DNA of 64,000 bases. Source: a bacterium UBP4_UBA6127 (lineage in GTDB: Bacteria > UBP4 > UBA4092). The stretch spans positions 34,486 to 98,485 of the forward strand of contig DIVR01000021.1 in the NCBI GenBank assembly GCA_002428325.1. Direction: 5' to 3'. Of this stretch, positions 1 through 64,000 are shown piece after piece. The notes below the pieces were generated by a model that saw only the letters and a program-made list of their open reading frames with translations, did no database searches and was not told the DNA's origin. Positions within the stretch are counted from its first letter, which is position 1. Every line of letters begins with the position of its first letter. The translations under genes and the position numbers were made by a program.

Positions 1-1217
1 AGCTTCCCATAAAATTACATTCAGCCCATTTCTTCCAATCGGCAACGATATATCCTAATACCAAAAGCCCGGTACAATAACTCATCAGGTTCATAAACCC
101 AATAGCTTTACTGGGGGATTCAAAACTCCACCCCAGTAAAAGGATATACAATATCGCTCCCAGAAAACTAATTAAAGCATAAGTATTCCAGTTTTTTCGG
201 GCGCAGGAAACTACAGAAACCAACGTTATCCCAAACCCATATAAAAGCAATGTAATATCAGGAAGAGATTCTGCAGTGAAATGATACAAGGAAGTAACCC
301 CAGCCCCAATCGCCAAACCTCCAATTACCGCTAAATTTTGGACAATAGCCCAATTTTCATGATGACTGACCCATACAGCACCCAAGGTAATAACAAAACC
401 ATAAGAAAGATAACTCAGGTAAGGGTCAGAAGGCGCTTTCAGAAAGAAGGGGGTGAGATAAGAGCCTAAAAAACCAATAACCCCAATAGCTTCATGTTTA
501 TATCTCATTGCAAAGAATACCCCGCTGACTGTAGTTCCAGTTAAAAAGACCCAGGCCAAGGATCGGGGTATCAGATGGTAAAATCCATATGCGGCATAAA
601 AGCTTAAATATAAAATGGCCAGCCCGCCCCCAGTCAGGACATGGGCATAATTCAAATATTTCTTTTGCTGATTAAAATACTCTCCTAAACTTAGCAAAAC
701 CAACCCGGCAAGCCCCCCCAGGGCCACTCTGACGACTTCATTGATCCATCCCATTTCGAAAGCATATTTAAACAAGAGGGTTAACCCGATAAAGAGAGCA
801 GCAATTCCTATCTTACTCAACCAGTTTCCCCCGATTTCCGTTTCCAAGTCAGTCATTTTATCTGTAACCGCTTCAGAAGTATTATTTCCTTCTTGGGAAA
901 TGCTCTGAATCGATTCCGGCCTGTTGATAGAATCAATGGAAAAAGAGGCTGTTTCATGTAACCCGCCGGAAAAGGCCTCTGGAGCATCTGAGGTTGCATC
1001 AATAGCACGAACGGCAGGAAGAGGGGAAATAACAGGGACCTCTGTTTGAACTTCTATATTCTCTTTATCTTTGGGAATAGAAGATAAACCCTGTAATTCC
1101 TTTTCCAGTGTCCAGATTCTCTGGATTTGGATTTGCAAGATGCTTGTCAGTTCCTCAACCTGTTTTTTCAGGTTTTGGATTTCCTGCTTGATAATGTCGA
1201 ATTCTTTTGTACTCATC
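1..1217 (-). CDS. Partial membrane protein, DUF2339-like: N-terminal coiled-coil followed by many transmembrane helices. Truncated by the window edge.
   Basis: Reverse-strand reading from an ATG at 1217 (MSTKEFDIIKQEIQNLKKQVEEL...) stays open to position 1 with no stops. The coiled-coil N-terminus is followed by long hydrophobic stretches (LSKIGIAALFIGLTLLF..., GGLAILYLSFYAAYGF...). It is not in the ORF track because it runs off the edge. The translation was done by eye. Confidence 0.45.
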
Positions 1218-1421
1218 AGGGCCCATTATTACATAAGGTTATTGGGTTGACAAGAAAAGATAGCTTTTCATCTATCCCTTTTATTTATAATAAGTTGGCT
1301 AATATTAATAACAGCTCAGTTCATAAATGCTTTCATCTTGAATAAAAAAGCCTTTCGGGTTAAAGTCCCAATCTAAAGATTGGAGACTAACCAGAATGGC
1401 TTGGACTAAAATAACTGATTT

Positions 1422-2594
1422 TTATATTTCGATACAGTTGGACCCAGAACAAGCCGGAGTCACATAAATATCAGGGGACTTCCCTGACTGTTGGGAATAT
1501 TTTTTAGAAAGCTCAAAAACAAATCCCTCGACTGTCTCAGGCTGGACCAAGGCGACAGCACAACCACCAAAACCACCCCCGGTCATCCGGCACCCATAAC
1601 ATCCGGGAATATCGGCAGCAATTTTCACAATCATATCCAGTTCCTGGCAGGAGACCTGATAATCATCCCTCAGGCTGGCATGGGATTGATAAAGAAGCTC
1701 CCCGGCCCGGTTAAAATCACCGGCAGCCAAGGCTTCTGTAAAATCAACGACTCTCTTATTTTCTGTCAGGTTATGCCGAACCCGTTTTATGACATTTTCA
1801 GATAACTCAGACTGGTATGTCTCAAATATATCCATAGGAATATGGCGAAGAGAAGGAAAATCCTTACCTGCCAGGTTCTGTAGTTTCTTCAGTCCCTCTT
1901 CACATTCAGTCCGACGTTGGTTATATTCAGAATCAACTAAACCTCTTTTTTTCATTGAATTGATAATCACAATACTGGCTTTATCTGAATCAAAAGGAAT
2001 TAATTCATATTCCAGTGTATGGCAATCAATTTTCAAGGCTTTATCTTTTGACCCCAAAGCCGAAATAAACTGGTCCATGATCCCGCATTTAACTCCCACA
2101 AACCGGCTGTGTTCTGCAGCCTGAGAAAGAAGAGCAATAGACTTATTGGTTATCTCGGCTTTCGTTACCTCGGATAAAAGCATACCCACACATACTTCAT
2201 AGGCAGCCGAGGAGGAAAGCCCTGCCCCCAAAGGAACATCTCCTTCCAGACAGATGTTCATTCCCGGTAAGGGAATGCCTCTTTCCTGGAACTGAGCGGC
2301 CACAGCCAGAAAATAATTAACCCAGGTTTGGGTATCCAGCGGGTCCAATACCTGGTCTAATTGAATAACAACCTCAAAATCAAAATTGCCTGAATACAGA
2401 TGGATGGTATTATCGTTTCGGGGAGCAGCTGCCATTTTCATCTCCCGATTTATAGCTGCTGGAAGTACATACCCCCCATTATAATCAGTATGTTCTCCAA
2501 TCAAGTTTACCCGCCCTGGGGCCCTGGCTATCCATCTTGGACCACAGCCAAAAACATCCCTGAAAAGCTCACAAATATGTTCATTCCGAATCAT
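1422..2594 (-). CDS. galK: Galactokinase
   Basis: GHMP kinase. Galactokinase signature GRVNLIGEHTDYNGGYVLPAAI near the N-terminus; ATP motif PLGAGLSSSAA; C-terminal GGGFGGC. Confidence 0.9.
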   Translation of the reverse strand: MIRNEHICELFRDVFGCGPRWIARAPGRVNLIGEHTDYNGGYVLPAAINREMKMAAAPRNDNTIHLYSGNFDFEVVIQLDQVLDPLDTQTWVNYFLAVAAQFQERGIPLPGMNICLEGDVPLGAGLSSSAAYEVCVGMLLSEVTKAEITNKSIALLSQAAEHSRFVGVKCGIMDQFISALGSKDKALKIDCHTLEYELIPFDSDKASIVIINSMKKRGLVDSEYNQRRTECEEGLKKLQNLAGKDFPSLRHIPMDIFETYQSELSENVIKRVRHNLTENKRVVDFTEALAAGDFNRAGELLYQSHASLRDDYQVSCQELDMIVKIAADIPGCYGCRMTGGGFGGCAVALVQPETVEGFVFELSKKYSQQSGKSPDIYVTPACSGSNCIEI

Positions 2595-2606
2595 TGATAA
2601 CCCTTT

Positions 2607-3650
2607 CTATCCCTGTTTCCGATAATGGACTAACGGCATGGTTCGAATACGTTCCGCGGCCGATTCAGCTGTGATATCCCGTTGGGGTGTCGCCAACATT
2701 TCAAAACCAACCATAAATTTCTGGACAGTCGCCGATCGCAAGAGGGGGGGGTAAAAATGCAGATGCAGATGCCAGAAAGGATATTCCTTACCATCTACCG
2801 GCTGGTTATGGAAACCCATTGTATAAGGAAAAGAGACTTCGAATAGATTATCATACTGGGTTGTTAATACTTTCAAGGCATTGGCCAGTCCTTTATTTTC
2901 GATTTCAGTCATCTGTCCAAGATGAGCTAAATGTCTCTTGGGAAGCACCATAGTTTCGAAAGGCCATTTTGCCCAGAAGGGAACCAGCACCACCCATGCA
3001 TCATTTTCAAAGACCAGCCGGTCTTTGAGATGTAACTCTGCTTGCAAGTATTGGCATAAAAGGCACTGGCACGAGTGTTCTTCATAATGTTTCTTTTGAT
3101 GGATTAATTCCTTTTCAGGTTCCAGGGGAATAGTCTGGGTTGCCCAGATTTGTCCATGGGGATGAGGATTACTGCATCCCATGATAGCTCCTTTATTCTC
3201 AAAAATCTGAACATAAGAGATATCCTTGTTATCGCCCAGCTCCTGATATTGTTCCCTCCATAAACCAATGACACGATGGATATTATCCTCTTCCATTTCA
3301 GCCATTGTTAAGTCATGCCGGGGAGAATAACAGAGGACCCGGCATATCCCTTTTTCACTGTGGGCCACCAGGATACCCGCTTCATTAAAATCCTGGCTTC
3401 CAGACTCAGGCAATAAAGCAGCAAAATCATTTTGAAAAATAAAATTTTCAGTATAGGCAGGATTTTGTTTTCCCCCAGCCCGTTGATTGCCGGGACAAAG
3501 ATAACACTGAGGATCATAAACCGGCCTATTTTCCGGAGTACGGCTTTCAACTTTTCCCTGCCAGGGTCGTTGGAGCCGATGGGGGCTTACCAACACCCAT
3601 TCCCCAGTAAGGGGGTTATAACGCTTATGCGGGGTTTGAAAAAAAGTCAC
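2607..3650 (-). CDS. galT: Galactose-1-phosphate uridylyltransferase (HIT superfamily)
   Basis: Zinc/His motifs CYLCPGN and [22 protein letters not shown] (the HPH nucleophile region). About 347 aa. Immediately upstream of galK on the same strand, consistent with a galT-galK operon. Confidence 0.9.
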
Positions 3651-3735
3651 AACACTACCTCTTCCTTTTGATATAGATTATCTCAACCGTATATATTTTA
3701 CCGTATCAGGGAACACCATCAAGTAACGGGAGGGC

Positions 3736-4353
3736 TTATTTACAAAACATGGCCAGGAATGGAACCAGAAAAGGAACAATCAAGGTAATAATCAATCCCT
3801 GAAAAAAAGCTATAAAAGCATATTCGGCGCCACTGACCCGATTAATCAGAATCAAGGTTGAATCCATAGTGGTAGCCCCCCCCATGGCAATTCCTGGAAT
3901 CGTTAATTTCATCCGGTGCAACAGGGGAAAACACAACATGGTTAGCATTTCCCTGATCACATTGGATAGAAATGCCAGGGCTCCCATCTCGGGCCCCATC
4001 CATTTATCCATTAATACAGAGGTTAATGAATACCACCCTAATCCTCCCGTCAGGCACATCCCTTTCATGAAAGGAAATCGTAACAGTACCGTCGCAATGA
4101 CCCCTCCGGCAAAAGAACCCAGTACCACAGCAATCGGCAGTACCAACATCTGAAATCCGACTGTTTTTAGTCTTTTCCAGATATGGTTTATACCCAAATC
4201 TATCCCTACCAGAAATATCAATAATTCCAACAGCCACCAGGCAAGGGAATCTACCCGAGAAATCACTTCTACCGATACCAGTCCAGTGGCCCCCAGGAGA
4301 ACTCCGCCAACAATACAAATAAATATTCCCAGAGTTATCAAAATATCTCTCAT
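3736..4353 (-). CDS. LysO-family (DUF340) exporter, large subunit
   Basis: 205-aa polytopic membrane protein with a GGLGWYSLTSVLM motif. Overlaps the upstream 100-aa membrane ORF by 4 bp (translational coupling). This matches the split LysO pair arrangement. Confidence 0.55.
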   Translation of the reverse strand: MRDILITLGIFICIVGGVLLGATGLVSVEVISRVDSLAWWLLELLIFLVGIDLGINHIWKRLKTVGFQMLVLPIAVVLGSFAGGVIATVLLRFPFMKGMCLTGGLGWYSLTSVLMDKWMGPEMGALAFLSNVIREMLTMLCFPLLHRMKLTIPGIAMGGATTMDSTLILINRVSGAEYAFIAFFQGLIITLIVPFLVPFLAMFCK

Positions 4354-4652
4354 GGCTGCTTTTTCCCGGGGAGCTTTCTCATGACACCATATCCTCCCAA
4401 AGCGCTTCCAAGAGTGGTCAAGGCTGCAAAAGTGGCTCCTTTAAATCCAATAGATTTCAGGTTTCCCATCACCCGGGGGGAACTACCAATTTTCAATCCC
4501 AACACAAATATCAGGGTAAACAGACCCAAGACACCCAGCCGCCGTGACCATTTAAGCCAACCGGCTTCAGGATTTGATTTATGCCCAATCCACAAACCTG
4601 TACCCAGAATGGGAAAAAGAATCAAAATGTTGAAAATATCTTGCCAAGTCAT
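4350..4652 (-). CDS. LysO-family (DUF340) small membrane subunit
   Basis: 100 aa, about 3 TM segments, ends ...GFKGATFAALTTLGSALGGYG. ATGA overlap with the large subunit. Confidence 0.5.
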   Translation of the reverse strand: MTWQDIFNILILFPILGTGLWIGHKSNPEAGWLKWSRRLGVLGLFTLIFVLGLKIGSSPRVMGNLKSIGFKGATFAALTTLGSALGGYGVMRKLPGKKQP

Positions 4653-4821
4653 ATTAATATCAAACCAATACTATCCTTTAGGGAGTAGAGTTATACTCTC
4701 TACCCATTGAGTTATATATTATATCTTTTATGCCAACTATCGAGTAGGAGGCGGCTGATTATTTGTACATCCAGCTTGCACTGGTTTTTTACTATCTACA
4801 ATATGAAATCTCCAGGACAAA

Positions 4822-4861
4822 AACTAAAAAAGCGTCCCTTTACTCCAAGTAAAGGGACGCT
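4822..4861 (-). terminator. Rho-independent terminator for the 4888..6366 gene
   Basis: On the minus strand a 13-bp stem (AGCGTCCCTTTAC / GTAAAGGGACGCT) with a 5-nt loop is followed by TTTTTTAGTTTTTG, about 25 nt after the stop. Confidence 0.7.
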
Positions 4862-4887
4862 CATAAATAATTCAAAGGATATTGGGA

Positions 4888-6366
4888 TTATTCGTATAAC
4901 ATCCACTCTTTAGATGTGCCAGTAACAAAGAATGAACCACCCATAACCGTCTGTTTAGTCTCCAAAACAAAGTTATTAGGACCATCCGGAGGTGAATAAA
5001 CTCTGAGCAACTCGCTGATACTATCAGTAATATAAACATTGCCCACTGCATCCAGATCAATAGCTCTCGGAGTAGCACTAGCCCATGGTACCAGGGTCAA
5101 TTGGGTACTCAGATTTCCCAAAGGAAGAGGCAACGGACAAGATCCCAGTCCAGGGCCACCTTCTGTTAAGGCAAAAAGCATTCTTCCATGGTTTTCATCC
5201 AGAGCAAATCCACCAATCATTCCTCTGATGGGATCAGGAGTTGTATTACTATTTCCTGTTGAAAGGGAATCCCACAAAAGAGTTGACCCTGTAGAATCAA
5301 AAACCACTAAGCAGGGATAATCAGTTCCCGCAGAACGATAATTAGCTACATACCAATTCCCGGCAGAGTCGCGACGGACAGTTCCCGGGGTAGAATTAAC
5401 TAAGATACCTAAAGTAGAATCCCCCGGATAGGTTGTAAAGGTACTGTCGTTAATAGCTACTGTTGGAGCGGTAGTCCATGGAAAGGGTCCATTCCCCACA
5501 GGATATTTCCAAATGCTGCATTGCTGAATATCTCCAGCGGCAGGTAAATCTTCATCCTGGGTATAAAGGACCGTCTGGGTACCTGTTCCTTCTACATATA
5601 CCCCGGAGACGCTTCCATGCAGACCAGCGACCAATCCGGATGACAACTGTCCAGTGGTATCAAAGACCATCGTGAAATTACCGGACAAATCAGGTTCCGC
5701 CAAAAAAACATTTCCATGAGAATCTGACCAGTCAGCAATCCAGAGTCTACCGTCCGGACCCACAAAAAGGTGATAGGGACTGGATGTACCACTTGTCCCC
5801 CAATTAATACCTCCAGAACGGGCCACTGTTCCAATCGAAAGAGGATCAGACCCATCAGGATATAAGGCATATATGCCATCACCCATTAAACGGCCTGAGG
5901 CTGTCGGAGTCGTTCGGGTGTTGGTAATATAAACCATACCAAAATAGGGATCACCGCTATTTTTATTAACAGCACATCCTCGAGGACTCTCAAACTGGAA
6001 GATACTTTCAGCATCATTGGAAATAATATTCCATGTAGTATGCCCCACATTATCCACAGCAATAATCCTGAAACCATAATTGGCTGTCGTAGTGGCTGAG
6101 CCTCCCTCTGTTTTACCATCCCAGAATACTTGGTTATATCCTTTGAAAGGTGTACTTTCCAAGTTGCGAACAACAGTGGTATCTGGTAAAGGGCCATATA
6201 TTTGAACAGTTACAGCACTACAGGTTTCGTTTAATCGATAAGTAATTTTGGGAGCCACTCCGGTTGTGTTAACCGAAACAGAAAAAGGCATGACATTCGC
6301 AAAAACTGCACTGGTGAAAATTAACAATAAAAATACGCTCAAACAACATACAAAAATCTTTTTCAT
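4888..6366 (-). CDS. Secreted hypothetical protein, probable beta-propeller fold
   Basis: Signal peptide MKKIFVCCLSVFLLLIFTSAVFA. Gly/Ser/Thr/Asp-rich with repeated motifs (...GRLWIADWSDSHGNVF..., ...GNWYVANYRSAG...). No catalytic motif recognised. Confidence 0.55.
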   Translation of the reverse strand: MKKIFVCCLSVFLLLIFTSAVFANVMPFSVSVNTTGVAPKITYRLNETCSAVTVQIYGPLPDTTVVRNLESTPFKGYNQVFWDGKTEGGSATTTANYGFRIIAVDNVGHTTWNIISNDAESIFQFESPRGCAVNKNSGDPYFGMVYITNTRTTPTASGRLMGDGIYALYPDGSDPLSIGTVARSGGINWGTSGTSSPYHLFVGPDGRLWIADWSDSHGNVFLAEPDLSGNFTMVFDTTGQLSSGLVAGLHGSVSGVYVEGTGTQTVLYTQDEDLPAAGDIQQCSIWKYPVGNGPFPWTTAPTVAINDSTFTTYPGDSTLGILVNSTPGTVRRDSAGNWYVANYRSAGTDYPCLVVFDSTGSTLLWDSLSTGNSNTTPDPIRGMIGGFALDENHGRMLFALTEGGPGLGSCPLPLPLGNLSTQLTLVPWASATPRAIDLDAVGNVYITDSISELLRVYSPPDGPNNFVLETKQTVMGGSFFVTGTSKEWMLYE

Positions 6367-6740
6367 TCCTTTTTACCTCCATTCATTTGTAAATGATAAA
6401 TTAAATAACACAATCCTCACTGGGTGATTTATGATGCTTTTTTCCGAAACCTCCTTTCATAAAACCCACACCCAGTAATCTATCTCATTTTATACAGCCA
6501 CCCCTGTTTTTTGTCAATATATTTTTATCGTACCCAGCACCCAGTAAATAGTCATCCAGTATATTCATTTCAAGGGTTTCATTTTACTAATCAACAAGTT
6601 GGAAGATCTTCAGGCTCTTATGGAAGAAAAAGATTTTTCTTATATTCAATTGCTAAAGAATCATATTTCGACAGTTATCAAATTTAGTCAATGAATAATA
6701 CCAGATAGTCATCATTTCCATGCTGTCAGCACCCATTATA

Positions 6741-6774
6741 ATTATGTTCAAATAGAATGCGGGGCCTGCTTAAG
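6741..6774 (-). terminator. Putative terminator hairpin after the 6813..8624 gene
   Basis: GC-rich near-palindrome GCGGGGCCTGCTTAAGCAAGCCCCGC lies 40 nt past the stop and is followed on the minus strand by ATTCTATTT. The U-tract is weak. Confidence 0.4.
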
Positions 6775-6812
6775 CAAGCCCCGCCATAAGTATCGTAATG
6801 CCAAAATAAATA

Positions 6813-8624
6813 CTATTCTTTGATCAACGGTGCATCAGTGGGAGTCACTGAAACCGAAGCTGACGCAGACCATCCATTGACCGACTCAGCAGTAACCTGA
6901 GCAGTACCAAGAGTAGTCCCCAAATTAATTGTCGCAGTATCACCTGAAGCCACACCAATAGCAGCTATCTCTGTACTGCTGGAGACCCAGGTTAGATGGG
7001 CTCCATTAGGAGCATATCCCGCCACACCCTTCAAAGCAGAACTGCCTGAACCGGCTGTTGCATAAGCGGTGTTGGTAACATTCAGATATTTACCACCCAC
7101 AGCGGTTAATTCGGCATTGGAATTAGGCTGACCGGTAATGCTTTTCGGTAGAACCTGCAAAGAAATATCATCAAAGCTGACCGACTGGAAGGAAGGATCC
7201 GCAAAAATATTATTGGTCAGAGTCAAAGTCCCTGCCGTTGTGGAACGATTAATCCCAGCATCTGTCGCTGTTGCCAGAAAATAGGATCCTGTCGTAACCA
7301 AAGCACAATTTGTGATAGAAAGGTTAACCGCCGGAGTTGAGAAATCAATCAGGTTGTTAACTGTAGTGCTGGAACCGGCAATCCCTGAACCAGCAATAAC
7401 TGAATCAGAAATTGTAACCGATCCTGTTCCTGTCCCTACATTCGCAACTGTCAACCGAATAGGGCCATTCACACTGGTTTCCAATGTAGAAGTCCCATTT
7501 CCATAAAATGTACAATTAGTGAAATTCCAAGTTCTCTTCATTTCATCGGCCGGATAAAGTCCATTTCTCACATTACCGGCAAAAATACAATGGTCAAAAG
7601 TAATTCCAGGGAGTGAATCAGCATCATCGGCAAACATCCCAATCACACCTTCCTGGTTATTATTCACTACATAAACATAATGAAGTTCATAGGCTCGAGC
7701 AGAATCACCGTTGTCATCCGAGAACAATGCTAATGCGCCATTACCTGTGCTTAGATAACCATTTCCCAGAATCCAGATGGGGGTGGTGGCTGTTCCAAAC
7801 ATCTTAACGACTGTAGAGTCCGTGGCAATTTGAATACCCACTCGATCCATATAAGAAAACACACAGGGACCATACATAACCAATTCCTGGCCATTGTCAG
7901 GAACCCAAATCATACCATCAGGCGAATTAAGTCCACCATGCTGATTGGTGGAAATAAACTTAGTGATTGTGCAATAAGAATAATTACCTGCCAGGTTCAT
8001 ATGGTCATCTCTGAAGGTTGTGCCGGAACCAATAGCCACATAAGTCATTCCATCTGTAGATAAAGGTGCATTAGAACCATCATTCCCGGTAATCAGTATA
8101 TCATCTAAAATTAACCCAATGGTTGCCGTTGGATCTAAACCAGTGGCATTTGTATTGGACCGAATCCCTCTTAAGGCAGCATTCCCCATTTGAGGAATAA
8201 TGCTTAAGTTTTTCAAGACCACATCAATGTTAGCTCCACCTGTAGGAATAAAGATAGCAACACCAGAATCATTGACAGAACTGGCTAATCCGGCAGTTTT
8301 TCCAGCCACAATCACTGGACGGTAATTCAACCCTTGAATAGTGACACTTGTCTGAATCGGCACTCCAGTTGCTTCTATATAGGGTCCACCACCAGTAATA
8401 TTAATAATATCCGGAGTAGAAGCATCTGCTGTTACCGCTGAATAAGCTCCACTGATGGTAGTATAATTACTACCTGATTGAGGTTGGGTATCATTAACTG
8501 TAACCGTCTGAGCACAAGCAAATGAAACCATAACCATGGAAGCTATTGACAAAAATAATTCCCTTTTCATTGTGAATTTCTCCTTTATATTTTTATTACA
8601 ATAATTCATAACCTCATTACTCAT
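6813..8624 (-). CDS. Secreted protein with parallel beta-helix-like repeats and a C-terminal Ig-like (Big_2-type) domain
   Basis: The signal peptide begins at the internal Met (MKRELFLSIASMVMVSFACAQT), so the likely true start is about 8570. The sequence is Gly/Asn/Thr-rich with repetitive beta-strand periodicity. The C-terminal about 80 aa (...VTAESVNGWSASASVSVTP...) resembles a bacterial Ig-like domain. Confidence 0.5.
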   Translation of the reverse strand: MSNEVMNYCNKNIKEKFTMKRELFLSIASMVMVSFACAQTVTVNDTQPQSGSNYTTISGAYSAVTADASTPDIINITGGGPYIEATGVPIQTSVTIQGLNYRPVIVAGKTAGLASSVNDSGVAIFIPTGGANIDVVLKNLSIIPQMGNAALRGIRSNTNATGLDPTATIGLILDDILITGNDGSNAPLSTDGMTYVAIGSGTTFRDDHMNLAGNYSYCTITKFISTNQHGGLNSPDGMIWVPDNGQELVMYGPCVFSYMDRVGIQIATDSTVVKMFGTATTPIWILGNGYLSTGNGALALFSDDNGDSARAYELHYVYVVNNNQEGVIGMFADDADSLPGITFDHCIFAGNVRNGLYPADEMKRTWNFTNCTFYGNGTSTLETSVNGPIRLTVANVGTGTGSVTISDSVIAGSGIAGSSTTVNNLIDFSTPAVNLSITNCALVTTGSYFLATATDAGINRSTTAGTLTLTNNIFADPSFQSVSFDDISLQVLPKSITGQPNSNAELTAVGGKYLNVTNTAYATAGSGSSALKGVAGYAPNGAHLTWVSSSTEIAAIGVASGDTATINLGTTLGTAQVTAESVNGWSASASVSVTPTDAPLIKE

Positions 8625-8748
8625 TTGTATCCACCTCCTCCACTGTTAAAAATGCAAATATCTGTTATAAAAAAATCTTTTACCTTAATTCTAAATTCAT
8701 GTCAAGTCTTCTATCCCTAATAATTAGAATATCAATAATCTATGAAGA

Positions 8749-8787
8749 TTAAAAATCCCCCGGGGTAGTTTAGTCCCCCGGGGGGAT
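8749..8787 (-). terminator. Rho-independent terminator for the 8820..10376 gene
   Basis: A CCCCCGGGG ... CCCCCGGGGGG inverted repeat forms a GC stem and is followed on the minus strand by ATTTTTAATC. Confidence 0.6.
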
Positions 8788-8819
8788 ATAAGAAGTTTTA
8801 CCCTTCTTCTCGCGAAAAT

Positions 8820-10376
8820 CTATTCAAACAATTCATAGATTGATTGACGGGCCAGGGGGGCATTGGTTGCTAATACCGTAATATCTTTGGTCCCCTGATG
8901 CCCATTGGCATCGGTGCAAGTAACAGTCACCACACCCACTTCAGGTCCTGTGGTTAAGGTTGCTTGGTTACCTGTTTCATTAGATATTGTTCCCATGGTT
9001 GAGGAGGAAACACTCCACGTGTAGGGAGCTGTTCCATCTCCGGTCTCTTCCAGGATAATCTGCTGCCCGACTCCAATTTCAATGGCATTGGTCGGGGAAA
9101 TCTCAATTCCTTTGATGGAAATAGAATTGGTGCAATCCAGATTCCCGGATGTATCCTGAACCACTACAATGGCACGCCCTTTGGCGGTCGGAGTAAATAA
9201 TCCGGTGGAGGATATCGATGCAGCCCCAGCAAGGACTTCAATACTGTATGAAGCACTGCCATCCCCGCCGTTTACAGTAAATTGAATAGTGGTTTCATTA
9301 GCCCAAATCTCATTCACAGGAAGGATGGTGTTGGGGACCAGGGTAATATCCCTGCGCAAACGGACAATATCTCCATCATAGGCATTGGTCATCATGCATT
9401 CTGTATCATTGGCAAGCATCTGAGACATGGCCGGAGTCCGGAAATTAGCACCCACAGTTAAAATAGAGCTGGTCGGCAGCATATCCCCATAGACCGCATC
9501 AAAGAAATAAATCCCGGTAGTATCGGCTGTCTGCACTGCATAAGGGGCATTATAAACCGCCACCACCCTGCTTTCATCAGGGCTCAAAGAGATATTTCTG
9601 AAACCATATCCTGAATTCTCGACCGCATTATGAATATCGATAGTAGTGAATACAGGATCCGGACTGTACCCGGAAGCGATACTGCCAGTATATTTGTAAA
9701 TCTTATTCACATAACGAGCGGCAATATACACCGAGTTGGAATCCTTTTTAGCAACACTGCCTTCCCAGACATAACCGCCTCCATTGGCCGTGTCCACATC
9801 AAAACTCTGTAGAGGACTGATCTGTGTTCCATTCCAGGTGCTGGGATGAGAATAAATCTCTACCCGTTTCTTATTAATGCTGGTCAGGTTGGAATACTGG
9901 AAAATGTAATAATTTACGTAGATTCGACCCTGGTCATCGCAACTGACCCCATAAACTCGGGCATTGGTGGTAGGAGTCGGCACCACGGGCGTCATGGTCT
10001 TGGGATTCAAATCCATATCCCAAGAATAAAGCCGACAATTCACATTATCGGCCACCACCACCCAACCGTCCGGGGTGACTGTAATTCCACGTATTCCCGA
10101 AGTATTTCCCGAGCCCAGGGTAGTCCCTGTACCCCAATTGGTTGCGGTCGTGATGACATAAGTGGTATTATCGGAAAAAACCATCTTGTGAATATATCCG
10201 GCATTAATGTTAGCTTCAAAAAAGGTGGTGTCATTGACCCTGCATAATCCCCACCCTCGGTTTGCATCTACATACTGATTCGCAACCTTCCAAGATGTAG
10301 TCAGGGCCTGTTCGGCGGCGGCCATGGAGACCATGACAAACAACGCCAAAACCATCATTACTATTACTTTTTTCAT
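8820..10376 (-). CDS. Secreted protein with two C-terminal Ig-like (Big_2-type) domains
   Basis: Signal peptide MKKVIVMMVLALFVMVSMAAAEQA. Beta-rich N-terminal domain. Two C-terminal repeats of about 80 aa (...GAASISSTGLFTPTAKGRAIVVVQD...; ...GTISNETGNQATLTTGPEVGVVTVTCTD...) typical of Big_2 surface/adhesin domains. Confidence 0.55.
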   Translation of the reverse strand: MKKVIVMMVLALFVMVSMAAAEQALTTSWKVANQYVDANRGWGLCRVNDTTFFEANINAGYIHKMVFSDNTTYVITTATNWGTGTTLGSGNTSGIRGITVTPDGWVVVADNVNCRLYSWDMDLNPKTMTPVVPTPTTNARVYGVSCDDQGRIYVNYYIFQYSNLTSINKKRVEIYSHPSTWNGTQISPLQSFDVDTANGGGYVWEGSVAKKDSNSVYIAARYVNKIYKYTGSIASGYSPDPVFTTIDIHNAVENSGYGFRNISLSPDESRVVAVYNAPYAVQTADTTGIYFFDAVYGDMLPTSSILTVGANFRTPAMSQMLANDTECMMTNAYDGDIVRLRRDITLVPNTILPVNEIWANETTIQFTVNGGDGSASYSIEVLAGAASISSTGLFTPTAKGRAIVVVQDTSGNLDCTNSISIKGIEISPTNAIEIGVGQQIILEETGDGTAPYTWSVSSSTMGTISNETGNQATLTTGPEVGVVTVTCTDANGHQGTKDITVLATNAPLARQSIYELFE

Positions 10377-10646
10377 AACTCTTGTCTCCTATTTTAGTTT
10401 TTTAATGGTTCTAAGTACTTAATACATTAAATCCACTTCTAAAACATTTGAGTAAAACAAGAACTTTTATCTTTCACCTCCTTCTATTTTTTCGTTGCTT
10501 GGAAGAATATTTCTGGTCATTACAACTCTTCCAGTCCTCTGTTACGCGTAGTATAAAACGACCCCCTATCCCTGTCAAGCAAAAATGTAGATTATTATTC
10601 AAAACTTAACTATTTTGTATTATTCAATTCAGTTCACTCATATTAA

Positions 10647-10683
10647 GACAGAAAAGCCCGGTGAAGAAAATCTCCCCACCGGG
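10647..10683 (-). terminator. Rho-independent terminator for pseudopilin gene 1
   Basis: Stem GCCCGGTG / CACCGGGC followed on the minus strand by TTTTCTGTCTT, immediately after the stop. Confidence 0.7.
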
Positions 10684-10705
10684 CATCAAAATCAGCGTTT
10701 GTATA

Positions 10706-11326
10706 TTACTCTTCAGTTACTACACCTTTTTGAGAACGAATAATATCTCCATTTGAAACCGTTCCGTTACTAGGGTCATAAACCGCTAAACCATCAAAAA
10801 AACCATGGCCGGCAGCATCTGTATAAGTTGCCACTCGATCCGGTCCCGCTGAACTTAATCGCCAAAAACCATATTTACGAATCGCCGTTTGAACCTCTAC
10901 TGTATCGCCTGGATGCGGAAACCAAGCTTCAGCCTGGGCAGAATTATGCCCTTTCAATTCCGCGTCATAATTAATATAACGATACCGGGTTCCCGGAGTC
11001 CCCGGAATTGCTGATGGCATTCCCTGCCGGAATAGATCATTGATTAATCCAGTAGAAATATAGGCAATAGGAGTAGAAATAACAGAGGGCAGATACCAGG
11101 GCCAGCCAGTCGGGTCAATATCATCAGGATAAACATTATAGTCCACAAAATAAGATTCTAAAGCTGTTGTTAAAGTCTGTTCTTCTCCTTTGACCCGCGA
11201 TACCCTGGCTCGCGTCTGGGCAGCTAAAAAGTTCGGGATAGCAATCGCCGCCAAAATAGCAATAATCGCCACAACAATCAATAATTCAATTAAGGTAAAA
11301 CCACTTTTTTCACTTTTCTTCATCAT
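10706..11326 (-). CDS. GspG-like prepilin/pseudopilin (prepilin-type N-terminal cleavage/methylation domain protein), paralog 1
   Basis: N-terminus MMKKSEKSGFTLIELLIVVAIIAILAAIAIPNF matches the class III signal peptide with the G^FTLIELL cleavage/methylation motif. GspG-like ...SSAGPD... segment. C-terminus ...YDPSNGTVSNGDIIRSQKG is shared with the two neighbouring paralogs. Confidence 0.8.
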   Translation of the reverse strand: MMKKSEKSGFTLIELLIVVAIIAILAAIAIPNFLAAQTRARVSRVKGEEQTLTTALESYFVDYNVYPDDIDPTGWPWYLPSVISTPIAYISTGLINDLFRQGMPSAIPGTPGTRYRYINYDAELKGHNSAQAEAWFPHPGDTVEVQTAIRKYGFWRLSSAGPDRVATYTDAAGHGFFDGLAVYDPSNGTVSNGDIIRSQKGVVTEE

Positions 11327-11433
11327 TACACCTCCTTCCCTGAAAACCTAATAAGTATCACAAGCATCCGCTTCCGTCAACAATTTATTTCATAATCACA
11401 CTACAAAATTGCTTAAATCTTTCCTATCATTAA

Positions 11434-11468
11434 CAAAAAAGAGGCATTCCCCTTTAGGAAATGCCTCC
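11434..11468 (-). terminator. Rho-independent (bidirectional-looking) terminator for pseudopilin gene 2
   Basis: Stem GAGGCATT / AATGCCTC flanked by A6 / T6 runs. On the minus strand the hairpin is followed by TTTTTTGTT. Confidence 0.75.
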
Positions 11469-11487
11469 GAAAAAAATTTACATAATA

Positions 11488-12066
11488 TTACCGAGGGCTG
11501 GAATCTTCATTAGGATTTTTCTGAGACCTCATGATATCCCCATTGGAAACGGTTCCATTGGTTGGATCATACGGAAAAAGAATGTTGTAGGAATATCCTT
11601 GATAAGATAAATAACCTGTCGGCCCAAAAATCCGGTCTGGACCGGATGAACTCAATCTCCACTTCCCATAAAAACTACCATAAGCCTCTGCAGCCGCACT
11701 TCCCTTGATATACAGCGAATCCACTTCCATATAACGGTATCTCATGTAGGTAGCTGCACTGTCTGGAGCCCGGAAAGGGTCCAAAAAGGAATTAGAACTT
11801 AAATAGGCTATCGGTGTGGTGATCACATTGGGGACATACTGAGGCGCTGTCACAAAAGGCTCAACACACCAAGGGTATTCATTATTATCAACAAAATAGC
11901 TCTCTAAAGCGGTGGCCAATGATTGCAACTCTCCCTTAGCTCGTGATACTTTAGCTCTGGTCTGAGCGGCCAAAAAGTTGGGAATAGCAATGGCCGCCAA
12001 AATCGCAATAATCGCCACGACAATCAACAACTCAATCAGGGTAAAACCTTTTTTATTACTTTTCAT
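11488..12066 (-). CDS. GspG-like prepilin/pseudopilin, paralog 2
   Basis: N-terminus MKSNKKGFTLIELLIVVAIIAILAAIAIPNFLAAQTRAKVSRAKGELQSLATALESY is nearly identical to paralog 3. C-terminus ...YDPTNGTVSNGDIMRSQKN. Confidence 0.8.
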   Translation of the reverse strand: MKSNKKGFTLIELLIVVAIIAILAAIAIPNFLAAQTRAKVSRAKGELQSLATALESYFVDNNEYPWCVEPFVTAPQYVPNVITTPIAYLSSNSFLDPFRAPDSAATYMRYRYMEVDSLYIKGSAAAEAYGSFYGKWRLSSSGPDRIFGPTGYLSYQGYSYNILFPYDPTNGTVSNGDIMRSQKNPNEDSSPR

Positions 12067-12564
12067 TCAATATTCACCTCCTCTATTTTTTTATGTTTAA
12101 TTAACTGTCTTTTTCGAAATTGCTTAGAATTTACCAATTTTGTAACCTTCTGTCAATAGTCCTACAAAAAAGAATCTTCTCATCAGGTTTACCGGAATGG
12201 GAAATACTGATGTAGATATTTTATATATTATTGAGATAATAGTGGTTACGAGATACTCACCATTCTCACAAATACTCCTTGAAAAAACAGCATAATAATC
12301 ATTTTTATTAATATAGACTCAATAGACCTATTAAGGCATAAATCTTTTTTCTGATTAATAGACAGGGGATGATGACCACAAGCGTATACCGAGAAAGCAA
12401 TATAGGTTTCACCTTCAGCCTCCATCAGATTCTAGAGGGAAAAGCCTCTCATTGAAGTATCCTTCAACAAAAGGAATTTGTTCGGAGAGGTAACGGAGAG
12501 GGTCCGACCCTCTTTCCCTTGTTAAGCGACCTAGATCATAATGGTAATGAAACACATTGAGCCA

Positions 12565-12596
12565 TAAAAAATCGGCATCCGTTAATGGATACCGAT
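12565..12596 (-). terminator. Rho-independent terminator for pseudopilin gene 3
   Basis: On the minus strand ATCGGTATCC-attaac-GGATGCCGAT is followed by TTTTTTATGG, about 25 nt after the stop. Confidence 0.7.
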
Positions 12597-12619
12597 AAAT
12601 CAACAGGGTATAGAATGAA

Positions 12620-13225
12620 TCATTCATAATTATTCGGGTGTTTCTGGCTGCGAATGATATCTCCATTGGAGACAGTTCCATTACTGGGGTCATAAGCTAT
12701 GGTAATGTCCCATAAACCAAAAGGGGTACCTTTCCCATCCGCATCCGGAGTATAGCCTTTATCCGGCCCCAGAGAAACTATACGCCAACCCCCAAAAGCG
12801 TTTTGGTAAGTTGCTGTATAAATATTCCTCCATCCTAAGGAACCATCTCCGGTATTAGAATATCGATATCGAGTTAATAAAGGGTCATCTCCAGGATTTA
12901 ACGATCCCCGGAAAGGGTCTTTCAATAAATTGGATGAAATATAAGCTATCGGAGTGGTTACCTCATTGGGCATATACCAATAATAAGCTTGATTCGACCA
13001 TGTTTCTGATCCATCCTGGGGCCAAACATTATTATCCACATAATAAGATTCCAACGCTGTTGCCAATGTCTGCAGTTCTCCCTTAGCCCGGGAGACTTTT
13101 GCCCGGGTCTGGGCCGCCAGGAAATTAGGAATTGCTATCGCCGCTAAAATGGCTATGATCGCCACCACAATCAACAATTCAATCAAGGTAAATCCTTTAT
13201 TCTTTCTTTTCATGATCTTAAGCAC
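12620..13225 (-). CDS. GspG-like prepilin/pseudopilin, paralog 3
   Basis: The ORF starts MLKIMKRKNKGFTLIELLIVVAIIAILAAIAIPNF; the real start is probably the MKRKNKGF Met at about 13213. ...VSLGPDKG... segment and C-terminus ...YDPSNGTVSNGDIIRSQKH. Confidence 0.8.
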   Translation of the reverse strand: MLKIMKRKNKGFTLIELLIVVAIIAILAAIAIPNFLAAQTRAKVSRAKGELQTLATALESYYVDNNVWPQDGSETWSNQAYYWYMPNEVTTPIAYISSNLLKDPFRGSLNPGDDPLLTRYRYSNTGDGSLGWRNIYTATYQNAFGGWRIVSLGPDKGYTPDADGKGTPFGLWDITIAYDPSNGTVSNGDIIRSQKHPNNYE

Positions 13226-13476
13226 CTCCTTTCCAGTTATTTAATTTCTCACTTAATCACTATCTACATCTCTTTCCTCATTATCAGAATCCCTCTTCCT
13301 TTTGTCAAGTCTCTTATCTAAAGAGTCCATTTAATCACCCTTTTTTACCTATTTTCCTGTGGTATAATTCAAGGAGAAATATTGATAAATTCAGTCAATA
13401 ATAGAGTTTTTTTCCAAACCCAAGCAGCGGGGAAGAAAAAAGGAGCTGTTTAGGGAAGGAAGAGAGGGATCCAGGA

Positions 13477-15045
13477 ATGAAAGTCACCCTGATTACGCCA
13501 TGTCCGGCGGACATAGCCGCTTATGGGGTTCGAGCCTTATCGGCCTATATAAAAGAAAAGACATCTCATCAAGTGAATTTAATCCTTCTGCCTGGGGGGT
13601 TGGAATTACTGGATTCAGAGAATTTTGCCCAATATCGGTATCCCCAAAGGGTCTTGGAACAGATTGGGGAAATATGCCGGGATTCCGGATTCATTGGAAT
13701 ATCTTTCATGACTAATTATTACGACCGGGCAGTGGAAGTAACCCATTACCTCCGGGAAAGATATCCTGATAAACATATCAGCTGGGGAGGTACCCATCCT
13801 ACCATCAAACCCCTGGAAGCTCTTGAGTTTGCCGATTCGGTCTGCCTGGGGGAGGCCGAAGAATCTCTGGTGGAACTATTGGAAAAGATGGAGGCCGGTG
13901 AGAATTTTACCGGAACCCGAAACTTCTGGTTCAAGGATCCCTCCCATCCAGGCCAATACCTGAAAAACACCAAACGCCCCCTGTTACAGGACCTGGATAA
14001 GATTCCTCCTTATGATTATGAGCTGGATAACCAGTACTTTTTTGACCATCTAAAAGGGGAAATCATTCCCCTGGATTATGAGACCTTCCATAAGGCCAGT
14101 AATGTCCTGCCTTATTTTGATAATAAACTCCTTAAATCTTATCGGACCATGACCACCCGGGGGTGCCCTCACCGTTGCAATTATTGCAGTAATTCCTGGT
14201 TGAGGGATATGTATGCCCCAGAACACTTTTTTCGGCACCGGGGACCGGACCATTGCATCCGTGAGTTGAAAGATATCAAAACCCGTTTCCCCTTTATTGA
14301 GATTATCCAATTTTTTGACGATACCTTTTTTGCCCATTCCTCCAAATGGCTGGAAGAATTCCTGCCGAAATACAAGCAAGAAATCGGGCTACCTTTTTAT
14401 TGCCAATGTTCACCCGCCACGGTCTCTGAAAAGAAAATGGAGATGATGTTGGATGCCGGGATGTGTTATGTAGAAATGGGTATTCAGACCGGTTCTGATT
14501 CCATTCAGAGGCTTTATGACCGGCGAACCCCTAAAGAACTCATCGTTAAAGCCACCCAAATTATTAATAAATATGTGGACCGGCTGATTCCGCCTACATA
14601 CCATTTTATTATTGATAACCCCTGGGAATCCCACCAGGAAACCCGGGAAACTATTGACCTGTTAACGCAGATACCCAAACCGTACAATCTGGTATTATCG
14701 AGTTTGCTGTTTTATCCGGCGACAGCCTTGTTGGACAGGGCTATGAAAGAGGGATTGGTGACCGATGAATTGAAACAAGTCTATCGACAGCCTTTCCTGA
14801 ATCCAAAACCCAATTATCTGAATGCCCTGATGTATGCTTCCCAGTATGGGACTCTTCCCAACCCCCTGATAAAGACCCTTTCAACCAACAGGGTTATTCA
14901 GGCCATGGATAAAAAAGGATTATCTCCCTTCTATGGGATGGTCTTTAAAGCAACCGACCTGGCTCACCTGTTGAACAGGGGACGTTGCGCAGTCATGGCG
15001 GGAGATTTTGGCCGGATCGTCAACTACTTCCGGCGGATAAAATAG
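13477..15045 (+). CDS. B12-binding domain-containing radical SAM protein (class B radical SAM), paralog A
   Basis: N-terminal Rossmann-like B12-binding region. Radical SAM cluster motif RGCPHRCNYCSNS (CxxxCxxC). 522 aa. The AGGAG-like sequence aaaaaggagc lies upstream of the ATG. Confidence 0.75.
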   Translation: MKVTLITPCPADIAAYGVRALSAYIKEKTSHQVNLILLPGGLELLDSENFAQYRYPQRVLEQIGEICRDSGFIGISFMTNYYDRAVEVTHYLRERYPDKHISWGGTHPTIKPLEALEFADSVCLGEAEESLVELLEKMEAGENFTGTRNFWFKDPSHPGQYLKNTKRPLLQDLDKIPPYDYELDNQYFFDHLKGEIIPLDYETFHKASNVLPYFDNKLLKSYRTMTTRGCPHRCNYCSNSWLRDMYAPEHFFRHRGPDHCIRELKDIKTRFPFIEIIQFFDDTFFAHSSKWLEEFLPKYKQEIGLPFYCQCSPATVSEKKMEMMLDAGMCYVEMGIQTGSDSIQRLYDRRTPKELIVKATQIINKYVDRLIPPTYHFIIDNPWESHQETRETIDLLTQIPKPYNLVLSSLLFYPATALLDRAMKEGLVTDELKQVYRQPFLNPKPNYLNALMYASQYGTLPNPLIKTLSTNRVIQAMDKKGLSPFYGMVFKATDLAHLLNRGRCAVMAGDFGRIVNYFRRIK

Positions 15046-15069
15046 GTTTATTCAAACAAGGAGCAATGA

Positions 15070-16590
15070 ATGAAAATCGTATTAATCTCCCCGTTTCCCA
15101 CCCTTTCTGCCCTTGGGGTAAGGGGACTCTCATCCTGGCTGAAACAAAATGGACACCAAGTCCAGGTTTTCCATATGGCACGCCCTTCAATGGAATTCTC
15201 GGATAAACTTGAATATAGGCTTCAATATCCCGATAAAGCCTATGACCAACTGGCTGAATTATGCAAAGATTGCCAGTTAATTGGAATCTCCCTCTTCACC
15301 CAGCACTATGAAGGAGCTCTCCATATCACGGAAGCTTTAAAGAAAAGGATTCCCCAAATTCCTGTTATCTGGGGTGGCATCCATCCCACGGTAAAACCGG
15401 ATGAATGTATTGAACATGCTGATTTCATCTGCCGGGGTGAAGGAGAAGAAAGCCTGTTGGAACTGGTTACCCGGATGGAAAAAGGTGAAAACCTGACAAC
15501 CATCCCCGGTATCTGGGCCCGTAAAGGAAAAGATATCTTCAAAAATCCTGAATGGCCCCTGGTTGAAGACTTGGATCGATATCCAATCTATGATTATGGC
15601 ATAGATGACCATTTTATCTACCTGGAAAATGAAGAGAAAATCACCCCCATGACTTGGGAGCTTCTGAAAGACCATATGGACAAGGATGCCCTTGATTCCA
15701 AAAAAGGCTCTCAGGGTAAGGGGACACTGTATTCCACTCTTGGAACCCGGGGCTGCCCTTTAAATTGTTCTTATTGCTGTAATAATGCTTATCGAAAACT
15801 CTATCCCCGCCAGAAATATGTCAGGCATAGAAGCATTGGTCATATTATCAGTGAATTGGTCTGGGTCCGGGAACATATGCCCTGGGTTACCATGGTCTGT
15901 TTTGAAGATGATTCCTTCCTGACCGCCTCTATTGAGGAAATTCAGGAATTCGCCCGGCTTTATAAAGATAATGTAGGGCTTCCCTTTCGCTGCCTCCATG
16001 AACCACTGACTTTTAACCTGGAAAAAATGAATGCCTTGCTGGAAGCTGGCTTGGTGGGTATTCAAATGGGCATTGAAACGGCTGCCCCCAATACCCTGAA
16101 AATGTACAACCGGGGAGGTCTGGGTAAGAAAATCATGGAAGCGGCCCAGATTCTGGCCGATGTTTCAAAAACTTCCCAGAAGCCTTTCTATATCCTTTAT
16201 GACTTGATTATCGATAATCCCTGGGAAACCGATGATGACCTTCTGGAAACAGTGAAATTTGTTGTGGATCTGCCGGGTAATTTCCACTTAAATATCTTCA
16301 GCCTGGTCTTTTATCCCGGGACAGAACTCTATGAACGAGCCAAACGGGAAGGCCTCCTGACAGATGAAACTAAACAGATTTACCGGAAAACTCCTGATAT
16401 TAAAAAGCAGACTTATATTTCTTTCCTGCTGATGCTTCTGAAAAAAAGAGTTCCTCATTTCATCTTAAGACCCCTGGTCCATCCTGCTGTGGTAAAAGTT
16501 CTCAATTATAAAAGATTCCGCTGGATTTACCAGTCTATTTTCAAAACCATCCATATCCTTCGTCAGGTCCCCCAAAGAACAGGAATCTGA
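15070..16590 (+). CDS. B12-binding domain-containing radical SAM protein, paralog B
   Basis: Same architecture as 13477..15045, with clear similarity along the whole length. CxxxCxxC motif RGCPLNCSYCCNN. Separated from paralog A by only 24 nt. Confidence 0.75.
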   Translation: MKIVLISPFPTLSALGVRGLSSWLKQNGHQVQVFHMARPSMEFSDKLEYRLQYPDKAYDQLAELCKDCQLIGISLFTQHYEGALHITEALKKRIPQIPVIWGGIHPTVKPDECIEHADFICRGEGEESLLELVTRMEKGENLTTIPGIWARKGKDIFKNPEWPLVEDLDRYPIYDYGIDDHFIYLENEEKITPMTWELLKDHMDKDALDSKKGSQGKGTLYSTLGTRGCPLNCSYCCNNAYRKLYPRQKYVRHRSIGHIISELVWVREHMPWVTMVCFEDDSFLTASIEEIQEFARLYKDNVGLPFRCLHEPLTFNLEKMNALLEAGLVGIQMGIETAAPNTLKMYNRGGLGKKIMEAAQILADVSKTSQKPFYILYDLIIDNPWETDDDLLETVKFVVDLPGNFHLNIFSLVFYPGTELYERAKREGLLTDETKQIYRKTPDIKKQTYISFLLMLLKKRVPHFILRPLVHPAVVKVLNYKRFRWIYQSIFKTIHILRQVPQRTGI

Positions 16591-16610
16591 GTTCATTTCT
16601 ACCAATACAA

Positions 16611-16657
16611 AAGACCCCATGAGTCCTAAAAAAGGGTTCATGGGGTCTTTATATTAA
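16611..16657. terminator. Bidirectional intrinsic terminator between convergent genes
   Basis: 11-12 bp stem AAGACCCCATGA / TCATGGGGTCTT with a 15-nt loop. Flanked by A-rich sequence on the left and TTATATT on the right. Lies between the + strand radical SAM gene and the - strand 16679..17518 gene. Confidence 0.6.
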
Positions 16658-16678
16658 TAAACTTAGATGGTTTTCAAG

Positions 16679-17518
16679 CTAATCTGTATCAGGGTCTCCA
16701 GGGGAACGGAGCTGGCCCCGGACATCACCAAATAAAAGGACACCCCTGACCACAGCTTCCAGGGGAACCAGTTCCTTATCAAACCAAACCTCAATATTTC
16801 CATCCCGGGATTCAAACAAGTCATCATCCATTCTTATTTTGACCAAAAACTGACGATTGGCATATTCCGTTTCTTTTCGAAGGCGGTTCTGAGCCTCTTC
16901 AATAGATGCAATATTGAGCCGAATCCGTTTTTCCTTTTTATCAGGACAGGTTTTCACATCAACAATTTTCCCTGGTTCGACTGTGCCATACACTCCAAAC
17001 CGGAGGTTATAAAAAGCACATAGAGGGTCATCATAATAAACCCCTTCAGGGATTGGATGGGTTCCATGCCCTACCAGTTTCCCTTTTTTCCATTTTTGCC
17101 AGTTCACCAGGCGTTTCTCGTAGTCATATTCAGTAATCAGCTGCCGGGAAATCTTCCCGCTCCGAATAGTGATATTCTCAAATTTTTGGGAAATCAGCCT
17201 CTTTCCATCAGGTGATACAATTACATGGGAAATGATTTTTTGAGACATATTTCTAAATAACAGTATCCGGATGAGTTTTGAGACTTTGGCTTCTAATGTT
17301 GCCACATATCCATGTTTAACAGTCGAATCTGGTTTAAAACTGAATTCAGCCTTGGCCGCATTGGGGAAAGGGAAAAAGCTCACACTATATTTCAGAGATT
17401 CTCCATCAAAATGGCTGCCAATATTTCTATGGTTTTGATATTCAACCGAATTTCCCGGCACTCCGGCCAGTAAAATCCAGACAAATAAAGACAAAGATAA
17501 AATTATTCGAAATTTCAA
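16679..17518 (-). CDS. Exported hypothetical protein (DUF3108-like)
   Basis: Signal peptide MKFRIILSLSLFVWILLAGVPG. The GESLKYSVSFFPFPNAAKAEFSFK segment resembles the GExLxYxVxxxxxPxAxxAxF pattern of DUF3108 proteins. It is the last gene of the minus-strand glycan operon. Confidence 0.45.
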   Translation of the reverse strand: MKFRIILSLSLFVWILLAGVPGNSVEYQNHRNIGSHFDGESLKYSVSFFPFPNAAKAEFSFKPDSTVKHGYVATLEAKVSKLIRILLFRNMSQKIISHVIVSPDGKRLISQKFENITIRSGKISRQLITEYDYEKRLVNWQKWKKGKLVGHGTHPIPEGVYYDDPLCAFYNLRFGVYGTVEPGKIVDVKTCPDKKEKRIRLNIASIEEAQNRLRKETEYANRQFLVKIRMDDDLFESRDGNIEVWFDKELVPLEAVVRGVLLFGDVRGQLRSPGDPDTD

Positions 17519-17603
17519 TACATTACTCCTGTGGGCATTAAAACATAATGCAGATAATTATATCTATTTTACCATCATTTCTGGGGATTCCTTAATCCTC
17601 AAC

Positions 17604-19199
17604 CTACGGTTTAAAGACAAGAACCTGTCTTCCCTCATATCCCATAACCTGAGTTTTCCCTCCCACCTGTTGTTGGAATATCGGTAAATGGTCTTTTTCA
17701 GATAGTAGTATATAGGTTCGTTTTGATGTTATGGTGGTAAAAACAAGGTCTGACCATTCATTGATATAACAGACCTTAGCGTTGGCTGGTAAATAGAAAC
17801 TGGCAGACCATCGATTTTCGGAATGGACAAGGATACCATCCTCTGGCCGAAAGTCTTTCTGAATAATCCGGCATAATTCCCGAGTGGAGTGATAATAGGT
17901 ATAATCAGTCAAAACTCCCCAATGGGATATATATGTAAAAACCAGCACCAAGACTATCATCACCCCACCAAAAGCCCATCGGTTTCCTCGAAACCATAAT
18001 CCAATATAGGGAATGATTCCCATTAAGCAAAGAAAAACAGCCTCCTGCCATAAAGGACGGCCGGTGGTTTCTATGGCTTTGGCCATCAGAATACGAATCG
18101 GCTCAATAAAATCAGCTGCCAGTATCCCAGCTCCTATTAATATCAGGATTCCGCTGAATAATTTCAACGCAATTCTATCTTTATCCCATATTTCATCCCA
18201 ATAACCCCCTAAAAGTAAGGCCAATGGCACCAAATAAGGGAGAATATAAGTGGGTAGCTTGGATTTTGAAAGTGAGAAAAAGATAAATCCGATCAGGAAC
18301 CAGATAACACATAAAAACTTATTGTCATCCTGAAACCAGCGGATTAGTTTTCCCTCCCGGTCTTCTGTTTTCAGGGTTCGCCACAGAAATAGGCTCCAGG
18401 GAAATATCCCGAAAAATACTATGGGAATGAAAAAGTAAATCGGCTCAGACCGTCTATGGATTTTGGTCAGGAATCTCAGAAGATTCTCCTGGATAAAAAA
18501 GAAATACAAATAACCGGGAAACCGCTGTTCTGCCAGTAAATACCAGGGCAGAGAAATGATAAGAACCACCAGGATTCCCCAACCCAATTTCATTTCCTTC
18601 CATCGGGAAAACTGATGGGTCTTCCATAGATAAGTTATAAGAATCAAACCCGGAAGAGCAATTCCCACCGGACCTTTGGTTAACATGGCCAATCCGCCAA
18701 AAACATATCCAACCCAGTAAAACCCCTGTTTCCGGAATTTTAATCCTCCCAGAAAACAAACAATTAATCCAGTCATGAAAAAGGTCAACGCCATATCGGT
18801 TATGACATACCGGGACAAGGTATAAAACTCCGGAAACACCATTAATATCAAGGCAGAAAGAAACCCGGTCCGAGAGTTCCACAACCAGCACCCCACCAGA
18901 TAGGTAAGCACGAGGGTTCCTAAGGCCATGAGCAGGGGAATCATCCTGGCTCCCAGCTCATTGATTCCAAAGACGTTCATGCTCAAAGCTACCATCCAGA
19001 CAAAGAAAGGAGGCTTGTCCAGATGGGGTTGATGATTCAACCAGGTAACCACCCAATCCCCAGTCTCCAAGATGGTCTTTGCCATGATGGAATATCGGGT
19101 CTCATCCCTGTCGGTCAGAGGTAATTGACTCATCCCTTGGGAAAGAAATATCATCCCTAAGATTAAAACCGATAGAATCGCATAAAAATGCTTCTTCAT
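17604..19199 (-). CDS. GT-C family membrane glycosyltransferase, ArnT/PMT-like (GT83/GT39)
   Basis: First periplasmic loop carries the ArnT-family motif DRDETRYSIMAKTILETGDW (DExRY) followed by KPPFFVWMVALSM. About 12 TM helices. The ORF track extends to 19250, but the MKKHFYAIL Met at 19199 has an AGGAG 6 nt upstream and avoids overlap with the upstream gene. Confidence 0.8.
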   Translation of the reverse strand: MKKHFYAILSVLILGMIFLSQGMSQLPLTDRDETRYSIMAKTILETGDWVVTWLNHQPHLDKPPFFVWMVALSMNVFGINELGARMIPLLMALGTLVLTYLVGCWLWNSRTGFLSALILMVFPEFYTLSRYVITDMALTFFMTGLIVCFLGGLKFRKQGFYWVGYVFGGLAMLTKGPVGIALPGLILITYLWKTHQFSRWKEMKLGWGILVVLIISLPWYLLAEQRFPGYLYFFFIQENLLRFLTKIHRRSEPIYFFIPIVFFGIFPWSLFLWRTLKTEDREGKLIRWFQDDNKFLCVIWFLIGFIFFSLSKSKLPTYILPYLVPLALLLGGYWDEIWDKDRIALKLFSGILILIGAGILAADFIEPIRILMAKAIETTGRPLWQEAVFLCLMGIIPYIGLWFRGNRWAFGGVMIVLVLVFTYISHWGVLTDYTYYHSTRELCRIIQKDFRPEDGILVHSENRWSASFYLPANAKVCYINEWSDLVFTTITSKRTYILLSEKDHLPIFQQQVGGKTQVMGYEGRQVLVFKP

Positions 19200-19233
19200 G
19201 AAATACTCCTGAAACACAACAAATTGACCGGTC

Positions 19234-20283
19234 TTAATCCTTACGCGCAATCACGATGATTTCATTTCGATGAGCCGGTATCCGGCTCAGAATATCTCTT
19301 TTCCATCGGGGGATGGAAATAGTCGGGTGTCGAAACATCTCTTGGTTAAACCCATTAAAAATAATTTCTTGATAAATGACTTTTTCAACCTTTAGCCCGG
19401 CTTTTTCCAGCATAATTCTAAAATCCCATTCGGTAAAAAACCGGTTATGTCCCCTCCAGAAACTGAAGGTCATGGCTGAAGTCTCATGAACGGCATCATA
19501 TACAAAGGGATGTAATTCCAGAAATCCGGAAAATCCTTCCCACCGATAAGCATTATCGGTAGAAAAAATCGCCACCCCATCTTTCTTCAAAACCCGGGTT
19601 ATCTCTTTAATAATTTCAAAAGGGTGATAGAGATGTTCAATCACATGGGCCATCAAAACCATATCCACTGAATTATCAGACTCCTCGAACTGTGAGGGAA
19701 TATCAGGCAACCTGAGGTCTGGCAACACATACTTATCCAGATTCACATATTCCACATCAATCCCCAATTTCGATAGAATCTCCCGCCAAGACTCCTCCAC
19801 CGGCAAGTTGGCAGTAGCTTTTATCTTCCCCTGATACCCATAAAATTCCCTCATCAGCACATCCAGTGAATAAGGATGGGCCCCAACATCCAGAAACTGA
19901 TGATTAGTTCCCTCTTTTAAATAGGGCTTCAGGGCTTCCATGGTTAACCAGAGTCGATGGGTCTGAGATACCATATAATTAGGGGTTTTCAAATAATAAC
20001 GTTCATCATAGGGAATGCCTTCGAAAGGAAGAGCCTGATGATCATCGATATATCTTACAAAATCCGGAGATGGACAGTTTAACCAATCTAAAGAAGAATC
20101 ATTAAGGGATATTTCCTCTTTTTGAGAAAGCAGCTTTTTTAAAGGGATATCTCCAAAAACTTCAACAAAAGTTCCCTGGGAAGAACCTTCAGCATATCTT
20201 GATGGCGAATCTATCCTTCCCCACATCTTTTTTATCCACTGTTTTATCATAAGTACCTCAGTACGCAAGCAGCAACTCATCAT
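19234..20283 (-). CDS. Class I SAM-dependent methyltransferase
   Basis: Motif I-like FLDVGAHPYSLD and post-II VLKKDGVAIFSTDN. An alternative start at MIKQWIKK (about 20250) is preceded by GAGG. Confidence 0.6.
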   Translation of the reverse strand: MMSCCLRTEVLMIKQWIKKMWGRIDSPSRYAEGSSQGTFVEVFGDIPLKKLLSQKEEISLNDSSLDWLNCPSPDFVRYIDDHQALPFEGIPYDERYYLKTPNYMVSQTHRLWLTMEALKPYLKEGTNHQFLDVGAHPYSLDVLMREFYGYQGKIKATANLPVEESWREILSKLGIDVEYVNLDKYVLPDLRLPDIPSQFEESDNSVDMVLMAHVIEHLYHPFEIIKEITRVLKKDGVAIFSTDNAYRWEGFSGFLELHPFVYDAVHETSAMTFSFWRGHNRFFTEWDFRIMLEKAGLKVEKVIYQEIIFNGFNQEMFRHPTISIPRWKRDILSRIPAHRNEIIVIARKD

Positions 20284-20382
20284 CTCGGGATAAAGATTCC
20301 CCCTCAGGAGAAACAGAAACTTCCATCCTAAAATGATTTTATCTTATAAACGATAGCATTAATTAGTTCTACCCATGATTCA

Positions 20383-22122
20383 TTATTCAGGTTTACGAGC
20401 TTTTATATAAAACAAATAACAGCTGTCAATTTGGTCTGAAAAATAAGGCTGTTTAACTATTTCCTCCGGTGCAAATTGCCCGGAAGCCTGAGATTCAGGC
20501 AAAGGCAGTAACCCCTTTTCTTCCATAATTTCAAATCCATGTTTTTGAAGTTTTTCCTTCAACTGGGAAGGGGTGTATTCAATTTTATGTTCAGGATGAA
20601 TGAGCCTGTGAGGAGATTCCAACCGGGTAATCAGTCGATTCGGCGTATCCAGGCAGAAATACCCCCCGGGTTTGAGTATCCGCCAGACTTCCTGAAGGCA
20701 CTGTTCACCTTCATTCTCACTGATATGTTCTATGCTTTCTCCCGACCAGACCATCTCAACTGATGAATCAGGAATAAATTCAAGTTTCGACATGGAGGAG
20801 TAGTGATATTCAATACGATTGCATTTACCATAATCGGTAACAACTCTCGCCTGCTCCGTTGCCTTCAACATTCTAATCGCTGGAGGAAGATCCACAATGA
20901 TTAACATTGACGCTTGATGGGGATATCCCATGCCATACAGGCATCCTTCCTGCCAGGAAGGAGAGGCTCCCCCCAAGTCCACAATCACATCCGCTGCGGG
21001 AAGAAGGGTTTGTATCATCTCCAGCCTTGCCTTATGAATATATTCCAGAATATTAAACCGGCCTCGCTCATATTCTTTTGATTCAAATAGTAACTGAGGA
21101 ATATCCTTTCGAGAAATCTTATCCGTTTCCAGCAAATTCTGATAATAAGCCAAGTCCTCCGCATTCGCTTTTCGACTCAGCAGGAGCCTGAAAACCATAT
21201 CAATGTATTGAGCATCATTAAAAAGGATGGGATCCATGGGAAGATATCCATCAGGCAGTATCATTAATCGTTTCTGAAGGGCCGCCAATTTATGCTGAAC
21301 CATCTGTTTTGCCCGAGAGACTTTATAATTGCTTTTTTGTGTAGGCTCTTTCACATCATTCTCCTTTTTCAACAGGACAATCATCCGTTCAATATAAAGG
21401 TCTTCCTGCCGAATTCCCTGAGTTTTTTCTGGGAGGATTTTCTTTTCAAACGCTGCCAGTTTTCGAGTCCTGGGTAAATGTTGGTAATCTTTCCAGACGG
21501 GATAAAGTCCTGCCTCTTTCCAGTGGGTTTCAAACTCGGAGACTGTCAGCCGGTTCAGTGTTACATAATGGTTCCAAGTCCAATCCTCAACGTTTTTTCG
21601 GGATTTAATTTCTTCATCAGGCAGTATCAAATGTACCCAGGGAAACTCTTCCCGGGGATAATAGTTCCATAAATGAGACCCGATTGGGCTGAAATACATT
21701 GGCACCACACTGATCAGGATAATTCCCCCCGGTGCCAGAAGTTTTGATGCGGTCAGCAGGGCTTCCCGGGGTCGGGAGATATGTTCCCAAACATCATACG
21801 AAAATATAATATCAAACTTTCTATCCCCCAATAGTTTCGGGTCTTCTATATTATCTTCAATAAATTCCAGTTTAAAAATATCTATCTTATAATGGGCAGC
21901 CAGGGTATCCAAATGGCTATCCCCATAATCGCCCAGATCAATGTCCACACCGACAGCTTTATCTGCACCCAGATAAGCAGCGGCTAATAACCCATTCCCG
22001 GTTCCGCACCCGATATCAAGGACTGTTTTCCCTTTAAAATCGATTTCAGGGCAAAACCCACCAATACTATGGAACAGGTCCATTATCCCTCGAAATCTGT
22101 TTTCCGCATCATGATACAACAT
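20383..22122 (-). CDS. Fused protein with two class I SAM-dependent methyltransferase domains
   Basis: N-terminal domain motif I VLDIGCGTGNGLLAAAYLGA...VGVDID and motif IV/post-II IIFSYDVWEHI. C-terminal domain VIVDLGGAS..., IIVDLPP and LKPGGYFCLDTPN. A helical linker of about 150 aa lies between them. Confidence 0.7.
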   Translation of the reverse strand: MLYHDAENRFRGIMDLFHSIGGFCPEIDFKGKTVLDIGCGTGNGLLAAAYLGADKAVGVDIDLGDYGDSHLDTLAAHYKIDIFKLEFIEDNIEDPKLLGDRKFDIIFSYDVWEHISRPREALLTASKLLAPGGIILISVVPMYFSPIGSHLWNYYPREEFPWVHLILPDEEIKSRKNVEDWTWNHYVTLNRLTVSEFETHWKEAGLYPVWKDYQHLPRTRKLAAFEKKILPEKTQGIRQEDLYIERMIVLLKKENDVKEPTQKSNYKVSRAKQMVQHKLAALQKRLMILPDGYLPMDPILFNDAQYIDMVFRLLLSRKANAEDLAYYQNLLETDKISRKDIPQLLFESKEYERGRFNILEYIHKARLEMIQTLLPAADVIVDLGGASPSWQEGCLYGMGYPHQASMLIIVDLPPAIRMLKATEQARVVTDYGKCNRIEYHYSSMSKLEFIPDSSVEMVWSGESIEHISENEGEQCLQEVWRILKPGGYFCLDTPNRLITRLESPHRLIHPEHKIEYTPSQLKEKLQKHGFEIMEEKGLLPLPESQASGQFAPEEIVKQPYFSDQIDSCYLFYIKARKPE

Positions 22123-22143
22123 CGGCTATTAGTTCCCTCCCCA

Positions 22144-23262
22144 TCAATCAATCATCCGATGATAGACCTCTAATGTCTGTCGGGCTGTTCTATCCCAGTT
22201 AAACCGGGCCGCTTGCATCGGGCCTTTTTGTCGAAGTGTTTGGGCTAGTATATCATTCCCCAGCACCAGAGAAATCCCTGATGCAATCTCTTCCGGAAAA
22301 TCAGGATTCACCAGGCAAGCCGCATCTCCCGCAATCTCAGGCAAAGAAGTCCGGTTACCCGCCACCACCGGCACACCACAAGCCATCGCTTCCAGTATCG
22401 GCAACCCAAATCCCTCATATAGAGAAGGAAATACAAATAATCCAGCCCCGGCATATAAAGAGGGCAAATGGGCCTGGGGTACAAATCCGGTAAACAGTAT
22501 ATCTTTCGACCAGGGAGAACGCCGGATGGATTCAGTCAGCCCATCAGCTTTCCATAAAGGAGCTCCGGTTATGACTAAAGGCTGTGAAGTCTTTTTCTCA
22601 TCCCTCAGTAGATTATAGGCTAATATTAACCTGTCCAGATTTTTCCGGGGTTCTACAGCTCCCAGGCAAAATAAATAACCCTTTTTCAAGTGATATTGAG
22701 CCAGGACTTTTTGCAGAGATTCGTCATCCTGTCCTGTCTTAAATTCTTCTGAAGGCGCCAGGTAAGCTACGGAGACCTTTTCGGAGTCGGTGGGATAATG
22801 AGATAACAATTCCTGCCGGGTAAATTCTGAATCACAGAAAATATGGGCGGCCTTCCGGCATAAGACCCTCGCCTGGATTCGACTGATGACACGATGTTTC
22901 CAGCTGACATATTCCGGCCGAAGCAATGGAATTAAATCATGCAGGGTCACCACCATCGGAATATTCGGAAACAACGGCGCATCAAAATTAGCCATCGCAT
23001 GGTATAAAGAAATCCGGTTTGCTTTTAATGCAGGGGGCAGCCCCCTATTGGACCAGACAAATCGTTGCCGGATGGGAATAGTCACCGGGTGCAGGTTGGT
23101 TGGAAGAGATTCACCCAGCTTATCCCGGGTAAACAAATAATAATCCGTTTCTGAATCCAGTTTTGCCAGCTCCAGGATTAAACGTCGGGTATAACTGGAA
23201 ATCCCGGTTCCGGCCGGATCATAGAGCCGGGCATCTAAACCGATTCGGGGAGAATTGTTCAT
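22144..23262 (-). CDS. Glycosyltransferase family 4 (GT-B, retaining)
   Basis: Signature PSLYEGFGLPILEAMACGVPVVAG (EX7E region). 372 aa. Confidence 0.85.
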   Translation of the reverse strand: MNNSPRIGLDARLYDPAGTGISSYTRRLILELAKLDSETDYYLFTRDKLGESLPTNLHPVTIPIRQRFVWSNRGLPPALKANRISLYHAMANFDAPLFPNIPMVVTLHDLIPLLRPEYVSWKHRVISRIQARVLCRKAAHIFCDSEFTRQELLSHYPTDSEKVSVAYLAPSEEFKTGQDDESLQKVLAQYHLKKGYLFCLGAVEPRKNLDRLILAYNLLRDEKKTSQPLVITGAPLWKADGLTESIRRSPWSKDILFTGFVPQAHLPSLYAGAGLFVFPSLYEGFGLPILEAMACGVPVVAGNRTSLPEIAGDAACLVNPDFPEEIASGISLVLGNDILAQTLRQKGPMQAARFNWDRTARQTLEVYHRMID

Positions 23263-23268
23263 CCCGGC

Positions 23269-26200
23269 TTACCTTTTCTTTCCCCGGGAAATTAAATCCC
23301 GGTAAAACTTCACAGTGCCTTCAGCAGCTTTCCGAAGCGAAAATTCTGTTTCAACTGATATCCGAGCCTGGTTTCCCAGAGTCTTTCTCAGTTGAGTATC
23401 CCGGGCCAGGCGAAGAATAGCTTCAGCCAGTTGGTTACTATCTTCAGGGTCCACCAGCAGTCCGGTTTTATTATCATGGATAGTCTCAGGAACAGCCCCG
23501 GCTCGAGTCCCGATAACTGCTTTCCCCAAAGCCATGGCTTCCAAAAAGATTATCCCGAATGATTCATACAGGGAGGGTGAAGTAAAAATATCACACTGGG
23601 CATAATGCGCCCACTTGCTCGGCTCATCTACTTCCCCTTCAAAATGCACTTGGGCAAACCAGGAATCTCGGCTGTGTTTTTCATAAAATGAATCTTTAAA
23701 ATATTTTCCGTTGGTAAAATCCGGGGTATCTTTTCCAACAATTATAAATTCAATCTCCGGCATGGACTTCATAACCTGAGGGATAGCTTCCAGTAAAGTA
23801 TGAACACCTTTCCGGCGTTCCAACCGTCCGACAAACAAAACCCGAACAGATTTATGATTATCCGAAACAGTCCGGGAAAGGAGTGATTCCGGCAGCTGAA
23901 TTCCCAGGGGAATAACCCGGTTTAATATTCCATTATAGGAAACCTGGTATTCAGTCCTAATGGTCTCAAGGATACTCCGGCTGATGGCAATAATGCCATC
24001 TGAGGATTCAACCAGCTTTTTTTCCAATTCTGCTGACAGGGATAAATCAGGGTCGGCTGTCCATTGATGAGTCTCTATCATCTTCTTCAAAGGGGATGAA
24101 AGCCTTAAAACCATGGGGGCAATCTTCTTCTGGGAATAAACCAGCCCTTCAATATCCCAGATGGGAGTTTCTATCACATCAGGAGGATCCATCCCAAAAA
24201 GGTCACTGATCCGTTTATTCAGCTCAAATCCGTAAGCCAGATTTTTACGGGTCACCTGATATTCGGCAGGAAGCTCAAATGGCAATCTCCCTTTACTGTT
24301 AAGAGGATGCATCTGAACCCCTTCATCCCAATAAGAAGGATAATGGGAGGTAATGACATGAACTTCATGCCCCAATCTCACCATTTCCCTGGCAAGGTCC
24401 TGAGTATAGGTTGCAATTCCCCCAAATCCCGCTGGGGGATAATTCTGGCTGGCCATGACAATCCGAAGGGGACGGTCTTTGACCTTTATCTGATTCACCT
24501 GGCGCTCCAGGAATGGTTGAAACTCCATTTCGGGATTCAGTAATTTTTCTTTGGGCTGGCAACGGGGAGGGATAAACAGGCCGGCTCCCCATCCCCAGAG
24601 GATCCCCTTGATTGAACGGCTGATAAATTTCAGAATACTGCTTGGCCGCAGAGAGCCTGGCTGTCGAAAAAAGACCATGCTCCAGAATCGAAGATAATTC
24701 CGGTAAAGGTTTTTTACCATGACATAAGGCAGACTCCGGTTACGGTGCTTAATACTGTAATAAAAGTTATCATGAATAATGATATCGAAACGCCAATCCT
24801 GCTCACTTTCCCGGATAAAACCTTTGGCAAAATGATGGTACATGACTGCCCGGGGATGATGATGGACTCTGTAACCTCTCTGAATAAGCCGGGTGCAGAT
24901 ATCTCCATCATCCGCAAAGAAACGGATATGCTCGTCAAATCCACCCAGTTCTACCAGGAGAGTCCTTCGGAAAGAACAGTTGGTTCCCATCAAGTAATTA
25001 AAGAATTCTCCCTTGGGATCATCTGGACTGATAGAGGTTGGATTCACCGGTAAAGATTGGGCAAACCGGGTGATTTTCCCCCGGCTAAACTGAACGACTT
25101 CAGAGGTAGTTCCCTTATAGACAATTCCCCCAACCGCGCCAACTTTCGGGTTACGGTATCCTTCCAAAAGGTCTGATACCCAATGAGGGTCTGCCACAGC
25201 ATCATCATCCTGAAATGCCACAATATCCCCAGCCGCCGCCATGATGCCCAGATTTCTGGAAATGGAAAGATTGTTTTTTTCATTGGGAACACGCTTGGCT
25301 CTGGGGTATGCCTCCAGGACTTGCAATGTCTCCCGGTCATTGGGATCATGGACCACTATCACTTCCATCTGGGGATGAGTCTGACGGCTTAATCCCCGAA
25401 GCGTATGCCGAAGCAACTCTGGCCGTTTGAGAGAACAGACGATCACTGACACCTTCAAATTCTGATAAGCGATTTCCTGGGATTCTCCTGAAACCATGCA
25501 AAAATCCAGGATAGATTTTATTTCTTCTTTCATCCGGTCTGGTCGGTACCGTTCCAATTCCCGGTTCTGCCGTTCCTGGGTTTCCTCTCGGAGGGATTTA
25601 TCCGTCAGTATCTTTTGCATCAGATCACTGGTTATATCCCAGTTTTTATCATTGAAAAGAAAACCGCCTTCACCCAGGGCTTCAGGAACACCCCCGGCTG
25701 AATAGGCTAAAACAGGTATGCCATGAACAAAACTCTCTACAATGGGAACACAAAATCCTTCATGTTCACTGGCAGAAATAAATAAATGGGCTGTCTTATA
25801 CAGGGCAGTCAGTTCTTCAAACCTGATTTTGCCGGTCAACAGAATTGAATCCCCCAACTTTTTCTCATTGATAAGCTGGATCAGAGACAGGTAATAAGGG
25901 TCATCCTCTTCATATTTCCCAGCCAGGATAAGTCTGGCATCTGATTGATATTTTCCCCGGTACACTTCGAATAGACGAATTAAATCATCCTGCTTTTTAT
26001 TGGGTGCAATCCTGCCTACAAATAATATATTGGTTTTGCCATCATTAAACCGGGTCTCTGTTTGAGTATCGGAAGGGGCCCGCCGCATCTTTTCAATATC
26101 CAGAACTATGGGCAGGACTCGGGTCTGTTTGAATCCGACAGATTCCAGTTCCTGCCGATTAAAATCAGAATCTCCAATCCCGGCATCAAACAGGTAAGGC

Positions 26201-26553
26201 AGTTCTTTTAGCTGCTCCCGACCCCGGGTGCAATGGTAATATACCTCTTCATTGATTCCCTTGAAATAGTCGGCCGGAGTGATATTGTGATAAATGAGAG
26301 CCCGTTTACCGGGGAAGGATTCCGCTATCGGGATTAAATCATTGTCATAATGGAAATGGAATAGAAGTAAATCTTCAGGAGTCCCTTGGCACTCTTCCAG
26401 AGGGCTATAATATTGGGACATCCGGGAATCATGGAACATGGCGCAGATTTTTGACTCATATCCCATTTGTAGAAAATATTGATGAAGCTGGACCGCATCC
26501 TGGCTGACCGCATCCCCGTAATCTAATGCTGGAATAAGCTGAAATATTCTCAA
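23269..26553 (-). CDS. Multidomain glycosyltransferase: GT4, GT2, GT4 (WbdA-like polymerising glycosyltransferase)
   Basis: 1094 aa. Domain 1 GT4 signature SEHEGFCVPIVESFVHGIPVLAYSAGGVPEAL. Domain 2 GT-A/GT2 signature VSVIVCSLKRPELLRHTLRGLSRQTHP...VVHDPND...FQDDDAV (DxD). Domain 3 GT4 signature SLYESFGIIFLEAMALGKAVIGTRAGAVPETI. Confidence 0.85.
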   Translation of the reverse strand: MRIFQLIPALDYGDAVSQDAVQLHQYFLQMGYESKICAMFHDSRMSQYYSPLEECQGTPEDLLLFHFHYDNDLIPIAESFPGKRALIYHNITPADYFKGINEEVYYHCTRGREQLKELPYLFDAGIGDSDFNRQELESVGFKQTRVLPIVLDIEKMRRAPSDTQTETRFNDGKTNILFVGRIAPNKKQDDLIRLFEVYRGKYQSDARLILAGKYEEDDPYYLSLIQLINEKKLGDSILLTGKIRFEELTALYKTAHLFISASEHEGFCVPIVESFVHGIPVLAYSAGGVPEALGEGGFLFNDKNWDITSDLMQKILTDKSLREETQERQNRELERYRPDRMKEEIKSILDFCMVSGESQEIAYQNLKVSVIVCSLKRPELLRHTLRGLSRQTHPQMEVIVVHDPNDRETLQVLEAYPRAKRVPNEKNNLSISRNLGIMAAAGDIVAFQDDDAVADPHWVSDLLEGYRNPKVGAVGGIVYKGTTSEVVQFSRGKITRFAQSLPVNPTSISPDDPKGEFFNYLMGTNCSFRRTLLVELGGFDEHIRFFADDGDICTRLIQRGYRVHHHPRAVMYHHFAKGFIRESEQDWRFDIIIHDNFYYSIKHRNRSLPYVMVKNLYRNYLRFWSMVFFRQPGSLRPSSILKFISRSIKGILWGWGAGLFIPPRCQPKEKLLNPEMEFQPFLERQVNQIKVKDRPLRIVMASQNYPPAGFGGIATYTQDLAREMVRLGHEVHVITSHYPSYWDEGVQMHPLNSKGRLPFELPAEYQVTRKNLAYGFELNKRISDLFGMDPPDVIETPIWDIEGLVYSQKKIAPMVLRLSSPLKKMIETHQWTADPDLSLSAELEKKLVESSDGIIAISRSILETIRTEYQVSYNGILNRVIPLGIQLPESLLSRTVSDNHKSVRVLFVGRLERRKGVHTLLEAIPQVMKSMPEIEFIIVGKDTPDFTNGKYFKDSFYEKHSRDSWFAQVHFEGEVDEPSKWAHYAQCDIFTSPSLYESFGIIFLEAMALGKAVIGTRAGAVPETIHDNKTGLLVDPEDSNQLAEAILRLARDTQLRKTLGNQARISVETEFSLRKAAEGTVKFYRDLISRGKKR

Positions 26554-27134
26554 AGCTTACCCTCCCGGGAAGAAACATCCATTTTATTTTTTAATTCAGC
26601 TATTTGAGCTTCCAGCCATATTCGTTTCCGGTCCATGGCCGCCAGATCATTTTCCATCCGGTATTGTAAATCATTAATTCGGGTTTCCACCGCCTGGACG
26701 GTCTTTAAGGTTTCCTCATGATAATTTACCAATGTATCCAGCAAATCCCGGAGTTGGTCCCGAGTGACCCATTCCCCAGTGATTTTCTGATTTTCATCCA
26801 ATTGTTGTTTAAACTGTTTCAGGACTTCTATGAACTGGGCATTCAATTCCCTTTGAGCCTGAAATTTGCCGGATAACGGAGCTTTCACCACCGGTTTTAA
26901 TAGTTTCTTAGTGCCTACAATCATTTTCCCCAGGACAGGCCGATGAGAATGAAAAGGACGGTCATCTCCCATAAACCAGGTTTTCATTAATTTGTTCCAT
27001 GCCCGGTCAAAAGGGGTATTAACCCGTTTTGTTGACAGGGAGGATTCATTGCTTTCCCCATTACGGTTCAGGTTTTCATGAATTAATTCAATAATGCGGT
27101 CGGCATCTAAAGGTCCATTGGCTGGCTGACTCAT
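26550..27134 (-). CDS. Coiled-coil protein of the glycan export operon (candidate chain-length/terminator accessory protein)
   Basis: 194 aa. The C-terminal about 100 residues are heptad-rich (...LNAQFIEVLKQFKQQLDENQKI...RINDLQYRMENDLAAMDRKRIWLEAQIAELKNKMD). It overlaps the glycosyltransferase start by 4 bp and lies 5 nt after wzt. No enzymatic motif. Confidence 0.45.
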   Translation of the reverse strand: MSQPANGPLDADRIIELIHENLNRNGESNESSLSTKRVNTPFDRAWNKLMKTWFMGDDRPFHSHRPVLGKMIVGTKKLLKPVVKAPLSGKFQAQRELNAQFIEVLKQFKQQLDENQKITGEWVTRDQLRDLLDTLVNYHEETLKTVQAVETRINDLQYRMENDLAAMDRKRIWLEAQIAELKNKMDVSSREGKL

Positions 27135-27138
27135 ACTA

Positions 27139-28725
27139 TCACTCCTGGGAAGAAGATGTCCGGGGAGTACTGCCCGGCCGTTCTATTTCCAATTTCCATT
27201 GATGGTCAGGCCGGATGATCCCTTTTTCCAAGGCTGATGACTTCACGGAAAATGAATATCGGCTGACTGGCTGATCCGGTATATCTGCCGGGTCATCCGC
27301 GGATTGAATCTCTAAAAAATAATCTCCGCTTAATAAGGGTAATGATTTCATCTCAAAATTCAAAATTCCCTGGGTGGCGGTTGATGGGATTTCAACCGCT
27401 TCAGCATGGGTATCTGTCTCATAGACACAAAACCCATCATCCCGAAGGATTCTTAGGGTAACAGTTGCCTTGGACGGCCGTGATAAATCCAATGAATAGG
27501 GAATCTGGATATTCATCCTCTCCCCGGTGGTAAAGAGAGTGGTTGGTGTATCTTTTCCATTCACCATCTGAATGGAGTCAATCTTAATCTGGGTAACAGA
27601 AACAGTTGTGTCTGCAGTCAATTTTTCCGTTGTGGTTAATCGAATCAATTCAGCTTCGGGAAGAGGTGTGGCTTCTGCTAACACCGGAGGCAGGTATTGA
27701 TACTGCTTATCATGGGCAAATATCCCATAATAATAGGGTTGCCCATTGGTCAGGCTCCCATCCACACATTCGGTCCCGTTAAACCAATAAACCGGTGTTC
27801 CATCTTCATGATGGATAGGATATCGGTCGGTACGGCGTACGATTTTGGTCGCCATATAATCCTTCAGGGGAGGATTGACCCAGGCCAATCGAACACATTG
27901 ATCGCCTGGCTTAGCCTTGAACCCCATGGTCTGCTGGAGCCGGGTCAGGTCTTCCGGGGCAACTCCTTCGGGGAGCAACCCTGTTTGCCGTACATAGCGT
28001 TCGATAGCCCGGAGAGCTTTATCCTTGCAAATCATATTTCCATCTATTAATAAAACGGCATCATCACACCATCGTTCCACAGCCCCCATATCATGGGTTA
28101 CCAAGATTATGGTCTTATTTTGTTCCTTAAATTTCCGCATCCGGTCTTCACACTTCCGGACAAAAGCCCCATCACCGACCGCCAGCACTTCATCAATCAA
28201 CAAGATATCGGCATCCACATGGGTGGCTACGGAAAAAGCCAACCGCATATACATCCCGGAAGAATAGGTCCGCACCGGACTGTCAATGAATTCAGATAGT
28301 TCCGCAAAATCGACAATCTCATCAAATTTTTCCTTGATTTGCTGCCGGGTCAATCCAAAAATGGACCCATTAATAAAGATATTTTCCCGGCCGGTAAAAT
28401 CAGGATGAAATCCGGCTCCCAGTTCCAGAAGGGCCGCCACTCTGCCCTGCACTTCAATCCGGCCATTATCCGGTTTCAATACCCCGGCCAGGATTTTCAA
28501 CAGGGTGCTTTTACCTGAACCGTTTTTGCCGATAATCCCCATAAACTGGCCTCTTTTTACATCAAAGGAGATGTTTTTCAAAGCCATCAAAGAGGTTTTA
28601 TCAGAAGGGTGCCGGTCCGAGGATCGAAACAGGTTGGCTACCGCCGTTTTAAGGGTACCATATTCCCCCCGTTGATACCGGCGCCGATAGGTTTTTGAGA
28701 CATTTTCGATTCGAATCACATTCAT
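27139..28725 (-). CDS. wzt: Polysaccharide ABC transporter ATP-binding protein, Wzt/KpsT-like, with extended C-terminal (Wzt_C-like) domain
   Basis: Walker A GKNGSGKST, signature YSSGMYMRLAF, Walker B ILLIDEVLAVGD. A C-terminal extension of about 270 aa is rich in beta strands. The start is taken at MNVIRIENVSKTY (28725) rather than the track's 28815, which would overlap wzm by 74 nt. Confidence 0.85.
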   Translation of the reverse strand: MNVIRIENVSKTYRRRYQRGEYGTLKTAVANLFRSSDRHPSDKTSLMALKNISFDVKRGQFMGIIGKNGSGKSTLLKILAGVLKPDNGRIEVQGRVAALLELGAGFHPDFTGRENIFINGSIFGLTRQQIKEKFDEIVDFAELSEFIDSPVRTYSSGMYMRLAFSVATHVDADILLIDEVLAVGDGAFVRKCEDRMRKFKEQNKTIILVTHDMGAVERWCDDAVLLIDGNMICKDKALRAIERYVRQTGLLPEGVAPEDLTRLQQTMGFKAKPGDQCVRLAWVNPPLKDYMATKIVRRTDRYPIHHEDGTPVYWFNGTECVDGSLTNGQPYYYGIFAHDKQYQYLPPVLAEATPLPEAELIRLTTTEKLTADTTVSVTQIKIDSIQMVNGKDTPTTLFTTGERMNIQIPYSLDLSRPSKATVTLRILRDDGFCVYETDTHAEAVEIPSTATQGILNFEMKSLPLLSGDYFLEIQSADDPADIPDQPVSRYSFSVKSSALEKGIIRPDHQWKLEIERPGSTPRTSSSQE

Positions 28726-28741
28726 TTTAGTTACAGTAACC

Positions 28742-29527
28742 TCATAATATTTCGGCAAACCGGTCTTTATGCCGGTCAAAGACCCAGAATCCAGCGGCCA
28801 GGATAGCCACCGCAATTATTCCCACTTTACCTAATGCCAGCCAATCAGGCATCTGCCCATTAAATAAAACATCCTGATAAACTCCTATCAGGGAGGACAT
28901 GGGATTGGCAACCAATATCCATTGGTATTTTTCAGGCACCATTTTTACCGGATACAGGATCGGTGTTACAAAAAACCAGAGAGTTATCAGATTGTTCAAT
29001 AAATGCTGGATATCCCGATAAAAAACATTTAAGGCGCTGGCCATTAAAACCAGCCCTTCAGTCAAAATGAATTGGATAAGTATCACAATCGGGACAACCA
29101 CCCAGGTAATGGGATGGACATGTATCCCTGCCACAATCAGAAAAACAGCTAAAATCGGCAGGCTGACCAGATAATTAAACCCAGCAGCAATGACACAGAC
29201 GGTGGGAAGAACCCTGGCTGGAAACATGGATTTGGTTACCAGCGACCCGCCCATCACAATCGAATTGGTTCCTTCTGTCAGGGATTGGGCAAACCAAAGC
29301 CAGGGTAATAGTCCGCAAAAAAGAAAGATGGCATAATTCTGCATCTCAATTCTTACATAAACGGAAAAAACCAGGCTGTAAACCAGCATCAACAACAAAG
29401 GACTCATTAAAGTCCAAAGAAAACCCAAGACTGACCCCCGGTAACGTTCCTTGAGATGGCGCGCCACCAGAGACCCCAGTAACTGCCGGTATTGATAAAT
29501 TTCCCGGATATCCTGAATGATATTCAT
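28742..29527 (-). CDS. wzm: ABC-2 type polysaccharide transporter permease, Wzm/KpsM/TagG-like
   Basis: N-terminus ...YRQLLGSLVARHLKERYRGSVLGFLWTLMSPLL is the classic Wzm family start. 6 TM helices. 261 aa. Confidence 0.85.
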   Translation of the reverse strand: MNIIQDIREIYQYRQLLGSLVARHLKERYRGSVLGFLWTLMSPLLLMLVYSLVFSVYVRIEMQNYAIFLFCGLLPWLWFAQSLTEGTNSIVMGGSLVTKSMFPARVLPTVCVIAAGFNYLVSLPILAVFLIVAGIHVHPITWVVVPIVILIQFILTEGLVLMASALNVFYRDIQHLLNNLITLWFFVTPILYPVKMVPEKYQWILVANPMSSLIGVYQDVLFNGQMPDWLALGKVGIIAVAILAAGFWVFDRHKDRFAEIL

Positions 29528-29810
29528 ATTCTGTTAATTCCTGTTATATTTAAAGGGAATAGACTGGCTAAGGAGAGGCCTCTGGCGTTGAAGGGATTTT
29601 TGGACTACTCAAATCCCGGTAATTCCAGAAAAAAACCAACCCCTTGCTCGTATTTTCACCCTTGTTAATGACAAAGGCATTAAATTAAGAGTATAGCGAT
29701 AAACCCCATGCGGGTCAATGAATTGAACCTCTTTCGAAGGAGGTTGGAACGGATATTCTCTTCCTCCCTTAAGGGTTTAGGGATATGTTATACTCTACCC
29801 TCATCTGATT

Positions 29811-30731
29811 ATGAAAACATTGATTCAGGAATTAGCCCGATGGGCCTATTGGTTTCCTTTCCGATGGCTGGTTGAAAGGCTCCCCATGGGACTGACTCGC
29901 CGATTGGCAGTTTTACTTGCCCGGCTCAGTCTTTTTATCCCTCAGGGGAAGTTTGCCAAACTCCATCAGGAATTGAAATCTTCCTTCCCCGAAAAATCCG
30001 ACCCTAAAATCCGGTCTCTGGTCCATAAAACCATTGAGAATTATTACCTAAATTCATCTGAGGTCTTTCTCTATCCTTACCTGAATCCTCGGAAAATGAA
30101 AGAATTGATTGAATACCAGGGGTTGGACAAAATACAGGCCGCCCTTCAAGAAGGTAAAGGGGTCATCTTGGCCCATGGTCATTTTGGCAATGAAGAACTT
30201 CTGATGCCGGGTATCGGGTATATGGGATTCAAAACCCATCAATTAGGCAGCCGATGGGAGCCGCCTGCCCATCAGGGATGGGGTGCTTCATTGATTAATA
30301 AAATCAGAAAAAGCGCCTGGCGGCGTCGAATTGGGTATCGGGAGACATTCCCGGTTACTTTCCATTATGTGGACCATTCCCCCAGGTCGGCTATCCGATG
30401 CTTGAAATCAGGAGAATGCCTGTTGCTGGCTGTGGATGGCAGAGAAGGCCATCAATGGCTGGAAATGGATTTTCTGGGCAGAATTGCAAAGTTCTCTCCG
30501 GGATTACCTAAAATTGCCCGATTATCGGAAGCTGTAGTGTTGCCTGTCTTTATCCAGAGAATCAGCCTGACCCGTCATCGGCTTATCGTCCATGACCCCA
30601 TCCCCACTCAAAACCGGGCTGATGAGGTGATTCTTAAAGATTTCCTGGTTATCCTGGAATCCTATATCCGGAAAAATCCTGAACAATATGCCAAAGTCTA
30701 TTACCTGGTCAGAGATTTCTTTGTCGAATAA
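29811..30731 (+). CDS. Lipid A biosynthesis acyltransferase, LpxL/HtrB (lysophospholipid acyltransferase) family
   Basis: Catalytic HX4(D/E) motif in KGVILAHGHFGNEELL (HFGNEE, compare HxGNWE in LpxL). 306 aa. Divergent from wzm. Confidence 0.7.
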   Translation: MKTLIQELARWAYWFPFRWLVERLPMGLTRRLAVLLARLSLFIPQGKFAKLHQELKSSFPEKSDPKIRSLVHKTIENYYLNSSEVFLYPYLNPRKMKELIEYQGLDKIQAALQEGKGVILAHGHFGNEELLMPGIGYMGFKTHQLGSRWEPPAHQGWGASLINKIRKSAWRRRIGYRETFPVTFHYVDHSPRSAIRCLKSGECLLLAVDGREGHQWLEMDFLGRIAKFSPGLPKIARLSEAVVLPVFIQRISLTRHRLIVHDPIPTQNRADEVILKDFLVILESYIRKNPEQYAKVYYLVRDFFVE

Positions 30732-30820
30732 CCCGGCCATCTAAACAAGCCCCTGCTTTTATCTTCTTATGGGCCTCATAGGTCCAATAATCCTCATGAG
30801 TCCTATAGGGCCCATTGATT

Positions 30821-31651
30821 TTATTCTTTCCAGTTAAAAACCAGTTGATTCCTCTTGGGAACTCGCTGATAAGGGTATTTAGGATACCCTAAGAGCATGG
30901 AGTATTGGGCTTTATACCCTTCCGGCAACCCCAGGCTTTCCCTTAATTCAGGAGATTCATTCAAACCAATTTGAACCATTCCTGCCCAACAGGTTCCAAT
31001 CCCATAAGAAGGGGCCAATAAATCAAAATATGACAAAGCGATTATGGAATCAACAAAGCTGATGGGGTAATCTTTTTTTCCATAAGCAATCATTAAATGC
31101 GGGGCATTTCGACAAATAGGGTCCAGTCCCTGATCCCAACTCCTGACTAAACTGGGAAAAGTAAAAGACAAGGGATGTTCCATCCCAGTTTTGACTGCAA
31201 ACCTCATCCATTCAATAGTCTTTTTAGCCAGGTCTCTGACTTTTTCCTTTTCATATATCCCCAGCCAATGGACCGACTGTCCATTTACCCCGGTCGGGGC
31301 ATAATGGACGACTTTGATGATTTCTTCCAAAATCCCTTTCGGTACTGGCTTATCCTGATATTCCCGAACCGACCGGCGCATCAAAATCTGACGGCTCATC
31401 TCCTCAGGACTTGGAAGTTTACCGTTTCCTTTGATATCAGGCACTTCTCCAGCCTCAGGGTAATCCAGTTGAACAGCTCCACCCGGGCAGACAGCCTCGC
31501 AATGGCCACAATGGATACAATAAGCCAGCCGTTCCTGATTAATAGCGGGTGTTTCTTCGTTTTCATTCAGTTCTAAAATACTATAAGGGCAAACCTCCAC
31601 ACAGGCGCCGCATTTATTACATAAAATCGAGTCAATAGTTAACTTTGTCAT
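30821..31651 (-). CDS. 4Fe-4S dicluster ferredoxin domain fused to a nitroreductase-family domain
   Basis: N-terminal CNKCGACVEVCP and CIHCGHCEAVCP (2 x [4Fe-4S]). The remaining about 200 aa are nitroreductase-like (...RRSVREYQDKPVPKG...). Confidence 0.65.
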   Translation of the reverse strand: MTKLTIDSILCNKCGACVEVCPYSILELNENEETPAINQERLAYCIHCGHCEAVCPGGAVQLDYPEAGEVPDIKGNGKLPSPEEMSRQILMRRSVREYQDKPVPKGILEEIIKVVHYAPTGVNGQSVHWLGIYEKEKVRDLAKKTIEWMRFAVKTGMEHPLSFTFPSLVRSWDQGLDPICRNAPHLMIAYGKKDYPISFVDSIIALSYFDLLAPSYGIGTCWAGMVQIGLNESPELRESLGLPEGYKAQYSMLLGYPKYPYQRVPKRNQLVFNWKE

Positions 31652-31766
31652 AGATATCTCCTACACCTAGGCAGTTCAGAAAATCATATCATGAGAAATG
31701 GATACTTCCCACTTTGAGAAGACTCTTTCATCTTCACACAGAGGGTTATCTTTCCCGCTTAATTAG

Positions 31767-31792
31767 AGTCTTTTGACAGCTGTCAAAAAACT
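31767..31792. repeat. Palindromic motif AGTCTTTTGACAGCTGTCAAAAAACT (copy 1 of 2)
   Basis: The 18-bp perfect palindrome TTTTGACAGCTGTCAAAA sits in the intergenic region upstream of the ferredoxin-nitroreductase gene. A second copy lies at 58406..58429. Confidence 0.6.
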
Positions 31793-31873
31793 GGATAGCT
31801 CATTTTAAAGAAGTTAGGTAAATCAGGCGGTCGTTCGACCGGGAAAATATGCAGGTAAAAAGAGGGTTAAAGA

Positions 31874-32590
31874 CTACTGAATGATGCCATTTTTAAGAGC
31901 AGGAATTCGGTCTGAGACGCTTAACTTTGAACAGTATTCCAAATCCCCTTCCATCCCCAGGGATGCCAGGTATCTGCCATGTTCACAAGCCTTTAACAGT
32001 CCCAGAATATCCTGTTTGTAATGGCCCCAGAGTATCAATCCGGATTGGGCACTGTCCGTTAACTCTAGATCTTTCCGAATTTCACAAAGCTTTTCAATCA
32101 TCCCACCGGCGCAGACTACATCTTCCAGACAAAACTGGTTCAATTTCCCGGCAGCAAAAAGGTGAATATCCGTCTGGACATCTGCCAGCCTGGCGACAAT
32201 AGCATCCATATTTCGATAACAGCCAATCAGAATGTCTTGGGCAACCGAGGCATAGACAATGGCCCGAGTCCCATTGGTTGAACAAATCATGATATTCATT
32301 CCCCCAACCAACTCAGATACATATTCCAAAGGGGAGTTCCCCAAATCAAAACCCTCTATTTTTATCCCCCCCCGTTCTCCGGATATCAAGACCGGTTCAG
32401 GGGCATATTGGGCCTTAAGTTTCATGGCCTGCTCGGGTTCGGATACGGGAACAATCCGTTTAGCCCCATTGGTTAAAGCTTCTAATATAGTAGTACTGGC
32501 ACGCAAGGCATCAATCACAACAACCGTTGCGTTTTTTAGGGAATCCCGTAATTCGGGCTGAGGAAAGGGAACTACATTAATTACTGGCAT
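31874..32590 (-). CDS. 2-phosphosulfolactate phosphatase (ComB) family protein
   Basis: N-terminal VVVIDALRASTTI resembles the ComB family motif. About 238 aa, typical of the family. Confidence 0.65.
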   Translation of the reverse strand: MPVINVVPFPQPELRDSLKNATVVVIDALRASTTILEALTNGAKRIVPVSEPEQAMKLKAQYAPEPVLISGERGGIKIEGFDLGNSPLEYVSELVGGMNIMICSTNGTRAIVYASVAQDILIGCYRNMDAIVARLADVQTDIHLFAAGKLNQFCLEDVVCAGGMIEKLCEIRKDLELTDSAQSGLILWGHYKQDILGLLKACEHGRYLASLGMEGDLEYCSKLSVSDRIPALKNGIIQ

Positions 32591-32663
32591 ACCTAGAAAG
32601 CTTAACTGATTTGGGGGCTTTCGGTCAATGGGGGGGACATAAAGGTTAGCAGGGAATTATGTT

Positions 32664-33935
32664 TCATTCTTTGTTCAAAATAGTTAATTGCTTAGCCGGG
32701 ATATCATATTTACAGGTATCTATTTTCCCCATTTTATTACACCTAAAGTAAATCATCTTTGAATCAGCAGAAAATCCCATAAACGTGGCATATTCCTTTT
32801 TCACTGAATCATGGGAAGCAAGGTAAACAGCATCGGCTTTTCTTGTTTGAAGATGAAGCAGATAGATATTATTACCAATATTGCCTGCCAATAATTTTCC
32901 ATTATTCGATATCTTCCAATTTTCCATTGTCAGCTCATATTCACCCGCAAAAGGGTCAACAAAACCCCAGCGAATCACCTTTTTTTGCTTCAGGCTCCCC
33001 GGAATCCACTTTTCCAGAGAATAATTTCTCTTGTTATTCTTACCCGTTTCAGCTGACAGAATATAACCAATGCCCTTAGACAGAAAAAAAGTTTTCTCGG
33101 AAGATTCCAACTCTGCTCCTGTTGAAGATAACCAATTTCTGCGAAGGGTATCTTCTGTTGTTTCACCAGTGAGGAGGTTGACTCGGAATAAAGATTTTAA
33201 AATGTAAAATGATTCCTTCCCGTTGAATAAATAGGGATTATAAGGCTGCATAGGATCCAGGGCATAACTCACGGGAGGGTTGGCATTGATTATTTCTTCC
33301 GGGATGGCATCAATGGATACTGTTGTAAAATAAACATTATTAGGTTCTAATGGGTCCAGACAGTAATGAAATATATAATCCTTTATATCTTTTGTCAGTA
33401 TCTTATTTTCCCCCGTCTTGGTATCAAGGAGATACAGGGTATCCCGGTGAGTTGAATTGAAATGATTATAGATTCTGATAAATTCGGGATCAGATGATAT
33501 TAATGAATGCCATTTATCAGGCAGTTTTCCATCCTTGGGGAGCATTGAACGAAGGATAATATGCCGAGAATCAAAACACCAGTCAGCCTCAAAGGGTGCT
33601 TCCGATTCCCACACTGTTTGTAACTCGTTTGCCTGTATATCAAAGACTTTAAGAACGAATTTCTTATATTGTCTTTCCCCATAAATCCCCGGGACCCCGG
33701 TTGTTCCATCGGTATATACGATAAATATTTTTTGATGATTGGGTGATAATTCTTCATCCCCAAACCATATGGGGAGCACCCATCCCTTATCGGGCTTTAT
33801 TACATGAACAGCTCCTTTATCATCAATGATATTAACTTCATCTTTTTCATTGATGACGAATGTATTCCCAATGGTTAACTGGTATAACAGTAGGATACAG
33901 ATAAATTGAATTTGAATTTTAAACAATTTCCCCAT
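32664..33935 (-). CDS. Secreted hypothetical protein
   Basis: Hydrophobic N-terminal signal (MGKLFKIQIQFICILLLYQLTIGNTFV). 423 aa. No recognisable catalytic motif. Beta-rich, so possibly a propeller. Confidence 0.45.
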   Translation of the reverse strand: MGKLFKIQIQFICILLLYQLTIGNTFVINEKDEVNIIDDKGAVHVIKPDKGWVLPIWFGDEELSPNHQKIFIVYTDGTTGVPGIYGERQYKKFVLKVFDIQANELQTVWESEAPFEADWCFDSRHIILRSMLPKDGKLPDKWHSLISSDPEFIRIYNHFNSTHRDTLYLLDTKTGENKILTKDIKDYIFHYCLDPLEPNNVYFTTVSIDAIPEEIINANPPVSYALDPMQPYNPYLFNGKESFYILKSLFRVNLLTGETTEDTLRRNWLSSTGAELESSEKTFFLSKGIGYILSAETGKNNKRNYSLEKWIPGSLKQKKVIRWGFVDPFAGEYELTMENWKISNNGKLLAGNIGNNIYLLHLQTRKADAVYLASHDSVKKEYATFMGFSADSKMIYFRCNKMGKIDTCKYDIPAKQLTILNKE

Positions 33936-34072
33936 ATTGCTTCCCTCCCTGTCTTTTTACTGCACTTGGCCATCACCGAGGAATACAATGGGTAATTCGA
34001 ATAATTCATAAAAATATCAGGCTCATCAAAATGTCTTTTTTACTTCTATTTACTCCATTCTTTTAGGGCTCT

Positions 34073-34603
34073 TTATTCAATCTTCTTAACCTGGATATTA
34101 TAAATTGCGGTAAACCCCACCATCATCCAACCCAAAAAAACAAAGAACATTGTCATCGAAGAATAGTAAAGGATATCCTTCAGATGGAAATAATCTATTT
34201 TTTCCTGGAGAGATAAATACATATTAGCGAAGGATAGGATAGGCTTCACCATAAAACCTATTCCTAAAAAGATAAAATACATGATGATAAATGATACGCC
34301 ATAATTTAGTCGAGAAGGAACCGGTATGTCTTTAACCGCTGGATATACTGATAAAAGTTCCTTTGCTTCCCGGTACATCCTTTTTGATGTTGCCGCTGTC
34401 ACAGTTGTTCCGATAGCTAAAGCTATCAATGATGGCAATAACTCTATGAAAGTACTGTATAGGTATAATATTAGCCCGTACTCTAATAAGAATAAAATGA
34501 GGATGAAGAATTTTAAGATATAGCCATCAAGAATATCTTTCCTGTCTATAATCTGATGCTTATAGGCCATCGGTTCAAATAATATTTGAGCAAGCTTTTT
34601 CAT
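34073..34603 (-). CDS. Hypothetical membrane protein
   Basis: 176 aa with 4-5 hydrophobic helices. No motif recognised. Confidence 0.4.
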   Translation of the reverse strand: MKKLAQILFEPMAYKHQIIDRKDILDGYILKFFILILFLLEYGLILYLYSTFIELLPSLIALAIGTTVTAATSKRMYREAKELLSVYPAVKDIPVPSRLNYGVSFIIMYFIFLGIGFMVKPILSFANMYLSLQEKIDYFHLKDILYYSSMTMFFVFLGWMMVGFTAIYNIQVKKIE

Positions 34604-34804
34604 TTTATTTTCCCTCAGTTTCCCTATCCCCTTTGTTACCTTCCCTTATCAAGATAAAATAACACTTTATATCTGTCAATCTTTTTCAACCTTGGCAAGC
34701 CCCTGGGCCGGAAAAACCTTCCCTGGAAAACCAATTTCTCTATAAAGAACTCATTTCTGAGGAGTTATCTTCATTTTTCGTCCCAAGAGCCATCGGAGTG
34801 AGAC

Positions 34805-34872
34805 CCAGGCTGTAGCCATCAGGTTGGGTCCCGCTTCGTTGTAAAAGGAGACTGAAATAGGATAAAGGGAGT
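34805..34872. repeat. Conserved intergenic element, copy A (GAGACCCAGGCTG-N8-CAGGyTGGGTCCC followed by a GA-rich tail)
   Basis: About 65 nt, highly similar to 45191..45258. Contains an imperfect inverted repeat CCCAGGCTG / CAGGTTGGG. Confidence 0.5.
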
Positions 34873-34981
34873 GGAAACGGAGGGGACTGGCAGAAAATCC
34901 CCCATATCCTGGGCAAAAAGAGTTCACAGAAAAGAGTGATTCTGAGAAAATGGGATAAACAAATCAGGATGGAACCCTTGG

Positions 34982-35365
34982 ATGGAACGCAAAGAATTCG
35001 ACAAACTGGTTGAAGAAGCCCTGGCTCGGCTCCCCCAGGATTTCAGGGAAAAGATGATAAATGTGGCGGTCTATGTGGAAGATTATCCCACCGGAGACAT
35101 GCTGAGGAAATATGGGCGGCAGGGTCTCCTGGGGGTCTTCATCGGAGTTCCGATAACCGTCCAAAACTGGGAGGGCGGATATCATCCCCACCGAATCATC
35201 CTGTACCAGAAAAATATTGAATCTTTCAGCCGGAATGATGAGGAAATCAGGGAGCAAATCCTGACCACTGTCATCCATGAGGTCGGCCATTATTTCGGGA
35301 TTGGCGAAAAACGGATTCGAGAACTTCAGGGACTTCCCCCTGAACCGGGAGGAGGCTCGGATTAG
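34982..35365 (+). CDS. Metallopeptidase family protein (COG3824/DUF1025, MMP-like minimal Zn protease)
   Basis: 127 aa. FDKLVEEALARLPQDFREKMINVAVYVEDYP and the HExxH site TVIHEVGHYFG match this small family closely. Confidence 0.75.
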   Translation: MERKEFDKLVEEALARLPQDFREKMINVAVYVEDYPTGDMLRKYGRQGLLGVFIGVPITVQNWEGGYHPHRIILYQKNIESFSRNDEEIREQILTTVIHEVGHYFGIGEKRIRELQGLPPEPGGGSD

Positions 35366-35446
35366 ATTTCCCCATTGCGTCAGCCGTCCCTCTCCCCCTA
35401 AAATGAATAACACTTAGGATAAAAACTCAAGATTGATAATAAACCC

Positions 35447-36652
35447 ATGCGATTTATTCTTTATTACCCTCGAAACAGGCTTCATTCGATAAATGTCCTG
35501 GCAGGGGCCCTGGAAACAGAGCCTCGGCTCGGAGATATGGATATCCGGTTTTGCCGAGGTGAAGAGACTTTTCATGCTGAGATGGAGTCTTCAGCCAAAG
35601 AAAATATCCCCTCGGTCATTGGATGTTCCTTATTTTCAGTTGAATTTGCCAAGTATTCCCGGTTGATAAATGGGTGCAAACAGAAATATCCAGCCCCCCC
35701 CTTTCTCTATATTGCCGGAGGGCCCCATGCCACCGCCGAACCGGAAGACACTCTTCGGGGAGGATTTGACCTGGCCTTCATCGGGGAAGCTGAGAAAACC
35801 CTGGTGGATTTTTTCCTCTGCCTTCGGGAAAACAGAGACTATCGGTTTTTGAAAGGTTTGGCATGGATGGAGGGAAATCAGTTTCATCATTCAGGCAGGC
35901 CCGACCCGGTGAACCTGGACCATTACCCTTTCTACTGCACCCGATACCGGAAGCTTAACCCTATCGAGATTACCCGGGGCTGTATCTATGCCTGTAAATA
36001 CTGCCAGAGCGCCTATCTGCATAAAGCCAATTTCAGGCATCGTTCGGTGGAGAATATCTGTGAACTGCTGAAAACCATGAAGACCAAAGGACGGGTGGAT
36101 GTCCGATTCAGCACTCCCAGCGCCTTGTCTTATGGTTCCAGCAACACTCAGGTCCATCTGGAGAGGGTTGAACAACTGCTGAGTTCCATCCGGGAAGTGG
36201 TCCAGGAAAAAGGCCGAATCTATTTTGGCACTTTTCCTTCGGAAATCAGGCCTGAACATATCACTTTTGAATCCCTGCGGCTCATCAAAAAATACTGCAA
36301 TAACGATAACCTTATCATCGGCGCCCAGTCCGGCAGCCAGAAAATCCTGGACCTTTGCCATCGGGGGCATACGGTGGAAGATGTCCGAAGGGCTGTCAGG
36401 CTTTCCCGGGAAGCCGGTTTCGGGGTGAATGTGGATATCATCTTCGGACTCCCGGGGGAGACTGACCAGGATGCCCGGCTTACCCTCAAATTGATGGAGG
36501 AGTTGATCTCCTGGGGAGCCTGGATTCACAGCCATTATTTCATGCCGCTGCCGGGAACTCCTTACCAGAATGCCTCTTCTGCCGAGTTGTCCGATGAGAC
36601 CCTACAACTGATTCGGAAAGCCGAACATACCGGGAAATTTTACGGCCATTGA
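35447..36652 (+). CDS. B12-binding domain-containing radical SAM protein (third copy, shorter)
   Basis: Rossmann-like N-terminal half, then radical SAM motif RGCIYACKYCQSAY (CxxxCxxC). 401 aa. Confidence 0.65.
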   Translation: MRFILYYPRNRLHSINVLAGALETEPRLGDMDIRFCRGEETFHAEMESSAKENIPSVIGCSLFSVEFAKYSRLINGCKQKYPAPPFLYIAGGPHATAEPEDTLRGGFDLAFIGEAEKTLVDFFLCLRENRDYRFLKGLAWMEGNQFHHSGRPDPVNLDHYPFYCTRYRKLNPIEITRGCIYACKYCQSAYLHKANFRHRSVENICELLKTMKTKGRVDVRFSTPSALSYGSSNTQVHLERVEQLLSSIREVVQEKGRIYFGTFPSEIRPEHITFESLRLIKKYCNNDNLIIGAQSGSQKILDLCHRGHTVEDVRRAVRLSREAGFGVNVDIIFGLPGETDQDARLTLKLMEELISWGAWIHSHYFMPLPGTPYQNASSAELSDETLQLIRKAEHTGKFYGH

Positions 36653-36809
36653 AAAAAACAGGTTCAGCTCTCAGAACACCTGGAATTCAAGCAGAAATCT
36701 AAAGCCTCTTCAGGATAAATCCCCGCGCCTGATATTCCCTTGATTTGATAAAATCTCTTCACTGAACGTAGAATAGGATAAAACAGCAGCAGAAGGAGAT
36801 TTTGACTCC

Positions 36810-37553
36810 ATGGCAGATAACCTAAAAAACCTTTTACAGGATAAACTGAGCCAAAACCGTTCCAGCCTGATACTGGCGGCGGGAATCATTATGGCATCCC
36901 TGATTTTCGGCTTGTTCTTTTATGCTACCCGAACCACCCAGGGAACCCTCCGGGTTATTGGTTCGGCCACCCAATCCTATACCTCTGATGTCATTAAGTG
37001 GCGGATGAGCATCGGGAAAGTTGTCTCCCAGGATAATGCTAAAGCCGGATATGTCCAACTGGATAAAGATTTGGATACCTTGAAAGAATTTCTGAAAGCA
37101 GGCGGGGTCAAGGATTCTGAAATCAGCACCCAACCCATCACCTCTTACCCAACCTACAATAATCAAGGACAGCAGACTGGCTATAACCTACAACAGAATA
37201 TCTTTATTATTTCCAAGGATGTCGAGAAAATTGAGAAGATGGCCCTTAGCCCTAAAGCTCTCTATGAAAAAGGGATTGTGCTGCAAAATGCCAATATCAG
37301 TTATTTCTTTTCCAACCTCCCCTCCATCAAAAAAGACCTGCTGGCAAAGGCCACTCAGGATGCTTTGGGAAGAGCCGGTGAAATAGCTAAAAATGCCCAT
37401 GTCACTCTGGGAAAAATGGAATCGGCCAGAACAGGAGTCTTTACTATCACCGAACCTTATTCCAGCGAAGAAAATACCTATGGGGGATATAATACAGCAA
37501 CCCGGACCAAAGATGTGACCATTACGATGTACGTGAATTTTTACTTACAATAA
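36810..37553 (+). CDS. SIMPL domain protein (DUF541, BP26/YggE-like periplasmic protein)
   Basis: N-terminal TM anchor, then LRVIGSATQSYTSDVIKWRMSIGKVV...LDKDLDTLKEFLKAGGVKDSEISTQPITSYPTY, which follows the SIMPL family pattern. 247 aa. Confidence 0.55.
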   Translation: MADNLKNLLQDKLSQNRSSLILAAGIIMASLIFGLFFYATRTTQGTLRVIGSATQSYTSDVIKWRMSIGKVVSQDNAKAGYVQLDKDLDTLKEFLKAGGVKDSEISTQPITSYPTYNNQGQQTGYNLQQNIFIISKDVEKIEKMALSPKALYEKGIVLQNANISYFFSNLPSIKKDLLAKATQDALGRAGEIAKNAHVTLGKMESARTGVFTITEPYSSEENTYGGYNTATRTKDVTITMYVNFYLQ

Positions 37554-37563
37554 ACTGCAGGAA

Positions 37564-38466
37564 TCAACCCTCTTCACTCAATGATTCTAAGGCTAGAATC
37601 AAGGCTTGGGTGCCTGATTTTCCATGGCCCATCTCCTGCAGGCGAAGATAGAGTTGCTGAACCTTTTCCAGTCCGGGAAGCTGGATACCCATTCGGGCGG
37701 CTTCTTCCAGGGCAATCCCCATATCCTTCACAAAATGTTCCACATAAAATCCGGGAGTATAATCACCCTTCAAAATGCGGGGTGCCAGATTCTCCAGAGT
37801 CCAGCATCCGGCCGCTCCCTGGCGAATGGCTCCCAGCAAAGTCTCCGGGTTTAACCCTGACTTTTTAGCATAAAGCAGGCTTTCACAGACCCCAATCATG
37901 GTTCCGGCAATCACAATCTGATTGCACATTTTGGCATGCTGTCCCGAACCAGGACCTCCCTGGTAAACAATGTTTTTTCCTAGAAGCTGAAACAGGGGGA
38001 GGAGACTGTCCACAATATCCTTCTCACCACCGGCCATGATAGAAAGGGTGGCATTTCTGGCGCCGATATCCCCTCCTGATACGGGAGCATCCACGGCATG
38101 AGCCCCTTTATTGAGGGCGGACTCGGCAATACGAATGGAAAGGCTGGGCTGGGTGGTCGTCATATCCACCAGAATAGAATTGCGTTTCAGCGAACTAAAT
38201 ATCCCCTTCTTCCCGAAATAAACTTCTTCCACATCCTGAGGATAACCCACCATGGTAAAGATGATTTCTGATTGGGATGCCAATTCGGCAGGGGTATCTA
38301 CCCATCGGGCACCCTGCTCCAATAAGGACGAAGCTTTGGAGGCCGTACGAGTATATACGACCAGTGGATAACCGGCCTTCAATAAATGACTTGCCATGGA
38401 AAAGCCCATCACTCCTGTACCTATCCAGCCAAGAGTTTTCCCGGATAATCCACCCGATGAATTCAT
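37564..38466 (-). CDS. NAD(P)-dependent oxidoreductase, 3-hydroxyisobutyrate / tartronate semialdehyde reductase (HIBADH) family
   Basis: N-terminal dinucleotide motif LGWIGTGVMGFSMASHLLKAGY. HIBADH-type catalytic region ...GGPGSGQHAKMCNQ... 300 aa. Confidence 0.8.
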   Translation of the reverse strand: MNSSGGLSGKTLGWIGTGVMGFSMASHLLKAGYPLVVYTRTASKASSLLEQGARWVDTPAELASQSEIIFTMVGYPQDVEEVYFGKKGIFSSLKRNSILVDMTTTQPSLSIRIAESALNKGAHAVDAPVSGGDIGARNATLSIMAGGEKDIVDSLLPLFQLLGKNIVYQGGPGSGQHAKMCNQIVIAGTMIGVCESLLYAKKSGLNPETLLGAIRQGAAGCWTLENLAPRILKGDYTPGFYVEHFVKDMGIALEEAARMGIQLPGLEKVQQLYLRLQEMGHGKSGTQALILALESLSEEG

Positions 38467-38469
38467 GCT

Positions 38470-39864
38470 TTATTTCCTTTCAGAAGATTCTTTCTCTTCT
38501 TTGATATCCGGCAGCCGTTTTCGAAATAGTTCTGCTAACCCATAGCCTGCTAGCATTATCAGATAAGGTTCTACCGGCATCCGGTACCGCTGATGCCCTA
38601 CAATGAAAATGGCATACAAGGCGGCCACCGAGATGAATACGCCAACCAGAAAAAGAGTATCCAACCACTTGTCACGAATCCCATAATAAACCCCGATCAG
38701 GCATGATATCAATAAAAGAGCATATGGAAATCCAAATACCTTTTTATATAAAACAACCTCTCGGGATAGCATCTGACGAGGAGGAAACCAGGTAAAGTAC
38801 CAGAGTTTGTCAACAAATAATTGAACAAACCGGGAGGGATTTTCCTGGATAAAAACCTTGGCTTCTTTCATCAATAAATCATCCTGCCGAACTTCTGATA
38901 TATCAAAATTCTCCTTAAAAGTATCAGGAATCAGGGTCTCAATGGGTTCCCCATTGGCTTTATAGAAGGTGCCGGTTCCTTCAGGATGGTTGCCCAGGTA
39001 AAAATTCAATCCCATGGTGGATTTAAACATGGGGAATTTCTGGAATATCAGGTAATTTCGAATCAACCAGGGCGAGACACATAGAAATATCAAACCCAAG
39101 ACAGCCCCCAAGACCTTCATCTTTCCGGCAATCGAACCTTTCCAGAAAAAGACCCATATCCCAATGACGGGAAGAATGGGTATCAATACATTGGAATTTA
39201 ACATTGTGATTCCAAACAATAAGCCGGCTCCGACCAGTAATTTCCAATTAGGAATTTCCCGATACAGGCAAAGACTGTAAATTCCCCCGATAAGGAAAAA
39301 GGTAAAAAAAGGTTCAGGAGTCAGCCGGGCGGCTCCAATAATAAATCCGGGAAAAACAACACTGCCCCAGCCGGCAATCCTGCCAGCCCAAGGACTAAAT
39401 ACCTTTCTAGCCGCTAAACAAATCAACACACAGGTCAATGCGGATATCCCGGCTTGCAGAAGTTTCATCATCCATTGCGCCATATGTTCAGGAAATATCC
39501 CATACACTCCTGCCAGCAATAAAGTAAAAAAAGGAAGTTGATTGGCAGTAGGACGGTAAACCCCGGTTTCAACAGCTTTCTCTCCTATGTGAAAGCCCTG
39601 AATCACCGGAGCGCTGTAGCCATACCCTTCCAGGACAGACCGGGCAATCACCCCATACTCATAATCCATCCCCAACGGAGCATTCGGCAATAGTAAATTA
39701 CTGGCAATTACAAACAATACCCTCAGAATGAATGCCACTAAAAATATCACTACCAGCTCATTTTTAATTCTGAATTTTCCAAAACCAATAGACATTAATA
39801 AAGTCCTTAATTGAGAGAATAGCCGCACCGACAAACAGCTGCTTGGTGGTATGCACCCCTTCAT
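38470..39864 (-). CDS. Polytopic membrane protein, probable GT-C glycosyltransferase (PMT_2/ArnT-like)
   Basis: 464 aa, about 11 TM helices. First loop acidic motif ...LGMDYEYGVIARSV... (DExxY-like), with a large hydrophilic loop near the C-terminus. Resemblance to the GT39/GT83 fold is moderate. Confidence 0.45.
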   Translation of the reverse strand: MKGCIPPSSCLSVRLFSQLRTLLMSIGFGKFRIKNELVVIFLVAFILRVLFVIASNLLLPNAPLGMDYEYGVIARSVLEGYGYSAPVIQGFHIGEKAVETGVYRPTANQLPFFTLLLAGVYGIFPEHMAQWMMKLLQAGISALTCVLICLAARKVFSPWAGRIAGWGSVVFPGFIIGAARLTPEPFFTFFLIGGIYSLCLYREIPNWKLLVGAGLLFGITMLNSNVLIPILPVIGIWVFFWKGSIAGKMKVLGAVLGLIFLCVSPWLIRNYLIFQKFPMFKSTMGLNFYLGNHPEGTGTFYKANGEPIETLIPDTFKENFDISEVRQDDLLMKEAKVFIQENPSRFVQLFVDKLWYFTWFPPRQMLSREVVLYKKVFGFPYALLLISCLIGVYYGIRDKWLDTLFLVGVFISVAALYAIFIVGHQRYRMPVEPYLIMLAGYGLAELFRKRLPDIKEEKESSERK

Positions 39865-40001
39865 TTTCCCTTTATCTTACAAGGTAAGTCAACCTGAATA
39901 TCAGAATAATTTCCCCTGAATGATTCTCCATAAGTTTTCTTGGCATAGTTAAATCAGATAAGGTATACTTTTTTCAGGATATCCTTTGGGAGGGCCTGCC
40001 C

Positions 40002-41459
40002 ATGAAGCGATTGCAAATAAACCGGACTTCATATCATAATATATTTTCTTTTTTCCTCATCATCTTGTTTGGATTGGCGACTTGTTCAGTAACCCTTTCA
40101 GCGACTCTGGAAATAACAAATGATGCTTCCCAATCTTGGGGGACTATTAATCCCTGGGTCTGGGGAACCTATATGGGAAATCAGGAAGAGGGCGCCACCA
40201 CAGCTCTTTTAATCATTGAATTAAACCGGGATTGGGTCTTCCCGGTCAGCCAGAATCCTAAGGCGGATCCCGATGACCCTTCGGAATACAATTTTTCTGA
40301 CATGGATTATCGAATTTATGATGCCATAAAAAAAGGCATTACCCCCCTGGTCAAATTCTCTACCATTACGCCAGTGATTTCTAAATATAACAGTGAAGCC
40401 TCCCCCCCCAAAGATTACTCTCAATACCAGAAAATGATGGGAAATGTCATCCGCCACCTGACCCAGGGCTGGGGAAAGGGATACCATTTACCGATTCGCT
40501 ATGTAGAATTATGGAATGAGCCGGATTTGCAGGCTAAAGTATTCTGGAAGGGTTCACAGGAAGAGTTTTATAAAACCTATGCAGCTGCCGCCAGAGGAAT
40601 TAAATCAGCTGATAAGCAGATTGCAGTTGGCGGCCCAAGTTTTGCATGGATTTATTACACCCGGCAGGAACCCATGATAAAGGGGTTTCTGGATTATTGC
40701 CAAACCCATCAGGTACCCCTGGATTTCCTTTCCTGGCATCAATATGACCTGGTCCCGGGGGCCTATTATGATAAAGCCCAGAAGATTGATGCTTTACTGA
40801 AGAATTATCCCCGGTTAAGCCCCCTTTTCGGGAAACCCCTTAGCTTTAATACCGAGTGGAATAACATTGTGGGAATTATTATGCCCCAGGTGGCAGAGCA
40901 GTTCACTCCCATGGAAGCAGCCGCCCATAACATCTCGTCTATTATTATGATGGCAAATGGGGGAGTTTCGGCTGCCTATCGAATCCCGGCACCTCCGGTC
41001 TGGCCAATGTCTGCTCAGCAAGTTATGCAAAAGATGACCCGAACTCTGGACCGTATCTCCTCTCAAGGAGGAGATACTTTCGGTACCACCTCCCTGGCAG
41101 GGAAAAGCAAAGATAACAAAGAAGTTCAGGTTTTGGTTAGTGTTTATAATACTGGACATCTAAGCCAGAAGAAGGGTTTTATGCCCTCAGATATGTATTC
41201 CTACCAGGATGCTCTTCGAAAACGGATGGTTACACTTAACCAGAATAAAGCAGAGTCCCCATACACTAATCTCAGGCTAAAACTGGAAAAATTACCCTGG
41301 GCAGGTACAGGGAAAAGCACCTGGATTTATCATTATAAAGTGACTGAAACAGGATTGGTCCAGATGGATGCTAAGAAAGTTGGCACCTCTGCCTCAATTA
41401 TTGTTGAATACCCCATTCAGTCGCCCTCAATTCACCTGTTCAGAGCCGTTGGTGAGTAA
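40002..41459 (+). CDS. Exported glycoside hydrolase, clan GH-A (GH39-like)
   Basis: Signal/anchor peptide. Acid/base motif YVELWNEPDL (NEP) and candidate nucleophile LSFNTEWNN (TE) at the expected spacing of about 110 residues. 485 aa. Confidence 0.55.
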   Translation: MKRLQINRTSYHNIFSFFLIILFGLATCSVTLSATLEITNDASQSWGTINPWVWGTYMGNQEEGATTALLIIELNRDWVFPVSQNPKADPDDPSEYNFSDMDYRIYDAIKKGITPLVKFSTITPVISKYNSEASPPKDYSQYQKMMGNVIRHLTQGWGKGYHLPIRYVELWNEPDLQAKVFWKGSQEEFYKTYAAAARGIKSADKQIAVGGPSFAWIYYTRQEPMIKGFLDYCQTHQVPLDFLSWHQYDLVPGAYYDKAQKIDALLKNYPRLSPLFGKPLSFNTEWNNIVGIIMPQVAEQFTPMEAAAHNISSIIMMANGGVSAAYRIPAPPVWPMSAQQVMQKMTRTLDRISSQGGDTFGTTSLAGKSKDNKEVQVLVSVYNTGHLSQKKGFMPSDMYSYQDALRKRMVTLNQNKAESPYTNLRLKLEKLPWAGTGKSTWIYHYKVTETGLVQMDAKKVGTSASIIVEYPIQSPSIHLFRAVGE

Positions 41460-41537
41460 ACCCCTCTTTCATGATAAAGAGGTTCCCTGTTAGAATTCCA
41501 TATCAATGAAAGTGAATATCCAGATAAATCTAAACTT

Positions 41538-43016
41538 ATGACACAGAAATCAACCACGTTGGAAGGATGGAACAACAAAGTATCTCAGTCGCCCCTGTTT
41601 ATGGGGGGGGCTGTCTTATTGGGTATTTTACTGGGTATCTGGGGTTTTATTTATCCCAGTTACCTGACCCTTATCATCCCGGCTCTGCTGATTGGATTAA
41701 CAGTTTTATTAATTCGGCCAGACTGGGCCTATCTTCTGGCTGTAGCTTCCTTACCGGTCTTAGGTCTTTACTATGTTATCCCTGTTTCTTCCAAGGGTAT
41801 CCCCGTGGCGGTATATCCCCTATATATTTTAATTATTCCAACCCTGGCCGGCTGGTTTCTCTGGCGGTGTGCCCGATTAGCCCCCTCCGCTAGGCCATCA
41901 GGATGTGAAGGCCCCCTGTTTTGCCTGGGAGGATTAACAGCCATATCCCTGTTATGGGCCCCTGTACACAATTTCAGCCGATGGCAGGTTTTGATGTTGT
42001 TTGTGAATATGTCCATCTTTTTGTCTGCCGGCTTTTATATTCAGGACCGAAAAATGATATCAAAAGTATTTAATGTCCTGGTTGTGATGGGGGTTGTCGC
42101 TTCCCTGTTTGCTTTACTCTCCAAATTCATCGGATACCATTCAGAATCGCTATTTCCTGAAACAGGCCAGACTTTTATGGCAATCTTATACACTGGGATC
42201 GCCAGCCCCGGCCAGAATGGGTCCACCGGCATGTCCGGCCGAGCCGGTGGATTGGATATTCATAACCATATAGCCACCTATCTGAATTTCTACATATTTT
42301 TAACCTTTGCCCTTTTCTGGAATCAAAAAGACAGGAATCGTCGGATTTTCTTAGGGAGCAGCCTGGGGTTAATGCTTGTTGCCCATCTGATGACCTACAG
42401 CCGAGGGGGATTACTGGGATTAATGGGGGGAATCTTTGTTTTTATGTTGCTGCAACCGGAATTTCGGAATAATTTCATAAAATATTCCAGTTATGCCTTT
42501 ATCGTGTTGGTGGTGCTTTTTATATTGATTTATGGCAAAAACTTCGGCCAGGCTTTACAAAGAATTACTGCTGTATTTGGGGAAACAGGGGTCAGCGGCA
42601 CCAGTTCCCGGAAAGAAATCTGGTTAGATGGATTCAAACTTCTCAAAGAGTCTCCCTTGCTGGGAGCAGGAATTGGGGGATTCAGGACAATTTATCATCA
42701 CCCTCATGCCCATAATATCTATTTTTCTGTTCTCTTTGATTTAGGCCTGATTGGCTTCATGATATTGGGATGGTTCATCAGCAGACTGGTTAGAATTGTT
42801 CACTTAAGTTTAGCTACAATCCGGCAGGCAGAAGACTTGATGATGGCAAGGGCTTTCACTGGAGCTTTAGTAGCCTTTTCCATTCATGCTCTGGTAGATT
42901 TTGATTTCACCTGGGTCCAGTTTATCTGGGGAATCCTGGGTATCGGACTGGCCATGCTCAGGCTCAGCCGGGAAGAGGCAACTTCCAGCCCTTTTAACGA
43001 TTCCCCTGCCAACTAA
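41538..43016 (+). CDS. O-antigen ligase / polymerase family protein (Wzy_C domain)
   Basis: 492 aa, about 12 TM. Conserved Wzy_C region MTYSRGGLLGLMGGI and HAHNIYFSVLFDLGLIGF (compare HNSYLE..GIIG in WaaL/PglL). Confidence 0.7.
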   Translation: MTQKSTTLEGWNNKVSQSPLFMGGAVLLGILLGIWGFIYPSYLTLIIPALLIGLTVLLIRPDWAYLLAVASLPVLGLYYVIPVSSKGIPVAVYPLYILIIPTLAGWFLWRCARLAPSARPSGCEGPLFCLGGLTAISLLWAPVHNFSRWQVLMLFVNMSIFLSAGFYIQDRKMISKVFNVLVVMGVVASLFALLSKFIGYHSESLFPETGQTFMAILYTGIASPGQNGSTGMSGRAGGLDIHNHIATYLNFYIFLTFALFWNQKDRNRRIFLGSSLGLMLVAHLMTYSRGGLLGLMGGIFVFMLLQPEFRNNFIKYSSYAFIVLVVLFILIYGKNFGQALQRITAVFGETGVSGTSSRKEIWLDGFKLLKESPLLGAGIGGFRTIYHHPHAHNIYFSVLFDLGLIGFMILGWFISRLVRIVHLSLATIRQAEDLMMARAFTGALVAFSIHALVDFDFTWVQFIWGILGIGLAMLRLSREEATSSPFNDSPAN

Positions 43017-43021
43017 TTCAG

Positions 43022-44014
43022 TTACAGGTTTTCTTTCATTCTATCCGGAAACAGGTAGGCTAATCCCAGGGGAATAATGACAGGATATAAAGGCATCAGC
43101 AGGCGAGCCTCCTTCCATGACCCCATTACCAGAATCGCCAGGAAATAACAGACTCCCATTCCCACTGTTCCCCGGACAAAACCTGGAGCTTTCTTGAATC
43201 CCGGAAACATCCAATACCAGAAGAAACCAAACAAGAGTCCACATTTAATGGCTGAACGGACAATGGTTCCCGGCTGCAGGTTAAGCTGTATCAGTTTCCC
43301 CAACCCCATAACATGGGGAGCCCAACCCAACCCTATCCTCAGCCCTGTATAAAGAAAAAACCAGAGCACCCACCATCCCACCATCGGCAAGAAAGGTTTC
43401 CACTGAAACGCTGCTTTTCGATCCCAAACATTTTTAATATCCTGCCGGGTAAATAGATAGGCTAACGGCAGAAATAAAGCCGTTTCCCGGTTTAAGGTAG
43501 CAATAACCATCAAACCGGTAAACCACCGATACTTTTCCCGATGCAACAGCCAGAATCCCAGGGATACAAAAGCCGCTTCATACCAGGACCAGGGAGATAA
43601 TTCATGGTCCCGAAGAGCTATCATCATAGTGGCCCCGGCCAGAACCACGCCTAATAAAGCTGTCTCTTTTTTAAACCATTCCCTCAGATAAAGATACAAA
43701 CACGATAAAGCCAGAAATATCCCGGCAGTATCAATAAGGGTATAGCTTAAAATGAACGATTTTGGGAAAGGAATAACCACTCCCAGCAGGGTCATCAACC
43801 CCTGGGCAATCCAGGGCATTAAGACTCGGTAACGATAGGGAGAAAGAGCGCTCCCGGATACGATCAGGTCATGGAGAATGATTCTTTCCTTCAACATGGG
43901 CAGGCCAATATAAAACAGGTAATAATAACTGACAGCTCCAGCCACTCCCAATATCAACAACAGACTCTGCCATTCCCATCCCGAGGGTTTATTTGATTTA
44001 GCTTTAGAATTCAT
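43022..44014 (-). CDS. Hypothetical polytopic membrane protein
   Basis: 330 aa, 8 or more hydrophobic helices. No motif recognised. Confidence 0.4.
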   Translation of the reverse strand: MNSKAKSNKPSGWEWQSLLLILGVAGAVSYYYLFYIGLPMLKERIILHDLIVSGSALSPYRYRVLMPWIAQGLMTLLGVVIPFPKSFILSYTLIDTAGIFLALSCLYLYLREWFKKETALLGVVLAGATMMIALRDHELSPWSWYEAAFVSLGFWLLHREKYRWFTGLMVIATLNRETALFLPLAYLFTRQDIKNVWDRKAAFQWKPFLPMVGWWVLWFFLYTGLRIGLGWAPHVMGLGKLIQLNLQPGTIVRSAIKCGLLFGFFWYWMFPGFKKAPGFVRGTVGMGVCYFLAILVMGSWKEARLLMPLYPVIIPLGLAYLFPDRMKENL

Positions 44015-44100
44015 AGAGTTCTCTCCGACATTGTTATGAAAAGAGTATAACCTTACTAACCCTTTTATGAGAATAGCGGCTGACTTGAAAATTACCCCAC

Positions 44101-44128
44101 AAAAAAACCGGGAGGATGATCCTCCCGG
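44101..44128 (-). terminator. Rho-independent terminator for the 44164..45078 gene
   Basis: CCGGGAGGA-tga-TCCTCCCGG hairpin followed on the minus strand by a T7 run. Confidence 0.65.
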
Positions 44129-44163
44129 TTAAAAACATAAACTTGATTTTTTTGAATCAGTGA

Positions 44164-45078
44164 TTAATAAAGATTCCAGTCACGAACATCCAGTGCTGAA
44201 TCAACACCTGTCGCATAACCTGTTTTATAGGTTGTATTATTATAGACACCGCTACGCCACATCTTAAAATTACCACCGCCTAAATAAACAACGGAGCAAA
44301 AGTAGTTACGCGAGTCATTCCAGGTTCCGGCGGTTCCAAGAGAACCGACATTGTTCACAGGGAATTCAGCGCTGGTGAAGTTATAACCATCTGCTGAAGT
44401 CGAATAATGAAGAGCAGTATTATATGAATAAGACCATAACCGCCAATCATTATCGCCGATTTTAACCAGAGAACACGGCTGCTCACTGATACCTGTCATA
44501 GCTGGGGCTAATCCAGTGGTACTGAAACTAACACCATCATATGAGGTAGCAATAGCGAAAGTGCTACTGGGACCCGCCAGGATCATCCGGTAAATACCAT
44601 TATCATAATTTACCGCATGACCATCAGCATATTGTCCCCCGTAACTCAAGGTAGTCGTATCTTCAGTGAAGGTCACACCATCACTGGAAACCGCAGTACG
44701 GTTGGGGTAAGGAGACACATTCGTGGTGTAATAGATCCGATAAGGCTTGGCAGCAGAGGCAACATAAATCACATTCGGCCGACTACCGGTAATATTGAGT
44801 CCTGTACACGTTCCATCACCCAAGGTAGTCCAAGTGATTCCATCTGAAGATTCAGCTACTCCTATCACTCCATTATAGCTGGCTGTATCAAACCACATTT
44901 TATATGGTTTGGTCCAAGAAGCATTATAAACCACTGAGGGCATATAAGCTCTTGAAAATCCGGACGGTATTGGAACGGTTAAGGGATTGCTGGCATAATC
45001 AGTCCAGGTGATATTCTGGGCGGCAAAGGCTCCCACAGCTAAACAGGCAATCGCTAAAAAAGAAATTACTTTCTTCAA
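44164..45078 (-). CDS. Secreted protein with repeated beta-propeller blade-like motifs (GH43/GH32-like or BNR-like fold, function unknown)
   Basis: Signal peptide MKKVISFLAIACLAVGAFAA. Recurrent motifs ...KPYKMWFDT..., ...KPYRIYYTT..., ...GIYRMILAG..., ...DWRLWSYSY..., ...NFKMWRSGVY... suggest five blades. Confidence 0.4.
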   Translation of the reverse strand: MKKVISFLAIACLAVGAFAAQNITWTDYASNPLTVPIPSGFSRAYMPSVVYNASWTKPYKMWFDTASYNGVIGVAESSDGITWTTLGDGTCTGLNITGSRPNVIYVASAAKPYRIYYTTNVSPYPNRTAVSSDGVTFTEDTTTLSYGGQYADGHAVNYDNGIYRMILAGPSSTFAIATSYDGVSFSTTGLAPAMTGISEQPCSLVKIGDNDWRLWSYSYNTALHYSTSADGYNFTSAEFPVNNVGSLGTAGTWNDSRNYFCSVVYLGGGNFKMWRSGVYNNTTYKTGYATGVDSALDVRDWNLY

Positions 45079-45190
45079 TTATTTCACCCCCTTTCCTTGA
45101 GGCAGTCAAATTTCTCGATATTTTAACATAAATGTTACATATATGTTAAATCTATGTAAATTTTATATAGAAAAGGAACGGAGGAGAAAG

Positions 45191-45258
45191 GGAGCCAGAC
45201 CCAGGCTGATGGTTACAGGCTGGGTCCCAATCCGTCAAAGAAGGGGAAAGAAATAAGT
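45191..45258. repeat. Conserved intergenic element, copy B
   Basis: gagccagacccaggctgatggttacaggctgggtcccaatccgtcaaagaaggggaaagaaataag. Same orientation as copy A and intergenic. Confidence 0.5.
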
Positions 45259-45356
45259 GTGAAAAGGGGGTTCAGAGGAAGTAAACCCTTTCATCTTAAA
45301 CAACTTATATAGTTGTTATCATTAGCGTTATGTAGCATGTAACATGATTAAGAGAA

Positions 45357-45839
45357 TCAATCCAGACCCGTCTTAAGGACTTGAACAGGTGTTTTGGCCA
45401 GTTCATCCAGGATTTGTTGTTTTAGAGCGCGGGATTCATCAGATGAAGGGCCATAAATTTGGGGATTCAGGTAGTCAGGCTCACACTGCCAGACCGGGAG
45501 AAGCGGCTGGGGATCATTAAAATGCCGGGGAAATAGATGCCAATGGATATGGGATACCTGGTTTCCCAGGAGTTCATAATTCAATTTTCTGGGATTAACC
45601 GCTTTGAAAACAGCTTCCGAGAGGAATGTTAATTCTTCCAGGAAATGAATTCTAAAATCCCTATCAAGGAGATGTAGTTCAGCAGAATCCACCTTACAGA
45701 GAAAAATGGTATATCCCCTATAAAACTGGGAAGGACCCAGCATGGCAAACCCGGTTTCAAGTTCGGCAATCAGCCGGGGATGTTTATTTTCCCGGATAGA
45801 AATAATTTGGCGGCATATTTCACATGGAACAGAAGACAT
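45357..45839 (-). CDS. HIT family protein (histidine triad nucleotide hydrolase/transferase)
   Basis: N-terminal CEIC zinc motif and histidine triad VSHIHWHLFPRH. 160 aa. Confidence 0.8.
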   Translation of the reverse strand: MSSVPCEICRQIISIRENKHPRLIAELETGFAMLGPSQFYRGYTIFLCKVDSAELHLLDRDFRIHFLEELTFLSEAVFKAVNPRKLNYELLGNQVSHIHWHLFPRHFNDPQPLLPVWQCEPDYLNPQIYGPSSDESRALKQQILDELAKTPVQVLKTGLD

Positions 45840-45991
45840 AAAATAAGAGTCCTTTATCGATGGGTTGATATTTTGATTACCATTTTATATTAAAACCCAT
45901 GAAATAATACTCGAGTGGATAATCATATCAAGAAAAGAAGTTTTTTTCCGGTTCCATATTGACAGCCCAACTCTTTTAAATAAAAATACAG

Positions 45992-46585
45992 GTGTCAACA
46001 AGGTTTACTGAGATCCGATGCCAACAATGGAGTGAGGATGGAATAATGCCAAAACCGGTACGGCATCCCACTGTAGAGCATACCCAGAGAAGCTATTCCC
46101 GGAATGTCCGGGGATTATCTCTGGGATCCAGGAGCCAGGATTATTATGCCTCTTTCAAGGAGGCAGTTTCCCCGGCAAACAAATCCAGGCGAGCCTATCG
46201 GTGGGTCTTCTTCGTTCTGATTATCTCAGCCCTCTTAGTCGCCGCCACAGATGCAATAGGAGCGCTAGCCCTCCTTTTTTTGGCATTTTTCCCCAGCTTT
46301 TTATTATGGTTGATATTAATCGGAACCAATGGGGACTCCATCCGAAACCGATATTCCCATTGTTTTTTGCTGGGCAGTGGATTTATTGCCTGCTATGCTT
46401 TTTTTCATCCCATCGTAGCCTTGTACCTGATGATTTCCTTATCAGGCATTTTCTTTATTTATCACCGATTTGACCGGGATGAACTGGTCCGAGGATTGCT
46501 GATAATCTTTGCCGTTGGAGGAATCTTCAGCGCTATCATAACAGCTATCCGGTTTACTATGCGTTTCAACGGACATCTACTTTAA
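45992..46585 (+). CDS. Hypothetical small membrane protein (paralog of the next gene)
   Basis: Basic, hydrophilic N-terminus followed by 4 TM helices. ...IFFIYHRFDRDELVRGLLIIF... aligns with ...IFMLYHEFTKPEMEETFIKTG... of the next ORF. The start is uncertain (MPKPVRH is an alternative). Confidence 0.4.
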   Translation: MSTRFTEIRCQQWSEDGIMPKPVRHPTVEHTQRSYSRNVRGLSLGSRSQDYYASFKEAVSPANKSRRAYRWVFFVLIISALLVAATDAIGALALLFLAFFPSFLLWLILIGTNGDSIRNRYSHCFLLGSGFIACYAFFHPIVALYLMISLSGIFFIYHRFDRDELVRGLLIIFAVGGIFSAIITAIRFTMRFNGHLL

Positions 46586-46605
46586 TTTCTGAAAGGGCCA
46601 GTGAA

Positions 46606-47091
46606 ATGCACCCTGAACATAAAAATGAAAAGCGACCCCGGGAAGGGACCCTGAACTCCAGGAAAAACCTCTATAACCTCCGCTGGATGTTTTTGTTATT
46701 GGGAATTACTCTCCCTAATTGGATAGTCGCTTTTTTTGGCAATAACAACTTGCAGGGACAGCACATTTCTCTGGAAACTCATTTATTTCTATATTTTTTG
46801 GCCTGGGGGTTCTTCGGAATAGGGGGAGGGATTCTTTGGGTATTGGTCAACTGGATTCATGGATACACTCAAAGGAATAAATTCTGGGTGGCAGGATTGA
46901 CTGCGGCCCCCTGGTTTTGGCTATTGATAGGGTTTGGGGAAGTCTTTGGGGTGTATCTTGACCTCTGCCTGATTGGAATCTTTATGCTTTATCACGAATT
47001 CACCAAGCCTGAGATGGAAGAAACTTTCATAAAAACAGGAATGGTCCTCTTTACCCTGTTTATCAGCGGATTATTTTTAGCTTTATTATGA
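46606..47091 (+). CDS. Hypothetical small membrane protein (paralog of the previous gene)
   Basis: 161 aa. Same architecture and local similarity as the previous ORF. Confidence 0.4.
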   Translation: MHPEHKNEKRPREGTLNSRKNLYNLRWMFLLLGITLPNWIVAFFGNNNLQGQHISLETHLFLYFLAWGFFGIGGGILWVLVNWIHGYTQRNKFWVAGLTAAPWFWLLIGFGEVFGVYLDLCLIGIFMLYHEFTKPEMEETFIKTGMVLFTLFISGLFLALL

Positions 47092-48024
47092 AACAATGGG
47101 AATTGTTTCTTTTGGAGATTCCGCTCGAAGAGGCAACTCCGATAGCAACATGGCCCCCAGCATAATAATAGCTCCCGCCCACTGACGCAGGTTTAATAAT
47201 TCCCCTAATATCAGGTACCCTAAAACAGCAGCAAAAACAGGTTCCATCAGGTAAATCAAGGCGGCCTTATGGGTTTGGGTCCATCGCTGGTAAACAGCCT
47301 GAATCCCCATAGCGACTGTTGTGCCTAAGATTCCCAGCAGGATAATCATCGTAAACTGGGAAGCATCAGGCATCACCCATTTCCCTGAGTCGAAGAAAAG
47401 AGATGCTATAAAAAAGAAGACAAACTGAATCATAAACTGGAAACCCGCTACTATCATGGGGTCATGAATCCTGGTAAACCGGGTAGTATAGATAATATGG
47501 AAAGAAAAGAGAAAAGCGCAGACCAATACCAAGATATCTCCGGGATTGATTTTTAAATCAGCCGTCAAGGAAAACAACATCAATCCCATTAAAGCCATGG
47601 CAATACATCCCCAGGCTTTTAAATCAGGTTTATGATGCCCCATAAAGGCCATTAAAACAGGGACAATCACTACATTTAACCCGGTAATAAAGGCAGCATT
47701 GGTCGCTGTTGTCGTAATCATACCTGTCGTTTGGGCCACTAGACCTCCCCAAGACAACAGACCCAATATCAGCGAAGATTTAAAAAGGGAACCAAGACTT
47801 CCCTCTTCTTTTACCTTCACAATCCTGGGATATAACCAAGGTATCAGTACCAGAGAAGCAAAAGCAAACCGAATCGCCAACATTTCATAAATCGGCATCT
47901 GGGTTACCAGCCATTTCACTGGAATAAAAGTAGCACCCCAGATAAAAGTGGCTAACACAAGAAATCCGGCGGCTCTCTGGGGGCTAACCGGAATTTTTAC
48001 CTTATTTAAGGAGGTATTTTCCAT
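47086..48024 (-). CDS. EamA/DMT-superfamily transporter
   Basis: 312 aa, 10 TM arranged as two EamA-like halves (...LATFIWGATFIPVKWL...; ...ILLGILGTTVAMGIQAVYQ...). Confidence 0.7.
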   Translation of the reverse strand: MENTSLNKVKIPVSPQRAAGFLVLATFIWGATFIPVKWLVTQMPIYEMLAIRFAFASLVLIPWLYPRIVKVKEEGSLGSLFKSSLILGLLSWGGLVAQTTGMITTTATNAAFITGLNVVIVPVLMAFMGHHKPDLKAWGCIAMALMGLMLFSLTADLKINPGDILVLVCAFLFSFHIIYTTRFTRIHDPMIVAGFQFMIQFVFFFIASLFFDSGKWVMPDASQFTMIILLGILGTTVAMGIQAVYQRWTQTHKAALIYLMEPVFAAVLGYLILGELLNLRQWAGAIIMLGAMLLSELPLRAESPKETIPIVS

Positions 48025-48145
48025 CAGTTATTCCATTATAGCTGAGCCGGACAATCATAGGGTAAAGGAAAGGAATTCTCTCTTTTTTTAGTAATGGACC
48101 CATCCCCCCTGCAAAAGAAATGTTATGCTAATCTAGGAAATAATT

Positions 48146-50428
48146 ATGATGGACACCAGCAAAATAAAAAGGGTTCAGGTCAAGGTAAGCGGACGAGTCC
48201 AGGGAGTTGGCTTCCGCCCGACTGTTTATCTGTATGCCACTGAACTGGGATTATCAGGTTGGGTAGAGAATTCCACCCAGGGAGTCCTTCTGGAAATTGA
48301 AGGGCCGGAGGAAAAGATTGAAATATTTATTAAGAAATTAAAAGATTCCCCTCCCCCATTGGCTCTGGTCAAAAAAATTACGGTTACAGTCATCCCTTCC
48401 ATCGGAACCCCTGATTTTGTTATCTGGGAAAGCAGCCCACAGGGAGAGTCCGTAACCCTGATACCTATAGATACCTCTTTATGCAACCAGTGCAAAAGGG
48501 AAATGGATAACCCAGAAGACCGAAGATACCAGTATCCTTTTACTAATTGCACCCACTGCGGTCCCCGATATACCCTGATTGAAGATTTACCTTATGACCG
48601 GCCCCTGACCACCATGAAACATTTTCCTATGTGCCCCCAATGCCATGAGGAATATACCAATCCAGCTAATCGAAGATTCCATGCTCAACCGATATCCTGC
48701 CCTCATTGCGGGCCTCAGCTGAAACTATTGGGCCCTGAGGGTGAGATAATAACAGATTCTCCATTACAAAAAGCCATCGAATTATTGAAGAGTGGAGCTA
48801 TTTTGGGAATCAAAGGGATCGGGGGATACCATATAGCCTGTGATGCTACCAGTACTGAGGCTGTAAATAAACTCCGCCAAAGAAAACACCGACCCGATAA
48901 ACCTTTTGCTTTAATGATGCCGGATATGGAGACTATCCGGGACCTCTGCCAGGTTACCCCTGTGGAAGAATCCTTACTTACTTCTGCCCAGGCCCCTATT
49001 GTCCTGTTGGAAAGAAAACCCGAACATCTGCTGGCGGCTGAAGTTGCCCCCGATAATGACCGGCTGGGAGCCATGCTGCCTTATACTCCTCTGCATAGGC
49101 TGCTGATGAAAGATTTTATAGCCCTGGTCATGACCAGCGCCAACCTGTCGGAAGAACCTCTTATCAGCCAGGAAGAAGAATTAACAGAAATGCTGGGAAC
49201 AGTCATGGATGCAGCTCTCATCCATGACCGTTCCATTGCCCATAAATGCGATGATTCCATTATTAAGGTAATGACCGGGAAACCGGTCATGATACGCCGG
49301 GCCAGGGGATATGTCCCGGACCCTTTCACCCTTCCATATAATGGACCTAAAATCTTTGCGGCTGGCGCTGAGTTGAAAGCAGCTTTTGCCCTCACTCGGG
49401 ATAATTCAATCTATCTCTCCCAGCATTTAGGAGATTTGCAGAATTATAAGACCCTGGAAAATTACCAGTATGAATACCAATCCCTGACCCGACTCCTGGA
49501 AATTGAGCCAGAAGTAGCAGTCCACGACCTTCATCCTGATTATGGCTCCAGCCGATTTGCCCTGCAGCTGCCAGTTTCCAAGTTAATCGCCGTCCAGCAT
49601 CATCATGCCCATCTGGCAGCCTGTATGCTGGAAAACAAACTAACCGAACCGGTCATTGGGATTTGTTTTGATGGAACCGGATATGGGACAGATGGGCATA
49701 TCTGGGGAAGTGAATTCCTGGTGGGAGACTTTAGGAGTTTCACCCGGCAGGCTCATTTTGAATACCAGCCCATGCCGGGAGGAGATAAAGCCGCCGAAGA
49801 ACCCTGGAGGATGGCCCTGTCTTATCTGTATTCCGCCTATCAAGAAAATTGGCAGGAATCCAATCTGAAATGGCTGGATGAATTTCCTACCACTGATTTA
49901 ACGCTCATTAAACAAATGCTTGCTCTAAAAATAAATACCCCCCTGACCTGTGGTTTAGGCAGGCTTTTTGATGCCATTTATGGAATATTAGGCCACACGG
50001 GAAAAAGATGCCATGAAGGCCGAGGAGGAATGGTTCTGGAATCAATCGCCAATCCGATGATAGAAGAGAGTTATCCCCTCAATATCCTCCCTGATACGGA
50101 TGGCTGGACAATTTCTCCCCTTCCTATGGTCAGGGAGATATGCCAGGATATTAAATCCTCGCTGCCCTCTTCAACCATCTCCGGGAAATTTCATCAGACC
50201 CTGGCTCTGTCTTCTGCCAGAATCTGTGAACTTATAAGAGAAAAAACAAGCCTTCATAAAGTAGTACTAACCGGTGGATGTTTCCAAAATTCACTTTTAA
50301 CTTTTAAGACTAAATCCATTCTGCAAGTCATGGGGTTTGACGTATATACCCACTCCCAAATTCCTCCCAATGACGGGGGGATATCTTTTGGGCAGGCAGG
50401 GGTTGCATTAGACCAGTTACATAAATAA
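48146..50428 (+). CDS. hypF: [NiFe]-hydrogenase maturation carbamoyltransferase HypF
   Basis: N-terminal acylphosphatase domain (VKVSGRVQGVGFRPTVY...GWVENSTQGV). Two Zn-finger repeats (CNQCKREMDNPEDRRYQYPFTNCTHCGPRYT; CPQCHEEYTNPANRRFHAQPISCPHCGP). A YrdC-like domain, then a Kae1/HypF carbamoyltransferase domain. 760 aa. Confidence 0.95.
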   Translation: MMDTSKIKRVQVKVSGRVQGVGFRPTVYLYATELGLSGWVENSTQGVLLEIEGPEEKIEIFIKKLKDSPPPLALVKKITVTVIPSIGTPDFVIWESSPQGESVTLIPIDTSLCNQCKREMDNPEDRRYQYPFTNCTHCGPRYTLIEDLPYDRPLTTMKHFPMCPQCHEEYTNPANRRFHAQPISCPHCGPQLKLLGPEGEIITDSPLQKAIELLKSGAILGIKGIGGYHIACDATSTEAVNKLRQRKHRPDKPFALMMPDMETIRDLCQVTPVEESLLTSAQAPIVLLERKPEHLLAAEVAPDNDRLGAMLPYTPLHRLLMKDFIALVMTSANLSEEPLISQEEELTEMLGTVMDAALIHDRSIAHKCDDSIIKVMTGKPVMIRRARGYVPDPFTLPYNGPKIFAAGAELKAAFALTRDNSIYLSQHLGDLQNYKTLENYQYEYQSLTRLLEIEPEVAVHDLHPDYGSSRFALQLPVSKLIAVQHHHAHLAACMLENKLTEPVIGICFDGTGYGTDGHIWGSEFLVGDFRSFTRQAHFEYQPMPGGDKAAEEPWRMALSYLYSAYQENWQESNLKWLDEFPTTDLTLIKQMLALKINTPLTCGLGRLFDAIYGILGHTGKRCHEGRGGMVLESIANPMIEESYPLNILPDTDGWTISPLPMVREICQDIKSSLPSSTISGKFHQTLALSSARICELIREKTSLHKVVLTGGCFQNSLLTFKTKSILQVMGFDVYTHSQIPPNDGGISFGQAGVALDQLHK

Positions 50429-50546
50429 TAATAAGGGCAGTATATTTTATAGTTTCCTTTAGATAAGATAGCATTAAGGGTTAAGAGACAGTTGAATAAT
50501 AAGAGGGGAGATTCTTTCGATTTGAATCGAAGGAAATGAATGACAC

Positions 50547-52382
50547 ATGAAAACAACAGCAGGGAAAACCCTTCCAAAAGTAAAATCAGGTACTAATAAG
50601 AAGAAATCAACTAAATCTGAAAATAGTTCCACCCTGGTTCAGTATCCTGTATCATCCCATTTACTAGAACTTATGACCGAGAAAGCTCCCTATGGCCTCT
50701 ATATCTATAACCTCCAACAAGCCAGAAATATCTATGCCAATAAGCAAGCTGAAGCCATTTTCGGTTGTACCCAAAAAGAATTATTGAAAGAACGTTCGGA
50801 TTTCTTTATTAAGCGAATCCATCCTGATGATTTACATGTTCTGGAATCTTTTCCCAAGCAAGTTAAAGAAGCTAAAAAAGGCGAAACAATCTGTAATTCC
50901 TATCGAATCAAAACCAATACGGGAAGATGGCGCTGGATCCAAAGCCGGGAAATTGTCATTACCCGGGATAAAAAGGGTAAACCCCTGGAACTTCTGGGTA
51001 CGGCTATTGATATTACCAAACAAAAAAATGCCGAAAATAAAATTCAAATATATCAGCAAAAGCTGGAAGAACAAGTTGATAAAAGAACAAATCAATATAA
51101 GGAAGCCAGTCTGAAACTGAAAACCAGAAATCAGGAATTATTAAAGCTTCAGACCCAGGTCAAAATATCAGAAGAAATGCATCGAAATCTGGTGAATTCG
51201 GCTAAAGACATCATTTTCACCCTGGGAAAAGAGGGGATTATTCTTTCCTTGAATCCAGTTTTCGAGAAGGTTACCGGGTGGAAACGAAAAGACTTTCTGG
51301 GAAAACCTGTATATTCAGTGATTCACCCTGAAGAAGAAATTGCCATTCGTAATTCCTTGAAAAATTACCGGGCTTTCAAACAATTACCCCTGCAATATTA
51401 TCGACTCCGTAAAAAAGATGGTAAATACCTGGTTATGGAAGTTACCGGAAATTGCTTAAAAGTAAAAGATGGTTCTCGACAGGTCTTGGGAGTAGCCAGA
51501 GATTTGACTGAGCGGATGTCTATCCAAGATGCTTTACAGGATAGTGAAGCGATTAATACAGCTTTATTGAATGCCTCCCCTGATGGGGCTATGATTGTTA
51601 ACAAGGCTGGGGAAGTCCTTTCTTTGAATGATACTATGGCCACCCGGATAGGACTGCCTCGAGAGAAACTCATTGGGATGAAAATCCTGGATTATCTCCC
51701 TCCGGCTATATCCAAAGAGCGCACTGACCAGATTCGTAAAGTGATTGAATCCACCCAACCGACCTGGTTTGAAGAAACTAAAAATGGCACCCATTTGAAT
51801 GTCGTTATCTATCCTATTGTGGATAAAAACAAATCAGTGGAAAAGGTCGCCATCTTTGTCAGAGATATTACAGAATTCAGAAGAATTGAAGAAGCTTTAC
51901 GATCCCTTTCACTTCTGGATGATTTGACCAGTCTGCATAATCGGAGAGGCTTTGTGAACTTGGGTAAGCAATTTCTAAAAATGGCCCAACGACAGGGTAA
52001 AAATCTGGTATTATTCTATGCCGACCTGGATGGGATGAAACATATCAATGATGAATATGGCCACCGAGAAGGAGACTGGGCCTTAAAAAAAGTGGGAGAT
52101 GTACTCAGAGATTCCTTCCGAAAATCAGATTTACTGGCCCGAATCGGTGGGGATGAATTTGTGGTCCTTGCCATGGAATCCCAGGATTTCCGGGTGGATA
52201 GTGTAGTAGAGAGGATTAAATCCGGGTTGAATGATATCAACAAAACCAGCGGTAAGCCTGTCCAACTCTCCTTGAGTGTCGGATGGAAAAAGTATGACCC
52301 TGCTAATCCAGCCCTGATTGATGACCTGTTGGAAGCAGCTGACCGGGTCATGTATGAGGAAAAAAAGAAAAAGAAAGTTTAA
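50547..52382 (+). CDS. PAS-domain sensor diguanylate cyclase (GGDEF)
   Basis: Three PAS-like modules, then a GGDEF domain with an intact active site RIGGDEFVVL and an upstream RxxD-like region. 611 aa. Confidence 0.85.
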   Translation: MKTTAGKTLPKVKSGTNKKKSTKSENSSTLVQYPVSSHLLELMTEKAPYGLYIYNLQQARNIYANKQAEAIFGCTQKELLKERSDFFIKRIHPDDLHVLESFPKQVKEAKKGETICNSYRIKTNTGRWRWIQSREIVITRDKKGKPLELLGTAIDITKQKNAENKIQIYQQKLEEQVDKRTNQYKEASLKLKTRNQELLKLQTQVKISEEMHRNLVNSAKDIIFTLGKEGIILSLNPVFEKVTGWKRKDFLGKPVYSVIHPEEEIAIRNSLKNYRAFKQLPLQYYRLRKKDGKYLVMEVTGNCLKVKDGSRQVLGVARDLTERMSIQDALQDSEAINTALLNASPDGAMIVNKAGEVLSLNDTMATRIGLPREKLIGMKILDYLPPAISKERTDQIRKVIESTQPTWFEETKNGTHLNVVIYPIVDKNKSVEKVAIFVRDITEFRRIEEALRSLSLLDDLTSLHNRRGFVNLGKQFLKMAQRQGKNLVLFYADLDGMKHINDEYGHREGDWALKKVGDVLRDSFRKSDLLARIGGDEFVVLAMESQDFRVDSVVERIKSGLNDINKTSGKPVQLSLSVGWKKYDPANPALIDDLLEAADRVMYEEKKKKKV

Positions 52383-52527
52383 CTCCGTCTCATCCTTTCT
52401 CTGATTCAGTTATAATAAGATTTTGAGGAAAGGGTCCTTCTGATATTATTCATCCAGCCTTTTTCTTTTGTTCTAAATAAATACTCTGTTTTTTATCCAA
52501 AATCCTTTTTAAAGGAAGTTTTTTATT

Positions 52528-52743
52528 GTGTGTTTAGCCATTCCTGCCAAAATCGTTGAACTGCTGGATAACCAGATGATTCAGGTCGATTTTTCCGGCA
52601 ACCTCAGGGAAGTCAGCGCCGCCTTGATTGATACTCCTCAGGTGGGAGAATATGTCCTGGTCCATGCAGGCTTTGCCATTGAAATATTGGATGAGCAAAC
52701 AGCCATCCAAATCAAGAAAGACATTGAGGCCCTCCAACAATGA
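52528..52743 (+). CDS. hypC: Hydrogenase maturation factor HypC/HupF
   Basis: Starts MCLAIPAKIVEL (the essential Cys2 motif). 71 aa. 4-bp overlap with hypD. Confidence 0.9.
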   Translation: MCLAIPAKIVELLDNQMIQVDFSGNLREVSAALIDTPQVGEYVLVHAGFAIEILDEQTAIQIKKDIEALQQ

Positions 52744-53852
52744 CCCATCCTCTGGATATGGTAAGAAACCCTCAATGGGTCAAAGCTCAAATTACTGAAC
52801 TCCATGAATTATCAAGAAAGCTGAAAGATCGTTCCCTGAGTTTCATGGAGGTCTGTGGGACTCATACGATGTCTGTCTTCAGGAATGGAATCCATTCCTT
52901 ACTTCCTGATAACATCCATCTGGTTTCAGGACCCGGTTGCCCTGTCTGTGTAACCCCTTCTTCTTTGGTAGATATGGCATTGGAACTGGCAGCCCAACCC
53001 AATGTAATTGTAACCACCTTCGGGGATATGATGAAAGTCCCAGGTAAAGTTACCAGTCTTTCCCGGCAAAAAGCTTCAGGGTCTGACATCCGAGTAGTCT
53101 ATTCTCCCCTGGATGCTCTGGCTCTGGCAAAAGATTATCCTGACCAGGAGATTGTCTTTATTGGGGTGGGATTTGAAACCACAGCACCAGCCATCGGGGC
53201 AACCATCCAAATCGCCGCTCAAAATAATATTCAGAATTTTTCAGTCCTTTGTTCCCATAAAACCATGCCCCGAGCCATGCGGGCAATTGTGGAAGCAGGA
53301 GAAATCAATATCAACGGCTTTCTTTGTCCAGGCCATGTCAGCGCTGTAACTGGCTCTAACCTGTTTAATTTCATCCCGGAGGATTATCATCTTCCCTGTG
53401 TCGTGGCTGGTTTTGAAGCCGGGGATATCCTGCAGGGGTTGGTTATGTTGACCCGCCAAATTCTGGATAATAGAGCTGAAGTAGAAATCCAGTATCAACG
53501 GTGTGTAAGTTTGGAAGGCAATCTTAAAGCCCAGGCAGTGATTCAAGAAGTTTTTGAACCCTGTGATACCGAATGGAGAGGATTTGGGATTATCCCCGGC
53601 TCAGGATTAAAAATCAAAAAATCTTATTCCACCTGGGATGCTGAAATCAAGTTTGCCCTGATTGCTCCTGAATCAGTTCCAGTTCCCGGCTGCCTTTGCG
53701 GAGAAATACTGCGAGGGGTCAAAACCCCGGCTGATTGTGCCTTATTTGGGACTCGATGCACTCCTGAAGACCCCGTAGGTGCCTGCATGGTCTCTAATGA
53801 AGGGACATGCGCTGCCTATTTCAGATATCACCGGGATTTCCTTTCTCGTTAA
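52740..53852 (+). CDS. hypD: Hydrogenase maturation factor HypD
   Basis: Motifs EVCGTHT (CGxH), GPGCPVC, GFETTAP and C-terminal CxCGEIL...CALFG..C. 370 aa. Confidence 0.9.
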   Translation: MTHPLDMVRNPQWVKAQITELHELSRKLKDRSLSFMEVCGTHTMSVFRNGIHSLLPDNIHLVSGPGCPVCVTPSSLVDMALELAAQPNVIVTTFGDMMKVPGKVTSLSRQKASGSDIRVVYSPLDALALAKDYPDQEIVFIGVGFETTAPAIGATIQIAAQNNIQNFSVLCSHKTMPRAMRAIVEAGEININGFLCPGHVSAVTGSNLFNFIPEDYHLPCVVAGFEAGDILQGLVMLTRQILDNRAEVEIQYQRCVSLEGNLKAQAVIQEVFEPCDTEWRGFGIIPGSGLKIKKSYSTWDAEIKFALIAPESVPVPGCLCGEILRGVKTPADCALFGTRCTPEDPVGACMVSNEGTCAAYFRYHRDFLSR

Positions 53853-53932
53853 TTTCTTATTATAATAATCAATATGGTTCATATTTCATCAGGTAACTCC
53901 ATCTATCTACCGATTATTTCTTTCCTGGCAAT

Positions 53933-53990
53933 CAGGTCCCGATAAGCCAGTCCCAGGAAAAGTGTATCTACTCACCGGGACCCTTTTTAC
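53933..53990 (+). terminator. Putative intrinsic terminator after hypD
   Basis: GGTCCCG ... CGGGACC stem enclosing a structured loop, followed by CTTTTTAC. The long loop lowers confidence. Confidence 0.4.
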
Positions 53991-54060
53991 TTCACAAATA
54001 AGATTCTCCTAAATTATCACCATCGGCTTAAGAACTGCATTTTCTAAATGAAGTATTCTT

Positions 54061-55506
54061 ATGCTCCAATTTGTATCCTGGGAAAATATTCTCCCAGGCA
54101 TGAACAGGATTTTAAGAATGAAAACATATAATACTACCGAAGAAATATCCATTACAGGCCTTTTGAAGCTGGCAGGCCCTGTCATGTTATCTCAAGCAAC
54201 AGTTTTTTTATGCGGTATCACTGATTTAATTTTTATTAAAAGTTTCGGCAGCGTTGCCATCAGCGCTGTTTCTATCGCTAACGTTCTGGCATTTACTCTG
54301 TTAAGTTTCTTAGAAGGATTAAGAACTACCACCACCGTGTTTATCAGTAAATCCAGAGCAATGAATAAAACAGAAGAAGCAGGCAATACCTTTTCTTTTG
54401 CGTTACTCATAGGGTCTCTGATTGGAATTTTCTTCCTGGCAACCGCCTGGCCTCTCAGCCATCAAGTCTTTTCCCAGATAGGGAATGGAGAATATATGCG
54501 GTATGGCAAAGAGTATCTTTTTTATGAGTTTTCTGCTTTCCCCTTATTTCTATTATTCATGGTATTAGCAGGATATTTTCATGGGATTCATGATACCCGC
54601 TCTCCACTCATAGCCACTCTGATTATTGGGTTGTTGAACGGAATCCTGGATGCTTTATTCATCACAGGAGTAGCCGGCTGGAAAGGATTTGGAGTTCCGG
54701 GTTCTGCCCTTGCCAGCCTAATATCCCATGCAGCCGGTGTTTCCTATCTGGGTAGCAGATATTATCAGCTCTTGCAAAAAAAGGACCCCAGAGGGATTCC
54801 ACTCTCCAAGCCATGGAAAACAACCCAACGAAAGTATCTGAAAATGTGTTTTGAAGTGGGGTTCTATACCGGATTGATGAATCTTGCGCTATTTTTCTTT
54901 GTAGGAATAATCAACCAGTTGGGTCCGGATGCTCTGGCTTCCCATCAAGTCAGTTTCCAGATTTTCCTCCTGTCTTATCTACCAGGGACCGGTTTTATGG
55001 TTGCAGCCACCATTCTCCTCCCTGCGCTGCAGCAAAAGAACAAAACGCAATTATTGATTCAGGGTGTTTGGCGGATTCTGAAACCCAGTATCATTTTGGC
55101 TGCATTTGTAGCTGCCATTCTGGAAGTTTCGGCACCCTGGATAGCAAATTTTTTTCTACCGGGGAATCCTGTTGCCATTGGTTGGACAACCCATACACTT
55201 AGAATTGTGGGGTTAATTCAATTGTTGAGCTCAATTTACCTGGTCCTCAGGGGAACTCTGACAGCTCTGAGAGATACCCGGTATATTGCCGTCATGGGTC
55301 TGATAACGGGATATATCATTTTTCTTCCCATGGCCTGTCTTTTCACTGGCTTTATCAAAGGAGGAATTTCGGGAGGATATTGGGCCTTCCTGGGATGGTC
55401 ACTGGCTGATGTACTCTTCCTGGGATTCAGAGTCTTACACCAAATGAAGATACCTTTTTTAAATTTATTCATGAAAAAGAGTATTAAATCCATCATAAAC
55501 AACTGA
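54061..55506 (+). CDS. MATE family efflux transporter
   Basis: 12 TM. N-terminal LLKLAGPVMLSQATVF is typical of MATE. The true start is likely MKTYNTTEE at about 54118. 481 aa as given by the track. Confidence 0.7.
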   Translation: MLQFVSWENILPGMNRILRMKTYNTTEEISITGLLKLAGPVMLSQATVFLCGITDLIFIKSFGSVAISAVSIANVLAFTLLSFLEGLRTTTTVFISKSRAMNKTEEAGNTFSFALLIGSLIGIFFLATAWPLSHQVFSQIGNGEYMRYGKEYLFYEFSAFPLFLLFMVLAGYFHGIHDTRSPLIATLIIGLLNGILDALFITGVAGWKGFGVPGSALASLISHAAGVSYLGSRYYQLLQKKDPRGIPLSKPWKTTQRKYLKMCFEVGFYTGLMNLALFFFVGIINQLGPDALASHQVSFQIFLLSYLPGTGFMVAATILLPALQQKNKTQLLIQGVWRILKPSIILAAFVAAILEVSAPWIANFFLPGNPVAIGWTTHTLRIVGLIQLLSSIYLVLRGTLTALRDTRYIAVMGLITGYIIFLPMACLFTGFIKGGISGGYWAFLGWSLADVLFLGFRVLHQMKIPFLNLFMKKSIKSIINN

Positions 55507-55526
55507 TTCTGATATTTTATTTCCAT

Positions 55527-55552
55527 GAGGGAGCTTCTCTCCCTCTTTTTTT
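55527..55552 (+). terminator. Rho-independent terminator after the MATE gene
   Basis: GAGGGAG-cttc-TCTCCCTC followed by a T7 run. Confidence 0.7.
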
Positions 55553-55616
55553 CAATACTTTTAGCTGATTAATGATAAAATAATCCAATTATTTTCAGGT
55601 CGGTTATAATTCATAG

Positions 55617-56252
55617 ATGAAGATTAACGAAATATACACTTCCATCCAGGGTGAATCCACCTGGGCAGGGTTGCCTTGTGTCTTTATCAGGACATCAGGC
55701 TGTAATCTGCGCTGTAATTATTGTGATACCACCTTTGCTTATAATGAGGGGAAAGAGATGAGCCTTCCCCAAATATTGAGGAAAGTGGAATCATATGGTC
55801 TGCCTTTGGTGGAATTAACAGGAGGTGAACCTCTCCTCCAGCCTGAATCTCCCCAATTAGTCAGGGAACTCTGTGAGAAAAACTATACCGTCCTGGTGGA
55901 AACCTCCGGTAGTATCGATATCTCTTCCCTGGACCCTCGGTGTATCAGAATCATGGACCTCAAATGCCCTTCCTCAGGGGAAATGGAATCCATGCATTGG
56001 GATAATATCAGGCATCTTCGGCCTCGGGATGAGATTAAATTTGTCATTGGGGATGAAAGGGATTTTTACTGGTCTTTAAATGTCATTAGGCAACATCAAC
56101 TGGACCAGAAATGTTCTATCCTCTTTGCCTGTGTCTTTGGCACCCTCTCCCCTAAACTCCTGGCAGAATGGATGCTTCAGGAAAAGGTCAATGCCAGGCT
56201 CCAGCTCCAGCTTCATAAATATATCTGGGACCCAAAACAAAGAAAAGTTTAA
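55617..56252 (+). CDS. queE: 7-carboxy-7-deazaguanine synthase QueE (radical SAM)
   Basis: MKINEIYTSIQGES...VFIRTSGCNLRCNYCDTTF (CxxxCxxC) and LTGGEPLLQ. 211 aa. Confidence 0.8.
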   Translation: MKINEIYTSIQGESTWAGLPCVFIRTSGCNLRCNYCDTTFAYNEGKEMSLPQILRKVESYGLPLVELTGGEPLLQPESPQLVRELCEKNYTVLVETSGSIDISSLDPRCIRIMDLKCPSSGEMESMHWDNIRHLRPRDEIKFVIGDERDFYWSLNVIRQHQLDQKCSILFACVFGTLSPKLLAEWMLQEKVNARLQLQLHKYIWDPKQRKV

Positions 56253-56476
56253 GGGGAATCGCTGCATTCTTTTTTCTCATTGGTTCATGGGGCTGAAATC
56301 AATCCACCTGATCACCTCAAACCCTCGATTACCACTGTTATCTTAGACTGCCTGCAAGACTTTTTTTGAGAGGGCTGTCTGTGAAAAAGTTTCTCCCTTC
56401 TTCAATCAGAAATAAATAAAGCGATTGGTTTTACCCAATCACCCTTCTATATAGATAACAGTTTTACAAGTTATGC

Positions 56477-57139
56477 TTAGGACCATTTATACCAATAAGG
56501 CTTTATTCTCTTGAGTCTGTATTTTGTATAATGGGCTTTCTGAGGATTGTCATTTGATATATAAAGATGACCTCCTACTGAAAAAGGTCCATATCCACCA
56601 GTTAAAAACCTGATAATTAATGTACCATCCTCATTTTTATCGACAATAGCGCCATTAGCTGGTAATTCTAAAGGAGTTTCATAAAACGAATCAGCTTGAG
56701 GCTTTATTCTATGATTCTTAATATCGTCCGTCATCCTCTCAAATTCAGGAAAATGTTGATTAAATTGCCGTTCTTGTAATTGAGAATAAATACTGCCTCC
56801 CAACAACCCAATTATTGGTATAAACAATAGAGTAATAGCTAAAGGAAGCATATAACTCCAGATAATTCTATGTTTTTCATAATATCTTATTATTATTTCA
56901 ATACTGCCTAGGATAAAAAAGATCAAAATACTTCCAACATAAAGGCCAAAATAACTTATCCAAATCATTGAAATGGACATAAGAGGATTGTTGATTGGAA
57001 TAAATCCTAAAATAACTTCAATAAGGAATAATATTATTCCAATACTTAGCATAACAGTTGATAATACATTTATAGTTTTCATAATTCTATTCAGAATAAG
57101 CATACCAATGAGGTTTGATTTTACGAATCTTCCGATCAT
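56477..57139 (-). CDS. Membrane protein, candidate immunity protein for the adjacent Rhs toxin fragment
   Basis: 220 aa. 4 TM N-terminal half plus a soluble C-terminal domain ending ...GGHLYISNDNPQKAHYTKYRLKRIKPYWYKWS. AT-rich codon usage, unlike surrounding genes. Confidence 0.45.
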   Translation of the reverse strand: MIGRFVKSNLIGMLILNRIMKTINVLSTVMLSIGIILFLIEVILGFIPINNPLMSISMIWISYFGLYVGSILIFFILGSIEIIIRYYEKHRIIWSYMLPLAITLLFIPIIGLLGGSIYSQLQERQFNQHFPEFERMTDDIKNHRIKPQADSFYETPLELPANGAIVDKNEDGTLIIRFLTGGYGPFSVGGHLYISNDNPQKAHYTKYRLKRIKPYWYKWS

Positions 57140-57305
57140 CTATTAAGCCTATGCTCTTATCATCTGATAAATACAAATATCCACCTCTTAACTCTGGTAT
57201 TCTCCCAAAAGTGCAAAACTGAATAACCTGAGTAACCTGATTTCCATTACCTTTAATATTTGATAAAAATATCCTGTCAGCAGGAAACCCATATTGTATT
57301 AACAT
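57087..57305 (-). CDS. Short paralog/fragment of the immunity-like C-terminal domain
   Basis: 72 aa. ...GFPADRIFLSNIKGNGNQVTQVIQF...GGYLYLSDD...RKIKPHWYAYSE aligns with the C-terminal domain of the 56477..57139 protein. Confidence 0.4.
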   Translation of the reverse strand: MLIQYGFPADRIFLSNIKGNGNQVTQVIQFCTFGRIPELRGGYLYLSDDKSIGLIDDRKIRKIKPHWYAYSE

Positions 57306-57493
57306 ATCTATTCCTTAAACAATCGGTTTAACATTCTATTTGCTTGAGAATTAGTGGGTCCCGCTATTATTCCTTTATATGCATAAGGTAATCTTGTCCA
57401 CTGTTTTCTTATTAAACCCATTTTAGGACCCCAATTTTTATAACCAGAAGGATACCGAAAAGGATCACTCAAATAATGTATCTTGGGAGTAAC

Positions 57494-58252
57494 CTAATTA
57501 CCATTCCAAATAGACCTTGGACCACCCCATCGAACAGGTAACCAGTGAGAAAATTCCATTCCACTTTCCTTTACACCAGCAGCTTTTATACCAGCACCAT
57601 ATCCTAATAAGATATTCCATGCGACTCCAGACAATTCACCTGCTTTATATAATGAGGAACAATGATCAACAAAATCATCAGCTCCATTTGCTTTTCTTAT
57701 CACACGAGTCAAACCAAATGTAATATTATCAGCAAAACCTGCAGAGTAATCACCAGCATCTCTTAATATATCTTCCCAGTAATCAAGTCCATCAGGATCA
57801 TAACCATTGACCGGATCATTGAAACAGAACTGATACAGATTCGGCCCATCCAATCCCAAAGGTTCAGGGGAAAGCCATCTCCCCAATTCCGGGTCATACC
57901 ACCGGGCGCCGAAATAATAAAGGTCGATATACCCATCTTCCTGGCCTCTTTCATGGAGATGGAGGTCATTATCCGCATACCCGGTGGAAGATATTATATT
58001 CCCGAAAGCTTCCTGATTGTAAGTGGCAATAATACTACCCGTGGAATCAGAGATAAACAGCACATTTCCAATGGGGTCGGTATGGTACCAATAATCAATG
58101 CCGCCTTTACGGATACTGATGACTCGGTTCAGGGAAGAAGGCAGGCTATGGTAATAGGTATTGGAGACAGTGGCTCCCTGATAGATTTCTCGTTCTTGGA
58201 TGACATTATTCCCATCAAAGTAATATTGGTTCTGGGTCAGCTTTGCTTCAAC
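57494..58252 (-). pseudogene. 5'-truncated Rhs/YD-repeat protein C-terminal fragment (orphan Rhs-CT toxin cassette)
   Basis: The open frame runs from a stop at 58253-58255 with no ATG. The only canonical start is a GTG at 58063, in the middle of a YD repeat. YD repeats: ...GIDYWYHTDPIGNVLFISDSTGSIIATYNQEAFGN... RHS core: DLYYFGARWYDPELGRWLSPEPLGLDGPNLYQFCFNDPVNGYDPDGL. The variable C-terminal toxin domain is about 100 aa. Confidence 0.6.
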
Positions 58253-58405
58253 CTAACACATAAACTATTCAAAGAATCTTAGAACCATTTAACAGATACT
58301 TATTTATGGTTAAGCCTAAATATAGGGTAATGTCTGTGTCTTTACTTTTGGGCTTATCGGATAAAGACAGGTGTCAAAACAGAGATTTTGGTTATCGATA
58401 TAGTA

Positions 58406-58429
58406 TCTTTTTGACAGCTGTCAAAAAGA
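58406..58429. repeat. Palindromic motif TCTTTTTGACAGCTGTCAAAAAGA (copy 2 of 2, 24-bp perfect palindrome)
   Basis: Intergenic, between the aspS 3' end and the Rhs fragment. Same TGACAGCTGTCA core as copy 1. Confidence 0.6.
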
Positions 58430-58548
58430 CTTCTTATTGATTTTTATGGAGTTAGCAATATGGGATAGACACAGGGGAAAGGTTATAAATAAAAAACAGG
58501 GGAACCCTTGGTTAGAAGGTTTCCCCTGTTAGGAAATAACAGATAAAT

Positions 58549-60336
58549 CTATTCAACCACTTTTACATGGAGTTCTCTAAGCAGTCTTGCATCGGCTTCA
58601 CTGGGTGCAGAGGACATGGGGCATTGTGCCTTCTGGTTTTTTGGGAAGGCAATGACATCCCGGATACTCTTATTACCCGTCAGAAGCATAATAAACCTGT
58701 CCAACCCGATAGCCATCCCGCCATGGGGAGGTGCCCCAAACCGGAGAGCTTCCAGGAAGAATCCAAATTTATTGGCCGCTTCTTCTTTGGAGATGCCAAA
58801 TATCTGGAACATCTTGGATTGCAATTCCGCGTCATGGATACGGATGGAACCACCGCCCAATTCTGTCCCATTCAGGACCAGGTCATAGGCATGCGCCCTG
58901 GCCCGGGTGGGGTCTGTATCCAGAAGAGTCACATCCTCATCCAAAGGAGAGGTGAAAGGATGATGCCGGGCTTTAAACATCTTGTCTTCTTCCCTGTATT
59001 CCAAAAGCGGCATATCCGTGATCCAGAGGTAATTATAGACTCCAGGAGTCCGAAGTTTCAATTCATCGCCAAAATGGAGCCGTAATCTGCCAAGGACATC
59101 GGCTGCAATATCTTCCTTATCGGCAATATAGACAATCAAATCCCCCGGGTTAGCATTAAAAGCGGTTACCAGGGTTTTGATTTCTTCTTCTTTAAAGAAT
59201 TTAGCGATGGGGGTCTCTATACCTGTTTCGGTTACTTTCATCCAGGCCATTCCCTTGGCACCCATCTGCTTGGCATAATCAGTCAGCTTGTCCAACTGGT
59301 TCCGAGTATAGGTGGCACAACCGGAAGCACAGATACCTCTGACGACCCCTTTTGATTGGACTGTTTTGGCAAATACACCAAATTCCACATCTGCCACCAG
59401 TTGGCTGACATCCAGGATTTCCATACCAAACCGGGTATCCGGTTTATCAGAACCATATTTCAACATCGCTTCGGCATAAGGCATCCTGGGAAAAGGCTGG
59501 GGAATATCCATATTATGGATTTCCTTCATCACCCGGCAGACAGCCGGCTCCACCAAGGTAAAGATATCTTCCTGGTCAATGAAAGACAACTCAAAATCCA
59601 ATTGGGTAAATTCCGGCTGCCGGTCAGCCCGAAGGTCTTCATCCCGGAAACAACGGGCTACCTGGAAATATTTCTCCACCCCGGAGATCATCAGGGTTTG
59701 TTTGAGTTGTTGCGGAGATTGCGGCAAAGCATAAAACATCCCCTGATTGACCCGGCTGGGAACCACATATTCCCTGGCTCCGGTTTCAGGGGTACTCTTA
59801 TAGAGTACCGGGGTCTCGATTTCCAGGAATCCTTGCTCATCGAAATAATCCCTCAGGACTTTGATGACTTTATGCCGTAAGGCAAGATTTTTATACATCT
59901 CGGGCCGCCGAAGGTCTAAATACCGATATTTCATCCTTAAATCTTCAGAAGTATCGATATTATCTTCAATCAGAAAAGGAGGGGTCTCTGATTTATTCAA
60001 AATCTGGAGGCCTTCGCCCAACACTTCAATTTCTCCGGTAGCCAGATTGGAATTGATGGTACCTTCAGGCCGTTCCCGGACCAAACCCTTCACCGAAACC
60101 ACAAACTCTGACCGAAGTTTCTGAGCCTGTTTCTGGATTTCAGTATCCTGGGTCGGGTCAAATACAATCTGGACCAACCCCGTTCTGTCTCTCAGGTCCA
60201 CAAAGGTTAAACCACCGTGGTCACGAGTCCGCTGGATCCATCCGGTTAAATGGACTTCTTTTCCTACATGGGATTTTCTTAAATCGTTGCATGCATAGGT
60301 ACGCTTCCAAAACGCCATGAGATTAATCCTTTCCAA
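58549..60336 (-). CDS. aspS: Aspartate--tRNA ligase
   Basis: Class II aaRS motifs FRDEDLRADRQPEFTQLD, ...GGGSIR... and PPHGGMAIGLDR, with an N-terminal OB-fold anticodon-binding domain. The true start may be the MAFWKRTY Met, 6 codons in. Confidence 0.95.
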   Translation of the reverse strand: MERINLMAFWKRTYACNDLRKSHVGKEVHLTGWIQRTRDHGGLTFVDLRDRTGLVQIVFDPTQDTEIQKQAQKLRSEFVVSVKGLVRERPEGTINSNLATGEIEVLGEGLQILNKSETPPFLIEDNIDTSEDLRMKYRYLDLRRPEMYKNLALRHKVIKVLRDYFDEQGFLEIETPVLYKSTPETGAREYVVPSRVNQGMFYALPQSPQQLKQTLMISGVEKYFQVARCFRDEDLRADRQPEFTQLDFELSFIDQEDIFTLVEPAVCRVMKEIHNMDIPQPFPRMPYAEAMLKYGSDKPDTRFGMEILDVSQLVADVEFGVFAKTVQSKGVVRGICASGCATYTRNQLDKLTDYAKQMGAKGMAWMKVTETGIETPIAKFFKEEEIKTLVTAFNANPGDLIVYIADKEDIAADVLGRLRLHFGDELKLRTPGVYNYLWITDMPLLEYREEDKMFKARHHPFTSPLDEDVTLLDTDPTRARAHAYDLVLNGTELGGGSIRIHDAELQSKMFQIFGISKEEAANKFGFFLEALRFGAPPHGGMAIGLDRFIMLLTGNKSIRDVIAFPKNQKAQCPMSSAPSEADARLLRELHVKVVE

Positions 60337-60387
60337 TCTAAAGAGAAAACCGCTAATCAGCGGCCGTTATGACAAAACAAATTATCC

Positions 60388-61518
60388 TTAAGAGGTCAAA
60401 CCTCTGCTTTCCAGTTCTTGTTTAGCCTTTTCAAATCCATCGACTGCGGTCTGGCTGGCAACCCATCGGGTCAATCCTTCCATCCCGGTCTCAAAATCCA
60501 CAGAGATATTAAACCCTAATTTAGCTTTGATTTTAGAGATATCCGCATAACAATACCGGATATCGCCTTTCCGATATTTCCTGACAATTTCAGGTTCAAG
60601 CTGGCCTTTTTTACCCAGTTTATCGATCAAGACTTCAGCCACATATTTAATAGACAAAGAAATGCCGGACCCTACATTAAAGACTTCATAATCGGCTTCT
60701 TTCTTTTCCATGGACAGGATATTGGCTTTGACAATATCGGATACATGGATAAAATCCCGGCTCTGGAGCCCGTCTTCATAAACCACAGGCCCATGATTAT
60801 TCAGAATTCGGGAAGAGAAGATGGCCGCCACTCCGGTATAAGGATTGGAAAGGGATTGACGGTCTCCATAGACATTGAAATATCTCAATGCGGTCGTGGA
60901 TATTCCATAAGCATTTCCAAAGGCCAGGAACATTTCTTCATGGTCCCGTTTTCCAATGGCATAAATGGATGTGGGCATCAGGGGTTTGGTTTCATCGGTC
61001 GGCATCTTCTCCAGGGGAGACTGGCATTGGGGACAGAAAACTTCCCATTCCCCTCGGGCCAACTGGTCTTCCGGCCGAAGCCGGGGATATATTACTCCGC
61101 ATTTTACACAATGATATTTCCCTTCCCCATAAATAGACATGGAAGAGGCTACCACCAGTTTTTCCACTTTATTTTTCTCATTGGCCAGGATATCCAGCAG
61201 AGTCGCACCACCAACGGAATTTACATCAATATAATGGCGAATCTGGTACATTGACTGCCCTACCCCGACGGCAGCCGCTTCATGATAAACCACTTCAATA
61301 CCCTCCAAGGCTTTATGAAGGGTTTCCCGGTCCCGGACATCACCTTTTATAAATTCAACTTCGGGATTCAGATAATCAGGCTTCTTTGCTTCAGGCCCAT
61401 GGACCTGGGGATCCAGATTATCAAAAACTCGAACCTGATGGCCTTTGGCAATCAGTCCATCCACAATATGGGAGCCGATAAAACCTGCCCCGCCGGTTAC
61501 TAAAATATGTTTACCCAT
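60388..61518 (-). CDS. NAD-dependent epimerase/dehydratase (extended SDR, GalE-like) with a Cys4 zinc-ribbon insertion
   Basis: TGGAGFIGSHIVDGL Rossmann motif. Catalytic YAIGKRDHE (YxxxK). Inserted CVKCGVIYPRLRPEDQLARGEWEVFCPQCQ. Confidence 0.8.
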   Translation of the reverse strand: MGKHILVTGGAGFIGSHIVDGLIAKGHQVRVFDNLDPQVHGPEAKKPDYLNPEVEFIKGDVRDRETLHKALEGIEVVYHEAAAVGVGQSMYQIRHYIDVNSVGGATLLDILANEKNKVEKLVVASSMSIYGEGKYHCVKCGVIYPRLRPEDQLARGEWEVFCPQCQSPLEKMPTDETKPLMPTSIYAIGKRDHEEMFLAFGNAYGISTTALRYFNVYGDRQSLSNPYTGVAAIFSSRILNNHGPVVYEDGLQSRDFIHVSDIVKANILSMEKKEADYEVFNVGSGISLSIKYVAEVLIDKLGKKGQLEPEIVRKYRKGDIRYCYADISKIKAKLGFNISVDFETGMEGLTRWVASQTAVDGFEKAKQELESRGLTS

Positions 61519-61717
61519 TGAGCTACCTCTTCAGATGAATATAAATTAAATGAACCTGCGCCCCAAAATGAATCATTCTGAGCGGCAAAAGAGGAAAACA
61601 TCCTCTTGAGCCGGGAACGAAGGGATATAATCCAACCTGCTGATTTATGGAATCAGCAGGTTGGATTTTGTGAATACTATCGTATAGATTCTATCGTAGT
61701 GGGTTATCCAGAGGCAA

Positions 61718-63331
61718 CTAAAGCTCTGTCTTCTCCGGTTGAGAATCCTCTTTAATCCGAATAGCTCTTCGTTGCAGATAGGTGGTGCCAAAAACATCGG
61801 TGGTCTCCACTTCCACCATCCAGGTTCCCGGTACCAGTTTCAGCGGCAACAGGGCTTTCCATAAGTGAGTGGATTTCCGAGTCCGGAAGAGCGGTCCATG
61901 TTGAGAGGGTTTGGCGCTGTTGGTTTCATCAAATAAATACTGGTAAGAGGGGTCCACCCCTTCATATTGGGCCATGGGAATCCAGGGAGAATCTTTACCG
62001 ACTCTCATCCTGACTTTGGACTCATCAGAACCGGCAAACACATTCACCACCACTTCAGTGGTCATAATATCTTTCACCTCAATTTCACTGGGAGCAAAGA
62101 TATTCATCTGATAATCCGCCGGCCTTCGGGCTGCTTTATACTGGATTTTGAATTTGTTCCCTTCAAAATGGACCAGCGCATACCCATTGGGGGTCCCATC
62201 ATTCATCATACTGTGAGGGATACCCACTTCATCTTTCTGTCCGCCCCACCACATACCGCAGGCCGTACCATTAATAAAATGGAAATGGGGATTCGGGCCT
62301 TTCCAACCATCTTTTTCTCTTACGATCCGGAAATCCTGGGAATGGGTATGCCCGGAAATGGAAAAAGTATATGGCCGGTCAGCCAGCAGGTCATAGACTT
62401 CCTGTTTATTTTCCAGGTTCACCAGGGGGATATGCATCATCATGACAACCAGCCTATCCCTGGGTACCAGGGCCAGGTCATTTTTAATAAATTCCAATTC
62501 TTCCGGGACGACCAATCCCCGATAATGCTCCGTTGATTCCCCTGCCAAATAGACATCATCTAATACTATGAAATGCACTTTCCCATAATTATAGGAATAA
62601 TACGGAGGGCCAAAGAATTTCTGGTATGTTTCAGTGGAATACTTATCCCCGGCCACATCAAAATTCTCGTCATGATTGCCTAAAGTCGGATAAACCGGTT
62701 TTCCCATCAAGGCATAAGCCTGCCTCAAGGCTGGATAGACATCAAGCCGGTTGGCTCCGTTATCCCCCAGAGTGGCGACAAAAGAAGCATCTACGCCTGC
62801 TACTTCTTCCACAATATCATGAAGAAAATAATCGACATAAGGTCCGCTGCCGGTCTGAGGGTCTCCCAGAAAAACAGCCGTGAATTTATCATTTTCATAA
62901 GAAGCATAAAGAGGAAAATTGATTTTTGCAGGCAGGGGGCCGGTGGGAGATACTCCCGGATACTTCGTTTGGGGCGACCCTTCCGGCTTGTGAATATAAT
63001 AGAATTGGGGTTGATTGAGAGCATTCATCGGAGTCTTCCAGCCGGAAGGTTTAATGATAAAAATAATTGCGTTTTCTTCCACCGGGATTTGATATTTCCC
63101 CTGGGTATCTGTTTTTACCACTTCGATTCCGTTGGAGACACAGACATTGGCCAAACCCTTTTCCCTGGCATCCTGAATCCCATTTTGATTGGCATCATTA
63201 AAGACAACACCCTGAGCTGTCTGTATTGAAACAGATCCCCTATTTTCCTGGGCATATACCCCGCTGAGACTCAGCAGAATAACCAGGCAACCAAGACCTA
63301 TCATCCTTTTGTTTTTGAGGTTAATAACCAT
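61718..63331 (-). CDS. Secreted metallophosphoesterase (calcineurin-like phosphoesterase) with C-terminal accessory domain
   Basis: Signal peptide MVINLKNKRMIGLGCLVILLSLSGVYA. Motifs FLGDPQ, GDNG, LGNHDE and MHIPL characteristic of the metallophosphoesterase fold. 537 aa. Confidence 0.75.
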   Translation of the reverse strand: MVINLKNKRMIGLGCLVILLSLSGVYAQENRGSVSIQTAQGVVFNDANQNGIQDAREKGLANVCVSNGIEVVKTDTQGKYQIPVEENAIIFIIKPSGWKTPMNALNQPQFYYIHKPEGSPQTKYPGVSPTGPLPAKINFPLYASYENDKFTAVFLGDPQTGSGPYVDYFLHDIVEEVAGVDASFVATLGDNGANRLDVYPALRQAYALMGKPVYPTLGNHDENFDVAGDKYSTETYQKFFGPPYYSYNYGKVHFIVLDDVYLAGESTEHYRGLVVPEELEFIKNDLALVPRDRLVVMMMHIPLVNLENKQEVYDLLADRPYTFSISGHTHSQDFRIVREKDGWKGPNPHFHFINGTACGMWWGGQKDEVGIPHSMMNDGTPNGYALVHFEGNKFKIQYKAARRPADYQMNIFAPSEIEVKDIMTTEVVVNVFAGSDESKVRMRVGKDSPWIPMAQYEGVDPSYQYLFDETNSAKPSQHGPLFRTRKSTHLWKALLPLKLVPGTWMVEVETTDVFGTTYLQRRAIRIKEDSQPEKTEL

Positions 63332-63707
63332 TATTTATCCTCCCAGTAAATTATCCACATAATCATAACACCTTCATGATAATTTGGGGGAAACTAATGA
63401 AAAGGACAGGTCCTTTCATTAAGAAAAACACCTGTCGGGACAGGAATGGCCCCAGGCCAACCCCTCGAATTTCAGACAGTAGACAAAAACAGGTAGAGTT
63501 GATTTATAAAGGAGGGCATTCTTCAGGAACTGCAGGACTTAAGGAGTCCACCCAACAAAAGAATCCATAAAATCAGGGAGATGAAAGAAAAAGGGCTTTT
63601 TCTGGCTAATTGAAAAAGGGTTATCAGTCCAAGAACAACCACCACCAAGGCAGCCATTATGACAGATGTGATATCCATATTATTTTGAAACCTTCCTTTT
63701 AGGGAAG

Positions 63708-63998
63708 TTAGATTTCAAAATTCTTTTTAGCAGCAACCCTTTCTTTAGCCTGAAGGTACATAGCTTCCCACTGAGGGGAGCCGGGGGCATATTTATGGGT
63801 CAAGGGTTCCAGGATTCTTAAGGTTTCCTGTTCGATTTCGATTTCGGTCTGCTGGTCCTGGAAAATAATCCGGGATACGACCCGATATAAGGCTTTCCGA
63901 TGGACGGCGGTAGTTCGGAACATATCATTTTCATCCAGCTGGTCCACAATCTTTTGAGCTATATTCTCAATGCGTTCTTCTGTGAATCGTGATGCCAT
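63708..63998 (-). CDS. Small hypothetical protein (possibly DUF507-like)
   Basis: 96 aa, MASRFTEERIENIAQKIVDQL..., charged and helical. Family assignment is tentative. Confidence 0.3.
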   Translation of the reverse strand: MASRFTEERIENIAQKIVDQLDENDMFRTTAVHRKALYRVVSRIIFQDQQTEIEIEQETLRILEPLTHKYAPGSPQWEAMYLQAKERVAAKKNFEI

Positions 63999-64000
63999 AA

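What the first reader, a model, noticed from the sequence alone, without database searches (positions are those of the whole stretch)
4888..13225. Array of three individually terminated GspG-like pseudopilin paralogs next to three large secreted Ig-like / beta-helix / beta-propeller proteins
Three paralogous prepilin-type genes (10706-13225, minus strand) share the class III signal peptide (KGFTLIELLIVVAIIAILAAIAIPNF) and a conserved C-terminal block (YDP-S/T-NGTVSNGDI-I/M-RSQK), but their central regions diverge. Each has its own strong rho-independent terminator and a long upstream spacer. That pattern suggests separately regulated, possibly interchangeable major subunits rather than one operon. 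Directly downstream on the same strand are three signal-peptide proteins of 490-600 aa, two of which carry Big_2-type Ig domains typical of adhesins. No assembly ATPase, platform protein or secretin is nearby, so the filament system these subunits feed (T2SS endopilus, type IV pilus or a PVC-type system) is not defined by this window. Variable-subunit pilin arrays linked to secreted Ig-like proteins are poorly characterised.
Basis: partly seen in the sequence, partly recalled or inferred. Interest (0 to 1): 0.55.

Follow-up and report, generated by a model that had tools for sequence, protein, structure and literature searches.

The report
Pilin trio with tagged secreted proteins
An uncultured bacterium carries three separately transcribed pilus-subunit genes from a large unnamed GspG-like family, next to secreted sugar-polymer-type proteins that share an unusual C-terminal tag, and this arrangement recurs in related genomes.

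Summary
Three complete prepilin genes lie at 10706-13213 on the minus strand. Each has G-1/F+1/E+5, 59-60% identity to the others, and its own terminator. No pilus or secretion machinery lies in the 64 kb window.

They are not interchangeable variants. P1, P2 and P3 are three old orthogroups, each under purifying selection and each conserved across four species in shuffled order.

The function of the cassette and the identity of the assembly machine remain inferred.

The parts
12620..13213 (-). Pilin P3 (197 aa), a prepilin of the TTPIAY/SxGPD/YDPSNGTVSNGDI family. P3 orthogroup, C-terminus ...HPNNYE.
11488..12066 (-). Pilin P2 (192 aa), P2 orthogroup.
   Evidence: Found on three source contigs. 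Orthologs: L004 53%, L084 46%. Absent from L086.
10706..11326 (-). Pilin P1 (206 aa), P1 orthogroup, C-terminus ...GVVTEE.
   Evidence: Orthologs: L086 89%, L004 68%, L084 65%.
12571..12596 (-). Intrinsic-terminator-like hairpin plus T-run after P3.
   Evidence: dG -15.6 kcal/mol.
11440..11468 (-). Intrinsic-terminator-like hairpin plus T-run after P2.
   Evidence: dG -19.8 kcal/mol.
10656..10684 (-). Intrinsic-terminator-like hairpin plus T-run after P1.
   Evidence: dG -21.3 kcal/mol.
13280..13308 (-). Sigma-70-like promoter upstream of P3 (TTGACA-17-GATAAT, 11 of 12).
   Evidence: This is a consensus match only.
12128..12156 (-). Sigma-70-like promoter upstream of P2 (TTGACA-17-TAAATT with TG). 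This promoter/5'UTR region is 76-84% identical to the region upstream of the P3-type gene in L086.
11354..11380 (-). Possible promoter upstream of P1 (TTGACG ... TGTGATACT). Read by eye and not called by the scan.
   Evidence: Sequence. Weak.
8820..10376 (-). Secreted 518-aa protein: signal peptide, NHL-type beta-propeller, Ig-like domain, and a C-terminal Ig tag ending ...ATNAPLARQSIYELFE. A promoter-like site lies at 10578-10550.
   Evidence: (TRIM71 NHL, E 2e-5). Ortholog in L086 at 76%.
8820..9107 (-). C-terminal Ig-like tag module of the 518-aa protein.
   Evidence: Alignment A4. Pfam: K319L_PKD, Big_2 and BiPBP_C, all sub-threshold. No NCBIfam sorting-domain hit.
6813..8570 (-). Secreted 585-aa protein (603 aa from the ATG at 8624): signal peptide, right-handed parallel beta-helix, and a C-terminal Ig tag ending ...TPTDAPLIKE.
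6759..6784 (-). Terminator-like hairpin after the 603-aa gene.
4888..6366 (-). Secreted 492-aa protein: signal peptide, FlgD-like Ig domain, NHL/'Pizza'-type beta-propeller, and an aromatic terminus ...TSKEWMLYE.
   Evidence: A distant homolog (L118_496) sits next to a homolog of the 603-aa protein.
4830..4862 (-). Terminator-like hairpin after the 492-aa gene.
13477..16590 (+). Two paralogous B12-binding radical SAM genes, divergent from the pilin array. They are conserved neighbours in L086/L087 and L084 but absent from L004.
   Evidence: No specific link to the pilins could be shown.
16679..19250 (-). DUF3108 and a PMT_2 (GT-C) glycosyltransferase, at the end of a Wzm/Wzt glycan cluster. 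PMT_2 lies upstream of the pilin array in the window, L086, L084 and L004. DUF3108 is seen in the window, L086 and L004.

Best explanation
The locus is a conserved, modular cell-surface cassette of an uncultured diderm bacterium. NCBI lists its relatives only as 'bacterium', and the pilin family is otherwise typical of Candidatus Sumerlaeota. Shown: it encodes three distinct, anciently diverged classes (P1, P2, P3) of major-type type IV filament subunits with a GspG-like, disulfide-free fold. Each is its own transcription unit with promoter, RBS and intrinsic terminator. Inferred: a prepilin peptidase encoded elsewhere cleaves them after Gly-1. A type IV filament machine encoded elsewhere polymerises them. 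That machine is most likely the type IV pilus reported in all Sumerlaeota MAGs. The products would be either different filaments or a mixed filament. Shown: the adjacent genes encode Sec-exported NHL beta-propeller and polysaccharide-enzyme-type beta-helix proteins. These share a C-terminal Ig-like module ending in '...PTxAPLAxE(LFE)', or an aromatic terminus '...EWxLY(E)'. Inferred: these termini act as a common sorting or docking signal that brings the proteins to the cell surface or the filament, where they bind or process polysaccharide. This would resemble the beta-helix tapirins encoded beside the Caldicellulosiruptor type IV pilus locus. Shown: the cassette evolves by reshuffling, namely pilin copy number 2-4, changed gene order, a promoter/body mosaic and swapped cargo types.
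For: Prepilin signature and models. Fold closest to EpsG/PulG. The globular profile aligns in the same order with PulG motifs, including SLGPD. No Cys pair is present (direct reading). Family size: 5,993 and 3,619 clusters; more than 465 copies in GTDB species genomes, almost all Sumerlaeota, with several loci per MAG. Monocistronic design: (48 of 111 against 137 of 1,052). Old paralogs under purifying selection: 4-fold sites are 32-45% identical within the invariant helix, while orthologs keep 85-89% amino-acid identity in the middle region with about 35% identity at 4-fold sites. Three orthogroups occur in four species in different orders. L086 mosaic. Cassette recurrence: L086/L087, L084, L004, L090 and L074. 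Tail regex: found only in cassette proteins among 2,644 ORFs, plus one likely false positive. Aromatic tail: 17 of 1,886 ORFs, with about 0.2 expected by my own estimate; 4 lie directly after a pilin; the bodies are diverse. Beta-helix fold. NHL propellers. A PilT-size ATPase sits next to a family pilin in L008. Type IV pilus genes occur in all Sumerlaeota MAGs (PMC8092238). Tapirin precedent: bioRxiv 10.1101/359786.
Against: No machinery lies in the window or near 77 of 80 related loci, so T4P versus T2SS-like is unresolved. The best structural and Pfam matches are to T2SS GspG, not to type IV pilins. Every gene has its own promoter and terminator, so co-regulation of pilins and large proteins is not shown. 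L085 has 7 tandem pilins without tagged proteins. L117 and L118 have homologs of the 603-aa and 492-aa proteins without pilins within 10 kb. Most Sumerlaeota family pilins have unrelated neighbours. The Ig tag could simply be a shared domain inherited by duplication within the cassette. No expression, localisation or binding data exist. The phylum of the window's organism was not established.
Confidence: 0.5

Rival explanations
1. The three proteins are pseudopilins of a type II secretion-like endopilus. The adjacent tagged proteins are its cargo, and the shared C-terminus is a secretion or surface-retention signal for that pathway.
For: GspG/PulG are the top structural matches. PF08334 passes for P2 and P3. 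PulG is the only pilin type found by the globular profile, with matching motif order including SLGPD. There is no disulfide, as in GspG. The neighbours are Sec-exported enzyme-like or binding proteins with a common terminus. There is precedent for C-terminal tags on T2SS-dependent surface proteins: GlyGly-CTERM (PMC6219818) and MYXO-CTERM (PMC11980579), both.
Against: The proteins fall below the GspG equivalog cut-off. They are not in a gspC-M operon. Three conserved orthogroups, arrays of up to 7-8 tandem copies and strong individual terminators are untypical of a T2SS major pseudopilin. A PilT-size ATPase lies next to a family member, and T4P genes are reported for Sumerlaeota. The tags lack the motif, TM helix and basic cluster that define known T2SS-linked sorting signals.
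Confidence: 0.2
2. The pilins and the large proteins have no direct functional link. Both are surface or secreted components that sit in a variable 'surface island' at the edge of a glycan-biosynthesis cluster, and the synteny reflects shared ancestry of closely related genomes.
For: All genes are separate transcription units. L085 has pilins only. L117 and L118 have the beta-helix and propeller proteins without pilins. Most family pilins elsewhere have other neighbours. The upstream PMT_2/DUF3108 synteny shows that these genomes share gene order generally.
Against: Adjacency survives extensive turnover. Pilin identity between species is down to about 50%, silent sites are saturated, pilin number and order change, and cargo types are swapped even between strains (L004 against L090), yet the tagged proteins always follow the pilin array. 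More distant genomes repeat the pattern: in L046 a homolog of the 603-aa protein directly follows a pilin, in L074 an Ig-tagged protein does, and in L055, L058 and L078 aromatic-tail proteins do.
Confidence: 0.22
3. The proteins are pilin-like but do not form filaments. They would be membrane-anchored or periplasm-spanning proteins of an expanded paralog family, comparable to the DUF1559 proteins of Planctomycetes.
For: The family is strongly expanded and mostly orphaned from machinery. DUF1559 is a documented case of a large paralogous family of unknown function (PMC10632474).
Against: There is no hit to DUF1559 or HX9DG models. The N-terminal 55 residues, including Glu+5 and the whole polymerisation helix, are almost invariant across the 68 aligned members, as expected for subunits that pack into a filament core. 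The compact size of about 200 aa and the GspG-like fold point the same way.
Confidence: 0.08

Closest known systems
T2SS major pseudopilin GspG (PulG/EpsG; PF08334, TIGR01710)
   Different: About 60 residues longer. Family-specific TTPIAY and RYRY motifs, and a 10-45 aa insertion before an invariant YDP[ST]NGTVSNGDIxR block. Below the equivalog cut-off. Not in a gsp operon. Multiple conserved paralogs, each monocistronic.
Organisms with several major type IV pilins (Thermus thermophilus PilA4/PilA5 wide and narrow pili; Streptococcus sanguinis PilE1/PilE2 heteropolymeric pilus)
   Different: Only fold-level similarity. Here there are three orthogroups of a different family, the machinery is unlinked, and tagged secreted proteins are adjacent. 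That these systems use multiple major pilins is from my own knowledge of the PDB entries, not tested here.
Tapirins of Caldicellulosiruptor (bioRxiv 10.1101/359786)
   Same: Secreted beta-helix proteins encoded beside type IV pilus genes that bind polysaccharide (cellulose). The layout matches: pilus genes followed by beta-helix proteins.
DUF1559 / H-X9-DG prepilin-like paralog families of Planctomycetes and other PVC bacteria
   Same: A prepilin N-terminus on a lineage-expanded, mostly orphan paralog family of unknown function (68 copies in Planctopirus limnophila, PMC10632474).
   Different: No sequence match to those models. Different C-terminal signature. Smaller proteins.
Small C-terminal sorting signals (GlyGly-CTERM/rhombosortase, MYXO-CTERM/myxosortase, PEP-CTERM, T9SS CTD)
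   Same: A shared C-terminal element on otherwise unrelated exported proteins. GlyGly-CTERM and MYXO-CTERM proteins depend on a type II secretion system (PMC6219818, PMC11980579).
   Different: The tags here have no hydrophobic helix or basic cluster. They end in acidic/aromatic residues (…ELFE, …DWxLY). No NCBIfam sorting-domain model matches. No candidate sorting enzyme was identified.

Membership tests
Prepilin-type (class III signal peptide) proteins, TIGR02532 / PF07963 | Short basic leader, Gly-1, Phe+1 (N-methylated), Glu+5, and a hydrophobic helix of about 20 residues. | tested here: met
   PF07963 scores 35-42 bits (cut-off 21.2) and TIGR02532 scores 35-38 bits (cut-off 16.3) for all three. 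The residues can be read directly.
GspG major pseudopilin (TIGR01710 equivalog) | Full-length score above the curated cut-off of 88.85 bits. | tested here: not met
   Scores are 45.6, 55.1 and 54.9 bits, and only residues 1-62 of the model are matched.
GspG major pseudopilin (Pfam T2SSG, PF08334) | Domain score above the gathering threshold of 21 bits. | tested here: inconclusive
   P2 scores 24.2 and P3 scores 23.4, both passing but only over profile positions 2-72 of 108. P1 has no hit.
GspG major pseudopilin | Encoded in a gspC-M operon with the ATPase, platform protein and secretin. | tested here: not met
   No such genes occur in the 64 kb window. Only 3 of 80 related loci have a T2SSE-type Walker A ATPase, and those are PilT-sized.
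GspG major pseudopilin | Calcium-binding loop near the C-terminus in place of a disulfide. | tested here: inconclusive
   SxGPD aligns with PulG SLGPDG (non-significant E-value). The invariant DPSNGTVSNGD block is rich in Ca-ligand-type residues. No metal-aware model or coordinates were examined.
Type IVa major pilin (PilA/PilE type) | C-terminal disulfide-bonded D-region. | tested here: not met
DUF1559 / prepilin-associated H-X9-DG domain | A match to PF07596 or TIGR04294. | tested here: not met
   Neither is listed at E<=0.01 in the Pfam or NCBIfam scans.
Verru_Chthon cassette proteins (TIGR02596, TIGR02599) | Score above the cut-offs (70 and 256.5 bits). | tested here: not met
   Scores are 23 bits and at most 17 bits, on the N-terminal helix only.
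Pectinesterase CE8 (PF01095), for the 603-aa protein | A full-domain match that includes the catalytic region. | tested here: not met
   Pfam gives no hit. The profile matches only pectinesterase residues 9-59, the N-terminal cap. The fold is a generic right-handed beta-helix.
Big_2 Ig-like domain (PF02368), for the C-terminal module | Score above the gathering threshold of 22.8 bits. | tested here: inconclusive
   4 of 10 modules match, best E 2.1e-6. The window's 518-aa module scores 19.7 bits, below the cut-off. K319L_PKD, Big_9 and BiPBP_C score similarly.
Known C-terminal sorting domains (PEP-CTERM, GlyGly-CTERM, MYXO-CTERM, T9SS CTD) | A signature motif followed by a TM helix and basic residues, or a match to a T9SS CTD model. 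| tested here: not met
   The tails end in ...APLAxELFE or ...DWxLY with no hydrophobic stretch. No NCBIfam sorting-domain hit at E<=1.

The most novel reading that the evidence does not exclude
The short termini '...PTxAPLAxELFE' (on an Ig-like module) and '...SVxDWxLY(E)' are a previously undescribed class of C-terminal sorting, secretion or docking signal without a transmembrane segment, found in Sumerlaeota-like bacteria. They mark diverse exported beta-helix, beta-propeller, CBM and peptidase proteins for export through, or attachment to, filaments built from the GspG-like pilin family. The pilin paralog classes would specify different filament/cargo combinations.
Probability: 0.25. Interest if true: 0.8.

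Novelty: new variant of a known kind. Interest (0 to 1): 0.5.

Why it matters
Type IV filament subunits are well known, but this family has no curated model or studied member. It has a GspG-like fold and its own invariant signature, spans thousands of sequence clusters, and is expanded in a phylum known only from metagenomes. The cassette ties three conserved subunit classes to secreted polysaccharide-type proteins with shared C-terminal tags. That gives a concrete, testable handle on how uncultured Sumerlaeota-like bacteria attach to or degrade polymers. If the tags are real signals, it would also point to a sorting or secretion signal linked to a type IV filament system. No linear signal is established for T2SS cargo (from my own knowledge, not checked here).

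Tried and rejected
1. A word-indexed homology search with the C-terminal tag profile returned only 2 short proteins and not even the seed proteins, so it is uninformative.
2. The metagenome scan first failed because the alignment was too diverse. With the GxAPYTW core it mostly retrieved unrelated Ig domains inside other proteins, some with T9SS-like tails. Only L090 was a true cassette. The Ig core is therefore generic, and only the terminal position plus the tail is specific.
3. A specific radical-SAM/pilin link was rejected. The two B12-rSAM genes are conserved neighbours in three genomes. L004 lacks them, and the rSAM genes next to other family pilins (L119 and others) are only about 22% identical generic relatives.
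4. Riboswitch or other known RNA in the long spacers: the Rfam E-value scan of 4000-14000 found nothing credible.
5. Pseudogene remnants of pilins in the 553-bp P3-P2 spacer: none.
6. Recent gene conversion or antigenic-variation cassettes: rejected because silent sites are saturated between paralogs and all copies are complete, expressed-looking genes.
7. L122, from the same sample, as a second locus of the same organism: rejected because its GC is 38.6% against 43.6%.
8. Pilin glycosylation by the conserved upstream PMT_2: the synteny is noted, but nothing tested supports or refutes it.
9. The taxon of the window could not be established. NCBI titles of the nearest relatives say only 'bacterium'.
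Full report
OBSERVATION. Three minus-strand ORFs encode prepilin-type proteins: P3 at 12620-13213, P2 at 11488-12066 and P1 at 10706-11326. The likely P3 start is the ATG at 13213. It has an AGGAGG 11 nt upstream, gene callers use it, and the 197-aa product is in the public collection. All three have a short basic leader, Gly-1, Phe+1, Glu+5 and the identical helix FTLIELLIVVAIIAILAAIAIPNFLAAQTRA. All three end in YDP(S/T)NGTVSNGDI(I/M)RSQK. Overall identity is 59-60% and the middle region is divergent. A back-translated GFTLIEL pattern hits only these three sites in 64 kb, against 0.01 expected. PF07963 and TIGR02532 pass their cut-offs. Each stop codon is followed within about 50 nt by a G+C-rich hairpin and a T-run: 12596-12571, 11468-11440 and 10684-10656, with dG -15.6 to -21.3 kcal/mol. 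P3 and P2 have good sigma-70-like sites upstream. Three signal-peptide proteins of 518, 585/603 and 492 aa follow on the same strand. Pfam scans of the 52 ORFs of at least 150 aa show a Wzm/Wzt glycan cluster, glycosyltransferases, methyltransferases, PMT_2, DUF3108, three B12-radical-SAM genes, LysO, galT/galK, HypF/HypD, AspRS, an O-antigen ligase and a lipid A acyltransferase. This is a diderm organism, and no pilus or secretion ATPase, platform protein, secretin or prepilin peptidase is present.

SOURCE. The same locus occurs on a 220-kb ENA contig, a 136-kb JGI contig (sample 3300002498, 'TOLCLC') and a Logan assembly. Nearest relatives in NCBI are labelled only 'bacterium'. I could not establish the phylum.

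WHAT THE PILINS ARE. Beyond residue 70, no curated model and no PDB sequence matches. The globular domain defines a family with the signature LESYYVDNNxYP, TTPIAY, DPF, RYRY, W-x-x-x-S-x-GPD and YDP[ST]NGT[VI]SxGDIxR. An exhaustive HMMER search with a globular-only profile finds 5,993 50%-identity cluster representatives at E<=1e-3 and 3,619 at E<=1e-10, nearly all about 200 aa. In one-genome-per-species GTDB contigs, the motif YDP[ST]NGT[VI]S gave more than 590 matches, 465 of them confirmed. The best 80 are almost all Candidatus Sumerlaeota/BRC1 MAGs, often with several loci per MAG.

'GspG-like' is therefore a fair description of the fold. Membership is not supported. TIGR01710 scores 45-55 bits against a cut-off of 88.85. 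PF08334 passes narrowly for P2 and P3 only. DUF1559/HX9DG and the Verru_Chthon cassette models do not match. Whether the conserved C-terminal block is the second half of the GspG calcium loop, after a family-specific insertion, remains an inference from this alignment.

NOT INTERCHANGEABLE VARIANTS. Within the invariant N-terminal 58 codons the paralogs share 49-53 amino acids but only 76-78% of nucleotides. At 4-fold degenerate sites they match at 7/22, 10/23 and 9/20. They are therefore old duplicates held by purifying selection, not recent gene-conversion products. Orthologs in L086 keep 97/114 and 108/122 residues of the 'variable' middle region while 4-fold sites are about 35% identical.

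Across the window, L086, L084 and L004 the pilins fall into three orthogroups:
- P3-type, C-terminus H(P/T)NNYE, 50-86% identity.
- P1-type, C-terminus GVVTEE-like, 65-89% identity.
- P2-type, 46-53% identity.

The orders differ. The window is P3-P2-P1, L004 is P2-P3-P1, L084 is P1-P2-P3 plus a fourth pilin, and L086 is P3-P1. The first pilin of L086 has a P2-type promoter and 5'UTR (76-84% identity to the window's P2 upstream region, against 42-56% to P3's) joined to a P3-type body. A deletion between the conserved 5' ends of adjacent P2 and P3 genes in a P2-P3-P1 ancestor would produce exactly this.

The self-terminated design is a family trait. 48 of 111 family pilins are followed by a hairpin plus T-run, against 137 of 1,052 control ORFs. 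Tandem arrays recur in 15 of 80 loci, with up to 7-8 copies in L018 and 7 in L085.

WHICH MACHINE. Only 3 of 80 related loci have a T2SSE-type Walker A ATPase within 10 kb. All three are PilT-sized. In L008 the ATPase sits directly upstream of the pilin with no other machinery. Fang et al. report type IV pilus twitching genes in all Sumerlaeota MAGs (PMC8092238). This favours a type IV pilus over a T2SS but does not settle the question, and the window's own genome was not surveyed.

THE LARGE PROTEINS AND THE LINK.
- The 518-aa protein has NHL repeats.
- The 492-aa protein has a FlgD-like Ig domain and an NHL/'Pizza'-type propeller.

The cassette recurs as follows:

| Locus | Upstream genes | Pilins | Large proteins (aa) |
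|---|---|---|---|
| L086/L087 (P3 ortholog 86-87%) | PMT_2, DUF3108, two rSAM | 2 | 519, 649, 603 |
| L084 | PMT_2, two rSAM | 4 | 468, 657, 632 |
| L004 | PMT_2, DUF3108 | 3 | 600, 610, 461 |
| L090 (strain relative of L004) | contig starts inside the first large protein | not on contig | 649-type replaces 600-type |

The 603-aa family also follows a pilin directly in the high-GC Sumerlaeota locus L046, at 25% identity over 551-560 aa (E 3.5e-18, 1.2e-22).

Whatever their body, the cassette proteins end in the same module. It is an Ig-like domain (G-x-A-P-Y/F-T-W ... VTVTD) that terminates in ...(I/V)T(V)x(P/A)Tx-A-P-L-A-x-E-(L-F-E). Examples are ATNAPLARQSIYELFE, TPTDAPLIKE, TPTAAPLAKELFE, ATEAPLATELFE and ATSAPLASEMME. 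A regex for this tail finds only cassette proteins among 2,644 ORFs of at least 150 aa in all collected loci, plus one likely false positive. The Ig core itself is generic. No NCBIfam sorting-domain model matches.

The 492-aa protein ends differently, in ...TSKEWMLYE. This belongs to a second terminus, [DEGS]-W-x-[LMVI]-[YF]-(D/E), usually preceded by S/T-V. It ends 17 of 1,886 ORFs of at least 200 aa, where I estimate about 0.2 by chance. Four of them start right after a family pilin (L046, L055, L058, L078). A second window protein (44164-45078) also carries it. The carriers have diverse bodies: CBM11-like, NHL, PD40 and SGL propellers, an S15 peptidase, and unknowns.

Against a strict link:
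- L085 has seven pilins and no tagged protein.
- L117 and L118 have homologs of the 603-aa protein (L118 also of the 492-aa protein) with aromatic tails and no prepilin within 10 kb.
- Most Sumerlaeota family pilins have other neighbours.

MECHANISM (inferred). P1, P2 and P3 are major-type subunits that a prepilin peptidase processes and a distant type IV filament machine assembles. Three conserved classes suggest distinct filaments or a mixed filament. The neighbours are Sec-exported glycan-binding or glycan-processing proteins. Their common termini plausibly act as a sorting or docking signal. The nearest functional analogy is the tapirins, beta-helix cellulose-binding proteins encoded beside the Caldicellulosiruptor T4P locus (bioRxiv 10.1101/359786). 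The main rival is a T2SS-like endopilus with tagged cargo, with GlyGly-CTERM and MYXO-CTERM as precedent for tags tied to T2SS. A second rival is synteny without function.

NOVELTY AND VERDICT. Multiple pilin genes and orphan pseudopilin-like paralogs are known, for example DUF1559 with 68 copies in one planctomycete (PMC10632474). New here are four things: the family itself, which is large, uncurated and unstudied; the three conserved subunit classes; the conserved cassette with polysaccharide-type proteins; and the two C-terminal tails, which match no known sorting signal. I rate it a new variant of a known kind and moderately interesting. The sorting-signal reading is the part that would matter most if confirmed.

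Noticed in passing
window 44164-45078 (-): A 304-aa signal-peptide protein with no Pfam hit ends in ...LDVRDWNLY. This is the same aromatic C-terminal motif as the 492-aa cassette protein and 15 other ORFs in Sumerlaeota-type loci. It sits next to a polytopic membrane protein (43022-44014), an O-antigen-ligase-domain protein (41538-43016) and a GH39 protein (40002-41459).
   Followed up: partly
L118 3710-11575 (Logan ERR15302206); L117 10001-11542: L118 has a cluster of four secreted proteins (579, 554, 496 and 524 aa). They include homologs of the window's 492-aa and 603-aa proteins and all end in ...(D/E/G)W-x-(L/M/V)-(Y/F). No prepilin lies within 10 kb. L117 has a lone homolog of the 603-aa protein ending ...DSWKLYD.
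   Followed up: partly
window 12415-12693 (-): A 92-aa ORF overlaps the 3' end of P3 in another frame and extends into the 553-bp P3-P2 spacer. Gene callers annotate part of it (83 aa) in three assemblies. No homolog or known RNA was found in the spacer, so it is probably spurious.
   Followed up: partly
window 13477-16590 (+) and 35447-36652 (+): There are three B12-binding radical SAM genes in 64 kb. The first two are 35% identical paralogs, divergent from the pilin array. They are conserved in that position in L086/L087 and L084 at 68-72% identity. Their substrate is unknown.
   Followed up: partly
window 16679-29527 (-): A long same-strand glycan-assembly cluster: Wzm/Wzt ABC transporter, a 1,094-aa triple glycosyltransferase, GT4, two methyltransferases (one with DUF4214), PMT_2 (GT-C) and DUF3108. 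It ends just before the radical SAM genes and the pilin array. The PMT_2-to-pilin synteny is conserved in four genomes, which raises the untested possibility of pilin or surface-protein glycosylation.
   Followed up: no
L085 6890-12283 (NCBI GCA_041890195.1) and L018 5305-12103: Arrays of 7 and 7-8 tandem family pilins. L085 follows groES/groEL. Some copies are separated by only about 25-35 bp and lack terminators, so some arrays may be partly operonic.
   Followed up: no
L122 10001-11464 (JGI 3300002498, same sample as the window's contig): A second, lower-GC (38.6%) organism in the same enrichment culture carries two tandem family pilins followed by a 565-aa protein. A 963-aa Kelch/fn3 protein lies about 4 kb further downstream. 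The family is therefore present in more than one community member.
   Followed up: partly
window 50547-52382 (+): A multi-PAS GGDEF diguanylate cyclase lies about 37 kb from the pilins. c-di-GMP often controls pili, but no riboswitch was found near the pilin genes.
   Followed up: no

Follow-up and report, generated by a model that had tools for sequence, protein, structure and literature searches.

The window, the 64,000-nucleotide stretch of DNA analysed here, contains a genuine nine-gene operon for glycan assembly and export (minus strand, 29527..16679). The operon is rather likely to assemble a polyprenol-linked surface glycan by the well-known ABC-transporter-dependent route, working through the steps proposed below. 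Its product is most likely the O-polysaccharide of the lipopolysaccharide in an anaerobic diderm bacterium that has not been cultured, and the surface polysaccharide is probably methylated. The one unusual feature is that the coiled-coil "ruler", which would set chain length, is a small separate protein and not part of the chain-ending enzyme.

Extent and conservation of the operon

The features of the operon and its surroundings are as follows.

28742..29527, minus strand: wzm, ABC-2 permease, 261 aa (PF01061, ABC2_membrane, 55 bits)
27139..28725, minus strand: wzt, 528 aa, with a nucleotide-binding domain (ABC_tran, PF00005), a ~100-aa insert and a C-terminal carbohydrate-binding domain
27652..27933, minus strand: Wzt insert, residues ~265–358, beta-rich, with an Fn3-like sequence pattern, lineage-restricted
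27181..27603, minus strand: Wzt carbohydrate-binding domain, residues ~375–515 (PF14524, Wzt_C, 36.7 bits against a cut-off of 30.4)
26550..27134, minus strand: 194-aa protein, conserved N-terminal motif (residues ~41–95) and coiled coil (~91–192), proposed ruler or scaffold
23269..26553, minus strand: GT4-GT2-GT4 protein, 1094 aa, presumed polymerase, modules at ~1–345, 366–620 and 697–1090
22144..23262, minus strand: stand-alone GT4, 372 aa (Pfam)
20383..22083, minus strand: double methyltransferase, 566 aa (or 579 aa with an earlier ATG as start), methyltransferase-DUF4214-methyltransferase (class I, Pfam)
19234..20250, minus strand: single methyltransferase, 338 aa (349-aa alternative), Methyltransf_23/11 at residues 197–301, N-terminal ~130 aa without a domain assignment
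17604..19199, minus strand: ArnT-like GT-C, 531 aa, PMT_2/PMT (Pfam)
16679..17518, minus strand: exported DUF3108 protein, 279 aa (PF11306, 36.9 bits), hydrophobic signal-peptide-like N-terminus
16611..16627, minus strand: terminator-like hairpin, possible operon end
29811..30731, plus strand: lipid A acyltransferase-family gene (LpxL/PatA family; PF03279, 94.6 bits), divergently transcribed
41538..43016, plus strand: WaaL-like O-antigen ligase family gene (Wzy_C; PF04932, 76 bits), candidate glycan ligase

An open-reading-frame check places all nine genes on the minus strand at these coordinates, and Pfam and NCBIfam back the domain calls for every product except the 194-aa protein, which matches no family in either. 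The operon thus agrees in size, strand and named domains with the original prediction of eight to nine genes. Based on the gene starts of public assemblies, the gaps in gene order from wzm to the DUF3108 gene are 16, 4, −4 (an overlap), 6, 60, 132, 34 and 85 nt. The sole true start/stop overlap is an ATGA shared at the junction of the 194-aa and 1094-aa genes, and the spacing predicted earlier (gaps of 4–100 nt, several starts overlapping stops) is corrected accordingly to −4 to 132 nt with a single overlap.

The whole operon is found, identical, in two further assemblies (L001 and L002), and the same nine genes are present in L003 at ~65–79% protein identity, indicating a real conserved unit rather than a chance arrangement. 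Wzm, Wzt, the small coiled-coil protein and the tri-module glycosyltransferase (GT) form a core that is also kept in L004 and L006 (29–59% protein identity). The terminator-like hairpin, found by a consensus scan 52 nt past the last stop codon, may mark the operon end; such sites are no more numerous in the region than expected from shuffled sequence. Neither an initiating WecA/WbaP-type gene nor a sugar-nucleotide pathway was found, whether within the operon itself or in the scanned open reading frames of at least 150 aa in the window.

The transporter and its carbohydrate-binding domain

The ABC-2 permease Wzm and the ATPase Wzt are encoded together, and Wzm has orthologues in L003–L006 with 58–79% identity. 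The start codon of wzt is the ATG at 28725, giving 528 aa, the same call as in public assemblies; a 558-aa form, in which the open reading frame is stretched to an upstream TTG, was rejected. The nearest solved nucleotide-binding domain is that of the Aquifex aeolicus WzmWzt (6amx, 8dku and 8dky), with an E value of 1e-60 to 6amx/8dku. The extension that follows comprises two domains, the insert and the binding domain, a division overlooked in the original prediction, and this 518–528-aa architecture occurs in only 4 of 8000 Wzt relatives.

The insert distinguishes the window protein from both the E. coli O8/O9a Wzt and the 404-aa Aquifex Wzt, which lacks it, and is confined to P0001–P0004 in alignment A1. 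It has no Pfam match at E ≤ 10. AlphaFold2 predicts beta strands with low confidence (pLDDT only 45–70), and Foldseek returns weak matches to tandem FnIII domains. A 40%-identical copy of the insert is present in a separate protein of L009.

The binding domain is modelled by AlphaFold2 at a pLDDT mostly above 90. Its best Foldseek matches, 5hnp, 8dky, 6o14 and 2r5o, are all Wzt binding domains (target TM 0.56–0.74), including those of O12, Aquifex (8dky, bound to 3-O-methyl-mannose) and O9a (2r5o), and all of the top 15 matches are Wzt structures. With Wzt_C above threshold and a Wzt-type binding domain returned by AlphaFold2 and Foldseek, the extension contains the beta-sandwich that had been anticipated, and the proposed structural comparison with O9a places 2r5o among the best matches. 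Sequence identity to the Aquifex binding domain, solved with 3-O-methyl-D-mannose, is only ~13–14%, so its ligand specificity is not transferable.

Between sister clusters, the binding domain is the most diverged part of Wzt (22–26% identity, compared with 67% for the nucleotide-binding domain and 54–61% for the insert), as expected for the part that determines specificity. The organism of L004 probably has the double methyltransferase elsewhere (L009, same assembly), in which case the divergence of the binding domain does not simply follow the occurrence of that enzyme. We propose that the binding domain recognises the finished terminus of the glycan, where it may read a methyl cap, and that Wzm and Wzt then export the chain.

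The GT-C and DUF3108 genes

The genes for the ArnT-like GT-C enzyme and the DUF3108 protein are conserved along with the glycan genes. Orthologues of the GT-C enzyme are present in L003 (70%), L004 (47%) and L006 (41%), and in L003 and L006, too, the DUF3108 gene comes after the GT-C gene. The GT-C enzyme matches ArnT (GT83, the lipid A 4-amino-arabinose transferase; 5ezm), a protein of similar length and GT-C fold, over residues 14–389 (376 residues; E 4.6e-47), and this is its only match to a solved structure at E ≤ 0.001. The aligned motifs are DE.RY, (E/D)KPPF, (L/T)DM, IH.RS and SKLP.Y, for which the window copy reads KPPF, TDM and HRRS; these are presumably the ArnT periplasmic-loop and donor-phosphate-binding residues. 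With a score of 181.3 bits against a cut-off of 567 for the NCBIfam ArnT equivalog (NF009784), the enzyme is not an ArnT orthologue. In the literature, DUF3108 is assigned the YmcC fold and counted among the beta-barrels of the outer membrane (PMC4364669). In the periplasm, the GT-C enzyme would take a sugar from a polyprenyl-phosphate donor and attach it to the glycan or lipid A, in association with the exported DUF3108 protein.

The association of a GT-C enzyme with an ABC-transporter-dependent O-polysaccharide cluster, and the expected use of a polyprenyl-phosphate-linked donor outside the cytoplasm, are reminiscent of the three-component periplasmic systems, GtrA/GtrB/Gtr* and the Citrobacter ORF12–15 GT136 system (PMC11127046). 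However, the window enzyme resembles ArnT/PMT_2 rather than GT136 and has a DUF3108 protein as its partner, and the operon encodes neither a polyprenyl-phosphate sugar synthase nor a flippase. MatE (54061–55506) and EamA (47086–48024) genes are located elsewhere in the window, in which no arn donor-pathway genes were seen.

Alternatively, the GT-C and DUF3108 genes could form a unit for lipid A or outer-membrane modification that is merely co-transcribed and has no part in this glycan, an explanation we regard as somewhat unlikely. The ArnT match with its conserved donor-binding motifs is compatible with it, as is the want of a donor synthase or flippase in the operon; in addition, the lipid A acyltransferase-family gene is kept alongside the operon, divergently oriented, in L003 and L004 too, and the L004 GT-C gene is 8 kb from its cluster behind an oppositely oriented gene. 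The two genes nevertheless stand directly after the glycan genes in L003 and L006, and the GT-C gene is linked to them in L004, despite a protein identity of only 41–50%, and the equivalog score sets the enzyme apart from ArnT itself. In the preferred explanation, both genes would belong to the glycan assembly line. The earlier suggestion that the GT-C enzyme transfers the finished product is weakened by the Wzy_C gene ~12 kb from the operon, whose WaaL-like product would join the chain to lipid A-core.

Proposed chain synthesis and methylation, and the detached coiled coil

In the cytoplasm, the GT4-GT2-GT4 protein and the stand-alone GT4 enzyme would build the chain. The modules of the former are assigned by Pfam to Glycos_transf_1, to Glycos_transf_2 and to Glyco_transf_4 plus Glycos_transf_1; in the PDB, its GT4 modules match PimA/GlgA/MshA-type enzymes and its GT2 module matches chondroitin and heparosan synthases and PglI-type enzymes, being closer to soluble polymerising GT2s than to DPM1/GtrB types. 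A 1120-aa orthologue is present in L006 (55% identity), and the window protein unites what two separate genes encode in the relative L004 (554 and 521 aa). The stand-alone GT4 has orthologues in L003 (75%) and L004 (51%, apparently split) and is missing from the L006 cluster. Polymerases of this kind use one GT module per linkage, and three modules, which had been thought unusual here, are already present in WbdA of K. pneumoniae O5 (PMC11231755).

The three methyltransferase domains would O-methylate the glycan, most plausibly as a chain-terminating cap at the non-reducing end. In the double methyltransferase, motif I is VLDIGCGTG in the first domain and VDLGG in the second. The C-terminal half of this protein, DUF4214 plus methyltransferase, falls into a family of ~315-aa proteins that is widespread and occurs within Wzm/Wzt/GT4 clusters of other phyla; some members are fused to GT4 domains. 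Specifically, relatives with 41–43% identity over ~285 residues are located in Wzm/Wzt/GT4 clusters of Oscillochloris and an acidobacterial MAG. Such settings argue against enzymes unrelated to glycan capping, the outcome that would have told against the original prediction, and the pair of methyltransferase genes recurs in the Oscillochloris and acidobacterial clusters, and so is less unusual than had been claimed. The single methyltransferase, among the loci examined, is present only in the window-type loci L001–L003. The substrates of class I methyltransferases are not assignable from sequence.

The 194-aa protein is, as predicted, a coiled-coil protein. AlphaFold2 gives an all-helical model with helices at residues 91–115 and 122–192, the latter with a pLDDT of 75–94 over most of its length, consistent with a heptad-like a/d pattern; the N-terminal half is of low confidence. 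No catalytic domain was identified, and a sequence check found no transmembrane segment. In L003, L004, L005 and L006 the gene likewise immediately precedes the GT gene, and the coiled coil varies in length among the orthologues (194 to 346 aa in total). The family is very rare, with 8 relatives among 1.84 billion representative proteins, and W53, P60, H64, R65, G69, K76, P81 and P86 are invariant.

In three of the eight relatives, the distant metagenomic proteins P0251, P0254 and P0255, the same motif (W..G..RPF.SHR..LG...V..KK...P.VK.PL) and coiled coil are fused to a C-terminal class I methyltransferase, which the window protein lacks. P0254, named 'O-antigen chain-terminating methyltransferase' by JGI, sits between wzt and a GT4 gene, in the same place as the 194-aa protein, and P0251 contains the motif three times. 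The window domain nearest to their methyltransferase is domain 2 of the double enzyme (28% identity, E 8e-10, in pairwise comparison with the three sequences). Because the same module is fused to a methyltransferase in these relatives, we infer that the 194-aa protein corresponds to the anchor and ruler of coiled-coil methyltransferase terminators, detached from the enzyme. It would supply the usual non-catalytic part of a terminator: a conserved membrane-proximal or polymerase-docking motif followed by a ~100-residue coiled-coil spacer, which would act as the ruler. Its synthesis would be translationally coupled to that of the polymerase.

The O8/O9a model of E. coli (K. pneumoniae O5/O3), on which the original prediction was built, holds in large part. 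Shared with it are the ABC-2 permease and a Wzt with a binding domain of the same fold, one large multi-module GT (WbdA has two or three modules; PMC11231755), and SAM methyltransferases and a coiled-coil protein in one cluster. The match to WbdD does not hold: no WbdD structure is among the best 60 of 61 PDB matches of the double methyltransferase (phmmer, E ≤ 0.01), and Pfam detects no kinase domain. The window further differs in the GT2 module of its polymerase and in its GT-C and DUF3108 genes. WbdD combines an N-terminal enzyme, a coiled coil and a C-terminal membrane- and polymerase-binding region in one protein (PMC11231755), whereas in the window enzyme and coiled coil are encoded separately, and the fused relatives show the opposite order, from N-terminal anchor motif through coiled coil to C-terminal enzyme. 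In K. pneumoniae O4, O7 and O12 (ORF7-O4, ORF6-O7, WbbB), catalytic modules are likewise spread variably over one or several polypeptides, the coiled-coil ruler marks the strategy, and the O7 coiled-coil protein bears a methyltransferase (PMC11231755); the window protein, in contrast, bears no enzyme.

It is also conceivable, though unlikely, that the methyltransferases decorate internal residues to give a polymethylated glycan, that the coiled coil only tethers or organises the polymerase, and that Wzt reads another terminal or backbone feature. Three methyltransferase domains exceed the need of a single cap, and the small protein, coupled to the GT gene and not to a methyltransferase gene, is kept beside the polymerase in two clusters without methyltransferase genes, L006 and L004, so it may serve the polymerase rather than a methyl-terminator. 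Against this, P0251, P0254 and P0255 join the N-terminal motif and coiled coil to a methyltransferase at a wzt-adjacent position, a Wzt with a binding domain implies a defined terminal signal, and terminators sit on coiled-coil rulers, the coiled-coil proteins carrying the terminator in all studied systems (PMC11231755). A methylated terminus measured by a detached ruler remains our preferred explanation.

Pseudopilin genes lie just beyond the operon in the window (10706–13225) and in L006; in the window, two oppositely oriented radical-SAM genes part them from the operon. These genes, together with the protein O-mannosyltransferases of the PMT_2 family, could point to another glycoconjugate (e.g., on pilin-like or other proteins, or a lipoglycan) with the GT-C enzyme as final transferase, which is improbable given the intervening radical-SAM genes, the nearby Wzy_C ligase-family gene and a best GT-C match to ArnT and not to a protein mannosyltransferase, and pilin-like genes may simply abound in the lineage.

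Content and conservation of the operon

The operon at 16679-29527 comprises nine ORFs that run in one direction on the minus strand, and the domain content given for them in the original prediction was borne out by Pfam and NCBIfam.

Genes of the operon, in order (minus strand)
Wzm: ABC2_membrane
Wzt, starting at 28725: ABC_tran and Wzt_C (36.7 bits against a cut-off of 30.4)
26550-27134, 194-aa protein: without a family match in Pfam or NCBIfam
Presumed polymerase, 1094 aa: GT4-GT2-GT4
Stand-alone GT4, 372 aa
Double methyltransferase: two class I methyltransferase domains with DUF4214 between them
Second methyltransferase: separate gene
GT-C: PMT_2/ArnT-like
DUF3108 protein: signal-like N-terminus

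The wzt gene starts at the ATG at 28725, 16 nt past the wzm stop, and encodes 528 aa; the 558-aa ORF first proposed owes its extra length to extension to an upstream TTG. Starts and stops had been predicted to overlap at several junctions. With starts as annotated in public assemblies, the ATGA common to the 194-aa and 1094-aa genes is the sole true overlap.

The same operon was found in two other assemblies (L001 and L002), and a third locus, L003, has all nine genes at 64-79% protein identity, indicating that the operon is a real, conserved unit. Every occurrence is metagenomic. The sole relative in the species-genome collection is a MAG, L006, with the order Wzm, Wzt, ankyrin, ruler (the 194-aa protein, discussed below), tri-module GT, ankyrin, GT-C and DUF3108. 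The L006 cluster has neither methyltransferases nor the extra GT4, and no methyltransferase gene lies within the related cluster L004; both kinds of gene are accessory. Promoter and terminator scans gave nothing above shuffled background, and searches for tRNAs and Rfam families found no match in the window.

We are confident that the operon genuinely encodes an ABC-transporter-dependent glycan pathway following the O8/O9a/O12 logic. We also lean, with less assurance, towards the full explanation that includes a methyl-cap, reader and ruler mechanism. Two lineage-specific variations stand out: the putative ruler is a separate protein, and the Wzt extension has two domains. Apart from the separate ruler, the operon represents a well-understood pathway in ordinary form.

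The Wzt extension and the methyltransferases

Alignment divides Wzt into three parts: a nucleotide-binding domain (residues 1-245), an insert of ~100 aa and a C-terminal domain. The C-terminal domain contains residues invariant across the aligned relatives (T439, G453, Y469, F492, G502 and W510), and in the AF2 model of residues 246-528 its pLDDT is mostly >90. The best PDB matches of the modelled domain are exclusively Wzt carbohydrate-binding domains, among them those of O12 (5hnp/5hno), O9a (2r5o) and Aquifex (6o14, and 8dky with 3-O-methyl-mannose bound), in agreement with the original prediction that the extension adopts a carbohydrate-binding-module fold. The C-terminal fragment alone gave no match as a homologue query, although the full-length query gave a 99% match; we read this as a property of the word index and not as biology.

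The insert is limited to P0001-P0004, the only four 90% clusters with the 518-528-aa architecture among 8000 Wzt relatives scored, the rest being 405-480 aa. It is beta-rich in the AF2 model but poorly modelled (pLDDT 45-70), has no Pfam family even at E<=10, and shows an Fn3-like sequence pattern. A 208-aa signal-anchored protein at 7238-7864 (minus strand) of L009 contains a 40%-identical copy of the insert; this contig belongs to the L004 assembly, and a double-methyltransferase orthologue lies ~2 kb from the protein's gene. The Wzt encoded at 616-2301 (plus strand) of L013, beside the fused methyltransferase P0254, also has an extra domain, at a position different from that of the insert; this Wzt is 562 aa long, with ~160 residues without a family after Wzt_C.

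Compared with the sister clusters, the window Wzt shows 67% identity in its nucleotide-binding domain and 54-61% in the insert, but only 22-26% in the binding domain, the pattern that would be expected of a specificity-determining part. Cap and reader might co-vary, given that L004 and L006 lack methyltransferase genes and that the Wzt binding domain is strongly diverged; this reading is weakened by the double methyltransferase of L009, which is 50% identical to that of the window. Because this enzyme belongs to L004's assembly, we make no claim that binding-domain divergence tracks the presence of methyltransferases.

Against solved structures, the double methyltransferase matches generic class I methyltransferases, with no WbdD among the matches listed (60 of 61). 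Gene context says more than these matches. The DUF4214+methyltransferase half is a member of a widespread ~315-aa family. Oscillochloris trichoides (L010) encodes relatives of this half within a Wzt(Wzt_C)-methyltransferase-GT4-GT2-GT4x2 cluster, as does an acidobacterial MAG (L012) within a Wzm/GT4/methyltransferase cluster; some relatives (P0175 and P0202) are fused to GT4 domains, and a Nostoc relative is isolated. The context of this half thus agrees with the proposed link to glycan clusters and speaks against a grouping with unrelated small-molecule or lipid methyltransferases. The operon enzymes may methylate the glycan either as a cap or internally.

The coiled-coil protein between wzt and the polymerase gene

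The 194-aa protein, the most telling element of the operon, has an orthologue in all related loci, encoded after wzt and immediately 5′ of the polymerase gene. The orthologues (194, 199, 205 and 346 aa) share a conserved N-terminal region and vary in the length of their helical tail. The AF2 model is all-helical, with helices at residues 91-115 and 122-192, the second at pLDDT 75-94 over most of its length, and a simple heptad count gives an a/d occupancy of 0.5-0.88 against an overall hydrophobic content of ~0.3. No transmembrane segment was found in it, and PADLOC anti-phage models matched neither this protein nor the tri-module GT nor the DUF3108 protein.

An exhaustive phmmer search with residues 1-110 recovered only eight proteins among 1.84 billion representatives, and a metagenome scan with the ruler alignment added only one more locus, of the L006 type. 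Three of the eight (P0251, P0254 and P0255) share with the 194-aa protein an N-terminal motif in which W53, P60, H64, R65, G69, K76, P81 and P86 are invariant; in each it is followed by a coiled coil and then a C-terminal class I methyltransferase. The window domain nearest to this methyltransferase is domain 2 of the double methyltransferase. P0254, named 'O-antigen chain-terminating methyltransferase' by JGI, is encoded in the order Wzm, Wzt, P0254, GT4. In P0251 (574 aa, from a Logan contig), the motif occurs three times in tandem before the coiled coil and methyltransferase.

In all studied systems of this kind, a coiled-coil ruler carries the terminating enzyme at its distal end, and WbdD has an additional membrane-binding, polymerase-recruiting region at the opposite end (PMC11231755). 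Whereas published rulers always include the chain terminator, the window protein has no enzyme of its own. Given this model, and because the motif and coiled coil precede the methyltransferase in the three fused proteins, the 194-aa protein looks like the anchor-plus-ruler part of a terminator without its enzyme, as far as homology and gene order indicate. If such an enzyme-less ruler works, spacing and catalysis would be separable modules joined by protein contacts. That would widen the criteria by which such clusters are recognised in genomes of uncultured bacteria and make coiled-coil length a simple means of tuning the length of engineered glycans. Terminators or rulers of this type can be sought by the conserved motif, which serves as their sequence signature.

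More speculatively, and with considerable doubt, we envisage that the ruler is free-standing and exchangeable: the polymerase would dock at the membrane through the N-terminal motif, and separate terminators would be positioned by non-covalent binding to the coiled coil. The terminators might be methyltransferases in the window lineage and something else in sister lineages with ankyrin-repeat partners. Coiled-coil length (~100 residues here, ~250 in the 346-aa orthologue) would set chain length whichever terminator is used, and the Fn3-like Wzt insert could be a further docking or recognition module in the same complex.

In sister clusters, genes for ankyrin-repeat proteins separate wzt from the ruler gene and also lie past the polymerase gene; the window operon has no such gene.

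Ankyrin-repeat genes of the sister clusters
L005: 11554-12261
L006: 8652-9359 and 13501-14196
L004: 18932-19624, before the GT-C gene

Polymerase, GT-C transferase and neighbouring genes

The polymerase modules span residues ~1-345 (GT4), 366-620 (GT2) and 697-1090 (GT4). In L004 the same sequence is encoded by two genes (554 and 521 aa), indicating that the window polymerase is a fusion. Its three modules had been considered an unusual addition, but WbdA of K. pneumoniae O5 already combines three GT modules in one polymerase (PMC11231755). In the PDB the GT2 module chiefly matches soluble polymerising GT2s, and DPM synthase weakly, a result that disfavours this module as the maker of a lipid-linked donor for the GT-C enzyme. 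The stand-alone GT4 orthologue of L004 (15996-17119, plus strand) appears split into ORFs of 108 and 266 aa, which may reflect a frameshift or an assembly error.

The GT-C enzyme aligns with ArnT (5ezm) at E 4.6e-47, including the motifs characteristic of the ArnT loop and donor site; its score is far under the ArnT equivalog cut-off. In L003, L004 and L006 its orthologues have kept their link to the cluster, with DUF3108 next after the GT-C gene in L003 and L006. The DUF3108 protein had no sequence match to a solved structure; members of this family are described as beta-barrels of the outer membrane that have a YmcC fold (PMC4364669). The closest known parallel for a GT-C in a cluster of this kind is glycosylation in the periplasm after polymerisation, carried out by three-component systems (PMC11127046); the donor synthase and flippase of such systems are absent from the operon. 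The GT-C enzyme may modify either a glycan side chain or lipid A. A role as replacement O-antigen ligase is not favoured and would be unnecessary, since a WaaL-like gene lies nearby.

Other features of the window
1422-3650 (-) and 60388-61518 (-): galactokinase, galactose-1-phosphate uridylyltransferase and NAD-dependent sugar epimerase/dehydratase, the only sugar-activation genes seen, none within the operon
4888-6366, 6813-8624, 32664-33935 and 43022-45078: large ORFs (304-603 aa) without a Pfam family at E<=1e-3 to 1e-4
10706-13225 (-): three prepilin-type genes (N_methyl, T2SS-G-like, pseudopilins), downstream of the operon
13477-16590 (+) and 35447-36652 (+): three B12-binding radical-SAM genes
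29811-30731 (+): lipid A acyltransferase-family gene (PF03279; LpxL/LpxM and PatA family), divergent from wzm
38470-39864 (-): second PMT_2 GT-C gene
41538-43016 (+): Wzy_C gene (O-antigen ligase family, WaaL-like), 12 kb from the operon, adjoining a GH39 gene and the second PMT_2 gene

The window also encodes HypF and HypD; together with the acyltransferase-family, Wzy_C/WaaL-like, PMT_2, pseudopilin and B12-radical-SAM genes, these suggest an anaerobic diderm. The acyltransferase-family gene keeps its divergent position in L003 (7999-8919) and L004 (8120-9046), and this recurrence in two relatives suggests a functional link to the cluster. Two of the B12-binding radical-SAM genes, oriented oppositely, separate the DUF3108 gene from the pseudopilin genes. 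The same prepilin-type neighbourhood is present in L006 (17114-19820), where the pseudopilin genes directly follow DUF3108.

Follow-up and report, generated by a model that had tools for sequence, protein, structure and literature searches.

Perfect intergenic palindromes in an uncultured bacterial lineage as candidate loading sites for an orphan ParB-like protein

Introduction

What purpose is served by a perfect palindrome that stands, flanked by T and A tracts, in two distant intergenic regions of the same bacterial contig? The palindrome was noticed in a 64,000-nt stretch of contig DIVR01000021.1 from the bacterium UBP4_UBA6127, and this whole stretch is called the window below. A sequence-only reading took it for an operator of a dimeric helix-turn-helix (HTH) regulator, and named as alternatives a cruciform or bidirectional terminator, a short dispersed repeat, and a recombination or integration site beside the Rhs patch. 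We followed the palindrome into the flanks of the window, into related species and into genome and metagenome collections. The reading that we favor, at a probability of about 0.45, is a predicted loading site of the parS/NBS/OB type for a protein of the ParB family.

Results

Three exact copies of one palindrome lie in intergenic DNA

In copy 1, 18 bp form a perfect palindrome, TTTTGACAGCTGTCAAAA (31771–31788); with one mismatch, at the pair 31770/31789, the palindrome extends to 26 bp. Copy 2, TCTTTTTGACAGCTGTCAAAAAGA, is a palindrome that is perfect over 24 bp and contains TTTTGACAGCTGTCAAAA at 58409–58426. For both copies, the lengths, positions and neighboring genes given by the sequence-only reading were confirmed (Table 1). 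Exact identity between the two copies spans 19 nt. The 14-bp core, TTGACAGCTGTCAA, has two exact occurrences in the window; with up to two mismatches allowed there are three matches versus 0.14 expected, a number that none of 100 shuffled sequences reached.

By walking outward from the window via its end genes, 81.9 kb of the strain was obtained (~18 kb of flank). A third exact copy was found ~1.5 kb past the right end of the window (7788–7801 of locus L165, or ~65,531–65,544 in window numbering). It sits between convergent genes, 143 bp past the stop codon of a gene for a 2009-aa S8 peptidase and beyond the terminator of that gene. The 81.9 kb of the strain hold three exact 18-mers versus 2e-6 expected, a density of ~1 copy per 27 kb, and the 14-mer was seen three times in 82 kb versus 1.7e-4 expected under a first-order Markov model. 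All three copies are intergenic, in a sequence of which 13% is intergenic (P about 0.002).

The general form of the element is T(4-6)GACAGCTGTCA(4-6), with the core TTGACA-GC-TGTCAA, and all copies of this species agree in the central AGCT and in the flanks. A degenerate halo is absent: one mismatch to TTGAC-N4-GTCAA adds two hits in the 82 kb, which fall in coding sequence and do not exceed chance, and intergenic near-matches were not found in the 81.9 kb. The palindromes are genuine, occur far more often than chance would allow, fall only between genes and, as the next section details, are unsuited as promoters or terminators. The hexamer CAGCTG is over-represented (23 seen versus 9.8 expected); PvuII-type avoidance of this hexamer was considered and rejected because of this excess.

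Three further assemblies of the strain carry copy 1 unchanged, and the core of copy 1 is kept in a relative at 97% protein identity despite a directly adjacent indel. Copy 2 is exact in relatives with 99% AspS identity, in which the surrounding 320 bp are ~8% substituted (counted by eye). The core of copy 3 is unchanged in a close relative in which the length of the T run differs. All three cores are unchanged at 97–99% protein identity, a divergence at which conservation is not statistically significant. The same strain is also present in assemblies whose record names (TOLCLC_..., 'hydrocarbon.metagenome') point to hydrocarbon-degrading consortia.

Table 1. Palindrome copies, look-alikes and surrounding features in the window.
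Feature	Position	Strand	Description
Copy 1	31767–31792	.	Spacer between comB and the Fer4-nitroreductase gene
Copy 2	58406–58429	.	Between the aspS terminator (~65 bp away) and the Rhs C-terminal fragment
Fer4 dicluster + nitroreductase gene, downstream of copy 1	30821–31651	-	PF00881 (3.4e-26), PF12838
comB (2-phosphosulfolactate phosphatase), upstream of copy 1	31874–32590	-	PF04029 (6.5e-69)
aspS, upstream of copy 2	58549–60336	-	PF00152, PF02938, PF01336
Rhs/YD-shell C-terminal fragment, downstream of copy 2	57494–58063	-	PF25023 (weak hit)
aspS intrinsic terminator	58495–58530	-	GC-rich hairpin, -13.7 kcal/mol, then TTTTTTATTT
Probable nitroreductase extended -10 box	31683–31691	-	TGaTATGAT; direct reading and alignment with relative
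Degenerate look-alike AAGACAGGTGTCAA	58364–58377	.	47 bp from copy 2
Partial core	20416–20429	-	Minus strand reads TTGACAGCTGTTAT; single half-site

The copies are unsuited as promoters, terminators or recombination sites

Copies 1 and 2 have only minus-strand genes as neighbors. The comB stop codon precedes copy 1 by 82 bp, the nitroreductase ATG follows it after ~120 bp, and copy 2 lies ~120 bp past the aspS stop codon. The degenerate look-alike near copy 2 has two changes within its core in the 99% relative, where it reads TTTTGGCACCTGTATTT, and is therefore probably not functional.

The palindrome could be imagined as a promoter element in which -35 hexamers TTGACA, one on each strand, cross each other to drive divergent transcription or a small RNA. 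TTGACA does serve as a -35 hexamer in this DNA, as TTGACA-17-TATCTT before gene 34073–34603 and TTGACA-17-TATAAA before gene 4888–6366. The partial core may be another instance. The sequence-only reading had placed it at about 20413; it is real (AACAGCTGTCAA) and lies at 20418–20429, where the minus strand reads TTGACA, 16 nt and TATAAA, facing gene 19234–20283. It may tentatively be assigned as the ordinary -35/-10 promoter of that gene; the promoter scan did not call it, its -10 hexamer being without the final T. We left this partial core out of the membership of the element. Against the promoter idea, none of the three copies has an acceptable -10 box 16–18 bp from either hexamer on either strand, and an Rfam scan found no RNA family in the window. 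We regard crossed -35 hexamers as a very unlikely explanation.

A role in termination, as a cruciform or in site-specific recombination is equally improbable. The palindrome does lie downstream of three minus-strand genes, and a consensus scan marked copy 2 as resembling a plus-strand terminator, but no gene on the plus strand leads into copy 2. The AT-rich stem is weak (-4.7 to -8 kcal/mol; G-C pairs at 3 of 10 positions), and the A tract pairs with the T tract, leaving no free U-tail. Since aspS has its own terminator 65 bp upstream, copy 2 is not needed for termination, and the cruciform or bidirectional terminator of the sequence-only reading fared poorly. Copy 2 also adjoins the strain-variable Rhs region, where the 99% relative carries a complete 1417-aa Rhs gene, and this neighborhood had suggested recombination or integration. 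The strain breakpoint, however, is at ~58243, some 165 bp away from the palindrome; its vicinity has no integrase gene or tRNA, and ARAGORN found no tRNA in the window.

The suggested short dispersed repeat, in the ordinary sense of the term, was likewise given up, as the three copies have nothing in common beyond ~20 bp. A REP or MITE was rejected on the grounds of unrelated flanks and the density of ~1 copy per 27 kb. With no usable -10 box, GC-rich stem, U-tail, degenerate copies or shared flanks, the promoter, terminator and MITE readings fail.

The palindrome matches a predicted CRP/FNR-type box but is poorly placed for one

Comparison with known motifs, as advised by the sequence-only reading, gave two matches, one to a transcription factor box and one to a plasmid partition site. 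The first is the predicted HcpR1 box, wyTTGACnnnnGTCAArw (Rodionov et al. 2005, PMC1274295), which copies 1 and 2 (TTTTGACAGCTGTCAAAA) match at every specified position. The 5-4-5 inverted repeat is also the layout of an FNR box. The palindrome might then be an operator or activator box for an HcpR1-type CRP/FNR protein, or for another dimeric HTH factor, that controls the nitroreductase gene (copy 1) and other downstream genes. The ferredoxin-nitroreductase fusion downstream of copy 1 would loosely fit a nitrosative or redox regulon. Two further points come from a relative, here called species B (loci L156 and L157), whose AspS is 92% and whose nitroreductase is 69% identical to that of the window. 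Species B has a palindrome in the same comB-nitroreductase spacer, whose center stands two helical turns (~21 bp) farther from the extended -10 box, on the upstream side, and the central 4 bp of the species B palindromes vary, as for an FNR-type site.

The position of copy 1 argues against such a role. The nitroreductase promoter is probably the extended -10 box at 31683–31691, which reads TGgTATAAT in species B. If the transcript starts ~7 bp past this box, copy 1 would be centered at about -103, unusually far, rather than at -41.5 or -61.5, and no -10 box was found at class II spacing. Moreover, copy 3 and the palindromes at L156:4500 and L156:4549 lie between convergent genes, and the one at L156:3876 and its counterparts lie inside the 3' end of a coding sequence. 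No CRP/FNR, hcp, frdX or nor gene is present in the 82 kb. More broadly, no HTH regulator, CRP/FNR or ParB gene was found among the Pfam-scanned open reading frames of the window and the called genes of its ~18 kb flanks. In the species of the window, neither the central AGCT nor the flanks vary, and degenerate sites are lacking. Finally, a CRP/FNR box leaves the strong link to a ParB-like gene, described below, unexplained. We consider a CRP/FNR-type regulatory box, though the strongest competitor of the ParB reading, unlikely.

Of the operator proposed by the sequence-only reading, one part survives: a site for a dimeric HTH protein is still what we expect, since proteins of the ParB family have an HTH and bind as dimers. 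The other part, a promoter operator, is probably wrong, given the lack of a -10 box and the sites between convergent genes or in coding sequence.

The core is identical to that of a plasmid parS

The second motif match was to a partition site. The 14-bp core of our copies is identical to that of the experimentally tested parS of the repABC plasmid pAMI4, GTTGACAGCTGTCAAC, for which single-site oligonucleotides have been made (PMC9040568). The repABC sites are bound by RepB and, like the copies described here, are perfect palindromes present in few identical copies. The parS family consensus of repABC replicons is GTTNNCNGCNGNNAAC, which the pAMI4 site fits (PMC9040568). Of the positions that it specifies, 10 in all, 8 agree in the copies described here; the G and C at its ends are T and A in all three copies, so that the outermost G/C pair is replaced by the T/A tracts. 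A repA/repB/repC operon is absent from the window and its flanks, and the context is instead a chromosome-like contig from an unrelated, uncultured lineage.

A blind scan of 185,579 GTDB genomes with the 18-mer returned at least 29 loci. Among those listed is a metagenome-assembled genome of the Acetobacteraceae (locus L125), in which the exact 18-mer stands 64 bp upstream of an operon of repA (ParA-type) and repB (PF07506 plus ParB_N). This is one of the positions that have been described for parS in such replicons. Together, the pAMI4 parS and this locus make ParB-family proteins known readers of the core.

The species of the window was not among the matches listed, and a metagenome scan with the 19-mer, which was complete at 75 loci, included no contig of this lineage. 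In P. faecalis, the 20-mer lies 5.1 kb from the chromosomal parA-parB. Parabacteroides was dropped as support for a ParB site because its 20-mer is the center of a longer multi-copy repeat. The matches in Arsukibacterium represent a single conserved 38-bp palindrome and have no bearing on the question.

The canonical chromosomal parS, TGTTNCACGTGAAACA, is a palindrome of similar length. It is absent from the window, where the best match has two mismatches and is at chance level. A canonical parS was rejected as the identity of the element on the grounds of this absence and of the lack of a parA-parB operon nearby.

An orphan ParB-like family accompanies the palindromes in related species

Species B has four exact occurrences of TTGAC-N4-GTCAA in 18 kb, versus 0.01 expected. 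The one in the comB-nitroreductase spacer (L156:7438) is ~3.5 kb from a gene that encodes a 337-aa protein with a ParB_N domain, and the remaining palindromes lie within its 3' end (L156:3876) or a short way past it (L156:4500 and L156:4549). When the ParB-like protein of species B was searched against 5.8 billion sequences, only nine close clusters were found (P0174–P0182); the next matches were canonical ParBs, at E values of 1e-7 or weaker. The family matches Pfam ParB_N at 1e-12 and carries the motifs GxRR (as GYRR) and ENxxR (as ENMER). The family aligns to Caulobacter ParB (PDB 6t1f) over residues 19–167, including the HTH region, and also to Noc (7ol9). It scores 56.2 bits against TIGR00180, below the cutoff of 58.45, and 20.6 bits against the RepB model. 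An AlphaFold model of the protein (pLDDT 51.6) was too poor for use. The NCBI name of P0181 is 'Nucleoid occlusion protein'. The family is present in four related species and confined to this lineage, and no viral relatives were found. We call it orphan because no ParA gene is adjacent at its loci.

The remaining relatives show the same arrangement. Palindromes occur at positions 10982 (inside the ParB-like gene) and 11270 of L249/L250, at position 10976 of L251 (inside the gene), 390 bp upstream of the gene in L245, and at positions 2991 (inside the gene) and 3304 of L135, both of the latter with the exact core TTGACAGCTGTCAA. In L156, L249/L250, L251 and L135, the codons for P-L-T-A/D-V-K form a palindrome at the very end of the gene. 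The half-site codons TTG (Leu) and GTC (Val) are kept in four of five orthologues, and the adjacent codons vary, a sign of constraint on the DNA itself. Additional palindromes lie 250–650 bp downstream of the ParB-like genes. By a count of positions, 9 of the 10 palindromes in ~105 kb of relatives are within 650 bp of a ParB-like gene, versus ~0.07 expected. In this lineage, an orphan ParB-like family is tightly associated with TTGAC-N4-GTCAA palindromes.

L135 was reached by two independent routes. It was first found by its DNA motif, being among the listed matches of the blind 18-mer scan, and only later by its protein, P0181. The exact 18-mer lies 285 bp downstream of the P0181 gene, in addition to the exact core inside the 3' end of the gene. 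At the lysO and galT genes, L135 is 76% identical in nucleotide sequence to the window. That the same palindrome is kept in so diverged a genome, at a non-homologous place, argues for a trans-acting reader.

Part of the association between gene and palindrome may reflect descent rather than function, because the palindrome at L249:11270 lies in a duplicated copy of the 3' end of the ParB-like gene, and ParB-like genes are embedded in other local repeats, often at contig ends.

In the species of the window itself, no ParB_N gene was found in the 82 kb (tblastn; Pfam), which is the chief gap in the ParB reading, and none of the nine clusters could be assigned to this species: seven of nine come from JGI only and two from other organisms or samples, and the other proteins of the species come from ENA or NCBI. 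The palindrome could then be a short dispersed sequence with no present trans-acting partner, either a relic of a ParB cluster or a selfish or structural repeat that is tolerated between genes. The lack of a partner protein in the window's species would fit this, and species B carries the ParB-like gene at a locus that lacks it in the window; copy 1 could accordingly be a leftover. In Parabacteroides and human-gut contigs, too, the same 18–20-mer is the center of a longer multi-copy repeat, with 36 loci that cluster by their flanks. The copies described here, however, share nothing beyond ~20 bp and are not MITE- or REP-like. Unselected relics should not persist as three identical perfect palindromes at non-homologous places, and L135, at 76% nucleotide identity, has retained this 18-mer in a further location. 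We judge a relic or tolerated repeat to be rather improbable.

Discussion

Two properties of the palindromes agree with those expected of a ParB site. Such sites are perfect or near-perfect palindromes of 13–16 bp, and the copies in the window are perfect over 18 and 24 bp. Several near-identical copies per replicon, not surrounded by degenerate variants, are a second property, and there are three in the 81.9 kb. A location in or next to the parB-like gene, also expected of such sites, was seen in the relatives L135, L156, L249, L251 and L245, and not for the window copies in the 82 kb. A pattern of few perfect intergenic sites, with an invariant center and no halo, is typical of parS and NBS and not of transcription factor regulons. 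A site within the gene of its own reader also has a precedent, as Bacillus subtilis carries a parS inside the parB gene itself, spo0J.

We infer that the species of the window encodes a ParB-like protein of this family, and that this protein would bind the palindromes. The HTH domains of a ParB-like dimer would recognize both TTGAC half-sites. By analogy with the CTPases ParB, Noc and KorB, the dimer might next become a closed clamp, in a nucleotide-dependent manner, and slide along to the neighboring DNA. Scattered, near-perfect intergenic sites could in this way give rise to local nucleoprotein complexes, with a role in chromosome organization or in long-range control of nearby genes.

Close parallels are Noc, whose site NBS in Firmicutes is ATTTCCCGGGAAAT, and KorB, whose site OB on RK2 is TTTAGCSGCTAAA. 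Noc, KorB and the ParB-like family of this lineage are alike in being orphan ParB paralogues without an adjacent ParA. NBS and OB resemble the palindromes in the window: they are palindromic over 13–14 bp, flanked by T-rich and A-rich sequence, and dispersed across the replicon, often far from promoters. The site sequences differ, and an N-terminal membrane helix of the Noc type is not evident in the ParB-like family. The family differs from both Noc and KorB in being confined to one lineage and in carrying a site inside its own 3' coding end.

A more specific proposal, which we hold only tentatively, is that this uncultured lineage, which comes from methanogenic consortia that degrade hydrocarbons and terephthalate, possesses an orphan ParB-CTPase system of its own. 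It would consist of a ~335-aa protein, a loading site at the 3' end of the gene for this protein, and perfect 18–24-bp intergenic palindromes, including the two in the window, and would act independently of ParA in nucleoid organization or in the control of distant genes. Orphan ParB proteins are common (bioRxiv 10.1101/2025.10.10.680097), and DNA sites are known for very few of them. If the proposal is true, the system would be the third natural solution of its kind, beside Noc/NBS and KorB/OB.

The binding of palindromes by ParB-family proteins is a known class of interaction, and nothing here is categorically new. Should the ParB reading be wrong, the palindrome would be a regulator box of the usual kind or a small repeat, and its interest would be purely local. 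If it is right, the palindrome would be a readable chromosomal address for an orphan ParB clamp in a lineage without a cultured member, and protein and site could be paired from sequence alone. The same 14-bp core serves RepB on plasmids of alphaproteobacteria and apparently also an unrelated family of ParB-like proteins, which bears on how ParB/parS specificity evolves.

A one-base-spaced palindrome before ParB-like genes

An 11-bp palindrome, TTGACtGTCAA, is kept just before the ATG in all six ParB-like genes compared (loci L135, L156, L245, L249, L251 and L252), lying 38 bp 5' of each start codon, and is present even in the family member with 50% identity. Compared with the 5-4-5 sites (TTGAC-N4-GTCAA), its half-sites are identical and its spacer is 1 bp. 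It could serve as an autoregulatory operator or as a -35 box. One of the six loci, L135 (MVQY01000010.1, 13 kb), is labelled Methanobacterium sp. PtaU1.Bin097 and thus binned as an archaeon. Its lysO-galT genes and ParB-like gene share 76-87% nucleotide identity with loci of the window's bacterial lineage, and the contig is probably mis-binned.

The palindrome in other genomes and in viruses

Two exact copies of the 18-mer palindrome, 49 bp apart, were found at 2074-2140 of L146, a contig labelled Methanofastidiosum sp. UBA9950. The pair sits between convergent genes, one of which looks RNase III-like by sequence, and no ParB gene was found across the 2.8-kb contig. Among viral contigs, the 14-bp core lies within a ParB-like ORF in L026 (6172-6185), and about 3-5.5 kb from a ParB-like gene in a group of at least about ten phage contigs that are apparently mutually related (L028, L047, L068, L071, L073, L086, L100, L105, L115 and L119). 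In gut Bacteroidales a longer repeat, present in many copies, has the 20-mer TTTTTGACAGCTGTCAAAAA at its centre. This repeat family is represented by L124, L130, L144 (Parabacteroides faecalis) together with about 33 of the human-gut contigs in the metagenome range L178-L241; at least 36 loci with this 20-mer group together by their flanks. One copy is located 5.1 kb from the chromosomal parA-parB of Parabacteroides faecalis. Among the matches listed, a perfect 38-bp palindrome, AACGCTATTTTTTTGACAGCTGTCAAAAAAATAGCGTT, is conserved in five Arsukibacterium loci (L129, L142, L145, L149 and L150, the last differing by 1 nt at either end) and in a TARA metagenome contig (L202).

Repeats and a strain difference in the window

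Beside the second copy of the palindrome, the window's strain carries only a 189-aa C-terminal fragment of Rhs, whereas at the equivalent place the full 1417-aa gene is found in the relative whose AspS is 99% identical; in a sequence comparison of the two strains, similarity ends at about window position 58243. Elsewhere in the window, a conserved hairpin, GACCCAG...CTGGGTC, is embedded in a 65-nt repeat. Downstream of each copy comes a minus-strand gene without a Pfam match. Rfam gave no match to the repeat, for which a cis-regulatory RNA or a leader is one possibility. Three tandem paralogous genes have repeats of 211, 45 and 71 nt in common, and the one scanned (10706-11326) encodes a prepilin-type N-terminal methylation motif.

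Locations of features in the window and at related loci
Feature	Location	Remark
65-nt sequence repeat, two copies	window 34795-34859 and 45191-45255	71% identity
Three tandem paralogous genes	window 10706-13229	shared repeats
Rhs C-terminal fragment plus small downstream ORFs	window 57494-58243	window's strain
459-aa TPR protein, complete Rhs gene, several downstream ORFs	L162:2843-9195	99%-AspS relative
Repeat modules around ParB-like genes	L156:2660-2800 and 4285-4485; L249:11000-11400; L245:9680-9900	

Repeat surroundings of the ParB-like genes

The ParB-like genes are bordered by several further short modules of repeated sequence, among them GTAGTGTCGGGGTTTATCCCCG, CACGGACCTGGAGGTCCG and GGGACAAGTTAAAAACTTGTCCC, and contigs frequently end directly after the gene. 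Two protein clusters of the family, P0174 and P0175 (88% identical), both come from sample 3300050333. The flanking modules, together with the frequent contig ends, suggest that the ParB-like genes belong to a cassette present in several copies or to a region rich in repeats.

Follow-up and report, generated by a model that had tools for sequence, protein, structure and literature searches.

The closest described counterparts of the element analysed here are the REP sequences and REPINs, repetitive palindromes outside genes that RAYT (Y1) transposases mobilise. These palindromes are species-specific and extragenic, compensatory changes across their hairpins are common, and they probably act as folded single strands (PMC3116915). 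Families of bacterial stem-loop sequences have furthermore been catalogued (PMC2267715) and small repeats reviewed (PMC3184786); these families are lineage-restricted and intergenic, have no function assigned to them and were found by their repetition. The core sites of tyrosine recombinases (dif, 11-6-11; lox, 13-8-13; FRT) provide a further point of comparison. Small loop inversions are also known in hairpins of non-coding DNA, namely in plastid spacers. Here we describe a two-copy stem-loop element in a stretch of 64,000 nucleotides (hereafter the window) from the bacterium UBP4_UBA6127, a member of an uncultured and poorly sampled lineage, whose species occurs in methanogenic cultures that degrade toluene and naphtha, as well as in a chlorinated-solvent consortium. 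The element is a genuine, non-random feature and probably represents a stem-loop repeat of an ordinary, lineage-specific kind, of which two traits are curious: a flipped loop within otherwise identical cores, and a placement flanking a glycan cluster.

A repeat search of the window revealed a 65-nt direct repeat with 71 % ungapped identity between its two plus-strand copies, each beginning with a lead of 7 nt, which is followed by an imperfect hairpin and a purine-rich tail of 29 nt each (Table 1). The local alignment of the two 65-mers scores 56, against a mean of 14.9 and a maximum of 25 among shuffled sequences (0/500 shuffles reaching the observed score). Within the window, the core pattern GACCCAGGCTG-N7-CAGGYTGGGTCCC is matched only at 34802-34832 and 45198-45228, even where up to three mismatches are allowed, and at this tolerance it is matched in none of 100 dinucleotide shuffles. 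Both hairpin cores have 11-nt arms, made up of 7 bp, a G.G mismatch and 3 bp, which enclose a 7-nt loop. At copy A an outer helix joins the core via an A.C mismatch, extending the hairpin to 43 nt. When the hairpin is used to fix the register, the tails of the two copies agree at 20/32 positions (permutation P about 2e-5), while the flanks outside the 65 nt have no significant similarity between the copies (left, P = 0.27; right, P = 0.51). The similarity thus ends at the unit edges, and the unit does not belong to a more extensive duplicated gene fragment, which the first-pass annotation had named as the finding that would overturn it. The frame that runs through copy A is without a start codon in the window and its differences among strains are mostly non-synonymous. 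The same annotation had described two near-identical, same-strand copies in intergenic regions of 280-380 bp, each an imperfect hairpin followed by a purine-rich tail; the repeat search, pattern scan and shuffle tests bear this out, the hairpins fold as described and the spacers measure 378 bp (34604-34981) and 278 bp (45079-45356). Its start for copy A, 34805, needs correction, as this position falls inside the 5' arm of a homologous unit that begins ten positions earlier. A second, weaker hairpin could be distinguished by eye after each tail (GGGGA..UCCCC at 34880-34905 for copy A; AAAGGG..CCCUUU at 45263-45290 for copy B), followed in each case by CAU(A/C)U, with no significant similarity between A and B in this part.

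Table 1. Features of the two repeat copies and of the promoters predicted beside them (positions are those of the window)
Feature	Position	Strand	Downstream gene	Basis
Copy A, whole unit, lead GGAGTGA	34795..34859	+		repeat search, alignments, shuffle test
Copy A core hairpin, GACCCAG-G-CTG [TAGCCAT] CAG-G-TTGGGTC	34802..34830	+		sequence, pattern scan, folds
Copy A extended stem, outer 6 bp GGAGUG/CGCUUC, 16 bp in total	34795..34837	+		RNA and DNA folds, pair counts
Copy A purine-rich tail, CCCGCTTCGTTGTAAAAGGAGACTGAAATA	34831..34859	+		tail comparison with B in fixed register
Copy B, whole 65-nt unit	45191..45255	+		repeat search, alignment, shuffle test
Copy B core hairpin, GACCCAG-G-CTG [ATGGTTA] CAG-G-CTGGGTC	45198..45226	+		sequence, pattern scan, folds
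Copy B purine-rich tail, CCCAATCCGTCAAAGAAGGGGAAAGAAATA	45227..45255	+		tail comparison
Predicted sigma-70-like promoter, TTGACA-17-TATCTT	34679-34651	minus	176-aa gene	
Predicted sigma-70-like promoter, TTCACA-17-tgGAAAAT	34923-34951	plus	Zincin_1	
Predicted sigma-70-like promoter, TTAACA-18-tgTAAAAT	45149-45120	minus	304-aa gene	

Seven sister-strain assemblies, with radical SAM proteins 97 % identical to that of the window, contain both loci in the same arrangement. In L019-L024, core A reads GACCCAGGCTG-TAACCAT-CAGGCTGGGTC and core B GACCCAGGCTG-ATGGTTA-CAGGCTGGGTC. The arms, together with the adjacent A and CCC, are identical between the copies of these strains and form a 32-nt core (AGACCCAGGCTG-N7-CAGGCTGGGTCCC) in which A equals B save for the flipped loop, while the tails are identical at 20/32 positions. 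The loop of copy A in the sister strains is the exact reverse complement of that of copy B (7/7 positions), including the loop of copy B in the window, whereas the direct identity of the two loops is 1/7. Since both copies carry the G.G mismatch on the plus strand and have co-linear tails, the flip is confined to the central 13 nt, CTG-loop-CAG. This resembles the plastid loop inversions, where likewise only the loop and innermost stem are inverted between otherwise co-linear copies, but there orthologous sites of different species are concerned and here paralogous copies in one bacterial genome. The simplest account of the flip is that it arose incidentally through mutation of a near-palindrome. 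In the window strain, copy A carries two derived changes, an A-to-G substitution in the loop (also present in L031) and a C-to-T substitution in the stem, which creates the one G.U pair of its core. When the window was compared with L019 over a 96-nt query, 2/3 differences fell in the core. Considering the identity of the arms against a divergence of around 35 % in the tails, the core is either constrained at the sequence level or homogenised.

A hairpin of the same build occupies the same place upstream of Zincin_1 in the sister lineage represented by L025 and L026, the radical SAM proteins of which are 72 % identical to that of the window. It reads GCUUGGA-G-CCGAGG-A-UG[AAAAGAA]CA-G-CCUCGG-G-UCUAAGC, in which helices of 7, 6 and 2 bp, from the outside inwards, are separated first by a G.G and then by an A.G mismatch and enclose a 7-nt loop, and can be aligned with copy A without gaps over 43 columns. 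On this alignment 84 % of cells are paired, as opposed to 16-57 % when the partners are slid by one to three columns. Four stem pairs are changed on both sides relative to L025 and four on one side through G.U, so that pairing is kept although the arm sequence differs at 8/22 positions; four double-sided pairs were reached in 14/500 shuffles. The loops of the two lineages also differ (TAACCAT and AAAAGAA). The compensatory substitutions in the stem, for which the first-pass annotation had proposed to look, are therefore present in a related lineage, but with effectively two or three independent sequences they are suggestive and not statistical proof. Since the same architecture is found at locus A of the sister lineage with a different sequence and compensatory changes, it may be suggested that the hairpin is kept by selection for base pairing. 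Locus B presents a different picture. In L027, which is 94 % identical to L026 over SIMPL, the spacer and promoter region are kept but there is no hairpin, or at most a decayed right arm, and a search through 38 kb of that lineage revealed no other hairpin of the L025 type. In L030, a relative of 53 % identity, Zincin_1 directly adjoins its neighbour, with no spacer between them. As a separate observation, L026 (around position 6064) and L027 (around 18316) are rearranged about 60 nt upstream of SIMPL, where one of them has Zincin_1 and the radical SAM gene, and the other a 76-aa gene and gatA/gatB.

The conservation of A alone in the sister lineage, and a strain variation that is not reduced within the element relative to the remaining spacer, would be consistent with an old 65-nt segmental duplication that persists as a neutral relic, in which the hairpin would have a function at A alone (for example, in absorbing supercoils as a cruciform between divergent promoters) and copy B would have no role. 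This is nevertheless improbable, as A and B have 0 differences in 22 arm positions (26 with the adjacent conserved bases) where the tails have diverged by around 35 %, a degree of arm identity to which we assign a probability of about 1e-4 under equal neutral drift, and the loop is identical apart from its flip.

The plus strand folds more stably than the minus strand at copy A, at copy B and in L025, both as RNA and as DNA (for example, -28.3 vs -20.7, -38.1 vs -29.9 and -14.7 vs -7.7 kcal/mol). This is attributable to the purine.purine mismatches and the several G.U or G.T pairs of the plus strand, and the advantage is small when counted over cells. Fold z-scores are modest for the window copies (-1.2 to -2.3) and stronger for the L025 hairpin (-4.1 as RNA; -6.5 as DNA). 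A long-range helix between an upstream pyrimidine-rich stretch and the purine-rich tail was considered at copy A and rejected, having no counterpart at B.

The window is chromosomal and rich in genes for envelope polysaccharides, namely those of a Wzm/Wzt-type ABC transporter, glycosyltransferases, methyltransferases, PMT_2, Wzy_C and a lipid A acyltransferase. Hydrogenase maturation genes and the AspRS gene are also present. Copy A is flanked by divergent genes, with a 176-aa membrane protein encoded on the minus strand (34073-34603) and an operon of Zincin_1, a TIGR04013 radical SAM protein and SIMPL on the plus strand (from 34982). Copy B lies between two minus-strand genes, coding for a HIT protein (45357-45839) and a 304-aa protein with a signal peptide (44164-45078). 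The 10.4 kb between the copies encodes Zincin_1, radical SAM, SIMPL, 2-hydroxyacid dehydrogenase, PMT_2, GH39, Wzy_C, a 330-aa membrane protein and the 304-aa protein. This segment is not a genomic island, as its GC content is ordinary and it is syntenic in relatives. The left-hand neighbour of copy A varies among strains, while the element stays. A low-GC stretch (0.38-0.41) at 32664-34603, which carries the genes of a 423-aa protein and of the 176-aa membrane protein, is strain-variable: other strains have a 195- or 202-aa gene in its place, and L030 lacks it. The right-hand end of this accessory-gene hot spot is about 115 nt to the left of hairpin A. The start of the radical SAM gene (35381-35447) probably lies 22 codons upstream of the listed ATG, with the protein being 423 aa long in sister strains as compared to 401 aa here. 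Elsewhere in the window (10706-13229), three paralogous genes of around 200 aa with prepilin-type N_methyl domains (two annotated) share 211-nt repeats of 73-74 % identity.

Sigma-70-like promoters were predicted for three of the neighbouring genes (Table 1). The promoter blocks of the 176-aa and Zincin_1 genes are conserved in L025, and a counterpart of that of the 304-aa gene (TTACAT-17-TATAAT) could be recognised by eye in L027. If these predicted promoters are real, both hairpins lie upstream of them and outside the mRNAs of all neighbouring genes. The suggestion of the first-pass annotation that the element could be a leader of the minus-strand genes for membrane and exported proteins is thereby weakened, with the best promoters located between element and gene and conserved in relatives, and with the element persisting at A beside different left-hand genes, while its view that the copies are not plain terminators holds. 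No terminator-like site was found in either spacer, copy A is located between divergent genes, and T-tract terminators do occur elsewhere in the window. As the copies lie between transcription units and upstream of conserved sigma-70-like promoters, the element is neither a terminator nor an obvious 5' leader. Two further sequence features were observed in these and other spacers. Inverted repeats TGTTACAT/ATGTAACA (45122-45150 and about 45330-45345) overlap the predicted promoter of the 304-aa secreted-protein gene and are a likely operator, given their conservation upstream of homologues in two other lineages (L027, 9900-9960; L028, 2320-2360). The palindrome TTTTGACAGCTGTCAAAA(A) occurs in two intergenic copies (31767-31792 and 58406-58429), 3' of the 2-ph_phosp gene and 3' of AspRS, and looks like an operator or a bidirectional terminator.

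It is possible, if rather unlikely, that the element functions as a structured RNA of the plus strand, in which case A would form a stem-loop ahead of the Zincin_1/TIGR04013 radical SAM/SIMPL operon, either within a long leader or within a separate small RNA. Such a hairpin could serve in stability, processing or protein binding, and B could be a second RNA, the loop of which (AUGGUUA) kisses that of A (UAACCAU). The helix is maintained through compensatory and G.U-compatible changes, and the better-folding plus strand is at A the sense strand of the Zincin_1 operon. Copy A also stays with Zincin_1 whatever the left-hand gene, and precedes it in L025 and L026 as well. The loops are exact complements in the sister strains, and the A-to-G change in the loop of the window strain and L031 would keep the loop-loop pair as G.U. 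However, no plus-strand promoter-like site was found upstream of either copy and no terminator after it, and the best candidate promoter of Zincin_1, conserved in L025, is downstream of the hairpin. Copy B faces no plus-strand gene, the loop is not conserved between lineages, locus B of the sister lineage is without the hairpin, the z-scores of the window copies are modest and Rfam provides no match, even at E-values of up to 10.

The position of both copies upstream of predicted promoters and outside transcripts, about 107 bp from the -35 element of Zincin_1 for A and about 65 bp from that of the 304-aa gene for B, is consistent with a double-stranded palindromic 11-7-11 site. Such a site would bind a single protein, whether an activator, a repressor or an architectural protein, upstream of two inward-facing boundary operons. 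In sister strains A and B agree at all 22 arm positions despite the divergence of the tails, a flipped spacer that is not contacted would be irrelevant to a symmetric dimer, and the possible further member in L037 (see below) also precedes a TATAAT. Set against this, base pairing spans 43 nt both at A and in L025 and includes G.T wobbles, which are meaningless for duplex recognition, while in L025 8/22 arm positions differ with pairing kept. An arm of 11 fully conserved bp furthermore exceeds the typical half-site, no regulator gene is adjacent, and the distance to the promoter is not conserved, with 42 nt to the -10 element in L025 as compared to 109 nt in the window. A protein-binding site thus appears unlikely.

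Further copies were sought in around 81 kb of the source genome (the window and the flanks L032 and L034) by means of nhmmer, a fuzzy regular expression and a covariance model with filters off, and no third copy was found. Against Rfam, nothing in the whole window reached the gathering score, and at E-values of up to 10 both spacers and the L025 spacer produced only chance-level matches of snoRNA type (E 0.5-7). Exact-pattern scans returned 1 match in GTDB representatives, 15 in JGI metagenome contigs and 0 in IMG/VR, collections that do not contain the source organism, although its contigs are present in ENA, Logan and NCBI; the flanks were absent in each case and all matches are attributable to chance. 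The window itself belongs to the 220-kb ENA contig ERZ27315036:k141_343422. No match was obtained by blastn in plasmid and phage collections. Domain searches and Pfam lists revealed no RAYT/Y1 transposase, integrase, recombinase or other mobility gene in the window. A covariance model built from these hairpins (R1) recovered only A and B in the window with filters off, and over eight other loci recovered L025 and one new match, at 10449-10490 of L037 (17.6 bits; rough E about 0.02). This hairpin, GGAGTAACCCACAGCAGC-TCGGA-GCTGCTGTGGGTCTGCTCC, comprises 42 nt with a perfect stem of 12 bp (z about -6.5) and is located in an unrelated divergent spacer, about 117 nt upstream of TATAAT, in a relative with 79 % AspRS identity. 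It has an outer motif in common with copy A (GGAGT.A.ACCCA ... TGGGTC..C.CC), for which we estimate around 0.5 chance occurrences in the DNA searched, the expression for this motif having been written after the match was seen. The L037 hairpin is thus a marginal match, and only a probable third member of the family.

Three Logan assemblies (k=31) break in or at the cores, while assemblies of longer k pass through them. The L022 contig begins with the first base of core A and stops at base 20 of core B, where L031 also ends. L003 extends one base beyond core B and its neighbour L039 starts at base 2 of that core, with exactly the 31-mer GACCC..GGGTCCC missing between them. This pattern would be expected either if more than one context is present in the sample, through more copies or heterogeneity, or if hairpins disturb the short-read graph. 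Models of inversion, loop flip and fold-back fit at most some of the contig ends, only under particular graph conventions in which contigs exclude branching nodes, and none fits all.

That one contig spans core A to mid core B and that two others end in core B could be read as traces of inverted core sites, or relics of such sites, at which a site-specific recombinase inverts the 10.4-kb segment. The resemblance to tyrosine-recombinase cores extends to inverted 11-bp arms around an asymmetric 7-bp spacer (11-7-11) and to the opposite orientation of the spacers; the reverse complement of core B equals core A at 27/29 positions, and the copies bracket one gene cluster. In contrast to dif, lox and FRT, however, there is no recombinase gene in the window, and no recombinant junction was found, with one and the same arrangement in each of the seven assemblies spanning A and in every assembly spanning B. 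The flanks and the G.G asymmetry of the arms are direct and not inverted, and inversion would not rewire the boundary operons, as their promoters are located within the segment. Simple junction models with fixed-base breaks fail to reproduce the contig ends under either treatment of branching nodes, and by eye the arms do not resemble the dif/XerD arm consensus. Recombination sites are accordingly the least credible of the readings considered, and highly improbable. Scarcely more probable is the notion that the hairpins are a functional matched pair bracketing the 10.4-kb envelope-glycan cluster with a loop flip that has been selected, whether as kissing plus-strand RNAs that couple the boundary operons or as inverted recombination or looping sites that invert or insulate the cluster.

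Several candidates could be set aside on individual features. A MITE is contradicted by the internal location of the inverted repeat (positions 8-36 of the 65-nt unit) and by flanks without a common direct repeat, and an integron attC site by the lack of a GTTRRRY/RYYYAAC pair around either hairpin, as judged by eye, and of an integrase. No fit to a sigma-54 promoter was seen by eye, and two small ORFs (54 aa in some strains, ending in loop A; 37 aa, crossing B) are neither conserved nor supported. A plain terminator, MITE, attC site, gene fragment and known RNA family are excluded by the features tested.

Of the three candidates of the first-pass annotation (a structured RNA or leader, a transcription-factor site and a dispersed repeat), the last fits best, but with only two demonstrable copies, and the evidence does not decide among them. 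We tentatively favour, at somewhat short of an even chance, a low-copy, lineage-restricted and dispersed stem-loop repeat of REP-like type, with a folded single strand as its active form. The 65-nt module would lodge in spacers between transcription units and would work, or spread and be homogenised, in its folded single-stranded form, with the plus strand favoured through its purine.purine mismatches and G.U or G.T wobbles. The fold may be recognised by a single trans-acting factor or be subject to gene conversion, and the loop flip would then arise from the near-palindromic core through intrastrand switching or short-patch conversion in an inverted alignment; a direct regulatory role on the neighbouring genes would not be required. 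As in REPs and REPINs, the element is a short, extragenic, imperfect palindrome with a fixed mismatch, the sequence of which is specific to the genome and the architecture common to relatives, with compensatory changes across the hairpin (PMC3116915). The core is identical within the genome and diverged with compensation in the sister lineage, and the element occurs at unrelated loci, is absent or decayed at locus B of the sister lineage and may have a further member at the unrelated L037 locus. The plus strand folds better in all three independent hairpins, and the breaks of k=31 contigs at the cores hint at further contexts. What may count against a REP-like identity is that two copies were found in around 81 kb, where whole REP-bearing genomes have tens to hundreds. 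Such genomes also have a RAYT gene, usually REP-flanked, and within the around 81 kb covered no Y1_Tnp match was obtained on the window genes and no other mobility gene was found in the window. There is furthermore no GTAG-type head and no inverted doublet, each locus having a single hairpin with no second inverted copy nearby, and the unit here includes a directional 29-nt purine-rich tail. Moreover, a host function would account equally well for locus A keeping both its position and its structure across lineages, the match in L037 is marginal, and the contig breaks could be a technical effect of the hairpins. The stem-loop sequence families (PMC2267715; PMC3184786) are comparable in being lineage-restricted, intergenic and without assigned function, and in being found by repetition, but differ from the element in its very low copy number, the bracketing of one gene cluster and the mutually reverse-complementary loops.

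As judged from sequence comparison, the hairpin is real and appears to be evolutionarily maintained, with functions that stand at the level of candidates, and it looks like an ordinary lineage-restricted repeat. A matched RNA pair or an invertible cluster would be the more interesting outcome. If the REP-like reading is true, the element adds a family of small stem-loop repeats from a barely sampled uncultured lineage that inhabits methanogenic hydrocarbon- and solvent-degrading consortia. Such a family would be useful mainly as a marker for annotation and strain typing, and as a caution that short-k assemblies may break at these sites.
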